A DNA stretch of 63,965 bases, filler included, from Octopus bimaculoides (GCF_001194135.2; 5 parts of 5 records of this genome joined end to end with filler, not necessarily neighbours in it); one strand, 5' to 3'. Positions 1-63,965 are shown, numbered from the whole stretch's first letter. Made by a program: numbers and translations. Notes: a model not told the origin generated them from the letters alone.

Positions 1-45
1 ACACATATACATACATACATGCATATATATATATATATATGTATA

Positions 46-79
<34 letters not shown>

Positions 80-873
80 CTGTTTCACTCTCTCTATGTG
101 TATGTGTGTTTATGTGTATTTCAACATGTACGTATATATATATTTATTTATTTATTTATGGGTTTCAGCCAAGTGGCTGTGGTCATGCTGGAGCACCGCC
201 GTGATTTTCTGTCTTTATGCTTTGCTCTCTTCACGTTCCTTGCATGGCTCTTCTCATGCACCTGATATATATATATATATGGCTACAGTCGATTATACAA
301 GCTTGTAAAACAATTGGTATACACATGGTATACTGTACCGTATTCTACTTCTTTGTGAGTGACGGTTATGCATATTCTAATGCTTACATATTTGCGCATG
401 TGTATTTGTTTGTGGCTGTTTCTCTAATCTATGTCAGCAGAATATGTAAATATCATTGAGATAACTGAAAACCCGTTGCTTTTGAAAATGTACACCGTGT
501 CCTCTTTGTTCTAAACCGAGTTGCACAATCAACCCTTTGTCCTCTACACCGTTAGCTGTGCAACGAACCATTAAGCAACTCTTTGCAGATCTCTAACCAA
601 CGACTCTATTGTTCGCCAAATGTGATATAGAATTAAATTAAATTTTCAAGTTCTCTAATTATTTGTTCAGGTTTTTTTACTTTCTTGCCAAGACTTTCTT
701 GTTTAGCAACACAACAGGCATTTGTACAAAACATACCAGTGCATCTATACAACACACACACACGCACACACATTATATGTATACGTATGTAGACAGATAG
801 AAAATAGATATACATATACATATACACACACACATATATACATATACATATATACATGTATATGTGTGTATAC

Positions 874-925
<52 letters not shown>

Positions 926-999
926 TTATGTGTGTATAAATATTTATAAATGAACTGGTACTTTATATATATATATATACATATGTGTGTGCATATACA

Positions 1000-1037
<38 letters not shown>

Positions 1038-1194
1038 GGTGGGGGTGTATATACACATATATATACATATATCTATACGTATATATATATACATACATAT
1101 GTGTATATGTATATACGTATATATGTATATATCGATAGATATATGTATATATATATATGTGTGTATGTATATATGTATATATATATATATGTAT

Positions 1195-1225
<31 letters not shown>

Positions 1226-1516
1226 NNNNNNNNNNNNNNNNNNNNNNNNNNNNNNNNNNNNNNNNNNNNNNNNNNNNNNNNNNNNNNNNNNNNNNNNNNN
1301 NNNNNNNNNNNNNNNNNNNNNNNNNNNNNNNNNNNNNNNNNNNNNNNNNNNNNNNNNNNNNNNNNNNNNNNNNNNNNNNNNNNNNNNNNNNNNNNNNNNN
1401 NNNNNNNNNNNNNNNNNNNNNNNNNNNNNNNNNNNNNNNNNNNNNNNNNNNNNNNNNNNNNNNNNNNNNNNNNNNNNNNNNNNNNNNNNNNNNNNNNNNN
1501 NNNNNNNNNNNNNNNN

Positions 1517-1551
<35 letters not shown>

Positions 1552-1954
1552 TGTATGTATATGTCTGAGTGAATAGAGGCGTTAGTGTCGATGTGATAGT
1601 CTGTCTTTGGTCGTACTTGTACGTGTGGGTGTATGTGTTTGTTCCTGTGTGGTCTTTCAGTAGAACCAAATGAAGAACCAACTGAAGAATCTGTTAATAA
1701 ATGTTTATGAAAAGCAAAGGTGTTACCAATCAACAACTGGATCAGGAAGGGGTGATAAGAGCCGCTCTTATCTTCTTGTTTTCCGAAGAACCCCAAAATG
1801 TTTTATGAATATATGTATGAGTGCATCTACGATTGCAGACATGCATGTATTCATGTTTACACCTATGTAAGTGAAAGAATCTATAACTGTGTATATATAT
1901 ATATAAATACCGGTTCATATGATAATTATAATATATATATACAAACATGGTACA

Positions 1955-2325
1955 GGCGTGGCTGTGTGGTTAGGGGCTTGGTTCCAAACTACATATTTCT
2001 GAGTTCAGCCCCACTGCATGACATCGGGCCAGCCAAAACCTCCTGAGTGGATTTCATAGACGGAAACTAAAAGACCCGTCATGTATATGCATAAATATGT
2101 GTATGTGTGCGTGTGTGTCTTTGTATCTCTCTTTGTCCCCTGCCACCGCTTGACAGCTGGTGTCGGTTTATTTAGATCGCTATCACTTTGCGGTTCGGCA
2201 AAAGCCTGATAGTATAAAAATATAAAAATAAGTACTGGGATCAAGTAATTTAACTCAAAATTCTTCAAGGTGATGCCCCAGTATGGCCGCAGTCTAATGA
2301 CTAAAACAAGTAAAAGAGAAAAATA
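1955..2325 (+). mobile_element. tRNA-derived SINE family C (representative copy)
   Basis: tRNA-like head ggcgtggctgtgtggttag...gagttcagcccc. The body (ccaccgcttgacagctggtgt...cggttcggcaaaag...gtaaaaga) recurs at ~22403-22565, 24310-24585, 44180-44550 and, reversed, 52680-52870. Confidence 0.75.
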
Positions 2326-2623
2326 TATAAGACTGAATGGCAGCATCTGTAATATTTATTCTCAGGGAAACTTCTCAAAGAGGCTTTTGTACTAAAAATA
2401 CAGAGCTTTGTTCAGAAAGTCAGTGGATTACAAGTCATTGTGTTTCGACCTGGTTTGGTCTCCTCAGTAACGAATACTCCAAACGTTATGAGTGAAGCCG
2501 AAAATGTGTGTTCCGATAAAGAAAATTAACAAAACAAATCTGAACAAAACACTGTGTGTCTCTGAAACAAGATCTTACAGCTAGCGCAGTTCCATTTTTG
2601 TATAACGTTATAACATAATGATG

Positions 2624-2661
<38 letters not shown>

Positions 2662-2793
2662 ATTTTTATCTAAGACTGTTTAAATGCGTCTATTATTTTT
2701 ATTATAGCTTGGCTAAATTTCGCACAAGATCAGTAGATGCTCTGTTTACTGATTTCTAAAACATGTATACGTAGTTTTCAACCTGACTCAGAA

Positions 2794-2930
2794 CATCGAG
2801 GATACTTGTCATCGAGGATACTTGTCATCGAGGATACTTGTCATCGAGGATACTTGTCATCGAGGATACTTGTCATCGAGGATACTTGTCATCGAGGATA
2901 CTTGTCATCGAGGATACTTGTCATCGAGGA
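2794..2930. repeat. Perfect 16-bp minisatellite (catcgaggatacttgt) x8.5
   Basis: Eight exact units plus a 9-bp partial unit, with no spacers. Confidence 0.97.
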
Positions 2931-3134
2931 GACTAAATCAGATCGAAACATTGTATCTAGCAGTCCACTTGTATTATAAACCAAGCATTATGCTTTTACT
3001 GAAAAGTCTTTTGTAGAATGTTTTCTAACACAAAATATTAAAGCTAGAGCCGCTCCATGCTTGTATGCCTATAAATGTTATACACACTGGTATTTTGATC
3101 TAAGGATTTCTCAGGTGTGTATATAAAAGCAGAA

Positions 3135-3513
3135 GGCGCAATGTCACAGTGGTCAGGGCAGCGGACTCGAGGTCATAGGATCGCGGTTTCGATTCTCACA
3201 CGGGGCGTTGTGAGTGTTTATTGAGCGAAAATACCCAAAGCTCCAAGAGGCTCTCACGGGGGATGGTGGCGAACCCTGCTGTACTCTTCCACCACAACTT
3301 TCTCTCACACTTTCTTCCTGTTTATGTTGTGCCTGTAATTCAAAGGGTCAGCCTTGTTACACTGTGTCATTCTGAATATCCCCGAGAACTACGTTAAGGG
3401 TACACGTGTCTGTGGAGTGCTCAGCCACTTTCACGTTAATTTCACGAGCAGGCTGTTCCGTTGATCGGATCAACTGGAACCCTCGACGTCGTTAAGCGAT
3501 GGAGTGCCAACAA
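3135..3513 (+). mobile_element. tRNA-derived SINE family B
   Basis: Head ggcgcaatgtcacagtggtcagggc...ggtttcgattctc. A reverse-complement copy lies at 63677-63965 and a partial copy at ~6825-6955. Confidence 0.8.
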
Positions 3514-3559
3514 TAGAAGTAATAGATATAATAAGTTAATAATAACTTGTTGAGTATAT

Positions 3560-3609
3560 TCATATATTACAGCACAAAGAATTTTGATAGAAGCTTCCCG
3601 TGAAGATTT
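3560..3609 (-). CDS. Gene A probable terminal coding exon (EIFTGSFYQNSLCCNI*)
   Basis: Strong acceptor catctccgttgtctttccattttag, phase 1, TGA at 3562-3560. An internal donor T|gtaata at 3571 is an alternative. Confidence 0.5.
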
Positions 3610-6600
3610 CTAAAATGGAAAGACAACGGAGATGATACAATTGTTAGCGATAGAAAACAAAACTATACAATGTTGTGGAGGTCAGCTTTCCAGAATGTGC
3701 AAACCCTTCATTTGAATATTTAAGAAACAAGGGAGGACTGAGATTTGCAATACCTGTGTTTCATTACACAGGTGTGTGTGTTTCAATTGACCAGACCAAT
3801 ACTAAACCACTATTTTGTCCTTGTTACGTCTCAATCTACTGCTATCTCGCACCTTCGGATGATCTCTACTCAACCGCTACACAACTGCTACTCGACTGCT
3901 ACTCAACACACCTACCACGGCCAGACTACCTCTATTTATATGTCTTGGGAAATCCTACTTCTTCGCCTGGGGGCATCGACACAGCAGTCTTATAGATTTC
4001 AATTTTGATAATTTTGAGTTAAAGTTCAACTGCAAAGACTTCTCCATCCTCAGAAAGTTGTGGAATGCTTTGCCTTGGCTTAACAATAGTAAAGAAACTG
4101 AACTCGTGACGTCGTTCATCTAGATGTAAGTTAAACAGGACATAACTTTATGTAACATTAATACTCTACCGTTTGGGTTGACTGCTTCCATCTTTGGTAA
4201 ATTAGAACTCACAGGAACAAAAGTGCCATTTACTGGAAGATATAACATTTATATAAATATAGCATAAAATATGTTAGTTAACGGTTAGGTAAATATTTTC
4301 TTTGAACAATAAAGAGACAATCAATTCTATGTAATATTCTTGTTTCAGTTTGCTCTATAGTGATTTCAAGGTTTTAAAACCACGAGAGAATATATTTGTA
4401 CAACAAGCGTCGATTTAGTAGGAAGGTATACAAGCAAAGTTTTGGTTTCACTTAAGCTGAATATTTAAAAGTCCAAATATTTAGTTGTTGGTCTTATATA
4501 TTATGTTCAGGAATTATAATGCCAGTGTAATTCTACAATNNNNNNNNNNNNNNNNNNNNNNNNNNNNNNNNNNNNNNNNNNNNNNNNNNNNNNNNNNNNN
4601 NNNNNNNNNNNNNNNNNNNNNNNNNNNNNNNNNNNNNNNNNNNNNNNNNNNNNNNNNNNNNNNNNNNNNNNNNNNNNNNNNNNNNNNNNNNNNNNNNNNN
4701 NNNNNNNNNNNNNNNNNNNNNNNNNNNNNNNNNNNNNNNNNNNNNNNNNNNNNNNNNNNNNNNNNNNNNNNNNNNNNNNNNNNNNNNNTAAAGGATATAT
4801 TCTTAAGTTTTACTGAATGGTGACTTCGATAATGTTTCTAATGCACATGCGCTTATAGATAAATATTTATCTTTTAATGGATGAAATCAATAGATAACAC
4901 CCACCATTTGCCAGTAGATCGTTTGCTCCAGCCGGTAGCTGGAATCCGCCATTTGTTCTGTTTAACTGACCCGGACGTTCTAAGAGATTCTGTGACCAGG
5001 TAGGATTAGCTGGAAATGTACGGAGGAAGAAAAGTAGGGTTTTATTACGAATTATATCTAATTTAAGCTATTTAACATTATGTACATATTAATAAAAGCA
5101 AAAGAATATTTTATTAGAGTTATCAATCCGAAATTTACAGACAAACCTAAGCCCATAGATACAGAGATAGACAAAACACAAGTATAATCAAAATACAAAA
5201 TACAGAAACAAAGCAACAGACACAAAACACATTCCCGTGTCAGTTTAACAATAAGTTACAATTCTATCTTCGTAGATTATTAGGAAGAAAAAGGAAAACA
5301 GAATGGTAAAAGGAAATTAAGCGTTTAGAGATAATAATATGTGTATATGTGTATGTTGGAGACCAAAAGTTGATGACTTACATTCATAAACACAGCTTCC
5401 CAATCTTCTGTTCCAAACTGTCTGAGTTGGACATTCTAACACGTAGAGGACACCGTAGTTGCAATGGTAGAACTGTTTGTTGGATCCGAGTTTGGAATAG
5501 TAAGTGTACTTTCTACAGGGGCGACATTGTGGGTTTTTCACTCCGAATACACAGAACTGTGTGGCTTTAAAATGAAAGAAAATATTCGAGTGAATCATAT
5601 ATATATATTTGGCATCATTTCTAAAAATAGCCAAACACCTACTGCTGCTGTCCAAAGGAATAGGTATAAAAGACAAAAGAACAGCCAGTCTGCTACAGTA
5701 CATCTGTCAAACGGGACCTTGATGAATGCCATGAGGCAGGAAAGTATACTAATCCTTATATATTTAATACTCAATATTTCATATATTCAATAAGACATTC
5801 AATACTTCATTTCATTTTACTATTTACATTATATATTCCATATTCTATGTCCCACATTCATTTTATAAGAATATAAATAAAACATAAAAACCAGACAGAG
5901 TTGGAACTCTTTTAAATAATATATATATATATANNNNNNNNNNNNNNNNNNNNNNNNNNNNNNNNNNNNNNNNNNNNNNNNNNNNNNNNNNNNNNNNNNN
6001 NNNNNNNNNNNNNNNNNNNNNNNNNNNNNNNNNNNNNNNNNNNNNNNNNNNNNNNNNNNNNNNNNNNNNNNNNNNNNNNNNNNNNNNNNNNNNNNNNNNN
6101 NNNNNNNNNNNNNNNNNNNNNNNNNNNNNNNNNNNNNNNNNNNNNNNNNNNNNNNNNNNNNNNNNNNNNNNNNNNNNNNNNNNNNNNNNNNNNNNNNNNN
6201 NNNNNNNNNNNNNNNNNNNNNNNNNNNNNNNNNNNNNNNNNNNNNNNNNNNNNNNNNNNNNNNNNNNNNNNNNNNNNNNNNNNNNNNNNNNNNNNNNNNN
6301 NNNNNNNNNNNNNNNNNNNNNNNNNNNNNNNNNNNNNNNNNNNNNNNNNNNTCTCTCTCTCTCTCTCTCAACCTCTCTCTCAACCTCTCTTTATTCTCAT
6401 TACCTGTGTTACACTTAATATAACTTAATATAAACTACAACATAATAATAATAACAAACGTAATCTTACTATTAACATCGATCACTTCTTTATTTGTGAG
6501 AATTCCCAGAAGCGAAGGTATTAATGGGGTCACGGTAATAAATCCTGGAAAACATAAGGAAATTCATAAATAACAGCAGAAATATCAACAAAGTTGTGTA

Positions 6601-9600
6601 ATAAAAAAAAAATGAATTATTATTTATTTATAAATTTATGAGCCCTTTTAAAGCCTAGCCAGGCTCATGGGCCCGGTTTCCCGATTTCTGTGGCGTATGT
6701 GTTCCCCCCCACCCACCAGCTGGACGGGACGCCAGTCCATCGCAGCGTTACTCAAAAAACAGGAAGAAACATTGAGAGAAAGTTGGGACGAAAGAATACA
6801 ACAGGAGTCACCACTACCCCCTGCCGGAGCCTCGTGGAGCTTTAGATGTTTTCGCTCAATAAACACACACAACGCCAGGTAGGGGAATCGAAACCGCGAT
6901 CTTCTTTCTGACCGCGAGTCTGCTACCCCAACCACTGGGCCATTGCACCTCCACAATAAAAAAAAATCTAACATTACGTAAATCAACTAATCGATAGATA
7001 TATTAGTTTAAAATTATGACATTAGGCCAGCAGTTTCGAGGCAAGGAGTAAGTCGATTACACAGATACCAGTGTTAAACTGGTACTTAGTTTATCGACCC
7101 CAAATGGACGAAAAGCAAAGTCGACGGCGGTGGAATTTGAACTGACTCAGAACATACAGACGGACGAAATGCCGCAAAGCATTGGTGCCCGGCGTGTTAA
7201 CGGTTCTGCCAGCTCACCGCCCTTATAAATTGATATATCAATTAATAATTTTATTGACAAGGGGTTTTCGGGGGTTTTTTTTTTGTTTTTTTTTTGTTTC
7301 ACGGAGAACATATCTGGGAGGCTACCGAAAAGCAATTTATCCGACGCTCACCGTAATGCACAGTTTCGGATAACAATTAACAAGGTTTATTGTTATGTTT
7401 TACAATTCATTACGATAATGAAAGGAGAAACAACACGCCAGTAATTTAATGTTCAATCTCACTGCCAAAACAATGTGTTAAACATGTAAATGAAGACGTT
7501 AGGAATTGACGTTAAACCAAGAACGAGTAAATGAGAATCAATAATATATACTTAACCATTATTCTTTCCAGATGAAGGTTCAGTTGTTGTTCCTCTGCGA
7601 GTCAGATCTATTGACGGTTTCAAAGTCGACATTCTTCTATTCCCTGTACCATTTGTACCTTCACCAGTACCAACACTACCAGCAGTACCTTGTCCGCCAC
7701 CACTACCGCCACCGCCGCCACTGCCACCACCACCACTGCCACCAGCACCGCCGGCACCAGCACCGCCACTGGCACCGCCACCGGTTCCTTGCTTTCCACC
7801 TGCAACTCCTCCACCTGCAACTCCTCCACCTGCAACTCCTCCACCTGTAACACTTCCTGTACTCTGGCTACTGCCTGTGACTCGTCCGGTACCCTGGCTA
7901 CCGGCTGTACCACCTGTACCTTGACTGCCATCTGTAACACCTCCAGTACCCTGATTACCGCCTGTTTGGTCTCCTGTACCAAGGGTACCACCTGATACTC
8001 CTCCAGTAGACTGGCCACCACCTGTAACACCTCCTGTCCCTTGGCTACCACCAGATTCTCCTCCAGTACCCTGCCAAACTCCCGTACCGCCTCCTGTGTC
8101 TTGGCTACTGCTTGCAGCTCCCTCAGTACCCTGACTACTGCCTGTCTTACCTCCCGTTCCCTGGCTACCAGGTGTTCCTCCTCCAGAACCCTGGGTACCA
8201 CCTGTTCCTCCACCTATTACTTGTCCACCATTTGAGATCCCTCCAGTGCCTTGGCTACTACCTGTTCCACCTCCAGTACCCTGGCTACCAGCTATAACTC
8301 CTCCAGTAATGTGGCTACCACTTGTGCCCTCTCCTGTTACCTGCCTACCACCTCCGGTACCCTGTTTACTACTCGTTCCACTTCCTGTACCCTGGCTCCC
8401 GCCTGTAACTCCTCCAATACCCTGGACACCACCCGTTCCTCCTTCTGCAACACCTCCAGTACCCTGGCTGCTACCTGTTCCTCCTCCAGTCCCTTGGTTA
8501 CCACCTGTTCCTCCTCCAGTTCCCTGGTTACCACCCATTCCTCCTCCTGTAACCTGGTTAACACCTGTTCCTCCTCTTGTACTTTGGCTACCACTTACAA
8601 CACCCCCTGTACCCTGGCTGCTACCCGTTCCACCTCCTGTTCCCTGATTGCCACCTGTTCCTCCTACAGTAACCTGCTTACCACCTGTTCCTCCTACAGT
8701 AACCTGCTTACCACCTGTTCCTCCCCCTGTACCCTGGTTACCATTTGCAACACCTCCAGTTCCTTGGCTGCTACCTGTCCCCCCACCTGCACCCTGGTCA
8801 CCACCAGTTTTTCCTCCAGTACCCTGTTTACCACCTGTTCCTCCACCTCCTGTAACCTGGTTACCACCCGCAACTCCTCCAGTACCTTGGCTGCTGCCTG
8901 TTTCGTCTTCTGTTCCTTGGTTACCACTTGTTCCTCCTCCAGTACCCTGGTTTCCACCCGTACCTCCTCCTGTACCCTGGCTGCCACTTGCAACACCTCT
9001 AGTACCCTGGCTGCTACCTGTTCCACCTCTCATACCCTGGTTACCACCAGTTCCTCCTGTACCCTGGCTACTACTTGCTCCTCCTCTAATACCTTGACTA
9101 CCACCCGTTGCTTCGCTTGTACCCTGGCTACTACCTGTTCCAACTCCTGTACCATGGCTACCACCCGCAACGCCTTCAGTAACCTGGCTACCACCTGAAC
9201 CTCCTCCTGTACCCTGGTTTCCACTTGTTGCCCCTCCTGTTACTTGTTTACCACCTGTTGCACCTCCTGTACCCTTGCTACTACCTTTTCCTCCACCTAT
9301 ACCCCCGCTACTACTCGTATCGCCTCCTGTACCCTGGCCACCACCTGCAACTTCTACAGTACCCTGGTTACCACCTGTTCCTCCAGCAGTACCTTGGTTG
9401 CCACCTGCAACTTCTCCTGTACCCTGAGTTTCACCGATCCCTCCCCCTGTACCCTGGCTACCACCTATATCCCCTCCAGTACCTTGGCTACCTCCTGTTC
9501 CTCTTCCAGAACCCTGGCTACCACCTGTAATTACTCCATTACTCTGGTTACCACCCGTACCTCCTTCTGTACCCTTGCTATCTTCGGTAACTTCTTCTCT

Positions 9601-12600
9601 ACCCTTGTTAGCACCTGTAACTACTCCTGTATCCTGGCTACTACCTGTTCCCTTTCCAGTACCTTGGTTCCCACCTGTTGCTCCTTCTGTACCCTTGCTA
9701 ACACTTGTACCTCCTCCTGTATCTTGGCTACCACCTGTTTCGCCTCCTGTACCCTGGTTACCACCTGTAATTCCCCCTGTACCCTGGCTATCACCTGTTC
9801 CTCCTCTTGAACCTTGGATCCCGCCTGTAAATCCTCCTGTTCCCTGGTTACCACCCGTACCTGCACCTGCACCTTGGTTACCACTCGCACCTCCTCCTGT
9901 AACCTGGCCACTACCCGCACCGCTTCCTGTACCCTGGCCACCGCCTGCAACTCCTCTTGTACCTTGACTACCACCCGCACCACCTCCTGTAACTACTCCT
10001 GTACCCTGGCTACTACTTGTTCCTCCTCCAGTACCTGCGCTACCACCTGTACTCTGGCTACCTCCCGTACCTCTTCCTGTACTCTGGCTACCTCCCGTAC
10101 CTCCTCCTGTAACCTGGCTACCACCTTTCCTGCCTCCTGTACCCTGGCTACCGCTTGTAATTCCTCCTGTACCTTGATTATTACCTGTTCCTCCTCCTGT
10201 ATCCTGACTACCGCTTACTACTCCCCCTCCTCCAGTTATCTGACTTCCACCGGTACCTGCTCCTGTACCCTGGCTACCGCCTGTAACTCCTCCTGTGCCC
10301 CGGGTACCGCCGGCTCCTTCTCCTTCTGTTACCTGTTTACCACCTGTACCCGATCCTGTACCCTCGACTCTATTCGTACTACCTCTTGTACTCTGGCTAC
10401 TACCCGCACCTCCTACTGTACCCTGGCTGCTGCCTGTTCCACCTTGCCCCCCTGCTGTACCCTGGCTATCACCTGTAACTCCTCCTGTGTTCTCAGTAAC
10501 GCCTGCTCCTCCTCCTTCTCCTCTCGTTACCTGGCTACCACTTGTTCCCTCTCCTGTACCCTTGGTTCCACCCGTAACTCCTCCTCCTGTACCCTGGCTA
10601 CTACCTGCACCTCCTACTGTACCCTGGCTGCTACCTGTTCCGCCTTTCCCTCCTGCTGTACCCTGGCTACCACCCGCACCTCCTCCTGTAATCTGACTGC
10701 TGCCTGTTCCACCTGTTCCGCCTTTCCCTCCTGCTGTACCCTGGCTACCACCTGTAACTCCTCCTGTGCCCTGGTTACCGCTTGCACCTCCTCCTCCTCC
10801 TGTTCCCTGGCTACCGCCTGTACCCGCTCCTGTACCCTCGAATCCACCCGTACCTCCTCCTGTACCTTGGCTACCACCCGCACCTCCTCCTGTAATCTGA
10901 CTGCTGCCTGTTCCGCCTGTTCCGCCGGTTCCTCCTACAGTACCCTGGCTACCGCCTGAAATTCTCCCTGGAATTTGGCTGCCACCCTGGTTAGTACTTG
11001 TACCACCTCCAGTACCCTGGCTACCCCCTGTTCCTCCTGCAGTACCCTGGCTACCTCCTGTTCCTCCTGCAGTACCCTGGCTACCCCCTGTTCCTCCTGC
11101 AGTACCCTGACTACCCTCTGTTCTTCCTGCAGTACCCTGGCTACCCCCTGTTCCTCCTGCAGTACCCTGGCTACCCCCTGTTCCTCCTGCAGTACCCTGG
11201 CTACCCCCTGTTCCTCCTGCAGTACCCTGGCTACCCCCTGTTCCTCCTGCAGTACCCTGGCTACCCCCTGTTCCTCCTGCAGTACCTTGGCTACCCCCTG
11301 TTCCTCCTGCAGTGCCCTGGCTACTACCTGTAATTTGGCTACCACCAGTCCCTCCTCCTCTGTCCTGGTTAATAGCTGTATCTCCTCCAGTACCCTGGCT
11401 ACCACCAGTTATTGTTTTTCTACCATCACCTTCTTCGCTTGTTTGATTTTCAGGTTTAGCATTTATTCCACGTAATGCAGAAGCAAGTTCATCTGCAAAA
11501 TGGAAGATGAAAATTTAAACGACAATTTTGTACAAGTTTCCTTATATTCTTTTCTTGTATTGTTAACTGAAATTTTGATGACATGTTGATATTTAATCAT
11601 AACAACGACGAATGAACACATTGCTGTGAAATAAATAACTATCGTAATTTCTGGTAGAAAACATTCAAGACTATAATCATAGTATTTTAACAGTTCCACT
11701 CGTCAAACCAGATGATGATACGGAACTGAATTCCGCTAAAGGAACAGAAAACTTTGGTAGCATTAACCAGTAAACTAATTTAGTTTAAAAATCAGCAACT
11801 CAGAACACAAAAGGCACAAAAAATCTCGTTCAATTTTCAAACAATTTCACAAATCTGCCATCATTCACTGGCAATATATTTTTGTCGACTCAGGAAAAAA
11901 TGAAAAACAAAATTGTTTCAGTTGGATCTGAACTCAAGCTGCAGAACATATCACAAGGTATTTTGTCCTTGGCGACACTGTTACTTAACCACCTATATTT
12001 TTATGTTTACAGTGCCTAAACTTCCCAAGGGATCGCCCATCTAAATAGTAACTATGCTCAAAGTTGCTTAATTTTGATGGTCGAAAGTGAAGAGAAACAA
12101 CGCTTTTAACGTGACATAACCGTAAAGATTATTACAATTTTAAAAATTGCTTTCTCGTAAGAGCCTTCTATTGTTTATTGACAATTGGCCCTATTCTCTT
12201 CATGACATATATGGGAGAAAAGAAAGGTGCATTGACAAAATCTTATTTCGCCCAAATTCGCTATTCTGTTGCATAACAAATAGGACCTTTAGAGGATTAA
12301 GAATCATAGTTAAAATCGGAAAATGAACCCGAAAATAAGCTTTTATTAGCAGAAGGGTTTTTCAGTAATTTCTTTGTAGTTCAGGGACTTACCATAGATG
12401 CATTTAGTCGATTCACCGTCCCAAACTGTGTTTAAAGGACACTCCATGATGAACAACCATCCAGAGAGGCATTGGTAAAATTCGATCGTGGATTTCAGCT
12501 TCGGATAAAATGTTCCGGGAGCACATCGACGACATCTTGGCTGATTCACTCCAAAGATACAGAAATTGGTCCCTGAAATAGCAGAAAGAGTACGTGCTGA

Positions 12601-12657
12601 GAATATGCGTAGGTGAATATATATATATGTGTGTGTGCTTGTGAGTGAGTGTGAGTT

Positions 12658-12696
<39 letters not shown>

Positions 12697-14507
12697 NNNN
12701 NNNNNNNNNNNNNNNNNNNNNNNNNNNNNNNNNNNNNNNNNNNNNNNNNNNNNNNNNNNNNNNNNNNNNNNNNNNNNNNNNNNNNNNNNNNNNNNNNNNN
12801 NNNNNNNNNNNNNNNNNNNNNNNNNNNNNNNNNNNNNNNNNNNNNNNNNNNNNNNNNNNNNNNNNNNNNNNNNNNNNNNNNNNNNNNNNNNNNNNNNNNN
12901 NNNNNNNNNNNNNNNNNNNNNNNNNNNNNNNNNNNNNNNNNNNNNNNNNNNNNNNNNNNNNNNNNNNNNNNNNNNNNNNNNNNNNNNNNNNNNNNNNNNN
13001 NNNNNNNNNNNNNNNNNNNNNNNNNNNNNNNNNNNNNNNNNNNNNNNNNNNNNNNNNNNNNNNNNNNNNNNNNNNTATATATACATTATATATTTACATA
13101 TATATTCGCATATATATATGTGTGTGTGTGTGTGAGTGTGTGTGTGTGTGTGTGTGTGCGTCCATTTCTTTCACTCTCTACCACTTTTGCTCTCTACCTC
13201 TCTCTTTCTTTCTTAATCTTTCTCTCTCCTTCTCGCTTTCTCTCTCTCACTGACTATTCTTCTTTGTGATTGATTCCCCCGATGCGTTTCTCTTTCTTCT
13301 GATGAAAGACAAACGTCCGAAACGTTAACACTCATTTGTCTCATTAAAGCTTATAACTAATATAGTATTGGTAAGTCTTGTCTTGCCCACAATAGTACAA
13401 TAAACAAAACTAAAAAACTTACTTGTAGGCTCGATTGGCTCCCTTGAGTGCAATCCTTTTGATGGAGTGTATTCATCTCGAACCCCCGATGGTATGTTAG
13501 TGACATCTGGAACATGTTCTGGAAGGGCTGAAATATCTGGAATTCCTTCTGCTGTATTCCAAATACCGGGAACGCCTGAAAGTGGAAAATGAGAAATTAA
13601 AACAGCTTTTCGAGAAAAGACATTATCTTATAACCAACTCTTGATCTCAAATGTTAAGGGGTATCATTAAAAACAATCCATGAGTATTGATGCAGTTGAT
13701 GGCGGCGGCGGCGGTGGTGGTAGCGGTGGCGGCGGTGGTTGTGGTTTTATTATTACTTAACAGTAAAGTAGCGCAGTGGTGTTCACCAGTCATTTAATAT
13801 ATAGATTATTGGGTAATAGGAAACACACTCGTGGTGCTCGGATTATTGTCTTGGACTAATCCTATAGGAAGCCTCGAATTCAAATCCGTAAAGCAACAGA
13901 CTACTCCAGGATATACGGCGAATACCACATGGCATTCGTCACGTGCTATTTAGTACCATACATTTAAGCCTTGTGTTCAAATTCTACCTAGGCCATTTAT
14001 TTTTTTAAAATTGACTTGCCTTGATAAAATAAATTCCATATCAGGCCCTTGGATCGATTGATTCGACAGCACTTTTCTAAATCTTGCAGTTCTTGTGGTA
14101 CCAAAACCGAAACTCATTGATGTAGTACTCAGAAAATATTTCTGTGTGGTTAAAAAGTTTGCTTCCCAGCTATGTAGTTTGGGGTTCAGTTTCACTGTGC
14201 GTCATCTTGGACAAATGCCTTCTCACCCTGGGCCGCCCAAGGATTTGTCGGTAAATTTAATAGACAGAAATTAAGAGAAATCACTCGTATATATATATAT
14301 ATGTGTGTGTGTGTATATGTATGTATGTGTGTATGTATATGTATGTACGTATGTATGTATATATAATTTCATAACGTACCTGAAGAGCGCAGAGTTGCAT
14401 AGACGGACTGTTATGTAACACTCCGTTGAACGCCTAGTGCGAAACCGATTGGTAAGATCAGCCGTAATGGATGTATAATACTGTACACTTCAATTTATAT
14501 ATATGTA

Positions 14508-14547
<40 letters not shown>

Positions 14548-17500
14548 TTTACAAAATGGAACAAGAACGCAACAGACGACAATAAAACATCCGGACAGAG
14601 AGACGATACAAAGACGGACAGAAAAAAAACAAAAAAAAAATAGGCGGCCAGGAAAAACAAGGACGAGTCATTCGCACTCCTTTCTGATGAAGAGCGTAGG
14701 TTCGAAATGTAAAAGACCTTCTCACCTTCCCGAGCGTTAAACTAATACACGTGTTTGTTGTTTGTACACCTGTCTTCGTCTTTTGTTTTTCTGTAAATTT
14801 CAACTATATATATATATATATATATATACATACACACATACATACATATGTATTTAGACATATATGTGTGCGTGTGTGTGTATGCGTGCGAGTGCGTGTG
14901 TGCAGTAATGGGATCATTTAAATCAGATCAAGACGAATCAACAATGAGGCTCTTTTGTGGGTTTTGGCTAGCCATTTTATTCTGGATATTCCAGGTAATG
15001 TAATCATCCAGATTGTCGTCAATAAGGGGAAATGGGATCAAACTAGTATCAATTATCACTCAAATCAAAGTAAATATCAAAAAATAATAAAATCAAAAAA
15101 GAAGACAGCAAGGATGAAGAGAAAAAATATCTTATAACACTCACTGCCAGCTACGCATTCTTTTAACAGGCCGGCCCATACGGTTCCAATTGGACAAGAT
15201 CTCACAAATAACCATCCATGGACACATTGGTAGAATTGTCTTACGGATCCAGGTTTGCTGTAGTAAGTGTCTTGTAGACATGGTAGACAATCTGTGTCAT
15301 CGTTACCATAGAGACAAAGGGATGATGCTGGAGAAATAGAAGCGGAAACTTGGCGTTATACAGTTATAATCTTTGTGAATATAGAATGTCGTTGATGAAA
15401 CGGTGGTATGAATATCACCTAATCTCTTTCTTCGTGGCTTAAAATTTTAAAGGATGTGTTGAAAACACACAGCTGGTAATATAATACTATATTACATGCA
15501 TATGCAATCACATAAACACACACAGCATTTAAAGTGCGACTGCACTGATTACTTTGAAATGACATGGTTTCAAAGCCGGCTTCTTAACCACAGAGAAATG
15601 AGGGTGTCAAAACCTGTAATACACTTATAATGGATGTTTCGTTAGAGTTGAAATGTAACCAGTTACATATGAATGAAGAAAACAATTAAGAGATTCTCAC
15701 CTCCGTAAACGCATGCTGATAACGTGCTATTCCATATTGTTCCCGAGGGACAATACATGAGGTAGAGCCAACCATTTTTGCAATGATAGAAGTGAGAAAG
15801 AGATGCTGATTTGCTGTGATAACTGTCATTTTCGCATGGTTTACATTTAGGATTATAGACGCCAAAAACACACATCGTCTCTGAAATCAAAATAAGATAT
15901 TTATTATTACTGAATAATAATCCTTTATACTACTGGCACAAGACCAGAAATTTTGGGGCAGGGAATAGTCGATTACATCGACCTCAGTACTAGATAACAG
16001 GCAATATTAGATGTTATATTTTGGAAACCCCGTCACTTTAATAAGAAACGAAGACCAACTCAACTTCATCTATTTTATTGGCAGGTTCATAACATGAAAC
16101 TAAGCATCTAATGGAGAATAAGAATAAGAGATCTCTCGCAGCCTTGTGGGACTCACCTCCGTTACGGTGCCTTGAAGAAGAAGAAGAAGAAGAAGAAGAA
16201 GAAGAAGAAGAAGAAGAAGAAGAAGAAGAAGAAGAAGAAGAAGAAGACAAGGACACACTTTTGACTGTAATTTATATGAAATAGATACAGTGTACTCCTT
16301 TACTTGTTTCAGTGATGGATTGCGAGCATACTGGAGTGCCACCTTGAAGGGCTTAGCCGAACTAAAGTCAAGGCTGAGTCCACTGAATTGCGATCAAAGG
16401 CTTTCTATTTATGACCATCCAATCCTTTTGCTCACGGCCTAATATATTTAGAACTACGGAATCCTTTCTTCTTTTCTCATCTTTTAAGACAGTTGTGTGT
16501 GATATAGGAAAAAGATGAAAATATTTTGCCGCTGTTTTTAGCAGATCGGTGGTAGGACCACATAGTGGGTTCCCCGTTGGCACGTCAACCCCACCTTCAC
16601 ACTTTTCAACAACTAAAGTGAAACAGAATAAAAGTATAATCTTTTCTACTATAGACACAAGGTCCGAAATTTTGGGAAGGGGGCTAGTCGATTAGACCGC
16701 CCCAGTACACAACTGGTACTTAATTTATCAACTCCGAAAGGATGAAAAGCAGAGTCGACCTCAATGGAATTTGAACTCAGGACGTAACGACAGACGAAAT
16801 AAGAATGAAAGTAAAATATAAGCATTAAGGTTTGATGGTTACCAGAAGCACTTTGAACTTGCTGTGTCGGTTGAACATCCAGACTGTCCCTACGTATATT
16901 CAGCTTGTTCTTCCATCGTGACAGAACTAGAAATAAAAAAGCACGTTTTTTTTTTTTAATGTAAAGCATGGAAAAAAAGGAAATATGAAATGTGTATATT
17001 TGTGTTTCGTGGCTTTTCTTAATTGATATCTCCTTATGTTATATCACACTCCTTTGACAGATTCATACTGAGGATGACCTCCATTGCTTCATTCATATAT
17101 TCCTATGGGTATACTAACATAAATCATAACGAAAACTTTATACACTACAAACGCACTATATTCTAGTTTTGAGGAGGAGGAGTAAGAAGGTGGTGGTGGT
17201 GATGGTGAAGGGAGGGAATAGATGATGAAAGAAAAAAGAAAGAAGCAAAGAAANNNNNNNNNNNNNNNNNNNNNNNNNNNNNNNNNNNNNNNNNNNNNNN
17301 NNNNNNNNNNNNNNNNNNNNNNNNNNNNNNNNNNNNNNNNNNNNNNNNNNNNNNNNNNNNNNNNNNNNNNNNNNNNNNNNNNNNNNNNNNNNNNNNNNNN
17401 NNNNNNNNNNNNNNNNNNNNNNNNNNNNNNNNNNNNNNNNNNNNNNNNNNNNNNNNNNNGAACAAGAGAAAGAAAGGAGGAAAAAAGAAAGAAGAAGAAG

Positions 17501-17605
17501 AAGAAGAAGAAGAAGAAGAAGAAGAAGAAGAAGAATGAATGAATGAATGAAGAAAAAGAAGAAGAAGAAGAAGAAGAAGAAGAAGAAGAAGAAGAAGAAG
17601 AAGAA

Positions 17606-17652
<47 letters not shown>

Positions 17653-20600
17653 AGAAGAAGAGTTGTTTTATAATCGAAATTGCTTACAGTCGAAGATGCA
17701 CGTCCTTGTATGTTGGTACCAAATGGTTCCAGATTGACAATATCTTGGCAGTAGTACACCATAAACACATTTGTAATATCTGGTTTGGTCGTTCGGATGC
17801 GAGTAAAATCCACCGGTTACACACGGTTGACATTCCGTCATTAGATTTTCTTTGGAACACAATTTTGACACTGGAAAGTATTAGAAAATATTGGCATCAA
17901 ATTTTAGCACAAGGCCAGTAATTTTGGGGGCAGGAAAAAGTTGTTTACATCGACCCCTAGTGTTCAACTGGTACTTATTTTATCGATTTTGGAAGGGTGA
18001 AATAATGCAAAGTAAAGACGGACGAAATGCAGCTATACATTTTGTTCGGCGTGCTAACGATTCTGCTAGCTTGCCGCCTTAATACTGGAATCAAATTTTG
18101 GCACGAGGCCAGTAATTTCGGGAGTTGGGGCTAAATTGATAAGATCGACTCTAATGCTCAGCTGATACTTATTTTATCGACCCCGAAAGGCAAAGTCGAT
18201 CTCAGCAGCATTTGAACTCAGAACGTAAAGGCAGACGAAATACTGCTAAGCATTTCGCCCGGCGTGCTAACGTTTCTGANNNNNNNNNNNNNNNNNNNNN
18301 NNNNNNNNNNNNNNNNNNNNNNNNNNNNNNNNNNNNNNNNNNNNNNNNNNNNNNNNNNNNNNNNNNNNNNNNNNNNNNNNNNNNNNNNNNNNNNNNNNNN
18401 NNNNNNNNNNNNNNNNNNNNNNNNNNNNNNNNNNNNNNNNNNNNNNNNNNNNNNNNNNNNNNNNNNNNNNNNNNNNNNNNNNNNNNNNNNNNNNNNNNNN
18501 NNNNNNNNNNNNNNNNNNNNNNNNNNNNNNNNNNNNNNNNNNNNNNNNNNNNNNNNNNNNNNNNNNNNNNNNNNNNNNNNNNNNNNNNNNNNNNNNNNNN
18601 NNNNNNNNNAAAGCAAAGTTGACTTCGGTGGAATTTGAACCCAGAACGTAAAGTCGAACGTAATACTACTTGTCGCCGTAATATTAGGAAATATTTTTTC
18701 TACTCTAAGCACAAGGCCCGAAAATTTGGGGGAGGGGGCTAGTCGATTATATCGACCTCAGTACTCAACTGGTACTTAATTTATCGACCACGAAAGGATG
18801 AAAGGCAAAGTCGACCTCGGCGGATTTTGAACTCAGAACGTAAAGGCAGACGAAATACTGCTAAGCATTTCGCCCGGCGTGCTAACGTTTCTGATAGCTC
18901 ACCACCTTTTTTTTAGACTTAATATTGTCCATGCTACATCACCTGACTTGTATTTTATTTTATGTTCATTTTTTTTTAAATTCAATTTTAATTTAATTAT
19001 TCCTTCATTTATTTATTTATCTATTTATTTATCTATTATTGTTTTTAAGCGACAAGGCTACCAGTCAAGTATTGTGATTCATGGTATAGTCTAACCTTCT
19101 CCCTCTAAAATTGTTGACCCAGTGTCAAAATTTGAAGCAATTATTATCATTGCCTCTTGGACGGCAAGGCTGGCAGAATCGTTAAAGCGTTGGACAAAAT
19201 TCCTTTGCGATAGTTCTTCAGACTCTTTACATTCCGAGATCAAATTCCGAGTAAGTCAGCTTTGCCATTCATTCTCTCGGAGTCCATAAGACAAATACCA
19301 GTCGAGCACTGGGGTCGCGCGGTATTCAACCAATTTTCTTCCATTAAAACTGTGACAAAATTTTAAAAGGTTTTCAAATCCTGTCGCGGACAACTTTGCC
19401 TTTAATGCTTTCGGGATCGATAAAATAAGCACCTGTTGAGCACTGAGAGTCAATATAATTGATTGGCTATCTTACCCCAAATTTTGAGACCTCGCGCCTG
19501 TAGTAGAAATAATTATAATTAACATTGCTTTTAGGCTGCAAGGGTTGTAGAATAGTTAGAGGATCGGATGAAATGCCACGTAGGATTTCTTCGGGGGCGT
19601 TTTACGTTCTTAGTTCAAATTACACTGTGATCAGCTCTACCTTTCATACCTCCGGGGTCGATAAAGTAATTTATCAGTCATGTACTGTTTTCGATATCAA
19701 CTGAGACCTACCCCAACACAAAATTCCGTCTTTGTTCCTAAATCATAGTCTAGTTTTTTGTCTTTTTTTTTCTTTTAACATAATAATAATGTTAACTCAC
19801 CGTTTACTGTCGACCGTAGCATTTCATGGATAGAAACTAAAACAAAGAGAAGAGGAACAAGATAAGTAGATTGAGTGAGAGTGTAGTTCTAGAGTATGGA
19901 GTGAAACAACGAGTGAAGTGAAAGATTGAGTGGTGTATTATTTGATGTTTAAAAAAATCATATAATATTTTTATAATTAAATATTATCAGGAATTGCTTT
20001 AAAAAATTGTTAAAATATTTTGTATATTATAGAAGTATAAGCAATTTATTGCAGATAAATTTTAACTCCAAAATCTTATATAGACTCCCAAGTGGCCAAA
20101 TGGACCCACATTAACAACTACTGCTCTAGGCTAATATAAACTTAACAGTACATTGGGATCGTGTTAGTTCATGATTGTTTTCACTGCTAATATCTTGATA
20201 TTAAGTAGACAGTATTTACTAAAACTTATGGAGAACAGATTTCTAGTGTGTCTCTACCAATGACAACAATACAACTGAGGGATCTTCTATTCGGATACGG
20301 AAGTCTCCAAAATATAACATACGATATGACTTGGTGTTCGGTACGATATCAGAGGCCATCAAAGCCTACTCTGCATCGAGCAATAATAGTAACTATAACA
20401 TATTTAGACGTAAAGATGCTACTAAATATTTCGGTTTTAGATGGCGTACCGAACTTGTTCAGGCTGCCCTTCCTTGAACTATGTCAACAAAAATAATTTT
20501 GACTCATCACACCGAGCTAAGAATCAATCAACATGCGGCAATTTTACTGTGCTCTACCCGGTTTAACATTGTTCAGGATTTTTTTTATATATCTAGATCA

Positions 20601-22018
20601 ATCAAGAGTATTGGCTGTTTGAAAGTTAAAACACTTAATCAAGGTCCGTTGCTACACAACACCCAAAGGAGTTTTTGGAACGCCAATTTTTCGGTTTGTA
20701 TGCAGTGGTAAACATTCATAACAAACCCACTCTTTAAATCCAAGTAACTGTTTCAAAAATATTCTTCTAAATATAAGTTTAAAGTGGAGGAGGCTGGAGA
20801 GAAGAAAGAGAAGCTTTCTAATATTAGGTTCGTCTAACAATAGTATATTGGTGTATAGGTGTTGAGTGCAAAGAGTTAGAGATTTCTAGTCTTACCCAAT
20901 CTGCATGCTGTGTTATTCGAACGAAACTTCTCACAAATTATATGACACCTTTGATAAATTTCGCTGTTGGCCGGTTGTCTGAAAATGAAAACATATATCA
21001 TGCCATCCATTACACTAATTACATACATACACACAACACACGCGCACGTGCACGCATATATTTTTTTTTCCGCACGAGTGTAAGTATAAAGAAAATCAGT
21101 TGAAAATGCCCTTGGTGTCTTTAAGAAAATTCATATTCATTTATTTAAGTGGTTTCACAATTTATTGATTTTCGTAAGTAGTGGAAGATGGAAAGTTCTG
21201 CAGCTATGCGCTATTTGTTACAACTCTAAGGAAAATGTCAAAATTCTTTTCTTTTTATGACTAGATTATGGCTCTACTTGCAGTCATCTAAGATACGGTT
21301 TGATTGGTTGAAGATGATCACGAGGCTAGGCATAGAATTCGCTTAGTTCTCTGTCCTCAGTTTTGGGACGACGTAACTGTATGAATGTAATTTCACCAAA
21401 AGATAAGGCTATGTTAATCCACTGAATGTATCATGTGATACTATGAATAACAATTGAGAGTTATGATCTTGCATTAGATCATGTGACGATGTGGAAGACT
21501 TTGGTGCTAAAATCACTAAAATTGCAATTTTTTCCATTTTATCTTTGTTCTGAAAAAAAAACACCGATCAAATACAGAGAGAGATATGATGAAAGAGAAA
21601 TGTTTATTTAACGATACAATTAATGTTTGAATACGCTATAACAACGTACAAAACATACATTCACTCACAACTAAATTACCAAGACCTCACATGATTTTAG
21701 TTCTCAAACACACGCACACAATAACACAGTCAATCTCATATATATATATATATAGATACATATAACTATGTAATATTTTGGACTAATGGGTATGTATCGA
21801 TTAGTGTGTTGAAGTGGCACGGTTTGAACTACCTGGTGTCATCCGCAGTTTGGGTATATTTCCTTCTCTCCCGGTGATTTCATTGCATGCCCAGACACAT
21901 ACCAATGGTATTTAAGCATCGCCACTCTCAGATTTATTGTTTTCACATACGCTAGTTTACCCGAAACTGCGACCCTGGCAGATGCTACAACTCCTGGTTA
22001 GAGCTAAACTGCAGTAAA
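3560..22018 (-). CDS. Gene model A: multi-exon protein with 5 CBM14/peritrophin-A-like domains and a ~1,270-aa Gly-rich repeat; first (ATG) exon not identified
   Basis: join(22018-21961, 20978-20896, 19836-19801, 17870-17688, 16926-16843, 15880-15701, 15327-15145, 13575-13423, 12572-12393, 11492-7557, 5564-5382, 5009-4905, 4232-4170, 3609-3560). All junctions are GT-AG and phase-compatible, total 5,477 nt, with no internal stop on manual translation. The core exons (17870 to 4905) are strong; the terminal small exons are weaker. Confidence 0.8.
4170..4232 (-). CDS. Gene A exon (VNGTFVPVSSNLPKMEAVNPN)
   Basis: Acceptor atatcttccag, donor G|gtagag, 63 bp, phase 1-1, open. Confidence 0.55.
4905..5009 (-). 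CDS. Gene A exon (SNPTWSQNLLERPGQLNRTNGGFQLPAGANDLLAN); absent from ORF track
   Basis: Acceptor cttttcttcctccgtacatttccag, donor G|gtgggt, 105 bp, phase 1-1, open. Confidence 0.8.
5382..5564 (-). CDS. Gene A exon: chitin-binding module 5 (ATQFCVFGVKNPQCRPCRKYTYYSKLGSNKQFYHCNYGVLYVLECPTQTVWNRRLGSCVYE)
   Basis: Acceptor ttttctttcattttaaag, donor T|gtaagt, 183 bp, phase 1-1; Cys spacing x8,x2,x17,x9,x12. Confidence 0.92.
7020..7223 (-). mobile_element. tRNA-derived SINE family A (representative copy)
   Basis: Minus strand ggcggtgagctggcagaaccgttaac...gagttcaaattccaccgccgtcgac. About 20 related copies, e.g. ~16655-16800, 17905-18082, 18098-18279, 18710-18905, 22975-23137, 32987-33280, 46075-46305, 47480-47679, 47845-48050, 49220-49435, 49570-49781, 53535-53915, 58261-58481. 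Confidence 0.85.
7557..11492 (-). CDS. Gene A giant exon: 1,312 codons of Gly/Thr/Ser/Gln-rich decapeptide repeats (consensus ~GGTGGSQGTG)
   Basis: Acceptor ttttcatcttccattttgcag|AT (DELASALRGINAKPENQ...). A codon-by-codon check found no stop from 11490 to 9034, and the ORF track shows the frame open from 9033 to 7552. The track starts at 9033 only because no ATG/GTG/TTG occurs earlier. Donor G|gttaag is weak but phase 1. Confidence 0.88.
11011..11310 (-). repeat. Ten near-identical 30-bp coding repeats (AGGTGGSQGT)
   Basis: Plus-strand unit agtaccctggctaccccctgttcctcctgc in tandem with only scattered single substitutions. Confidence 0.95.
12005..12127 (-). pseudogene. Decayed full-length 5S rRNA copy
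   Basis: Minus strand ctttacggttatgtcacgttaaaagcg...aaattaagcaac...gttactatttagatgggcgatcccttgggaagtttaggcactgtaaac follows the metazoan 5S sequence along its length with many transitions, and is followed by an A-rich tract. Confidence 0.75.
12393..12572 (-). CDS. Gene A exon: chitin-binding module 4 (RTNFCIFGVNQPRCRRCAPGTFYPKLKSTIEFYQCLSGWLFIMECPLNTVWDGESTKCIY)
   Basis: Acceptor ctttctgctatttcag, donor G|gtaagt, 180 bp, phase 1-1. Confidence 0.92.
13423..13575 (-). CDS. Gene A exon: Pro/acidic linker (SVPGIWNTAEGIPDISALPEHVPDVTNIPSGVRDEYTPSKGLHSREPIEPT); absent from ORF track
   Basis: Acceptor tttctcattttccactttcag, donor A|gtaagt, 153 bp, phase 1-1, open. Confidence 0.88.
14376..14458 (+). 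ncRNA. Type I hammerhead-like motif, core intact, stem I disrupted
   Basis: CTGAAGA 14380-14386; stem II GCGC/GTGC with an inner ACGGA/TCCGT hairpin; GAAA 14441-14444; stem III ACC-GATT-GGT; cleavage triplet GTA. The first two stem I pairs mismatch. Confidence 0.55.
14680..14715 (+). ncRNA. Minimal (Penelope-type) hammerhead motif
   Basis: Stem I CTTT/AAAG; CTGATGA plus an inserted A; stem II GAGC-GTAG-GTTC; GAAA-TGT-A. A family member with a mutated core (CTGTTGA) lies at 45645-45680. Confidence 0.65.
15145..15327 (-). CDS. Gene A exon: chitin-binding module 3 (ASSLCLYGNDDTDCLPCLQDTYYSKPGSVRQFYQCVHGWLFVRSCPIGTVWAGLLKECVAG); absent from ORF track
   Basis: Acceptor cttctatttctccag, donor A|gtgagt, 183 bp, phase 1-1, same 6-Cys spacing as the other modules. 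Confidence 0.92.
15701..15880 (-). CDS. Gene A exon: chitin-binding module 2 (ETMCVFGVYNPKCKPCENDSYHSKSASLSHFYHCKNGWLYLMYCPSGTIWNSTLSACVYG)
   Basis: Acceptor cttattttgatttcag, donor G|gtgaga, 180 bp, phase 1-1. Confidence 0.92.
16843..16926 (-). CDS. Gene A exon: linker (FLSRWKNKLNIRRDSLDVQPTQQVQSAS)
   Basis: Acceptor ttttttatttctag, donor G|gtaacc, 84 bp, phase 1-1. It is required: joining 17688 directly to 15880 would create a TAG stop. Confidence 0.85.
17495..17660. repeat. (GAA)n microsatellite (representative of many TA, CA, TATC, GA, GAA and AAT tracts)
   Basis: Direct reading; similar tracts flank most N gaps. Confidence 0.95.
17688..17870 (-). CDS. Gene A exon: chitin-binding module 1 (VSKLCSKENLMTECQPCVTGGFYSHPNDQTRYYKCVYGVLLPRYCQSGTIWYQHTRTCIFD)
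   Basis: Acceptor ttttctaatactttccag, donor T|gtaagc, 183 bp, phase 1-1; G-F-Y-S-H-P...Y-Y-K-C motif typical of CBM14. Confidence 0.92.
19801..19836 (-). CDS. Gene A small exon (VSIHEMLRSTVN)
   Basis: Long polypyrimidine acceptor cttgttcctcttctctttgttttag, donor G|gtgagt, 36 bp, phase 1-1. Confidence 0.6.
20896..20978 (-). CDS. Gene A exon (QPANSEIYQRCHIICEKFRSNNTACRL)
   Basis: Acceptor gttttcattttcag, donor G|gtaaga; open only as phase 2 in, phase 1 out. Confidence 0.6.
21961..22018 (-). CDS. Gene A candidate near-N-terminal exon (VYCSLALTRSCSICQGRSFG), possibly the end of a signal peptide
   Basis: Acceptor ttttgaatgttggccag, donor GG|gtaaac in phase 2, matching the next exon. Nearer acceptors at 22008 and 21993 are possible. 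Confidence 0.5.
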
Positions 22019-22075
22019 CTGGCCAACATTCAAAACACATACATTGAGTATGTGCGGTAGAATATATATGTACAT

Positions 22076-22127
<52 letters not shown>

Positions 22128-22346
22128 AAAAAAGTGTAGGTGGCATACGAGTGGGCATATATTAGTAAAAAAGAAGTTTGAAAGCGCCACTATATAAAAT
22201 AGATTTTAATTTATAATTTCCTCAGAGATATTTTACATGTTTCGGTTCATGACAAAACAAACCTTATCAAAAATACATATTTTTTTTTAAAAATGTAATT
22301 AANNNNNNNNNNNNNNNNNNNNNNNNNNNNNNNNNNNNNNNNNNNN

Positions 22347-22358
22347 TTAATTAATTAA
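22347..22358. other. Assembly spacer TTAATTAATTAA inside an N gap (also 53421-53432, 60323-60334, 62778-62789)
   Basis: The identical 12-mer is centred in four ~100-bp N runs and gives stops in all six frames; artificial. Confidence 0.9.
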
Positions 22359-25300
22359 NNNNNNNNNNNNNNNNNNNNNNNNNNNNNNNNNNNNNNNNNN
22401 NNTTTCGCCCACCACCGCTACTTGACAACCAGTGCAGATATGATTATGTCCCCAAGTCGACTAAAGAGATTGTTAGAATAAATAAATAAAAAAATGAAAT
22501 CTTGGGGCCGATTTGATCAACTAAAAATTCTTGAAGGCGGTGCACCAGCACGGCCGCAGTCTAAAAGGTAAAATGTACGTCACTAAATTTTATGTAGTAA
22601 AACCACCATTTTGCCTGGATTAGTTTTGAAGAGAGGTTGTAGTAGAGAGGTTTTTGCAACCAAATAAAACAATTTAACCCAATTGTAATTAAAACTTCTC
22701 TTTCAGTAGAGTTTCGGTCATTTGTGGAAGCGCGTGGCTTAGTGTTTACGGTGTTGCACTCTTGATCGTAAGATTGCGGTTTCGATTCCTGGACCGGGCG
22801 ATGCGTTGTGTTCTTGAGCAAAACACTTCATTTCATGCTGCTCCGGTCCACTCAGCTGGTAAAAATGAGTAATTATCCGAGCGACCGCAGAACCGTCCAC
22901 TGTATTGGCTGGTAATAATACATTTGTTTCTTTATTTCTTACAGAACGCTAAACATAGAGGTGACAAACAAGGATAGGCAAAGGGATTAAATCGATTACA
23001 TTGATCCCCAGTGCGTAACTGGCACTTATTTAATCGACCCCGAAAGGAAGAAAAGTAAAATTTGACCTTGGCGGAATTTGAACTCAGGACGTAACGGCAG
23101 ACGAAATACCGCTAAGAATTCTGCCAGCTCGCCGCCCATGATGTTATTCGGAAACACAAAGTTGTGATGTGGAATCATTAACTTGAGGTAAAACTTTGAA
23201 TTCAATATTGTTTCCTATACTATAAATTTCAAATTTATCAAGAAAGGTTTCATTAAATCTATTTTTCAATACTGCAGCAGCCAACTGTGAATTGTTATTT
23301 GTACACCATTAAAATTACAGGGTATTCTTATTCAAGCATCTAATTTCATGTTGATTTAAGGGTATGTTAATTAATTTATAGGCCTCGTGTGCCTTCAACA
23401 AACATCTCTCTCAAAACAAAACTCTGCATTTCAAAATAATCTTTATACACATATGTGTGTAAAGATTATTTTGAAATGCAGANNNNNNNNNNNNNNNNNN
23501 NNNNNNNNNNNNNNNNNNNNNNNNNNNNNNNNNNNNNNNNNNNNNNNNNNNNNNNNNNNNNNNNNNNNNNNNNNNNNNNNNNNNNNNNNNNNNNNNNNNN
23601 NNNNNNNNNNNNNNNNNNNNNNNNNNNNNNNNNNNNNNNNNNNNNNNNNNNNNNNNNNNNNNNNNNNNNNNNNNNNNNNNNNNNNNNNNNNNNNNNNNNN
23701 NNNNNNNNNNNNNNNNNNNNNNNNNNNNNNNNNNNNNNNNNNNNNNNNNNNNNNNNNNNNNNNNNNNNNNNNNNNNNNNNNNNNNNNNNNNNNNNNNNNN
23801 NNNNNNNNNNNNNNNNNNNNNNNNNNNNNNNNNNNNNNNNNNNNNNNNNNNNNNNNNNNNNNNNNNNNNNNNNNNNNNNNNNNNNNNNNNNNNNNNNNNN
23901 NNNNNNNNNNNNNNNNNNNNNNNNNNNNNNNNNNNNNNNNNNNNNNNNNNNNNNNNNNNNNNNNNNNNNNNNNNNNNNNNNNNNNNNNNNNNNNNNNNNN
24001 NNNNNNNNNNNNNNNNNNNNNNNNNNNNNNNNNNNNNNNNNNNNNNATATATATATATATATAAATCAAGGCCGTTCTTCTCAAAACATGGGAGGTCATC
24101 AAAACCACAAAGAATAATGTACAGGCTTCGTCAATAAATACCAGCGGCACATCTTCAAGATCTGGTGGCCGGAAAAAGTTTCAAACAGAAGTTTGTAGGC
24201 TAGAACAGATCAAACTCCCATCAATCAAGAAGACCTACAGAGACTGAAGGATAGAGGAAAGCTGGATGACCTACGATGACCAGGAAAGAATATCTGTAGG
24301 ATGAAGCGAAAGCAATCAGTCTCCATTGTGTGTGGATTTGGTAAGCGGAAACTAAAAGGAGACGTTTGTATATGTGTGTGTGATGTGGCTGTGGTTGTAT
24401 GTGTTTACCCCCACCACTACTTGGCAACCGGTGTTGGTGTTTTTATGTCTCTGTAACTTAGCGTTTCGGCAAAGAGCCTGATAGAACAAATACAAGGCGT
24501 TTAAGAATGTACTGGGGTCAATTTTCGACTAAAGCTTCTTGAAGACAGTGCTGCAGCATGACTGTAGCCTGATAACTGAGACAAATCAGAGATCAGCTGG
24601 ATCGACCAGGCTGTCTGGTGCCGAGTGGGTTCCGGTGGTCACAGCATTCCCTCCATTCCCCTTGTGCTCTCGCCATTCTCCGCTACGTTGTTGCAAGCAT
24701 TCTTCTTAAATCCTCTTCTCACCTGATTGGAGCTCTTCTGAGTATATTATTTACATTATTATATGATGGAACGCCACGCAGTCTCTTCCAAGTAAGTTTT
24801 ATCTTATTAATTCTGATGGGCATTCTATATGATCATTTTACTCTTTCGTTTTTCTTTCTTTTCTTCTCCCACTATTCCATTACTCTGTCACTCTCTCCCT
24901 CACTCCTCCTCCCTTGTTCACGTGGCTCCCACGTGACCATCAGCCATCTTTCTTTCTTTCTCTCCGTTATATCTGGAACAAGGAAGACGTGTTCTTGTTT
25001 GTCTCCTTTCCTAGCTTGCTTTACACGCTACCACAGCTTCGATTAGGCTTAACAGCCCATCCTGTTTGTTTTCATTGTCCTGTTTGTGTTACCTATTTTA
25101 ACCATCCGTAAAATCCCAAATTTTACTTAATTTGCTTTGCGGAAGCAACTGTTTTATCGAAAGCGTATATTGTTGTTAAATGCCCGAAATACGAGACTAG
25201 AAAAACAGTCAACATCTGATGTAGGGTCGTTCTTTATGTTGTTTGTGTCTTTCATTGTATATATATTATTTATATTATTATATGTATATATATGTATAAT

Positions 25301-27523
25301 ATATATTATATATATTATTTCTACATCTCTAGAGATATTCTGTAACAGTACACTAAAGTAAAGATTGTTTGTCAACATAATCTTTACTTTATATATNNNN
25401 NNNNNNNNNNNNNNNNNNNNNNNNNNNNNNNNNNNNNNNNNNNNNNNNNNNNNNNNNNNNNNNNNNNNNNNNNNNNNNNNNNNNNNNNNNNNNNNNNNNN
25501 NNNNNNNNNNNNNNNNNNNNNNNNNNNNNNNNNNNNNNNNNNNNNNNNNNNNNNNNNNNNNNNNNNNNNNNNNNNNNNNNNNNNNNNNNNNNNNNNNNNN
25601 NNNNNNNNNNNNNNNNNNNNNNNNNNNNNNNNNNNNNNNNNNNNNNNNNNNNNNNNNNNNNNNNNNNNNNNNNNNNNNNNNNNNNNNNNNNNNNNNNNNN
25701 NNNNNNNNNNNNNNNNNNNNNNNNNNNNNNNNNNNNNNNNNNNNNNNNNNNNNNNNNNNNNNNNNNNNNNNNNNNNNNNNNNNNNNNNNNNNNNNNNNNN
25801 NNNNNNNNNNNNNNNNNNNNNNNNNNNNNNNNNNNNNNNNNNNNNNNNNNNNNNNNNNNNNNNNNNNNNNNNNNNNNACGTAAGGATATTGTATCTGCAG
25901 TTCCATTATTTAAGCAGAATGGTGTATATATAATTTTCCTGTACCTTGTGTGTGAATTCCAATGGAGTTTATAATTGGTTATTCCAAGCATAGAGTCTTA
26001 TAAATAGTGTTATACGATCGAGTTTTTTTTTTGAAGTGATTTAAAAGTTGGGAATGTGTTCATAAGGCCAAATCAAAAATAGGAAGAGAAAAAAGTGAGA
26101 CACAATAAACAAGTGATGAAAGAGGTGTGTTAACTAGTGGTCAGGATAAAATGATAGAAGGAAGGGTGACGTGAGAGAGGGAGAGAGAGAGAGAGAGGGA
26201 GAGAGAGAGAGAGGAAGAGATAAGAGGGTAAAGAGTAAAAGAGTGTGAGGTATGTTAGCAGGGGTGTTGTAACGTAGCCACATTAAGGGATGTGTATATA
26301 ACGTGTAGAGAGAAGGTAAGAGTAATAAAATTGAGGTGGAATGAAGAATGAAAAATATAAGTCAAGTTGCTTAAATGGGCTGGTTAGTTGTGAGTAGTAG
26401 AAGAAATAAAGAATGTATGTGTGAAAGTGTGTACACACATACGTACCCACACCTGTATATACACCAACACATATATACGCACACAAACTCTTGTATGTTA
26501 CACGCATTCACACATATCCACACTCATTTGTATTTATTTTTGTATATATATAGATACTTGCATACATAAATACATGCATGCAGAGTCACACACGCGCATA
26601 AATATATGCAAGTGTATATATACACACACGCACACACACACACATAGAGGCGGGTGGGTATGCGTATATATANNNNNNNNNNNNNNNNNNNNNNNNNNNN
26701 NNNNNNNNNNNNNNNNNNNNNNNNNNNNNNNNNNNNNNNNNNNNNNNNNNNNNNNNNNNNNNNNNNNNNNNNNNNNNNNNNNNNNNNNNNNNNNNNNNNN
26801 NNNNNNNNNNNNNNNNNNNNNNNNNNNNNNNNNNNNNNNNNNNNNNNNNNNNNNNNNNNNNNNNNNNNNNNNNNNNNNNNNNNNNNNNNNNNNNNNNNNN
26901 NNNNNNNNNNNNNNNNNNNNNNNNNNNNNNNNNNNNNNNNNNNNNNNNNNNNNNNNNNNNNNNNNNNNNNNNNNNNNNNNNNNNNNNNNNNNNNNNNNNN
27001 NNNNNNNNNNNNNNNNNNNNNNNNNNNNNNNNNNNNNNNNNNNNNNNNNNNNNNNNNNNNNNNNNNNNNNNNNNNNNNNNNNNNNNNNNNNNNNNNNNNN
27101 NNNNNNNNNNNNNNNNNNNNNNNNNNNNNNNNNNNNNNNNNNNNNNNNNNNNNNNNNNNNNNNNNNATATATATATGTATGTATCTACACATACTCATAT
27201 ACGAATCCATAGTTGTATAAAGTGTCTATACCTATAATCACATATACTCACATGTACCCGCTTGCATGTTCATATATGTATACATATGCATGTATACACA
27301 CACATACATATATACATGTACATATATACATACACATATATATATAAATACATACACACCTACATACATACACACATACACATATATACATATAAATACA
27401 TATATACATACACATACATGCATATATATACATAAATATATACATATATAATACATACATATAGACACACGTACGTACACACAACACATACACACATATA
27501 TATTATATATGTATTATATATAT

Positions 27524-27599
<76 letters not shown>

Positions 27600-27668
27600 N
27601 NNNNNNNNNNNNNNNNNNNNNNNNNNNNNNNNNNNNNNNNNNNNNNNNNNNNNNNNNNNNNNNNNNNN

Positions 27669-27706
<38 letters not shown>

Positions 27707-28572
27707 CATATATATTATATATATATAATATATATATTTTATATATACATCATATATATTATATGGATATTATTTATATAATACGTATATATATATAATA
27801 TATTATATATGATATATATATATAATATATTATATATGATATATATATATAATATAAATATGTATGTGTGTGTATATGAATATACATACATACATCTTCC
27901 GTCCTTCTTTGACAGGTCTTATTTTTCGTCCTGCAGGGTGTCCAACAATCACCCTCCTCACCAAGGAAGCTTGGTGGGGTTGCCAGTTTAGACGCCGACG
28001 ACCCGACCAGAATCAGATTCCAAAGGGCACTTGTGTTTTAAACCCTGTCAGTCAGCAACTGGTCTGAAAAGTCATCTAAGGGCTCATCAACGGAGTGATT
28101 GAACTGTGTGATGAGGTGTGGTGTGTGCATTGATGGGACGGCTGTCATCTCTCAAGATGAAAAAATCATCACATACATACATATATTGTTCCACTATATA
28201 TAAGATAATGAGTTTGTGATTATTCTGGAATGTTTCCCGTAAACACACAAACTGACAAGCAATAACGTTTATGATTAAAATATCTTTAATTAACGAAATG
28301 ATAAAAAATACAACAATGATGTAGTGTATAAGTGACATAGTGGGATGATAGGATTGTCATCATGTGACCTTGTGTGATGATGTCCTGATGTGATGATCAC
28401 GTAATATGGAGATGACCCGAGTCATATGAAGGTCACCAGAGATGAGATAACCTGCTATGGATGTGACCCCATAGAGGTATCTTGCTCTGAGTGGTTTAAA
28501 ATTGACTGGTGATTATGTTTCCAATGTTCTGTGTAAGCCGGTGTCTTATTACCAGCTAGTGAAGGTTTATAC

Positions 28573-28824
28573 CAGTGCTCCTCAGCCGGGGTTCATGTGG
28601 CCTTTGAGGATCCATATAAGAATTTCTTGTTAAAATTCATGTGCAATAAATTGGTAATGTTCCTATATCACACAAAATATTTTAAGCTTGTAATGCACTT
28701 CCTAACAATATTTAATAATAAAAATAAGATTTTAAAAGAAAACAAAAATCAATAGCTATATGGATCCATTAAGTAAAATAGGAACGAAACGGGTCCTTAG
28801 GTAAAAAGTGGTTGAGAAGCACTG
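28573..28824. mobile_element. hAT (Charlie-type) MITE
   Basis: TIRs cagtgctcctcagcc / ggttgagaagcactg; 8-bp TSD gtttatac / gtttagac (7 of 8 match). Confidence 0.85.
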
Positions 28825-28991
28825 GTTTAGACTATGTGTATCTAGGACTACATTATGTAATGTATAATATAGATAGTAGTAACTGGTATAGTCATTGATG
28901 TTGGTTAGATAGCATGTCAACTTCGATTGAGAAGAATCGTGGAAAAGAACAAGTGATAAGCATTCCATTAATGGCCATCTCGCCAATTGTT

Positions 28992-29224
28992 TCAGCTACT
29001 TCCAGGTGGCGTCAAAGATGTTTTATTTACTGGCAGCTTCATTCTTGATATAACAGTTTTATTCGTTGGGAGAGTAGAGTTGAGGTTTGCACTCGGTGCC
29101 AGATGACACAGACTCCCTCTCCGTGCAAACCTATCCGGGCAATCGCAATAGTTAGATCCAGGCGTATTAACACATTTGAGAGGGAAAGGACATCCACCAT
29201 TGTTGCACCTACATTCGTCGATGT
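28992..29224 (-). CDS. Gene B terminal exon: cbEGF 6 plus tail ([77 protein letters not shown])
   Basis: Acceptor tttttctctccttattttcag, phase 1, TGA at 28994-28992. Confidence 0.85.
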
Positions 29225-30463
29225 CTGAAAATAAGGAGAGAAAAATAACATAAATAAAATATAATAGTGAGGAGAATAAACAAAAATATAAGAAATATAT
29301 ATATCTTTTTTTGTTTGACTGCCACTTTTCAACCTTTTTTTGTTCCAATTGATTTCAAATTTGGTGTATTTATGTAGTTATGTATGCTAATTATTGACAT
29401 GAAATTCATTTTCGTCATAAAACAATAAATAAACGGTTAATAACTTTTAAAGTTTACAACTTTGGAGTAATTCTAGCCAATCGAAACCCAGACATATAGG
29501 TGTTGTTTCCATAGTAACAAGCCAAACGTTGGACCTCTTGTTTACAAAAAACCACGTGCGTTTAAAAAACTGATACTGTACGCTGGGTCTTTCTGCTTTT
29601 ACGCATCTGCTGCTGTTCTGGATATTTTGCGTTGCATTTTCGATACTCACAACCAGAATGCTTAAAACTACAAAATACATGTTGTTTCCTCTTTTCTTTC
29701 AGGTAATTTTTCTCTTATTAAATGCTTAAATCATGTCCCATCGACGCGATGTTTACAGTTTTCTTTTGTCATCTTACGATTGCAGTCACATTCATGTATG
29801 TTTATAAAGATGGATAGTCATATATATATANNNNNNNNNNNNNNNNNNNNNNNNNNNNNNNNNNNNNNNNNNNNNNNNNNNNNNNNNNNNNNNNNNNNNN
29901 NNNNNNNNNNNNNNNNNNNNNNNNNNNNNNNNNNNNNNNNNNNNNNNNNNNNNNNNNNNNNNNNNNNNNNNNNNNNNNNNNNNNNNNNNNNNNNNNNNNN
30001 NNNNNNNNNNNNNNNNNNNNNNNNNNNNNNNNNNNNNNNNNNNNNNNNNNNNNNNNNNNNNNNNNNNNNNNNNNNNNNNNNNNNNNNNNNNNNNNNNNNN
30101 NNNNNNNNNNNNNNNNNNNNNNNNNNNNNNNNNNNNNNNNNNNNNNNNNNNNNNNNNNNNNNNNNNNNNNNNNNNNNNNNNNNNNNNNNNNNNNNNNNNN
30201 NNNNNNNNNNNNNNNNNNNNNNNNNNNNNNNNNNNNNNNNNNNNNNNNNNNNNNNNNNNNNNNNNNNNNNNNNNNNNNNNNNNNNNNNNNNNNNNNNNNN
30301 NNNNNNNATATGAGCGTTCAGCCTTTGTCGAACGACCTGTAGAAATGATTTGTTTATTGTGATCAAATGTTCGTGCCGCACATTAGCTCTCTCTATCAAA
30401 TCGACGTTGTCTGAGCAGGTGCACTGTGTAACTCGTGTCAGGCGTCGAAGTGATATATATGTG

Positions 30464-30494
<31 letters not shown>

Positions 30495-33373
30495 GACATA
30501 TGAATCTGAGTCTTGTTGATATGTTACTTGAGGTACACCAACCCAGTATATACATATATATTTCTATTTATAAAAAATGTACACACACACATATGCATTT
30601 GCACTCGCACACATACATACATGAAAGAAAACAGGAATAACGAAACCTTCTAAGAAAGCAGAAAGTTTTCCCAAAACTTCCTTTATATTTCAGGCACAAA
30701 GGCCTGTCTTCGGAAGGAAGAAGTGAACAATAAATGCATTTACAGAGATTTCGATATTTTGAACTGCTCGGTGTTTGGGCTGGCAGCAACAGCAGCAACT
30801 AGCCAATTGTTGGTCGCGGTCGTTGTGACGTATTTTTATGTGGAAGATTGTGCTGGTGGCGAATGTTGGGATGTTCGTCGTTGGCGCAGTGATGTAATCA
30901 TAGGAGCCTTCGCTCCATTTCCGATGACCATTGATTTTCGGGTTGAGCATGTAGATCTACATAGTTTCTTTGAAACGAAATTTCCCTCCGTTCCCGTACG
31001 AAGCTGGTCTGGAGGCGGCCATCTATTCGGTGGTGTTGCCGCATTTGCTTAAGTGTCTGCGGAAGGAAAACTCATCGTTGTTAGGTGTTCCTTCATTCCG
31101 ACGTGGAATGGGCGGACTGTGCTTCAGATGTGATAGTTATAGCATTTGATGCATTGTATTAGGTATACCACGTATGTACGTAGGCACATATACGTGTAAC
31201 GAATAAAGGAGTTCGTCAGTGTACAGGGCTGTTGTTCTGCACATTACTATCTCGTTGATAGGTGCATAGATAGAGACGGTCCCGAATCGGCCTGTAGGAT
31301 GTAGAAGACTTCCCTGCGGATGGCCTTTGTGCCCAAAATATAAAGGTATTATTTTTGTAAAACTCACTGTATCATTAGAAGCTTTCCTTGTTTCTCTTTT
31401 CTTTCATTTCTACCTTTGTACGACAATGCCCATACGTGTCCAAATNNNNNNNNNNNNNNNNNNNNNNNNNNNNNNNNNNNNNNNNNNNNNNNNNNNNNNN
31501 NNNNNNNNNNNNNNNNNNNNNNNNNNNNNNNNNNNNNNNNNNNNNNNNNNNNNNNNNNNNNNNNNNNNNNNNNNNNNNNNNNNNNNNNNNNNNNNNNNNN
31601 NNNNNNNNNNNNNNNNNNNNNNNNNNNNNNNNNNNNNNNNNNNNNNNNNNNNNNNNNNNNNNNNNNNNNNNNNNNNNNNNNNNNNNNNNNNNNNNNNNNN
31701 NNNNNNNNNNNNNNNNNNNNNNNNNNNNNNNNNNNNNNNNNNNNNNNNNNNNNNNNNNNNNNNNNNNNNNNNNNNNNNNNNNNNNNNNNNNNNNNNNNNN
31801 NNNNNNNNNNNNNNNNNNNNNNNNNNNNNNNNNNNNNNNNNNNNNNNNNNNNNNNNNNNNNNNNNNNNNNNNNNNNNNNNNNNNNNNNNNNNNNNNNNNN
31901 NNNNNNNNNNNNNNNNNNNNNNNNNNNNNNNNNNNNNNNNNNNNNNNNNNNNNNNNNNNNNNNNNNNNNNNNNNNNNNNNNNNNNNNNNNNNNNNNNNNN
32001 NNNNNNNNNNNNNNNNNNNNNNNNNNNNNNNNNNNNNNNNNNNNNNNNNNNNNNNNNNNNNNNNNNNNNNNNNNNNNNNNNNNNNNNNNNNNNNNNNNNN
32101 NNNNNNNNNNNNNNNNNNNNNNNNNNNNNNNNNNNNNNNNNNNNNNNNNNNNNNNNNNNNNNNNNNNNNNNNNNNNNNNNNNNNNNNNNNNNNNNNNNNN
32201 NNNNNNNNNNNNNNNNNNNNNNNNNNNNNNNNNNNNNNNNNNNNNNNNNNNNNNNNNNNNNNNNNNNNNNNNNNNNNNNNNNNNNNNNNNNNNNNNNNNN
32301 TATATATGTCGAAGAAAGAGCACAGGGCAGTAAGTGAAGGGGCTGGCAAAGAACGCAGTTGACATACTACTAAGAAGTTATTGGACGAGATTGGTCAACC
32401 ACTTCATCGGCTTGGTTTTCATCATAATGTCATCAATGCACTACAAGCGTACGATACATGACGACGACGACGACGACGTTATACACATATATTTAGAGAG
32501 GAAGAGGATGGGGAGAGAATGTATATTAGTCTGTGTAGTAGTGTGTTGTAGTAAAACCTACAGGGAGGAAGGTGCTAGTGTGTGTGTGTATGTGCGTGTG
32601 TGCGAGTGTGAGTGCAGGCGTGCGTCTGTGACTGTATGTGTACCTGTGTTTATGTGTGAGTGTGCGCGTTCGTGTGTGCGTGTGTCTGTCTGTGAGTGTG
32701 TGTACGTGTGTGTTTGTGTGTGTCGTATGTGTGTCTGTGTCTCTGTGTCTGTGTGCGTGTTCGTCAATGAAATAGAATATCGTAGTAAAATGCTTAACTT
32801 ACCCACACAGTAACGATTCATAAATATTTGAAAACCTTTAGCACAAGAGCAAACGTAGGAGCCGGGTGTATTGGTACATGTTTGGTTGCAGATTCCTTTA
32901 TTCTGACATTCGTCGATATCTATGAAATAAATACATACATATACAAATAACAATAACAACAACTATATCAATATTATTCTTTTTTTTAAGGCGGCGAGCT
33001 GGCAGAAACGTTAGCACACCGGACGAAATGCTTAGNNNNNNNNNNAGGCGGCGAGCTGGCAGAAACGTTAGCACACCGGACGAAATGCTTAGCGGCATTT
33101 CGTCCGTCTTTACGTTCAGAGTTCAAATTCCGCCGAGGTCACCTTTGCTTTTCATCCTTTCGGGGTCGATTAAATAAGTACCAGTTACGCACTGAGGTCG
33201 ATATAACCGACTTAATCCGTTTGTCTGTCCCTGTTTGTCACCTCTGTGTGTAGCCCCTTGTGGGCAGTAAAGAAATAAGAAACGTTACTTGATTCAGCCA
33301 GGTAATTCATCAAATAACTGAATTATTCCCCAACATAACTGAATGATATACTTTTATGGTAACATATACATTT

Positions 33374-33415
<42 letters not shown>

Positions 33416-34077
33416 TTCAGAGAGAGAGGGTTGGAATAGAGAGAGAGAGAGAGAATTGAGAATGAAGGTAGGCTAATCAGTTCTCATATAATGATACATA
33501 CAAGCAGCCAGAGAACTTATATGCATAAATTTCTTAAATGGCTTATAAACACCTTCCTCGCTGCAATTGTTTTCGTTCCAACACACGATCTCAGATCAGG
33601 TCACTTGCTATGCAGGTGCATCTCCGTATATATATATATATATATATNNNNNNNNNNNNNNNNNNNNNNNNNNNNNNNNNNNNNNNNNNNNNNNNNNNNN
33701 NNNNNNNNNNNNNNNNNNNNNNNNNNNNNNNNNNNNNNNNNNNNNNNNNNNNNNNNNNNNNNNNNNNNNNNNNNNNNNNNNNNNNNNNNNNNNNNNNNNN
33801 NNNNNNNNNNNNNNNNNNNNNNNNNNNNNNNNNNNNNNNNNNNNNNNNNNNNNNNNNNNNNNNNNNNNNNNNNNNNNNNNNNNNNNNNNNNNNNNNNNNN
33901 NNNNNNNNNNNNNNNNNNNNNNNNNNNNNNNNNNNNNNNNNNNNNNNNNNNNNNNNNNNNNNNNNNNNNNNNNNNNCAGTGTAAACTGTGAAACCGTTTA
34001 AAGCTACAAATATTTTAATATAGCATATTTTAACAATTCTCAATGCATTTTCAACTTCTATTTTTCATCTATCTATC

Positions 34078-34154
<77 letters not shown>

Positions 34155-37100
34155 CTTTACATGTGTATACTACACGTATGCACACATGCTGCTTGCACAC
34201 GTAATGATGAAAGAAAAATTTCAGTAACATAAAGCATGAGTGATGAATGGTTAAGTGGAATGAGGGAAATCTACTACCTTATTCACTTAATCCTTTTTCA
34301 CACTGTGTTGCAATGCAGCCAAATGCACCAGTATGCAATTTTGTGACAATCAGGGGTGTGAGCATCCCAAAATTTATTCAAACATACTGTGTCTAGGACT
34401 ACATTATATAACGTATACTAGAGTAGTTAGTATAAGTAGGTATACTTATTGTTGTTGTTCTCTAGCTCTAGGTCAATTCTTCATTCAACAGACCTACAAT
34501 CGAATATGTTTCATCCGTGACCATCCCATCATTTATTCAAGGCGTATCAAAATTCTACTTACCTACGCATTTCTTTGTCGTCTCATCCACTTTGTACCCA
34601 AATTTACAGTCACAATTGTAGGATCCCGGGGTGTTATAACAGGAAGCAGTAGATGGACAGGGGGAAGGTTTCCATAAACATTCGTTGACATCTGAAAATT
34701 GAAACAAAAACTTTGCATAAATATGTGTGTGTGTGTTTGAGTGTATATATATNNNNNNNNNNNNNNNNNNNNNNNNNNNNNNNNNNNNNNNNNNNNNNNN
34801 NNNNNNNNNNNNNNNNNNNNNNNNNNNNNNNNNNNNNNNNNNNNNNNNNNNNNNNNNNNNNNNNNNNNNNNNNNNNNNNNNNNNNNNNNNNNNNNNNNNN
34901 NNNNNNNNNNNNNNNNNNNNNNNNNNNNNNNNNNNNNNNNNNNNNNNNNNNNNNNNNNNNNNNNNNNNNNNNNNNNNNNNNNNNNNNAGTTGCATTTCCT
35001 CGCGTTCGGTAAAAATGTGTTTTTGATGGTAGTCTGACCTTAGAGTCCTTCATAGCGTGAGGCATTATTGTATAGTAATGCCCTTATATAAATATATATA
35101 TACAGGGTTATAAAAAAAAAATGAACAGATTTCATTACGCAATATTTTAATAAGGAAAAAGCAACAGAAAACTCTACCTCCGTTTCAAGTATTTACCCAC
35201 AATCAACTTTTATTTCCTGTCTTACAAGTGTTCAATGTGGCCACCACTTGCAGCACGAGTAGCATCAATGCGATAAGAGAATTCTTCCCAGACGCGTATC
35301 AGTATATCAAATGTAGGTTCATTATGGAACTAAAGAATAAATTTGCTTTACTTGAGGCGATTCCAGAAGATATTGACATAGAAGGGAAATGGAAAAACTT
35401 CGATAAAGCATTCAACCAGACAGCCTAAGAAGTACTCAGTGGATCGCAATAATATCAATAGAATGGAGAGGGTCGATGAGGTGTCGTACAAGCCTTATTG
35501 GACCTAAAACTCTGCACAGGCATTGCTGACCTCTGCTCGATATGTGCTGTTTTTTTTCTATATATATTTATTTTATTTTCAGTATATATTTATCTCAATT
35601 TTTAGTATATACTTATTTATTTTTTAGTATACATTTATTTTATTTTTATTCGGAAGTCCTGCGGTGATGGGAAGGTGGTGAAGCATGCAGTTCTGACGGA
35701 TTGGAAGTATGTAGTCAATGACTGCATACTTCCAATCCGTAGGCAGCACATGCTGGATACAAAGTCATTTCCTTGCCGCTCAACACAGCGGTAGGATTCG
35801 GTGCCTGCATGGGTGTCTGAACAGCTCCATTTGGAAAGGGCACTGTTCACAAAAAATTGCCTGTCTTTCTATATCTGGTCAGTTTAGCGCAGCTAACAGA
35901 TGTCCACCCTGCGCTCGAAAAACAAGGAGACTTTTATTTACAAAATCTGCATGGACCTTGAACATTTCATGTTTGATTGTGCGCACTCTGTTGGATAACA
36001 AGAGTGATTGTAGGCCTGAAAGTTGCACTGCACTTGTTGCTCGCAAGCTGAACCGCTATAACATTGGCATAGCTGCACTTTCAGAGAGACACGTATAGAA
36101 CGTGATGGTCAGCTTGAGGAAGTAGGAGGTGGATACACCATTTCTTAGAAGGGGAGGCAGGAGAAGGAGTGTAGAGAGGCTGGTGTTGGCTTTGCAGTTC
36201 GATTTGATATCCTTAAGAAGTTGGAGGAGCTTCCTGTTCCTATAAATGAATGTCTAATCACTCTACGATTGCAACTGAAAGGTGGGCGGTTTGCTGCTCT
36301 AATAAGTGTCGATGCACCTATTTTGACTAGTTGTGATGAAGATAAAACTATTTTTGATACCCAGCTATTTTTGATACCCATACTTAGGAAAATATCCCAT
36401 TTTGATAAAGTCATTCTACTGGGGGATTTTAATACCAGGGTTGGAACAGACTGGTAAACATGGAACTCTCTAGGACGCTTTGGTTTAAGGTAAATGAATA
36501 ACAATAGTCTCATGCTACTGGAGCTTTGCCATGAACATGACTTTATATCGCAAGCACTCATTTCATGCACAAAGGGGATCACACAACAGCGTGAATGCAT
36601 CCATGATCTAGAGTTTGGCACTTAATGGAAAATGTCACCATCCGCAACTGTGACATCTATGACATTTGTAATGTCAAGTCCTTTCATGGATCGGAATGCT
36701 GGACAGACCAGAATCTGGTGTGAGCAAAGTTCCGGATGATGATTAGAGTGAAAGAGAGAAGAGGGTCGGTCAGCATTCCTTAGCGTGTGAATGTCCACAA
36801 GATATATGATGCTGTGTTGAGGAAAGAGCTTCAGACTCGCTTGTCCAGCATTGAATATACTACAGCATGGGAAGATTTTCGAGACCAGGTTCTTCAATGT
36901 GTTGCTGAAACACTGGGATATACTACTGCCAGACACAGAAACTGGTTTGATGAAAATGATTCTGAAGTTCAGCGACTATTGGTTGGAAGGTACCATGCCC
37001 ACAATGTATTGCTGCACAGAGGACATTCAGCTGCGCAGCGAAGTCTAGCACTATAGCAGTGTAAAATCACTACTGCAGTGATCTCTCAAGAAGATGCAGA

Positions 37101-40100
37101 ACACTTGGTGGGAGGATCTTGCTCGTGATGTTCAGGCCGCTGCTGATGCAAATGACAGCAAGAAGCTTTACCATCTTATGAAGCAAGTTTATGGGCCTAT
37201 GAGCTCCGCATCAGCTCCGCATTAGCTCCTTTGCTTTCCAAGGAGTCTTCTGCTCTATTTACCAAATCAACAGAAATCATAGGTCGCTGGATTGAACACT
37301 TCTCTGAATTCCTAAACCATGAGTCAGTTATGGATGAAACGGCGATTGATACTATGCAACAAAGACCTATCATTGGCTCCTTAAATTCCACGCTCCCGCT
37401 AGATGAGATAATGACATCAATAAGTAAATTGAATCTTGGTAGGGCACCTGGAAAGGACGGAATTTGTGCTGAGGTCTTGCGATTTGGTGGTGATTACATC
37501 ATACAGTCCCTTCATGAACTTATTACTGCAGTCTGGATGGATGGTGCAATGCTTAAGGACTGGAAGGATGCAATTATTCTTCCTTTCTATAAAGGAAAAG
37601 GAGCCAGATAATGTGTGGTAACTACAGAGGTATTTCTCTACTATCAGCAGCTGCCGAGGTTCTGGCAAATATTCTTCTTACCTGCCTGAATGGGTGTCTC
37701 GTAAATGATGTCCTATCTGAATCTCAACGTGGCTTCTGATCTGGTAGAGGGGCAATGGATATGATTTTCACAGCAAGACAGATGCAGGAAAAGTGCTATG
37801 AGCAGAATATGGATCTTGTTCAGGTTCTGGTATTCATTGATTTAACGAAGGCCTTTGATACTGTGAAAAGGGTCTGTGGAAAATACTTGGCAAGCTTGGG
37901 TGTCCGGATCACTTTGTATCTATAATTAAATCATTTCATGATGGGACGGAGGCTTGGGTCAATGTTGGTGGTAGCATGGCAGAACCCATTGCTGTAGAGA
38001 ATGGTGTCAAGCAGGGTGACATCCTTGCCCCAACTCTCTTTTCTTTGTACTTTGCTGCTACTTTTACTCATGCTTTTGCTAAGGTTAGCTCTCTGTGAAT
38101 ATATGCCAAATATCGATCTTCTGGCCGCCTCTTTAATTTGCGCCGATTTGCTTCCAATTCAAATATTTTCCAGTCGCTTATTCAAAACCTCCTTTATGCA
38201 GATGGCTATGACTTAGTCACTCATACAGTGGATGACATGCAAATACTTATGAATCGTATCCCTGCTTCTTGCCAGGCATTTGGACTCAGCATTATCCTGG
38301 ACAAGACTGTTGTAATGTTCCAGCCTGCACCAAGAAATCCATACGTGAAACCAGCTATCTTGGTGGAAGGAACAATTCTGAAAGTGGTAGACAAGTCTGT
38401 CTACCTGGGCAGCATACTCAGCCATTCTTGCTCCCTGGATGATGAAATATCTTTCAAACTGCAGGAAGCAACTGAGCCCTTCCAGTCTCTTCAGTCTCGT
38501 GTCTGGTCCCAGCATGGCATCACAAAGCAAACAAAATTTGTTGTGTACCGTGCAAGTGTACTGACATAGCTCCTTTACTCATGTGAGACATTGACCCTTT
38601 ACAAACGTCATGTAAGGGCTTTTGAAAGCATTCACCAAAGATGTCTCAGACACATTTTGAATGTTGGCTGGACCTTCAAATATCAACGGAGGACAGCTGA
38701 TATTTTGAGTATTGAGGCAATGGTGCACAAGCATCGGTTACGTAGGACTGGACACATTAGAATGAAGGATAGCAGGATCCCTAAACAGATGCTATATGGG
38801 GAACCTGTAATGAAAAAGAGACCCCGATAGACACCAAGGCTGCGATTTAAAGACTGTGACAATTTCTCATGAAAGGCCTGTGAAATGCAGGAAACTAACT
38901 GGTAGAGCAATGCCTCTCATCGCTACAGATGGAGGAAGCAGGTTAAGGAGGGAGTCGACACCTTTGAGAAATCACGTATTCTGCATGAAGAATTTAAGCG
39001 TGCTGCTTGAAATCGCATGGCTGGTGTAGTGAATGAGGGAAATCTTGGCTTGCAATGTTTGCAGTCGTGTATGCTTGTCAAGAGCAGGGCTCATTAGCCA
39101 CCAACCGAGCCGTATATGCAAAATATAAGTTAGTTCTAGAGCGTACAATGTTCCTGAAGGTCAGCAATGGTCTTTCTCGATCACGAGTGGACGGCCATCA
39201 TATATATATGAGAAATAATGGCACAAGAAAGTACCAATATTTGCTGGAAATAGCAGTCGATTATCGTTCAATTCTAGGTAAAGCTTCACTGAATGTAAAG
39301 AGGCAAAGATGTGGACAGGCGGCGAATATATAAAAAATGTTCATCTTATCTCTAGGAAGAACGCCAGAGAAATGGGCAACATAGTACTCGAGTTTCAGAC
39401 TTTTTATAATACGTTTGTTATCGTAAAACTGATTGGTTCTCGTCAGCTAGGTCCACCGAAGAGACTGAATTTAAAATATCCGCTGCATCAATGCCTGTAT
39501 ACTCGGCCATTTGTCCCAACCATAAACAGAACCGAGATCAGTGTAAAAGTTTTATATAAAAATATAAATATTATTACAATACAAAATATTATTGTATTGT
39601 AATAATGTGTGTGTGTGTGTGTGTGTGTATACACATATACATACAAACATATATACATATATATATATATAACTATTTATCAGTAGTTCTTTGACTGCTA
39701 TTTCTAAATTTTCAGTATGTTGGAGAAGCAACTCAATTGCTAATCCCTGTATATTTATAATGATAAATAGTTTTACCGATAAAGGTTTTTTTCATACTGA
39801 ACTACTTGGCAAAATTGTTAATTATTAATTCTATTATTAATTGANNNNNNNNNNNNNNNNNNNNNNNNNNNNNNNNNNNNNNNNNNNNNNNNNNNNNNNN
39901 NNNNNNNNNNNNNNNNNNNNNNNNNNNNNNNNNNNNNNNNNNNNNNNNNNNNNNNNNNNNNNNNNNNNNNNNNNNNNNNNNNNNNNNNNNNNNNNNNNNN
40001 NNNNNNNNNNNNNNNNNNNNNNNNNNNNNNNNNNNNNNNNNNNNNNNNNNNNNNNNNNNNNNNNNNNNNNNNNNNNNNNNNNNNNNNNNNNNNNNNNNNN

Positions 40101-40246
40101 NNNNNNNNNNNNNNNNNNNNNNNNNNNNNNNNNNNNNNNNNNNNNNNNNNNNNNNNNNNNNNNNNNNNNNNNNNNNNNNNNNNNNNNNNNNNNNNNNNNN
40201 NNNNNNNNNNNNNNNNNNNNNNNNNNNNNNNNNNNNNNNNNNNNNN

Positions 40247-40288
<42 letters not shown>

Positions 40289-40874
40289 GCATACACACGC
40301 ACACACACACACATATGTATGTGTGTGGTGTGTCTGTGTGTGTAGGTATATTTATATGTAATCTGTATAATAACCTCATAACGTGAATTTCAAAAGTTTC
40401 AATATCGTTATTAGCTACTGCATGGCATCCTACAGCAGCATCTTTTCCAAGGCCGGATAAACATGAAGAACTCCGCTTTTGAATTAGATTAATATAAGAA
40501 TAATAATGCTAAGATGGAAAATAGCAGGCTCTAATGACAAATCACATATTTTTCCGCACCGGACATTAGCTTCAAGTTGCTGAGTTTACATTCATATATC
40601 AGTGTATACGATTATTCTTTAGAATAACTATACAGGTAAGTATTTACCAGTGACAGCTGTGTGTTGGTGCTTTCTCTGGTGGAACGCAATCATATATACA
40701 TATGTGTGCGTGATTCATTTACAAAATATTCTTCCTCCTACTAACACGGAATGAAAACTTTTTTATGACAGGATCAAAGAGTTACATTATCACTAACTTC
40801 TTAGTCATGATGAGCGCAAGCGAAACCGGTCGACCACGTAATTATTGTATTTCACAAATTATACATACATGTAT

Positions 40875-40921
<47 letters not shown>

Positions 40922-42772
40922 TATATATATATATACGTACATATCTATGTACATATGTATGTGTATGTAAATGTGTGTGGAGAGCGAGAGGGAGGGGAGA
41001 AAGAGCAAGAAACAGCAAGAGAAAGCAAAACAAAACAGGAGAGTTTGTTTTTATAATTAGTTACACACACAAACAAAAGCATGGGCACACAGACATAAAA
41101 GAGTGTGAATGTGTTTACACCGCCACCATATCAATGTTGGTGCGGAGTGTAAGTGTGTGTGTACGTATTAGTGTGTGCGCGCTCGGGCGTGTGCGTGTGA
41201 AAGAGAGAGACTTACCAACACATTTGTTGTTTTCCATTCGGTATCCGCGGTTACATATACAAAGGTAGGATCCTCGAGTGTTGAGACATCGACCACTGGA
41301 AGAACACGGATTGCTTGCACACTCGTTGATGTCTGGAAATTGAAACAAATGCATCAGAAAAATATAGAACAGGCGAAGCAATGACAACAACATTCGTTGT
41401 AAACTGATCCGAGAAAACTCTAACCAGATTGGAGTACTTGCTTTACCGATTTTTAAGGGATAGTCGGGTTCTGTTGGCCAGGAAATCTGCTATCTGCTCT
41501 CAAAGCCCAATCCGTAGTGGCCTAGGAATGTCGTCCTTTACGAAGCGCCGGCACACACCGAGGCTGACGTACCTTCAGAAATATCTACATCGTTCCGATG
41601 GTATCTATGACGAAAATGAGAACGAGGCTGAACTGGTGTGAGCATCGTCGCCGTCACATGTCTTACCGCGCTGTAGGTCACCTTGACAGAGCTAGTCAGG
41701 GTTCAAGCATGGACCAAGACTAGGCGTTTGGCATTTTGTGTTTGAAGGCGCTCACAGCATCTTTGAACCAGCCGGACAAAGTCGTTCGCAGAAAAACAAC
41801 TCAAGATTTCTATAAGGAGCTAGTCAAGGGTATGAGTTCTTAAATAAAGGTCATGTTCTGCTGGTCAGAAAATTAAGCTGCTTTCAACATCCACTCCGTA
41901 GTGGTCTCAGAATGCATTCAGTGATAATGTACCGGCATACACTGAGGCCGACACCATCAAAAATATTTGATGAAGTTAACAACGACAACAAATACAAGTA
42001 CGAACTGATATGAGCGTTTTTCGTGGGTCGCACCTTTCCGCAACTCCTCTCCATGACCAAGCTGCAGTCATGGGTCAAGATTGGGCGTTTGGTATACAGT
42101 GTTGCCAGGCATTCACAGGATTGTACTAGCTGAAAAAGCCGTTAGCGGTTAAAAATGACTCAAGATTTCTATAAAAAATTGGTCGAGGATATGACTTCTT
42201 AAGGAAAGGTCAAGTTCTGCTGGTCAGGGTATTCATCTGGTGTCAACATCCACTCTGTGGGGGACTGGGAATGCAGTCATTAATAATGCAACGGTACGCG
42301 CTGAGGGTGACGAACCTGCAGAAATATCTAAATAGCTGCGGTGATGTCAACTACAACAGAGAAAACGAGGGCGAAATGGTGCAGGTGTCTTTCATATGAC
42401 ACCGCTTTTCACTGTCTGTCTTCTTGGTGAAGCTATAGTCATGGGACGAAGCTTAGGACGAAGCTTAGGCGACTGGCATCTAGAATGTTCCCAGGCGGCC
42501 TAAGCTGTGTCTTGCTGAAACATCATACCTCGAAACGACGAGAGTCCATCATATATATATTTTTCACAATAATCACAAATAACATCGGAACCTCAAACAA
42601 GACACATATATACTTAATTAATTCAATAATAGGATAAAATCTTTTACAAGAATTTTATCAAGAAGTTAGCGTGAAAAAACTCATAACGAAAAAAAACCCA
42701 GCATTTTCTATTCCCAAGAATATATTTATTTATTTATTTATTTAATTATGAGGCATTATTCTGTAGAAATGC

Positions 42773-42833
<61 letters not shown>

Positions 42834-44122
42834 TAAATAGATAGATAGATATATACATATATATATATATGTGTACATATATACATATATATATATATAT
42901 ATATTAGATATAAAAATGTATGTGTGTGTGTGTGTTATGTTAATAATATCTATAAGGCGGTGCATTTTCCATTCACCAAAGGGATGGAACCTTGGCCAGG
43001 AGGAACTGATGTCATCAGACGATATCCAACGTTCATCAGGAAATCGAGAGATGTGGAGCGTATGGACTAAATGGGACTCTCTAAGATGATGCTCACATGC
43101 ATTGACCTGTGGAGACTGTAACCGTTCCGCATCTCATCCCTGCTACGGATGGTGCATGACACACTCCCGATGCCATCGAACCTGCCATCGAACCTGCATC
43201 GAACCTGCACAGATGTGGTGGAGAAAAGGGCGCTGTGTCACACATCTTGGTAGGGTTGAAAATCGCACTTTATCAAGACATATATAGATGGCGCCATGAT
43301 AGGAAGAAGAAGGGAACAAGAAACACCATCACCAGAGGAAGGTAACAGCAGCAATTACGTTCATGAAAGAGGGGGAGGGGCAGTAAAGGCAGCAAAGACA
43401 ATACTTAGCTTGCTGCATGGATCTCAACCGTGGGGCATGAAAGTGGACCTAGAGGAGAGACTGCAGTTTCTCCAGGTCATCCATACAACCCTGAGGCCAG
43501 ATGTGTTCCTGTGGTCTGAAAAGGCCAAGGAAATTATCGTGATGGAACTCACAGTCCCATGGGTATAGGGGTATGATGAGGCCCACGAAAGGAAGTGTGC
43601 CAGATATGAGAGCTTTCTGCAGGATTGCAGGAGGAAGGAATGGCAGGTATGACTTTTTCCAGTCGGGGTTGGTTGAAGGGAGTTTCTACTCAGTCAGCAG
43701 AGCGGACGCTTACAGCTACTGGAATGAGAGGTAAGGAGCGAAGTGTGGCTGTGTACAAGATGGGAGAAGCAGCTGAAAGAGCCTTTTGTTGGTTTTGGAG
43801 CAAGGAAGAGGAGTTAAGCTAGGAAGGAGACGAGGAGCAGTGAGTTGGCCACCTCTGTTNNNNNNNNNNNNNNNNNNNNNNNNNNNNNNNNNNNNNNNNN
43901 NNNNNNNNNNNNNNNNNNNNNNNNNNNNNNNNNNNNNNNNNNNNNNNNNNNNNNNNNNNNNNNNNNNNNNNNNNNNNNNNNNNNNNNNNNNNNNNNNNNN
44001 NNNNNNNNNNNNNNNNNNNNNNNNNNNNNNNNNNNNNNNNNNNNNNNNNNNNNNNNATATATATATATATATATATACATCGAGATAGATAGATGGATGG
44101 ATAGATAGATAGATAGATAGAC

Positions 44123-44174
<52 letters not shown>

Positions 44175-46051
44175 GTGCAGCTGTATGGTAATCACACCGT
44201 TCTGAGTTCAGTCCCACTACGTGAAACCCTCGGAAAGTGTCTTCTACTATAATAGAAAGTGTCTTCTACGACCAGAGCCTTGTGAGTAGATTTCTTAGAG
44301 AGAAACTGAAAGAAGCCTGTCGTATGCATGTCTATATATATACACTTGTGTGTTTGTGTGCCTTTGAGTCTGTGATGTCCCTCTACACCGCTTGACAACC
44401 AGTACTAGTATGTTTACATTCCCATAACTTAGCGGTTCGGGAAAAGAAGCTGATAAATTTACTACTAGGCTTTAAAAAAAATAAGTACTGGCGTCGATAC
44501 TGCAAGGCATGACCACAAGCAAATGACTGACACAAGTAAAAGACAAAAGATATACATTCATACCTACATGCACATAGCAAATTTCCGGCATACAAATTGA
44601 TGTAGTGTATAGTGTAGACATGCAATATAAGACTTCAAGCGCTGTATTTCTAAATCTTGCTGCATTTCACATAGAAATTTTGGTCCTCAATGTTGGATAT
44701 AGGTATAATGTATAATGTATAATAATATATAGGTCGACCTAGCATTTCGGCTGGAAATTTTGGTCTGAAAAATTTGACTTTTATGCCCGGAAAATACGTT
44801 ACTTCACAAACGTAACTTACCAATACATCTGCTGTTATTTCTTTGGTATCCAGTTTTACAAACACATTTGTAGGATCCTAGAGTATTGTAACAAGTACCG
44901 GAGGGAAAACAGGGTCGCATCGCACACTCGTCGAAATCTGGACAAATAGATTGAAACCAAAATAAGAATAACGCATTTAAAAGAAAAATTAAATTATTCA
45001 TTAAAAGAGCCACCCACCCACTTTTATGTTGTGTGAAATTGTTAGGAATGTCGTCATCATCATCATCAGCAGCAGCAACAGCAGCAACAGCAGCATCTTC
45101 ATGACCATCATAGACCAGCCCCGGTTGTCAAGCGTTGATGGTGGTAGTGGTAGTGGGTCACACACACATACATATACACACACACGCACACACGCGCGGG
45201 CAAACACACACACACGTACATATATAATGAGGGCGCATGGCCTAGTGGTTAGGGTGTCTTATACACGATCGCGAGATCGCGGTTTGAATTCCTAGAGTGG
45301 GTGGTGCGTTGTATTCTTGAGCAAAAGCACTTCACTTCATGTTGCTCCATGATCATTTCAACACCTGACGTGTGGCACACTGTGCATTTCTGCAGGCAAA
45401 GTCGATTTGGTGGAGGGAGTCAGCTAATATACAGAACATGCGTTTGATCACTATAAACAAATCATTTATTGAGGTCGTTCGGCTAAAGCTGAACGCTTAT
45501 ACGTCATCAACGACGGGAGAGCCCATATTATATATATATATATATATATAGATAGATATATAGATAGATAGATATTCACCATGTTGGACCGATAAAATCT
45601 AAGAGTTTTTTCCATTCTCTTGTTGTGTTTATTTTCTCATATTCCTTTCTGTTGAAGAGCGTAGGCTCGAAATGTAAAAGACTTTTTCATTTTCCCGAGC
45701 GTCAAACTAATACACTTGATTGTTGTCCATACACTTGCCTTCGTCTTTTGGTTTTCTATAAATTTCATGGGAAGGTCCGGAGGCTATAGTAGTAGACACT
45801 TGCCCAAGTAGCTGCGCATGCAGCGGGATTGAACCCGAAACCACATGGGCACAAAGCGAGCCTCTGAACCACGCACCCATGGCTGGTAAATGAAAAGTGG
45901 ATAAAGCTTTTCTCATAGTTTGTTTACTTACCCACACATTTTCCATCGATCATTCTGTAACCACGTTTACATCCACACTCGTAGGACCCCTGAGTGTTGC
46001 GACAAAATGCCGAAGGATGGCACGGATTATTCTCCAAGCATTCATTGTAGT
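28992..46051 (-). CDS. Gene model B: tandem calcium-binding EGF protein (>=6 cbEGF exons), no transmembrane segment seen; 5' end unresolved
   Basis: join(46051-45932, 44937-44821, 41332-41216, 34691-34563, 32919-32803, 29224-28992). Each exon starts in phase 1 with D-x-[DN]-E-C and carries C-x-N-T-x-G-S-[YN]. Further exons could be hidden in N gaps. Confidence 0.85.
32803..32919 (-). CDS. Gene B exon: cbEGF 5 ([39 protein letters not shown])
   Basis: Acceptor tatttatttcatag, donor G|gtaagt, 117 bp, phase 1-1. Confidence 0.93.
34563..34691 (-). CDS. Gene B exon: cbEGF 4 ([43 protein letters not shown])
   Basis: Acceptor tttttgtttcaattttcag, donor G|gtaagt, 129 bp, phase 1-1. Confidence 0.93.
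   Translation of the reverse strand: MSTNVYGNLPPVHLLLPVITPRDPTIVTVNLGTKWMRRQRNA
35645..39205 (+). mobile_element. Near full-length, decayed RTE-clade LINE (AP endonuclease + RT)
   Basis: Motifs across frames: ELNRYNI-like [84 protein letters not shown]. Many stops and frameshifts. Antisense in a gene B intron. Confidence 0.93.
41216..41332 (-). CDS. Gene B exon: cbEGF 3 ([39 protein letters not shown])
   Basis: Acceptor tttgtttcaatttccag, donor G|gtaagt, 117 bp, phase 1-1. Confidence 0.93.
41430..42520 (+). repeat. Three diverged ~360-380-bp tandem units derived from a Tx1/L1-like ORF2 segment
   Basis: Recurrent anchors ctcaagatttctata (41801, 42159) and caacatccactc (41885, 42244). Peptides [57 protein letters not shown] and [27 protein letters not shown] resemble the post-RT F-L-W-x-G-K...GGLG motif. 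Confidence 0.6.
42955..43858 (+). mobile_element. 3' remnant of a REL-endonuclease LINE (R2/NeSL-like)
   Basis: [25 protein letters not shown]...[11 protein letters not shown]...[12 protein letters not shown], with stops and frameshifts. Confidence 0.85.
44821..44937 (-). CDS. Gene B exon: cbEGF 2 ([39 protein letters not shown])
   Basis: Acceptor caatctatttgtccag, donor G|gtaagt, 117 bp, phase 1-1. Confidence 0.93.
45932..46051 (-). CDS. Gene B exon: cbEGF 1 ([40 protein letters not shown]); absent from ORF track
   Basis: Acceptor tttacctttctatttcag, donor G|gtaagt, 120 bp, phase 1-1. Confidence 0.93.
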
Positions 46052-47689
46052 CTGAAATAGAAAGGTAAATATTTATTTCTTTATTGCTCACAGAGGGCTA
46101 AACATAGAAGGGACAAACAAAGACCGACAAAGGGATTAGATCGATAACATCGACCCCAGTGCGTAACTGGTACTTATTTAATCGATCCCGAAAGGATGAA
46201 AAGCAAATTCGACCTCGGTGGAATTTGAACTCAGAATGTAACAACAGACGATATACCGCTAAACGCTTCGCCCGGCGTGCTAACGTTTCTGCCAGCTCGC
46301 CGTCTTAGAAAAGTAAATATTGCATACATACATGTACTCAGTAATATTGCTAGTTTAATATGGAGGATATTTCCGGCCGGTTCCTGTTTTATTACATATA
46401 GGGCAGGGACTTAGTGGTTAGGGCATTCGGCTGATGACCGTAAGGTCATGAGTTCAGTTCCAAGTGACATGTTGTGTCCTTGATTAAAACACTTCACTTC
46501 ACGTTGATCTAGTCCGCTCAGCTGTAAATCGTAACTCTGCAACTAAATAGCCTTCCGGTCAGAGGAAGTATTGGCCTGCTCACGAAATGTTCTTTTTTTC
46601 CACGGGAGTTCCGGACTCTAGTTATGAACACATTTGCTTACAACCAATCAGAGCTCAACTATCAAACCAGTTTATAAGCGCATAACGAGTGATGGGCGAT
46701 AAAATAAGGTCAGTTGGGTAAGGAATGACCATGCTTCTTTTCGCTTTTAAGAATGATTGTTGTTCTTGTTCTTGTTTAAACCATGACTGGCTCTGAGTAG
46801 CTATTTGTGTTGTTGTTTACTTTGTAAAATAGTAAGAAGGGAGGGTTGCTAGCACATCACACTCCACCCGCATTTTCCCATCCACGTCTTTACCATATGG
46901 GACCCTAACAAACTCCGGTAATAGGTATAGATCCAAACCTATCTAATTACTTATCTCCTTTCAAAGTCAGGCATAACTTGATGATCGGTAGACTTACAAC
47001 ACCCTTCTTTGTCTCGAGTTTACTTGGTAGAGTGTGTTTGTTAATCTGATAACAAGGTCAAGGCGATCTCTGATTGGTTGTATGCAAATGAGTTCATTAC
47101 TGGGGTCCAGAACTTTCGTGGGAAAAAAATTTCGCGGCCTACTCGCCTAGCCACTCGAAAGCGAAAATAATACGAAGCGTATTGTAACCAGCGATGTATT
47201 ACAACATCCGACGGTCTGGTCGATACCGTGATGCCATGATATATGTAATAATTCAATTATATATTATACACTTTATTGTGCTTTATAATGCACGTGGTCC
47301 CCAAATCTGTGACGCAAACGTATATGGGGTCCACTTATGTAAGGGGTATTTCTGCTCAGTCTCAATTTTACTAAAAGGCTTGAAAGAAAGTCCTCTCGCA
47401 TATTAAGTCAAGTGCGTAAGGAGGATGAGACGAAACGTGTATATTTAAGTCTGTAATTCTTTAGTCTGAATTGATATACTGTTTTCAAATTTTGGCACAA
47501 GGCCAACAACTTCGAGAGAAGGAGTGAGTCGATAATATCGACCCCAATGCCTACCTGGTACATATCTTATCGATGCCGAAGGCAAAGTCGGCCTCGGCGG
47601 AATTTGAACTCAGAACAGACGAAATACCGCTAAGCATTTTGCCCGGCATACTAACGATTCTGCCAGCTCACCGCCTTTTTAATTGATAT

Positions 47690-49095
47690 ATTTAATCAAG
47701 ATAATATATCCCCTCATTATTGATAACATAGTCCATTCTATTATGCAAACGTTTGACCCCTCGAGTATAAAATTCCTCAATTTTCGAAGCAAAGAAACAC
47801 ACAACCTTTTCACAATTAACAAACTATTTTCCCTCTAAATAATCCTTTCTACTAAAGACACAGTGCCTGAAATTTGCAGGGAGGAAACTAATAGATTATG
47901 TCGATTCACTGGTACTTACTTTATTGACCTCGAAATGATGAAAAGCAAAATCGACCTCGGCGGAATTTGAACTTAGAACGTGAAGATGGACGAAATGTTG
48001 CTAAGCATTTTACTCCGGCGTGCTAACGATTCTGCCACCTCGCTGGCCGCCATTTTCCCCTCTAAATAACGTGGCACTGATTGGTAAGGATGATTGTCAG
48101 ATAGAACAAAATCAAGTGCGTAAGAAGGATGAGGCAAAACTTCTATATTAAAGTCAGTAATCTTTGCCTGAGTGATTTGGCCAATATGTGGCCATGCTTT
48201 GTCGTGTAAGAGCAATATCTTTTTACGATCGTTGGGTGCCTTTTCTATAAAATTGTGCGATGCTTCATATCGACGGCACCATTCCCCATATTAACTTTTT
48301 CATTTTGGTTTAACACTACAAGATCGACGAAACCCTTCATATCCCACCAAATACAGAACATAACTTTTTCGGGTGAAGTTCTGGTTTGGGGAATGGATTT
48401 TCCCCTTCCATTTGGATGCTAACCATTGTTACTTTCGTTAGATCTTATATTTAGACAACACCCTTTTCATCTCTTGTAATGATTCTGCCCTGGAAAGGAT
48501 CGCTAGCAAATCTATACCTCAATGAAGAATAGATAGCAACTGATCGATTAATTTGAAAAGCGGTCATTTGCCGAGGGACCCACTGATCGAATATGAGAGT
48601 CGTCTAGCTCATTAAGGTGTTCTGTGACCGGAACATGAGTTGAATTGAACTGTTTTGCCAATTCTCGTGCAATTTGCTTTGGATTTTCCTCAAGTACGGT
48701 CTTCAGAGATTCGCAACTGACAGAACTTGGCCATCCAGATCGCGAGATAACAACAAGAAAAACTTTCCCGAGTAAAACGGGCAAAACATCGTTAGCATGT
48801 CCAGACACTTCAAACTTGATGTCTGTAGATAGAACGAACATTTCTTGCCGCTTCTGTTCCCGAAAAATCCCTTTTCAATCCATACCGCAAGCAGTTGCTG
48901 TATGGGCCTGTTCTAAACTCATTTTAAAAAGAGAAAAGTCGATACAAATTTAACGACTATGGCATACAGTAATCTACAAGGAAATAAAAACACTAGAATT
49001 TAAAAAATTAATGTTTATTTTATCAAAAATATTGAAAAACTACCCTTTAAAGTAATCGTGTCAAAAATACAACAGGACCTTCTAACTAACCTAAT
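47690..49095 (-). mobile_element. Decayed mariner element interrupted by a SINE
   Basis: HTH region (GTEAARNVRSVY...CFARF...RSGWP), LLHDKAWPH, VLPHPSYALDF and C-terminus EFYTRGVKRLHNRMDYVINNEGIYYLD*; TIR-like tattaggttagttagaagg at ~49095. A second small fragment of the same region lies at ~47395-47476. Confidence 0.85.
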
Positions 49096-49440
49096 ATACA
49101 GAGAGTACAAATATGTATTTACTGTCAGAATTTAACGAGGAATGTTACCACTGCCCGAGTATCATTATATTTAGATGACATAACCTTCTCTATCTCAGTA
49201 ATATTACACACAGAGGAAAGGTGGTGAGCTGCTAGAATCGTTAGTACAACGAGTAAAATGCTTTACGGCATTTTGCCAGGTTTTACGTTCTAGGTTCAGA
49301 TTCCGCCGTGGTCGACTTTGCCTTTCATCCTTTCGAGGTCGATAAATTAAGTACCAGTGAGACACTGGAGTTGGTGTAATCGACTTGTCCGCCTCGCCCT
49401 AAATCTAAGGCCGTGTGCCGCCAGTAGAAAGGATTATTAC

Positions 49441-49532
49441 ATATAGGGGACATGTCTGAAATAATATCTATGCGATTGTCTATTTCCGGTGCACAACAGA
49501 AAAGAGCTTTGCGCGTCTTAGGTACGTACACA
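49441..49532 (-). CDS. Possible gene B exon (TVYVPKTRKALFCCAPEIDNRIDIISDMSPI)
   Basis: Phase 2 in and phase 1 out bridges exon 53233 to exon 46051 and supplies a CC pair. However, the acceptor (aaataaataaag) has no pyrimidine tract. Confidence 0.25.
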
Positions 49533-50459
49533 CTTTATTTATTTATTTAACCAATTTTTTTAATATCCTTTTCTACTCTAGGCACAAGGCTCGAAATTTT
49601 TGGGGAAGGGGCCAGTCGATTATATCGACCCCAGTACGCAACTAGTACTTAATTTATCGACTCCGAAAGGATGAAAGGCAAAGTCGACCTCGGCGGAATT
49701 TGAACTCAGAACGTAACAGCAGACGAAATACCGCTAAGCATTTCACCCGGCGTGCTAACGATTCTGCCAGCTCGCCGCCTTAAATCTTTTCTTTTCTACT
49801 CTAGACTCAAGGCCCGGAACTTTTGGGGAGGAGCAGTCGATTAGATCNNNNNNNNNNNNNNNNNNNNNNNNNNNNNNNNNNNNNNNNNNNNNNNNNNNNN
49901 NNNNNNNNNNNNNNNNNNNNNNNNNNNNNNNNNNNNNNNNNNNNNNNNNNNNNNNNNNNNNNNNNNNNNNNNNNNNNNNNNNNNNNNNNNNNNNNNNNNN
50001 NNNNNNNNNNNNNNNNNNNNNNNNNNNNNNNNNNNNNNNNNNNNNNNNNNNNNNNNNNNNNNNNNNNNNNNNNNNNNNNNNNNNNNNNNNNNNNNNNNNN
50101 NNNNNNNNNNNNNNNNNNNNNNNNNNNNNNNNNNNNNNNNNNNNNNNNNNNNNNNNNNNNNNNNNNNNNNNNNNNNNNNNNNNNNNNNNNNNNNNNNNNN
50201 NNNNNNNNNNNNNNNNNNNNNNNNNNNNNNNNNNNNNNNNNNNNNNNNNNNNNNNNNNNNNNNNNNNNNNNNNNNNNNNNNNNNNNNNNNNNNNNNNNNN
50301 NNNNNNNNNNNNNNNNNNNNNNNNNNNNNNNNNNNNNNNNNNNNNNNNNNNNNNNNNNNNNNNNNNNNNNNNNNNNNNNNNNNNNNNNNNNNNNNNNNNN
50401 NNNNNNNNNNNNNNNNNNNNNNNNNNNNNNNNNNNNNNNNNNNNNNNNNNNNNNNNNNN

Positions 50460-50498
<39 letters not shown>

Positions 50499-50691
50499 GC
50501 TCTCCCACTCACTATATATATATATATACTTTTCCTGAAAAAGACTAAGCTTTCGGGGACGTAAACAAACCAACACCATTTGTTAAGTGGTTGTTGAGAC
50601 AAATACATGACAAACATACGAACACACACACAGACACACACTGTATTCGCAGATACACACACACACACACACACACACATAAATACTCATA

Positions 50692-52220
50692 TCAGGTCAT
50701 CTCATAAGTTCTGTCCCATTTTATCTTTTTTTAAATCGAATGAAATTTAGTAGTATTCTAGAATGACTAATAGAATTAAAAATTACTTTTATGCATTTGT
50801 GTACATTTAAACAAATTATATATTATTTTACAGAATAATAGAATTAAAATTTCTTTGATTAAAACCCTTTCTAACAAGGAAGTATCCAAAGAGCATTTAA
50901 GGCACATAATACTTTATGAGTGCAAAAAAAGGAAACTGAGCAGCCGAAGCGACTCGAAACATACACTCAGTTTATGGGAAAGAATGCCTGAATGAAAAAA
51001 CTTGCAGAAGATGGTTTGCAAAATTCAGAAGTGGAGATTTCAGCCTGGAAGATGAAGATCGAACAGGACGTCCACTTGAGTTTGAGGATAAGCTCTTTGA
51101 GGCATTACTTGAAGANNNNNNNNNNNNNNNNNNNNNNNNNNNNNNNNNNNNNNNNNNNNNNNNNNNNNNNNNNNNNNNNNNNNNNNNNNNNNNNNNNNNN
51201 NNNNNNNNNNNNNNNNNNNNNNNNNNNNNNNNNNNNNNNNNNNNNNNNNNNNNNNNNNNNNNNNNNNNNNNNNNNNNNNNNNNNNNNNNNNNNNNNNNNN
51301 NNNNNNNNNNNNNNNNNNNNNNNNNNNNNNNNNNNNNNNNNNNNNNNNNNNNNNNNNNNNNNNNNNNNNNNNNNNNNNNNNNNNNNNNNNNNNNNNNNNN
51401 NNNNNNNNNNNNNNNNNNNNNNNNNNNNNNNNNNNNNNNNNNNNNNNNNNNNNNNNNNNNNNNNNNNNNNNNNNNNNNNNNNNNNNNNNNNNNNNNNNNN
51501 NNNNNNNNNNNNNNNNNNNNNNNNNNNNNNNNNNNNNNNNNNNNNNNNNNNNNNNNNNNNNNNNNNNNNNNNNNNNNNNNNNNNNNNNNNNNNNNNNNNN
51601 NNNNNNNNNNNNNNNNNNNNNNNNNNNNNNNNNNNNNNNNNNNNNNNNNNNNNNNNNNNNNNNNNNNNNNNNNNNNNNNNNNNNNNNNNNNNNNNNNNNN
51701 NNNNNNNNNNNNNNNNNNNNNNNNNNNNNNNNNNNNNNNNNNNNNNNNNNNNNNNNNNNNNNNNNNNNNNNNNNNNNNNNNNNNNNNNNNNNNNNNNNNN
51801 NNNNNNNNNNNNNNNNNNNNNNNNNNNNNNNNNNNNNNNNNNNNNNNNNNNNNNNNNNNNNNNNNNNNNNNNNNNNNNNNNNNNNNNNNNNNNNNNNNNN
51901 NNNNNTGTGAAAAAATTCCTCTTCCACCTTATTCTCCCGACCTTGCTCCTTCAGACTACCATTTATTTCGTAGTTTACAGAATCATTTGGGGGACATAAC
52001 TTTCGCAAGCCAGGAAGAGGTCGAAACTGACATTTCAGAGTAATTCGCTTTGAAACCAAAAGAGTTTTACATTGATGGGATTATAAAGCTTGTAAATAGA
52101 TGGAAGGAAGTCATAGATAATCAGGGAAAGTACATTGATGATTAAATTTCAATTAAATATAACATTTGATCACTTGTTTTCCGTATTCAAAATTCGGACA
52201 GAACTTATGGGATGACCTGA
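50692..52220 (+). mobile_element. Mariner transposon with both TIRs and TA TSD (middle lies in a gap)
   Basis: TIRs tcaggtcatctcataagttctgtcc / ggacagaacttatgggatgacctga (1 mismatch), TA on both sides; peptides TCRRWFAKFRSGDFSLEDEDRTGRP and PPYSPDLAPSDYHLF; in-frame stops present. Confidence 0.92.
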
Positions 52221-52448
52221 TATATACATAAAGGCAAGTTAGGCAAGTCGATTTATTCGTAATATTAAATACATTTAATACAAAAAATATACATGTGTAT
52301 GGGTATAAAATAGTTCAACTTATACTGGCTATAAATGGTAGTAGAAGTTAAATGGGTAGAGTTTCACGACTCCAACATCTGTTTCTGGACCTTGGTGGTC
52401 CGGAATAATGATAGATACTTGGGTATACACACGCACACAAACACACAC

Positions 52449-52667
52449 ACGAAGTAGTACTGAGAAATTCCTGGCTTTGGGTAAAAAACAAATATAGGAA
52501 GATCAGTTAATTATAATTTCATTTAACAAATTATCCTCACAGACTCACACGCTTATTGCAGCGGTCTTACAGTTATTTTAGCACTAGAAAGAACTCAGAA
52601 GAGTCAACCGTCAACTAGGCCTTTCGCGATGCATTTCAAGCCATGACCTTTTCAGGACTCCTTCGTG
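52449..52667. mobile_element. Old mariner-type MITE
   Basis: Degenerate ~30-bp TIRs cacgaagtagtactgagaaattcctggcttt / caagccatgaccttttcaggactccttcgtg. Confidence 0.5.
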
Positions 52668-53232
52668 CATCCATACATATTCTTTTATTCTTTTATTCTT
52701 TTACTTGTTTCAGTCATCTAACTGCAGCCATGATGGAGCACCGCCTTAAAAGGTTTTTAGTCGAAGAAATCGACCGCAGGGCTTATTCTTTCAAAGCCTA
52801 ATACTTACAATATCGGGCTCTTTTGCCGAACCGTTAGGTTACAGCGATGTAAACACACCAGCACCGGTTGGAGTTTTTGCATTTTAATATTTCGCTTAGG
52901 CATTGCCATACTAATAACCTGGTGTAAAACTCAATAAATATATGCTCCTGAACGGAGCGCTAGTTGGGGATAGAGCCGAGCCGAGTGGCTCGGCTAAGAT
53001 ACTTCATATTTTTTAAGGTGGTGCTTCAGCATGCCCGCCGTCTAATACATGAAACAAATAAAAGCATGAAAGATAAAAGATAAAGGCCCGGACAGTCATA
53101 TATACACATACAAAGGCGGTTTTCATTTTGTTAGTTTAGGTGATGTGTCACGATGGACGTTGTTAATACGAATGTTCATTCTGCATAGTTAGTAAGACAC
53201 ATAAAATAAGTAACGTGAGCCTTTGTATTTAC

Positions 53233-53322
53233 GTCAGGTCGGTGCAGAGCCCGAACCAACACCATGTACCTCGGGTTGTTAGATATCTCACACTCTTCAA
53301 GCAAGGATAACTGCACGTTCGA
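53233..53322 (-). CDS. Candidate upstream exon of gene B, EMI-like (RTCSYPCLKSVRYLTTRGTWCWFGLCTDLT in phase 2-2)
   Basis: Very strong acceptor ttctattatttttctttacag, donor C|gtaaat, 90 bp. The phase 0 reading (SNVQLSLLEECEISNNPRYMVLVRALHRPD) is also open, so the frame is inferred from the Cys/Trp pattern. Confidence 0.55.
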
Positions 53323-53479
53323 CTGTAAAGAAAAATAATAGAAATGGATGTATGTATGTATATATAAATATATATANNNNNNNNNNNNNNNNNNNNNNNN
53401 NNNNNNNNNNNNNNNNNNNNTTAATTAATTAANNNNNNNNNNNNNNNNNNNNNNNNNNNNNNNNNNNNNNNNNNNNATT

Positions 53480-53512
<33 letters not shown>

Positions 53513-54525
53513 ATCATTACTATTATCAAGGTCAAAATCTGGCAAAATCGTTAACACGCCGTGCGAAATGCTTAGCGGTATTCGTCTGCCGCTATGATCT
53601 GAGTTCAAATTCCGCCGACATCGACTTTCATCCATTTGGGGTCCATTAATTAAGTACTAGTTACGCTTTGAGATCAATGTAATCGTCTTAATCCCTCCAC
53701 CATGCTACCCTTGTGGCAAAAATTTGAAATCATTATTATTATCACTATTAAGAAGGTGGCAGAATTGTTAGCACGCGGGGCGAAATGCTTAATAGCATTT
53801 CGTCTGCTGCTACGTTCTGAGTTCAAATTCCGCCGAGGTCGATTTTGTCTTTCATCCTTTCGGGGTTGATAAATTAAGTACCCCTCCAATAAATTTCAGG
53901 CCTTGCGCCTTTAGCAGAAAATAATTAATATTATTAATAGTGTAATTTTCAACACAGTAATAATAATGGATATGTCCCAAAACGTATAAATACATATAAC
54001 AGGATATTTCAATATAGCAAATGTGAAAAGGTTCTATCCACAACTCTATAAAAATTAAATTACAATAGACTTATAGCAATGCTTTTAAATACAGGAATTT
54101 TGTCAATAATATCTGAAGGAAGATCATGTTTAATTATTGGTGTATGTGTCCATGTTGTGTAATTATTTAATTATTCATAAAATATATAAATGAATAATAA
54201 AAAAGATGAAAGAAAGAGTAAAAAAAAAAAGATAATTAAGATATAAAAAAGAACAGGTTTCTAGAACTAACCTAGTGATTATATATCTGTAGAAAATGTT
54301 CAGTTCATTTTTATTTAGAAGAGGAGAGTGTGCCAGTTGAAAATAAACAAAAATTAGCAATCAATATTTATTCAGTGACATATTGTATATTTCATGTGAT
54401 GCTAATTGCCAAATGTCTAAAAATATAACTATATACGTATAAACATACATGTATGCATACACACACACATTTATGTCTTCTATGTCTTCTATATACATAC
54501 TTATTTGTCTATATATGTATGTATA

Positions 54526-54577
<52 letters not shown>

Positions 54578-54587
54578 NNNNNNNNNN

Positions 54588-54643
<56 letters not shown>

Positions 54644-54809
54644 CAGTGAGAGAGAGAAGTGGTGAGGAGTTAGATTGTTAACTAAATCTTTTGTTATGTA
54701 TATAAGGTGCTGGTTTATTTGTTTACAAATCTCATTCGACATTCAACTGAGTAATAGCCACCCCACCTATCTAATTTAACTTAACAACCAAAGCATTAAC
54801 AGTACTTAC

Positions 54810-54837
54810 GTTAGCTTCAGCAATAATAATTCTGACC
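54810..54837 (-). CDS. Possible 28-bp upstream exon of gene B
   Basis: Donor C|gtaagt, acceptor cttgccatttttaag; reads xSELLLLKLT (phase 1-2) or VRIIIAEAN (phase 2-0). Confidence 0.3.
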
Positions 54838-55246
54838 CTTAAAAATGGCAAGCGTTACCCACCCGTTATCTAAATATCATTAGACTCAATTTAAGGAAAA
54901 TTTCCTTTAGGTTTATTGGGCATTTATGCGTAGTTCAATTAATTCCTGAGACGAATGAATAGCTCTAATGCCGAATATAAGCGGAGTATTTAAAGTAACT
55001 TTGAATCCAAAACCATTTTTTATAAATAAAGTATTTATGACTCAAAGCATTACTTTCCTAAACTATGTTTTTATTTATTTATTAATCATGTTACGACTAA
55101 GACATATGTATTGCTACAATCACTACTACGTTTCCATTAACGGATTATATCCAAATGTCCATCACCACGTAAATGTATTGAAGTATTTTACGTTATTTAC
55201 AGTATTTATATTTGACGGATATTTCTCCTCATCTTGTTTGTTGTTA

Positions 55247-55290
55247 ACACAACGTTTCGGCTGATATACCCTCCAGCCATCATCAGGTGT
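55247..55290 (-). ncRNA. Minimal (Penelope-type) hammerhead motif
   Basis: Minus strand ACAC-CTGATGA-T-GGCTG-gagggtatat-CAGCC-GAA-ACGT-T-GTGT: perfect stems I and II, palindromic ACGT stem III, cleavage triplet GTT. Confidence 0.75.
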
Positions 55291-55349
55291 CTTGGGGAAA
55301 TTTTGAACCTGGGTTCTTATTCCTAAGGTTTTCTTTAATGTTGTTGTTG

Positions 55350-55391
<42 letters not shown>

Positions 55392-55392
<1 letters not shown>

Positions 55393-55465
55393 GGTCACTG
55401 CTTGGAATCGAACTCGAAATCTTGGGGTTAGTAGCCCGCACTCTTAACCACTATGCCATATGCCC
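55392..55465 (-). mobile_element. tRNA-derived SINE head with intact Pol III boxes
   Basis: Box A TGGCATAGTGG (55458-55448), box B GTTCGATTCC (55413-55404), followed by an (AAT)n/(AAC)n tract. The anticodon arm is not canonical, so this is not called a tRNA gene. Confidence 0.7.
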
Positions 55466-55553
55466 GTGGCATATGTATTTTATTTGGTATTTAATTTTAC
55501 GAATACTAATATTTCAATATATGTGTTTATTTGTGAGTATTTATGTATGCATG

Positions 55554-55586
<33 letters not shown>

Positions 55587-55613
55587 TTTGCCCACACACA
55601 CATGTATTTGTAC

Positions 55614-55653
<40 letters not shown>

Positions 55654-55978
55654 NNNNNNNNNNNNNNNNNNNNNNNNNNNNNNNNNNNNNNNNNNNNNNN
55701 NNNNNNNNNNNNNNNNNNNNNNNNNNNNNNNNNNNNNNNNNNNNNNNNNNNNNNNNNNNNNNNNNNNNNNNNNNNNNNNNNNNNNNNNNNNNNNNNNNNN
55801 NNNNNNNNNNNNNNNNNNNNNNNNNNNNNNNNNNNNNNNNNNNNNNNNNNNNNNNNNNNNNNNNNNNNNNNNNNNNNNNNNNNNNNNNNNNNNNNNNNNN
55901 NNNNNNNNNNNNNNNNNNNNNNNNNNNNNNNNNNNNNNNNNNNNNNNNNNNNNNNNNNNNNNNNNNNNNNNNNNNNNN

Positions 55979-56029
<51 letters not shown>

Positions 56030-56229
56030 ACACACGCACATATCATGCCGAGGACCCAAGTAGTATAAGTAGTTAAGGAATATTTGGATGCTAATCTTTT
56101 ACAGAAAGACCTTAGATTCCATATATAACTAAGCTGATGAAAACAACATGTAATTTAATGAGGAAAATTCCAAGCCCTCCTCTGTCAGTTATCTTGTACT
56201 AACATGCTGCCATAAAGATACTTTGAATC

Positions 56230-56940
56230 AAAAGGAATAGCAGCCCCATAGTAAAATATAGTGAGTGTTCTGGAGTGTGCTATGAACAACAACACCTCGT
56301 TTCAAGTGCTTATCACCAAGATGATGGCAACGTGCAGGCGAAGAGCCATATGGATTTTGAGAACTCCCAGAAATAGGGACCAGGAAACTATGTTGCTTCT
56401 GTGGAGGACGTTTGTCCTCACCTCTCTGGCCAACGGCTCTGAATCGTGGTCACCCCACAATGTCAAACTGATAGCGAAACTGAAGTATATCAGCGGTGGT
56501 ACACCGGGAAGATTGAATCAGAGGTACAGCTGAACTACAGGAGAGACTGAAAGAGCTACGGCTCTATTCCCTCTGGAAAAGATGGGAGAGATATGCAGTA
56601 ATATACGTATGGAAGATCCTGAAAGGGTTGGTACCAAACATTGAAGTCGAGAGTTATAACAGCCTCCGAATTTGGCCTTACTAACCCGTTCCAAATGTCT
56701 CGCTCATCCTGTCTAGAGTGAGAACCGTGTACTACAATAGCCTGGAATTCTAGTACACAGAGCTGTTTAATTCCTTGCCAAAATATCTGAGAGATCTAAA
56801 TGGAGTACGGGTAGATGTTTTCAAGAAACTACTTAAATTCTTCCTTTTCTAAATGTATCTACATCAAGGCAAGAAACTCCAATGAGGGTAACAGTATCGA
56901 ACTCTCTCCTTCACCAAAAGCCAATCACAAGATAATGGGC
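56230..56940 (+). mobile_element. Decayed 3' part of a CR1/Jockey-like LINE
   Basis: LLLWRTFVLTSLA...SWSPHNVKLIAKL...YRRLKELRLYSLEK-like post-RT motifs with many lesions. Confidence 0.7.
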
Positions 56941-57197
56941 ATTGAAAAGGTGATAACACTGGCGGTGCCCCATCATGGCCACAGCGTTTGGGCTGAAACA
57001 CATAAAAGAATAAAAATATATGTATGGAGGAAATCAAAGTGGTATAAAAGACTTTGTTTCAACCAGCATTAACAAGCTTAGGGGTGAGAGGCAAAGGAGA
57101 AGAGCGGCTGTAAATGTACTGACTGCACTGTCTTGCAATCTTCATAATTGCAACATTTGCAGGCTTCTTTGCAAATCGTTGGCGAGACACAATTGTC

Positions 57198-57375
57198 ACA
57201 TTCACCAACATACTGAAAATTTAGAAATAGCAGTCAAAGAACTACTGATTCTAAACTAAGTTTAGAATCAGTAGTTCTTTGACTGCTATTTCTAAATTTT
57301 CAGTATGTTGGTGAATGTAGTTTAGAATCAGTAGTTCTTTGACTGCTAGTTCTAAATTTTCAGTATGTTGGTGAA
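57198..57375. repeat. Perfect 60-bp palindrome (1-nt spacer) followed by a direct copy of its right arm
   Basis: 57198-57257 is the exact reverse complement of 57259-57318; 57319-57375 repeats the right arm with one mismatch. The same repeat family occurs without the foldback at ~39675-39845. Confidence 0.95.
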
Positions 57376-57589
57376 GCAACTCATGCTGACCCCTATATAT
57401 TTATGATTATAAATGTTTTTACCGAGAAAGGTTTTTTTCATACTGAACTACTTGGCAAAATTGTTAATTATTAATTTTATTAACAAATTGGCAATTCCCT
57501 GCCCTATATCTGTATTTATATATATATATATATATACAGAGGGAGATTCATACATGCAAACATATATATATATATTGAATTATTTTGAA

Positions 57590-57810
57590 ATATACAGTTA
57601 CTCTATATAGAATACAAGTTCGGGTTTAACCTGTAATTATTAGAGCACTGGTATATGCAACACATTGCCTAAATACTAATCTTGAGAAATTAGGCTTCTC
57701 AAAACCAGAAAGGAGAAATCTAATTCGAAGTCTAGATTCAAGCCATCACTGGAACTGTAAAAATCTGTAGAACTTTCCAGAAGCTTATCATTTAAGTATA
57801 TGTCTAGACA
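57590..57810 (+). mobile_element. Short 3' remnant of an R2/NeSL-like LINE
   Basis: PVIIRAL/VYATHCLNTNLEKLGFSKPERRNLIR...GTVKICRTFQK-like C-terminus. Confidence 0.55.
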
Positions 57811-59103
57811 TGCAACTATATGCATGAGAATATGTACATAAAACGAAGCATACAAATCTGCTCATATACATACATACAAAAATATTCCCTTGATGTTGTT
57901 GAAATTCCAATGAAGGAGCTTCAGATCTAGGTTAGAAACCGATTCTTTCTCTATTAGGAAGAAATCTTGAAATAAAACTGATCAACTTTGTTTTGAGAAA
58001 TATATGATTCACACCAATAACCAATATTCACATAAAAATATTAGAATTTTCATTCTGTTATGTAGCCAATACATTATTTATCCTGTCTTCTTAGCTTTAT
58101 ATGAAAGAACTTCCGAGACAGACAGATAGATAAATATCGTTCTGTTTGCAAAACAACGTTTATCTATCTGCCTATCTACCTGTCTGTTGTCTGTCTGTCT
58201 GCATTAGGTCACTTAGAGTGTATTGATGTTACTATTGTTACTATTTTTATCATCCCCAACAAGGCGGTGAGCAGGCAAAATCGTTACCACACTGGACAAA
58301 ATGCTTAGCGATATTTCGCCCGTCGCTACGTTCTGAGGTAATTTCCGCCGAGGTCGACTTTGCCTTTAATCTCTTCGGGGTCGATAAATTAAGTACCAGT
58401 GAAACACTGGGTTCCATGTAATCGATTAGTAGCCCACTCCCCAAAATTTCTGGCCTTGTGCTTATAGTAGAAAAGATTATTATCATCCCGATCACTACTA
58501 CAAAATACAAATACTACCACTCACCACTCGAAGGATAAAATACATTTGCCGATTACTGACCCATTCTCGGACAGCTAGTCACTTGCTTTTCTAACCAGCA
58601 GAGTTGAAAAAGTCAGAATTTAGGCTATCTTTAGAACACTAACACTTCGTGTATGAAATATATGGGTTGGACTTGTATTTAGTTCTGATGGAATCTGAAA
58701 TGCAGTTAATGGTACACTGAAGAAACGGCATCAGTAATTACCTCCAAAATACACATCTAGATGCAAAATTTTGCAGTGTGCACTGAGTTGCAGCAGAAAT
58801 ATATGTAGGTACAGAAATGAAAAGACGTGATTAACTGCAGAATAAAAATGGATATATAAATCTCTGTTCTCCTTAATTATTAATTTATTATTTCTCCTCT
58901 ATCGACAGAATGCAGTCTATATAGAGACGTATAGAGATTTACCGATGTGAAGATCTACTGAGGATAGTAAAATAAATTAACTGGAATTTTTCTAAATTCA
59001 CTGAAGTTAGCTAGCATTAACCGGCAAAGGCGAATACGGTGTCCGCTAGGATTGTATATCTCAATCAACCAAATTTGGAAATTTACCGATATATATATAT
59101 AAA

Positions 59104-60162
59104 TTATAGTTTGAATGGAGACAATACGGGTGGAAAATTATAGGAACGATACCCCATCTCCAACAAATGATTCAATATACATGTGTGTGCATATCATCCT
59201 TGAATTAATAATTACACACAATTCTCAGTAGCGAAAATGAAATAAAAGTACACAGACATATAAAAACACATAAACTTCAAAAATATAATGAATGTTCAAA
59301 ACTATTTAAAAATATTTATAAGTATTCCTAATTTCCAAGCCATATAAAAATATTAATCAATATAAGACGATGTAATACGATACATAAACCTTCGGTATGA
59401 TATAACATATAGTGAGTAAATATATACGATATGATATCACAAAATTTATATGTATTATATTATAAGAACGTGTACAATACTGAAAGTAGATTTATATACA
59501 CTATATCGAAGGCATTGGAGGTAAAGGCGACATCATGTAATGTCGGAAATCTTTTGGATCTGAATTGTATGTAATTCTGTATGTTAATATATTGTGTTGT
59601 ATCACTATGTTTTTTGTAAGATTGAACATCCTGATGAAGGGAGTGTCTAGTTTCTCCAAATATGAGTACTATACCATATTATAAGACACATCTCTGAAAC
59701 GGCCTGTAGATGGTGACTTTGAATATTACCCCGTGTTGTGCATGTTTTTTTTTTTCGATATAGTGTATATAAATCTACTTTCAGTATTGTACACGTTCTT
59801 ATAATATAATGCATATAAATTTCGTGATATCATATCGTATATATTTACTCACTATATGTTATATCATAGCGAAGGTTTATGTAGCGTATTACATCGTCTT
59901 ATATTGATCAATATTTTTATATGGCTTGAAAATTAGAAATACTTTAAAATATTTTAAAATATTTTAAAACATTCATTATATTTTTGAAGTTTATGTGTTT
60001 TTATATGTCTGTGTAATGTTATTTCATTATCGCTACTGAGAATTGTGTATAATTATTGATTCAAGGGTGATATGCACACACACATGTATATTGAATCTTT
60101 TGTTGGAGATGGGATATCGTTCCTATAGTTATCCACCCGTATTGTCTCCATTCAAACTATAA
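59104..60162. repeat. Long inverted repeat: arms 59104-59510 and 59754-60162, spacer 243 bp
   Basis: Arms align end to end (ttatagtttgaatggagacaatacggg...cactatatcgaa versus ttcgatatagtg...cccgtattgtctccattcaaactataa), roughly 90% identical by eye; no TSD seen. Confidence 0.95.
59627..59712 (+). ncRNA. Type I hammerhead ribozyme motif in the inverted-repeat spacer
   Basis: Stem I CATC/GATG; core CTGATGA 59631-59637; 11-bp stem II AGGGAGTGTCT/AGACAC(A)TCTCT; GAAA 59696-59699; stem III AC-GGCCT-GT; cleavage triplet GTA (after 59708). Confidence 0.8.
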
Positions 60163-61815
60163 CTTGAATCTTAGCTCAATTTGAGCACTTCAACTCTAGC
60201 CTGTTTCTGAGCATTGTAATATTAACAATCACTGCTTATAAAATAAGTACAGTTTATATATATATATATATATATATANNNNNNNNNNNNNNNNNNNNNN
60301 NNNNNNNNNNNNNNNNNNNNNNTTAATTAATTAANNNNNNNNNNNNNNNNNNNNNNNNNNNNNNNNNNNNNNNNNNNNGGTGGGGGGGGGAAAGAAAATT
60401 TGGGAATCATAAAATTTTAACCTGTAGGTATGTAATTTTATTTGTAAAATGCACATTACACACATATAGAAGAAACACATGAATATGCATTTATAATTAT
60501 GAAGGATCATCCTTATGTACTAATTTTCTATTACACTCATATATGTACCCAAAGAACACGTTAAAATATTAAATTTTGAGTATTTTATGTCTGGTTCGTA
60601 AGATGAACAGCTAAATATCATTGCATCATACCAAATTGCTCCAAAATTTTAAGCTGTAAAACATACATACACAATGGACAGCGCAGAAGGCAAAGTCATA
60701 GTTATTAATCAAAACTCCACTTCAATATTATTGACGATATGGAAAATCCATCCAGTCAACAACGTCCATGCTAACTGGTTAACATCCGCACAAGCCTCTT
60801 TAAGATTCATTTTTCTTTTTTACTTTGTCAAATTGCATTACTTCTTCTTTCTCTCTCTGTGCTTATCTCATCCTACTTCTGCTCTTGATTCCGTACTTTC
60901 TTGTTTAATTATATTTTTCTGCATCGTTAGTGTGCAAGTATCTACTTCTTTTCACTTCATTTTACTTAAGTTTTTATAAGTTACTATAATTATCATAAAT
61001 ATTCCGACTGGGTCCATAGCGTCAGAGCCGAGGGCGGAAAGGTCGATCCACCAAGTTAAATCATTAATCAACCATTCAAACTGGACCCAAGCGTTCAGAA
61101 AACTGTTTCTTCACATACGAGTATAGGATTTATTTTCAAAAAAGACCTATAATTAATAAGGGCTTTGAGAAGTAGTCAAACTAAGATGGGGGATCAAGAG
61201 GAAGGTGAGAGACTGAGGGTACCCTGAAAACAAACAGACAATTCATTAGAAAATCAGATAAAACCATTCTTATATGCACTTTTTTTTACAACTATTAAAT
61301 TATTAATCAATGTAATAATTCAATAATTGATCACTGAATAGTATTATATATTTAATTCGAGTAAAATTTAATATTGAACTATGTTTAGTAGAATATAACA
61401 AAATATATTATAAAATCATTTTTCTTTAAAAAAGAAAATACATTTTCAATATACTTTGTTAACTCTTTTCGACAGTTCGAGTTTGATTCAACAATAAATC
61501 AGCCCTATTTTCTCCATGAATTTACCAGCACACTTGCTTTAGCTATCACTTTTATAATTTAGTATCTTTTCATCAAATTAATTTTATTTCTGGATTATCA
61601 ACTGGAAAGGAAATGATAAATATTTGTCATGCTATTTTTATTTTTTCATAAGCATAACTATTAATTTGTTTTTCCCGGTTATTAAAGCCTTTGATTTAGT
61701 TAACTGCGTAATGTATTGACTTTATAAACTTGTTTTCACTCTGACAAAAACGCTTGAAACTAACCTTTTGTTTATTCAACTTTTTGAAGATATTTATTTA
61801 TTAGTTCAGATAAAC

Positions 61816-62410
61816 ATGGCAAGTGCATCTAAAAAAAAAGTGTAGACAATATTCTGTCGAATATCTTGCTAATGGATTCATTAAATCTCCACAAAATTCT
61901 ACTGTGCCTATGTGTCTGCTATGCAAGACTTTGTTCTCAAATGGCAGTATGCGTCCCTGCAAACTAAAAGAAAAACATCTGGAGACTGCACATAGAGGTT
62001 AGAAAGACAAGCCACTAGATTTCTTCAAAAGGTTATGAGTTTCAAGGAAGGATGACAGTGAATCAAATGTTCACTCAAAAAGCAGCAAAAATAGACAAAC
62101 GAATGTTGGCTTCTCACAAGACAGCAAATTTAATTGCAAAAGCTGGTAAGCCTCATACCATTGGTGAATCTTTGATCATGCCTGCAGTGGCTGTAGTGCT
62201 TTCAACAGTCATGGACCAGAGTCCACAACAGGTTACTAGAGTTATTCCTTTGAGCAACTCATCAGTATCATGCTGGATTGATGAAATGGTAGGTGATGTT
62301 GAAAGCCAATTAGTTTCAAAACATAGGGTAAACGAGTTCTCACTTCAAATAGATGAATCAACTCAACCTGATAATTCTGCTTTTTTAATGGCATTTGTTA
62401 GGTTTCTTAA
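61816..62410 (+). mobile_element. 5' part of a decayed hAT transposase (Charlie/Buster, ZBED5/FAM200-like)
   Basis: MASASKKK/CRQYSVEYLANGFI...PMCLLCKTLFSNGSMRPCKL...IAKAGKPHTIGESLIMPA...PLSNSSVSCWIDEM...FSLQIDEST; stops and frameshifts; truncated at a SINE. Confidence 0.88.
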
Positions 62411-63169
62411 TGTTAGGTGCAGCTGCTAAGATCGGAAACTAAATCCACTCACAAAACTTTGGTCAGCCTGAGGTTTGATAGAAGCCACTTTCCCAAGGTG
62501 CCATGCAGTGAGACTGAACCTGGAACCATGTTGTTGGGAAGCAAGCTTCTCATCACACAGCCACGCCTACGCCTATATTATTTAAACATTTAGTATTTGC
62601 ATTTGAAAGATCCGAGACATGACGTGCTGCCTCGTGAGCATGTCGCACCTCGGAAGGCTGAACCCGGAACCATGTGGTTGGTATGCAAGCTACTTACCAC
62701 ACAGCTACCCCTGCACCTATATACATATATATANNNNNNNNNNNNNNNNNNNNNNNNNNNNNNNNNNNNNNNNNNNNTTAATTAATTAANNNNNNNNNNN
62801 NNNNNNNNNNNNNNNNNNNNNNNNNNNNNNNNNTATATATATATAAACTATTTACCTGCAATGGGCCGACCAGAAATCTCAAATTTCACGCCATCTTCGT
62901 TGTCATAGAGGTTCACTGAGAAGTCGACTTCACTCTGTGCAATGACTTTCACAAGCCAACGTTTCGGCTTCTGCTCGTTAGTTGTCCGTTCTAATGTCCA
63001 TTTTCCTGTTTGTGGTTTCTGAAATTACAATCATATATAGCTGCCATTTTTCTTTTTTAAAAAGTTGCTGTTGTTGTTGTTGTTGTTGTATACCTTTTAT
63101 ATCCATGTTTACCGACTGGCCTGTTCTATCATCAAACGCATTCAAGCGTTGGCAATCTCGTATTGTGTG

Positions 63170-63220
<51 letters not shown>

Positions 63221-63234
63221 GTCTGTCTGTCTGT

Positions 63235-63267
<33 letters not shown>

Positions 63268-63965
63268 TGTCTGTCTGTCCGTCCGTCCGTCTGTCCGTCC
63301 ATTGTATTGGATAATGTAACTCTAAATACACTGTCTGAATAATAGACGAGATGGTCACAGCTGGAACTTCTTTGATCGAAAGTTTCCTCAATTTCGGTTG
63401 ACCTGCTAACTCAATAACAAGAACAACTATATTATTATTATGTGATTATAACACAGAGATGAAAGCAATATACTTGCTTACATTACCAAATATTTTCATT
63501 CATAACAAACCGACAAACAATTAATTTAAAAAAGGTAAACATCCAAGACTTAATTTTCAGTGCCAGAATCATCTTCAGGGGTTCATGTTAAACTATATGT
63601 TCCTATATGGCTCCCTCTCATCAAGGGATCCATGGGCTTCCTGGACCCTCTAAACCTCAGTGCTATAGCACTCATGTGTTGGCACTCCATCGCTTACGAC
63701 CTCGAGAGTTCCAGTTGATCCGGTCAACGGAACAGCCTGCTCGTGAAATTAACGTGCAAGTGGCTGAGCACTCCACAGACACGTGTACCCTTAACGTAGT
63801 TCTCGGGGATATTCAGCGTGACACAGTGTGACAAGGCTGACCCTTTGAATTACAGGCACAACAGAAACAGGAAGTAAGAGTGAGAGAAAGTTGTGGTGGA
63901 AGAGTACAGCAGGGTTCGCCACCATCCCCTGCCGGAGCCTCGTGGAGCTTTAGGTGTTTTCACTC

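What the first reader, a model, noticed from the sequence alone, without database searches (positions are those of the whole stretch)
3560..22018. Unannotated-looking ~1,830-aa chitin-bridging protein: four CBM14-like modules, ~1,270-aa Gly-rich chain, fifth module
Seen: 14 phase-compatible exons, several invisible to the ORF track, and a 3.9-kb repeat exon that the track truncates to 493 aa. Known: CBM14/peritrophin-A modules bind chitin in peritrophins, invertebrate intestinal mucins and molluscan matrix proteins, where spacers are usually Thr/Pro-rich. Inference: chitin-binding ends on both sides of a long flexible Gly/Thr/Gln chain suit cross-linking of chitin fibrils in a compliant cephalopod structure (gut or oesophageal cuticle, sucker lining, beak or radula). 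I do not recognise this architecture, but novelty is untested.
Basis: partly seen in the sequence, partly recalled or inferred. Interest (0 to 1): 0.85.

Follow-up and report, generated by a model that had tools for sequence, protein, structure and literature searches.

The report
Giant octopus chitin-binding glycine-rich protein
The window holds most of one real, transcribed octopus gene for a very large secreted protein: two clusters of chitin-binding-type modules joined by a floppy glycine-rich chain of about 1,250 residues; related species annotate it only as "uncharacterized", and nobody has studied what it does.

Summary
RNA contigs from four runs confirm 13 minus-strand exons (20978 to 4170). 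All have AG/GT borders and together give one 1,814-codon open frame. All five assembly gaps lie in introns, and the RNA crosses them with no exon missing. Five single-exon modules each pass Pfam CBM_14 (29.6-37.7 bits, cut-off 22.1). One module models at pLDDT 95 and matches only CBM14 folds. The 3,936-nt exon encodes about 125 copies of the decapeptide GTGGGTGGSQ and is transcribed colinearly.

Three corrections:
- The gene runs off both ends of the window.
- The full protein, judged from the 95%-identical Octopus sinensis LOC118763360, is a signal peptide, 4 modules, the Gly chain, then 7 modules (about 2,450 aa), not 4+1.

The modules share a fixed non-canonical cysteine framework, C-x8-C-x2-C-x17-C-x9-C-x12-C. 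The gene is annotated but uncharacterised in O. sinensis and Argonauta hians. Comparable uncharacterised designs exist in an abalone and a butterfly.

Best reading: a secreted, multivalent chitin-fibril cross-linker with a disordered, hydrated spacer. Chitin binding and the tissue are untested. I rate it a new variant of a known kind, of moderate interest.

The parts
20896..20978 (-). Exon A (83 nt), N-terminal Cys-containing region. Upstream exon(s) with the start codon and signal peptide lie outside the window.
   Evidence: RNA joint 19836/20896 with CT..AC on +. The loose end beyond 20978 is absent from the window and translates to SEQPKSTETT, which matches the orthologue's SEQPKSNETT.
19801..19836 (-). 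Exon B (36 nt)
   Evidence: Contig pieces and joints. The loose end after 17871 maps to 19802-19831.
17688..17870 (-). Exon C (183 nt): CBM14-like module 1
   Evidence: RNA contig piece 17688-17871. Pfam CBM_14 33.4 bits.
16843..16926 (-). Exon D (84 nt): linker
   Evidence: RNA contig piece. Record numbering runs on to exons C and E.
15701..15880 (-). Exon E (180 nt): module 2
   Evidence: Joint 15327/15701 seen in 4 runs. Pfam 37.7 bits. AlphaFold2 model pLDDT 95.4; its best PDB matches are all CBM14 folds.
15145..15327 (-). Exon F (183 nt): module 3
   Evidence: Pfam 32.5 bits.
13423..13575 (-). Exon G (153 nt): Pro/Glu/Ser-containing linker
   Evidence: Loose ends from exon F and from exon H. 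Contig record positions 390-542 leave exactly 153 nt.
12393..12572 (-). Exon H (180 nt): module 4
   Evidence: Joint 11492/12393 seen in 4 runs. Pfam 32.2 bits.
7557..11492 (-). Exon I (3,936 nt): short lead-in, then about 125 decapeptide repeats (consensus GTGGGTGGSQ; 1,255-aa core with Gly 44.5%, Thr 15.9%, Ser 10.9%, Gln 8.5%, Pro 0.2%, no Tyr or Cys), then a short non-repeat tail.
   Evidence: Stop-free frame. Period 30/60/90 nt. Autocorrelation peak at lag 10. Colinear RNA contigs tile the exon with no internal joints. In-frame length variants between runs. AlphaFold2 on 300 aa gives pLDDT 35 and no secondary structure.
6470..6544 (-). Exon I2 (75 nt): linker
   Evidence: Loose end before 7556 equals the start of this exon. 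Loose end behind 5564 maps to 6470-6499.
5382..5564 (-). Exon J (183 nt): module 5
   Evidence: Joint 5009/5382 seen in 4 runs. Pfam 29.6 bits.
4905..5009 (-). Exon K (105 nt): linker
   Evidence: Joints 4232/4905 and 5009/5382.
4170..4232 (-). Exon L (63 nt): linker and last exon inside the window. The transcript goes on for 1,993 nt that are not in the window.
   Evidence: The loose end reads in frame as ETTLCISEMD, matching the orthologue's ETTLCISEID, the start of module 6.

Best explanation
The window contains the internal 13 exons of an Octopus gene orthologous to O. sinensis LOC118763360.

Full protein (about 2,450 aa, inferred from the orthologue plus the RNA contig lengths): a signal peptide, a short Cys-containing head, four CBM14-type modules, a roughly 1,255-residue intrinsically disordered chain of about 125 Gly/Thr/Ser/Gln decapeptides, then seven more CBM14-type modules. 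Each module is one symmetrical phase-1 exon.

Most likely mechanism (inferred): the protein is secreted into a chitin-containing extracellular matrix. Its two multivalent module clusters bind chitin fibrils with high avidity. The long, Pro-free, uncharged, hydrophilic Gly-rich chain between them acts as a flexible, hydrated tether. Fibrils or fibril layers are thereby cross-linked while the material stays compliant.

Shown here: gene structure, transcription, CBM14 profile and fold membership, repeat anatomy, conservation across octopods, and expression restricted to some samples.

Inferred: secretion (seen only in the orthologue's N-terminus), chitin binding, cross-linking, elasticity or hydration, and the tissue.
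For: - Transcript and frame.
- CBM_14 above the gathering score in all five modules and in all 11 modules of the orthologue (224.3 bits, 11 stretches).
- Module 2 models at pLDDT 95.4. Its 11 best PDB matches are all CBM14 folds: Der p 23, CHIT1 ChBD, EHEP, Avr4, tachycitin, Blo t 12, Der f 23. For the top ten, probability is 1.00 and for nine of them rmsd is 1.1-2.5 A over 42-49 columns; the eleventh, Der f 23, is at 0.95 over 30 columns.
- The profile also hits CHIT1 and nematode chitinase ChBDs at E about 1e-6. In that alignment Cys13/Cys34 and Cys44/Cys57 fall on CHIT1 Cys420-Cys440 and Cys450-Cys463, the two disulfides described as common to CBM14 folds (PMC4844120).
- Aromatic positions are kept: F/Y21, Y32 (invariant), W50 (invariant), and Y/F59 in 4 of 5 modules at the place of CHIT1 Trp465.
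- The orthologue has an N-terminal signal-peptide-like sequence, MPFSQTGTKTIFGWSALILLCFLSQTAHA. The window transcript's upstream loose end matches the residues that follow it.
- The Gly chain is kept in position and composition while its repeat unit has changed. Argonauta hians has at least 588 aa with an 11-residue period (recurring unit GTGGSGGSGNV), Gly 45%. Flanking modules are 69% identical.
- In-frame indels only.
- The transcript is present in 4 of 15 indexed RNA runs of the species, as expected of a tissue-specific matrix protein.
- Octopus has chitinous soft linings, for example the periodically shed sucker cuticle (PMC3672162).
Against: - No binding assay exists. The CBM14 fold does not guarantee chitin binding: EHEP and Der p 23 are reported not to bind chitin (PMC10619976).
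- The modules lack canonical Cys2 and Cys6 and carry a new N-terminal Cys pair.
- The conserved Trp of CHIT1 is Tyr or Phe here, and Ala in module 3.
- The tissue of the expressing runs is hidden, so co-location with chitin is not shown.
- The signal peptide and six of the seven downstream modules are inferred from an orthologue, not read in this genome.
- Disorder of the chain rests on composition and a single-sequence AlphaFold run, which is weak evidence.
Confidence: 0.6

Rival explanations
1. The modules have the CBM14 fold but bind something other than chitin (polyphenols, glycans, other proteins). The protein would then be a component of a chitin-free secretion such as mucus, saliva, egg coat or adhesive, with the Gly-rich chain as a gel-forming or spacer element.
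For: - The mollusc protein EHEP (three peritrophin-A domains) binds phlorotannin and not chitin, and Der p 23 also lacks chitin binding. Both are among the closest structural matches.
- The Cys framework is non-canonical.
- Small membrane-anchored proteins with the same framework and a mucin-like stalk exist (P0045, P0061), which suggests uses other than building matrix.
Against: - The best sequence matches among solved structures are true chitin-binding ChBDs of chitinases.
- Aromatic positions implicated in CHIT1 binding are conserved.
- Eleven tandem modules suit avidity for a polymeric, crystalline ligand.
Confidence: 0.22
2. It is a gut-lining 'invertebrate intestinal mucin' analogue. The Thr/Ser-rich chain is densely O-glycosylated and forms a lubricating, protease-resistant gel anchored to the chitinous oesophageal or stomach cuticle. 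Its job would be barrier and lubrication rather than mechanical cross-linking.
For: - Thr plus Ser make up 27% of the chain.
- CBM14 modules flanking a glycosylated low-complexity region is the classical design of peritrophins and intestinal mucins (established knowledge; AeIMUC1 is mentioned).
- The abalone protein P0073 combines CBM14 modules, a T/S/P mucin region and a Gly/Ser repeat.
Against: - Pro is 0.2% and Gly 44.5%, unlike Pro/Thr/Ser mucin domains.
- No glycosylation data and no tissue data.
Confidence: 0.15
3. The long repeat exon, or the joining of the two halves, is an assembly or annotation artefact (an expanded or collapsed repeat, or two genes fused).
For: - The assembly has many gaps.
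- The O. sinensis isoform X50 has only 159 aa of Gly chain. At least 50 predicted isoforms point to trouble modelling the repeat.
Against: - Independent RNA contigs from four runs of two studies and one further run of undetermined kind (X9; it also covers intron 7450-7556, so probably DNA) are colinear with the exon and show no internal joints. Word share is 0.87-0.90.
- Contigs link exon H into the exon's 5' end and its 3' end into exons I2, J, K and L.
- Variants are in frame.
- Argonauta also has at least 588 aa of chain upstream of the same modules.
Confidence: 0.03

Closest known systems
Octopus sinensis LOC118763360 (XP_036358737.1, isoform X50) and Argonauta hians GAB1598772.1
   Same: Orthologues. 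The module order matches. Non-repeat parts are 95.4% and 92.9% identical to O. sinensis and 69% identical to Argonauta. They share the 54-residue Cys framework and have a Gly-rich chain in the same position.
   Different: The listed O. sinensis isoform has only 159 aa of chain, probably a modelled internal deletion. Argonauta's repeat has an 11-residue period and is Ser-rich. Both are named only 'uncharacterized' or 'hypothetical'.
Insect peritrophins and invertebrate intestinal mucins (multi-CBM14 proteins with mucin linkers)
   Same: Secreted, with many CBM14 modules in clusters separated by a long low-complexity region. Presumed multivalent binding of chitin fibrils.
   Different: - The spacer is Gly-rich and Pro-free, not Pro/Thr/Ser.
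- The module Cys register lacks canonical C2 and C6 and adds an N-terminal C-x8-C-x2-C.
- The host is a mollusc and the tissue is unknown.
Human chitotriosidase ChBD and nematode chitinase C-terminal CBM14 (PDB 5hbf, 6so0, 6g9c)
   Same: Closest solved sequences (E about 1e-6) and folds. They also lack the canonical C2 and keep the two core disulfides. Aromatic positions align.
   Different: Those are single modules attached to a GH18 catalytic domain. Here there is no enzyme domain, 11 modules are present, and Tyr/Phe replaces Trp465.
Resilin (insect)
   Same: A chitin-binding element combined with long Gly-rich, disordered repeat domains, giving an elastic link to chitin (PMC9999432).
   Different: - Resilin uses a Rebers-Riddiford domain flanked by elastic repeats, the inverse topology.
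- Resilin's repeats contain Pro and Tyr and are cross-linked through dityrosine. The octopus chain has no Tyr and 0.2% Pro.
Abductin (scallop hinge elastomer)
   Same: A molluscan Gly-rich, Pro-poor decapeptide repeat (GGFGGMGGGX) in random coil (PMC9999432).
   Different: Abductin is 116 aa, hydrophobic (Met/Phe), and has no chitin-binding modules. The octopus chain is about 10 times longer, and its non-Gly positions are mostly polar and uncharged.
Squid beak chitin-binding proteins (DgCBPs)
   Same: Cephalopod secreted proteins thought to form the chitin-protein scaffold of a hard part. DgCBP-3 (PDB 7bwe) gives a weak profile match (E 0.11).
   Different: The match is not significant. DgCBP-3's domain is described as carrying an RR-2 consensus, with no comparable Gly chain. 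No decapodiform orthologue was seen among the 150 best hits listed by the profile search.
Haliotis rufescens LOC124137847 (P0073) and Parnassius mnemosyne CAK1580890.1 (P0069)
   Same: Uncharacterised giant proteins that combine many CBM14 modules with long Gly-rich repeats. The abalone protein has module clusters on both sides of about 440 aa of Gly/Ser/Glu repeat.
   Different: They have the canonical CBM14 Cys register. Their repeats are acidic (abalone) or (GGGGS)n between every module (butterfly). They are not orthologous.

Membership tests
CBM14 / peritrophin-A domain (Pfam PF01607) | Profile score above Pfam's gathering threshold | tested here: met
   All five window modules score 29.6-37.7 bits against a cut-off of 22.1. 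The orthologue has 11 stretches, 224.3 bits.
CBM14 / peritrophin-A domain (Pfam PF01607) | Distorted beta-sandwich fold of tachycitin, CHIT1 ChBD and Avr4 | tested here: met
   AlphaFold2 model of module 2: pLDDT 95.4. All 11 top Foldseek PDB matches are CBM14 folds. The top ten have probability 1.00; nine of them have rmsd 1.1-2.5 A; Der f 23 is at 0.95.
CBM14 / peritrophin-A domain (Pfam PF01607) | Two core disulfides (canonical C1-C3 and C4-C5) present | tested here: met
   Invariant Cys13/Cys34 and Cys44/Cys57 align with CHIT1 Cys420-Cys440 and Cys450-Cys463. The pairing itself is inferred from the alignment, not observed.
CBM14 / peritrophin-A domain (Pfam PF01607) | Canonical six-Cys peritrophin-A register (e.g. 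CX15CX5CX9CX12CX5-9C, disulfides 1-3, 2-6, 4-5) | tested here: not met
   Every module is C-x8-C-x2-C-x17-C-x9-C-x12-C. Canonical C2 and C6 are absent. The Pfam match ends at profile position 46-48 of 53. There is an extra N-terminal Cys pair. It is therefore a variant subtype, as is CHIT1's ChBD in its own way.
CBM14 / peritrophin-A domain (Pfam PF01607) | Binds chitin | not testable with these tools
   This needs a pull-down or ITC with recombinant modules. Some CBM14-fold proteins do not bind chitin.
Peritrophic-matrix protein / invertebrate intestinal mucin | Pro/Thr/Ser-rich O-glycosylated mucin domain between CBM14 modules | tested here: not met
   The chain is Gly 44.5%, Thr 15.9%, Ser 10.9%, Pro 0.2%. 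Glycosylation is unknown.
Peritrophic-matrix protein / invertebrate intestinal mucin | Expressed by gut epithelium and found in a gut chitin matrix | not testable with these tools
   Run identities are coded. The only result is that 4 of 15 indexed RNA runs hold the transcript.
Resilin-type chitin-anchored elastomer | Rebers-Riddiford chitin-binding domain and Tyr-containing repeats cross-linked by dityrosine | tested here: not met
   No family other than CBM_14 reached E <= 0.01 in Pfam on the four full-length relatives scanned; on the window's own pieces only CBM_14 passed its cut-off. The chain has no Tyr. Only the functional analogy (a Gly-rich disordered chain tied to chitin binders) remains.
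Orthologue group of O. sinensis LOC118763360 | Same module order, high identity in the non-repeat parts, Gly chain between modules 4 and 5 | tested here: met
   370/388 and 158/170 identical residues. Loose ends at both window edges continue into the orthologue's sequence.

The most novel reading that the evidence does not exclude
An octopod-specific entropic-spring tether. The roughly 1,255-residue Pro-free, Tyr-free, uncharged Gly/Thr/Ser/Gln decapeptide chain would be a previously undescribed kind of hydrated protein elastomer, held at both ends by multivalent variant-CBM14 clusters. It would give a soft chitinous lining its stretch and recoil; a candidate is the sucker cuticle that octopods have where decapods use suckerin ring teeth. 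It would be a molluscan functional counterpart of resilin, built from unrelated parts.
Probability: 0.15. Interest if true: 0.7.

Novelty: new variant of a known kind. Interest (0 to 1): 0.42.

Why it matters
Cephalopod structural proteins such as suckerins, beak proteins and reflectins have been productive models for biomaterials, but they come mostly from squid. The proteins that organise chitin in octopus soft linings are essentially unknown.

This gene offers a concrete, highly expressed, octopod-conserved candidate. It has a rigid 54-residue CBM14 subtype and an unusually long, simple and fast-evolving Gly-rich repeat. Its mechanics, hydration and possible glycosylation or cross-linking can all be tested directly.

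It is also a clean case for genome annotation. A 3.9-kb repeat exon and many small phase-1 exons are easily missed or over-split; the sister species carries an isoform numbered X50 for this gene.

Tried and rejected
- The search for homologous proteins gave nothing, both with the non-repeat parts and with the module profile. A 95%-identical protein is in that collection, so these nulls carry no information and I did not use them as evidence of absence.
I worked in shorter pieces instead.
- Pfam finds nothing in the Gly-rich exon.
It has a good acceptor and the right phase, but RNA depth at 3566-3648 is 0 and exon L splices elsewhere.
- An exon near 22018 is rejected: depth is 0 and the upstream loose end is absent from the window.
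- Collagen-like or GXY periodicity is rejected: the period is 10, not 3.
- Plus-strand ORFs inside the repeat (PPVPWLPP...) are rejected as antisense by-products. All splice joints read CT..AC on the plus strand.
- Literature searches found no paper on this protein: LOC118763360, octopus plus peritrophin/CBM14/chitin-binding, and the sucker cuticle transcriptome. The Argonaut egg-case proteome paper describes Pif-like ChtBD2/LamG3 proteins, not this one.
- The tissue of the expressing runs could not be learned because run identities are coded.
Full report
**1. What is in the sequence**

The long stop-free frames of the finding all lie on the minus strand. The largest, 7555-11514, is 1,320 codons without a stop. 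Five short frames translate to Cys-rich modules of about 60 residues. Each passes the Pfam CBM_14 gathering score of 22.1 bits, with 33.4, 37.7, 32.5, 32.2 and 29.6 bits.

**2. Transcript evidence and the assembly gaps**

Four RNA runs of the same species hold 72-90% of the sampled words of 7400-11600. Eleven other indexed RNA runs of that species hold 0-2%.

I laid the contigs of the positive runs on the window in pieces. Together with exact look-ups of the loose ends, this gives 13 exons:

| Exon | Coordinates | Content |
|---|---|---|
| A | 20896-20978 | N-terminal Cys-containing region |
| B | 19801-19836 | |
| C | 17688-17870 | module 1 |
| D | 16843-16926 | linker |
| E | 15701-15880 | module 2 |
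| F | 15145-15327 | module 3 |
| G | 13423-13575 | linker |
| H | 12393-12572 | module 4 |
| I | 7557-11492 | Gly-rich repeat |
| I2 | 6470-6544 | linker |
| J | 5382-5564 | module 5 |
| K | 4905-5009 | linker |
| L | 4170-4232 | linker |

All have AG/GT borders. Every listed joint of this transcript's contigs reads CT..AC on the plus strand. The concatenation is one 1,814-codon frame with no stop. From exon B on, every exon length is a multiple of three, so these are phase-1 introns and each module is one symmetrical exon.

The five N gaps flagged by the scan's program all fall in introns: K/L, I2/J, G/H, C/D and B/C. In each case the RNA contig passes from one exon to the next with continuous record numbering or a loose end that matches the neighbour. 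For G/H, the contig leaves exactly 153 nt, which is the length of exon G. No exon is hidden in a gap and the frame is preserved.

One 1,714-nt contig runs from outside the window through A-H into the first 209 nt of exon I. A 3,528-nt contig runs from the last 1,110 nt of exon I through I2, J, K and L and out of the window.

Exon I itself is tiled by colinear contigs with no internal joints. Contigs break only at the most perfect repeats. Between individuals I saw only in-frame length variants: 15 nt left out at 7795 and 3 nt left out at 10323.

**3.

Exon L does not splice to the proposed last exon at about 3560-3610. RNA depth there is zero, and the contig continues for 1,993 nt whose first 30 nt are not in the window.

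Upstream, the contig continues 423 nt beyond exon A into sequence that is also not in the window.

So the window holds an internal part of a larger gene.

**4. Relatives and the full architecture**

A profile of the five modules (alignment A1) was searched against 1.84 billion representative proteins. Two hits stood far above the rest.

- **P0001.** It is 1,350 aa with 11 full-length module matches (880 bits). It is XP_036358737.1, 'uncharacterized protein LOC118763360 isoform X50' of Octopus sinensis.
  - It is 95.4% identical to the window protein over the 388 non-repeat N-terminal residues and 92.9% identical over the 170 residues after the chain.
  - It starts with a signal-peptide-like sequence.
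  - The window transcript's upstream loose end translates to SEQPKSTETT, against SEQPKSNETT in P0001. The downstream loose end reads ETTLCISEMD, against ETTLCISEID.
- **P0002.** It is 1,315 aa with 7 matches (476 bits). It is a partial hypothetical protein of Argonauta hians.

The complete protein is therefore: signal peptide, short head, 4 modules, Gly chain, 7 modules. That is about 51 + 1,814 + 582, or roughly 2,450 aa. Six of the modules lie beyond the window's start.

The O. sinensis isoform carries only 159 aa of chain. Those residues correspond to the first and last repeats of the window's array, so this is most likely a modelled internal deletion. The X50 label suggests the annotation pipeline struggled with the repeat.

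Argonauta has at least 588 aa of chain with a different unit (11-residue period, recurring GTGGSGGSGNV, Gly 45%, Ser 22%). It sits upstream of the same seven modules, which are 69% identical in the I2-L region. The chain's position and composition are thus conserved while its sequence turns over. This pattern is typical of a functional low-complexity domain evolving in concert.

**5. The modules**

All 5 window modules, all 11 O. sinensis modules and all 7 Argonauta modules share one fixed 54-residue framework: C-x8-C-x2-C-x17-C-x9-C-x12-C.

- Relative to the canonical peritrophin-A register, canonical Cys2 and Cys6 are missing and two cysteines are added at the N-terminus.
- In the alignment to human chitotriosidase, framework Cys 2/4 and 5/6 fall on the two disulfides described as common to CBM14 folds. 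By elimination the new pair is Cys 1/3; this is an inference.
- AlphaFold2 on module 2, using the other four modules as the alignment, gives pLDDT 95.4.
- The 11 best PDB matches are all CBM14 folds.
- Aromatic positions that are exposed in CHIT1's ChBD are kept. These include the invariant Tyr32 and Trp50, and a Tyr or Phe in 4 of 5 modules at the position of the binding-critical Trp465.

Among the 150 best hits, the framework occurs otherwise only in two small proteins of unknown organism, P0045 and P0061. Each has a signal peptide, 2-3 modules, a Ser/Thr stalk, a transmembrane segment and a CCCSS tail.

**6. The chain**

- The 1,255-residue core is Gly 44.5%, Thr 15.9%, Ser 10.9%, Gln 8.5%, Val 4.6% and Ala 4.5%. 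Pro is 0.2%, and there is no Tyr or Cys.
- Splitting the chain at Gln gives 76 units of exactly 10 residues.
- Identity at lag 10 is 0.52, against about 0.2 elsewhere.
- TRF finds periods of 30, 60 and 90 nt.
- A 300-residue stretch predicts as unstructured, with pLDDT 35 (single sequence, so weak evidence).
- It is not collagen-like, because there is no period of 3.
- It is not a classical mucin domain, because there is no Pro.
- Its nearest compositional analogue is abductin's Pro-poor Gly-rich decapeptide. Its nearest functional analogue is resilin's pairing of a chitin binder with Gly-rich elastic repeats. It differs from both in sequence, polarity, length and available cross-link chemistry.

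**7. Most likely function**

The protein is most likely a secreted, multivalent chitin-fibril binder whose two module clusters are joined by a long, hydrated, flexible tether. In other words, it would cross-link and organise a compliant chitinous matrix. I put confidence at about 0.6.

The steps that rest on inference are secretion, chitin binding, cross-linking and the tissue.

The main rival is that these variant modules bind another ligand, as in the mollusc protein EHEP, which has the fold but not the activity. A gut 'mucin' reading and an artefact reading are less likely, for the reasons given under the rival explanations.

Expression in only 4 of 15 indexed runs fits a tissue-specific matrix protein, but the tissue is hidden. 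The periodically shed chitinous sucker lining, the gut cuticle, the beak or radula and the stylets are all candidates. No literature was consulted on which of these structures Argonauta has, so its orthologue does not rank them.

**8. Novelty**

- The gene is annotated, without a function, in two other octopods.
- No paper in the held library mentions it (and others).
- Multi-CBM14 proteins with low-complexity spacers are a well-known kind.
- Giant uncharacterised CBM14 proteins with Gly-rich repeats also exist in an abalone and a butterfly.
- What is new here is the fixed non-canonical Cys framework, which I saw only in octopod proteins and two small proteins of unknown source, and the exceptionally long Pro-free decapeptide chain placed between a 4-module and a 7-module cluster.

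I class it as a new variant of a known kind, with an interest of about 0.4.

Noticed in passing
window 12004-12127 (-): A full-length 5S rRNA-like element (Rfam RF00001, 48.1 bits against gathering 38, model positions 1-120) sits inside the intron between exons H and I. Low-depth RNA contigs overlap it: X2 at 11999-12254 and X3 at 12057-12217. It is probably a 5S pseudogene or a 5S-derived SINE.
   Followed up: no
window 15916-15991, 16635-16806, 17887-18066, 18081-18279, 18610-18894; also 3179-3323 / 6757-6901: Several copies of interspersed SINE-like repeats lie in the introns. One family occurs as an 81%-complementary inverted pair. Short RNA contigs pile up on them at word depths of thousands to tens of thousands, so the families are abundantly transcribed genome-wide.
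   Followed up: partly
window 17746 (exon C): RNA contigs of X1-X3 read C where the genome has T on the plus strand. On the transcript this is A>G, a synonymous Pro change (CCA to CCG). It is either a SNP or A-to-I editing; this could not be resolved.
   Followed up: partly
window 7795 and 10323 (exon I): There are in-frame length variants between runs: 15 nt (one GGVAG unit) left out in X1 and 3 nt left out in X3. The repeat number is polymorphic.
   Followed up: partly
window 2794-2937: A perfect 16-nt tandem repeat, CATCGAGGATACTTGT, occurs about 10 times in the intron downstream of exon L.
   Followed up: no
P0045 (329 aa) and P0061 (232 aa), from the profile search: These are small proteins with a signal peptide, 2-3 modules of the same 54-residue Cys framework, a Ser/Thr-rich stalk, a transmembrane segment and a CCCSS tail. 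This is a membrane-anchored relative of the module family. The source organisms are unknown (JGI and Logan contigs).
   Followed up: partly
P0073 (Haliotis rufescens LOC124137847) and P0069 (Parnassius mnemosyne CAK1580890.1): Other giant, uncharacterised multi-CBM14 proteins carry long Gly-rich repeats: about 440 aa of GSSGESGSTGGGSGE in the abalone, and (GGGGS)n between about 20 modules in the butterfly. This suggests recurrent evolution of the design.
   Followed up: partly
tool behaviour: the search for homologous proteins returned no hit although a 95%-identical protein is in its collection. Its nulls should not be read as absence of relatives for this window.
   Followed up: yes
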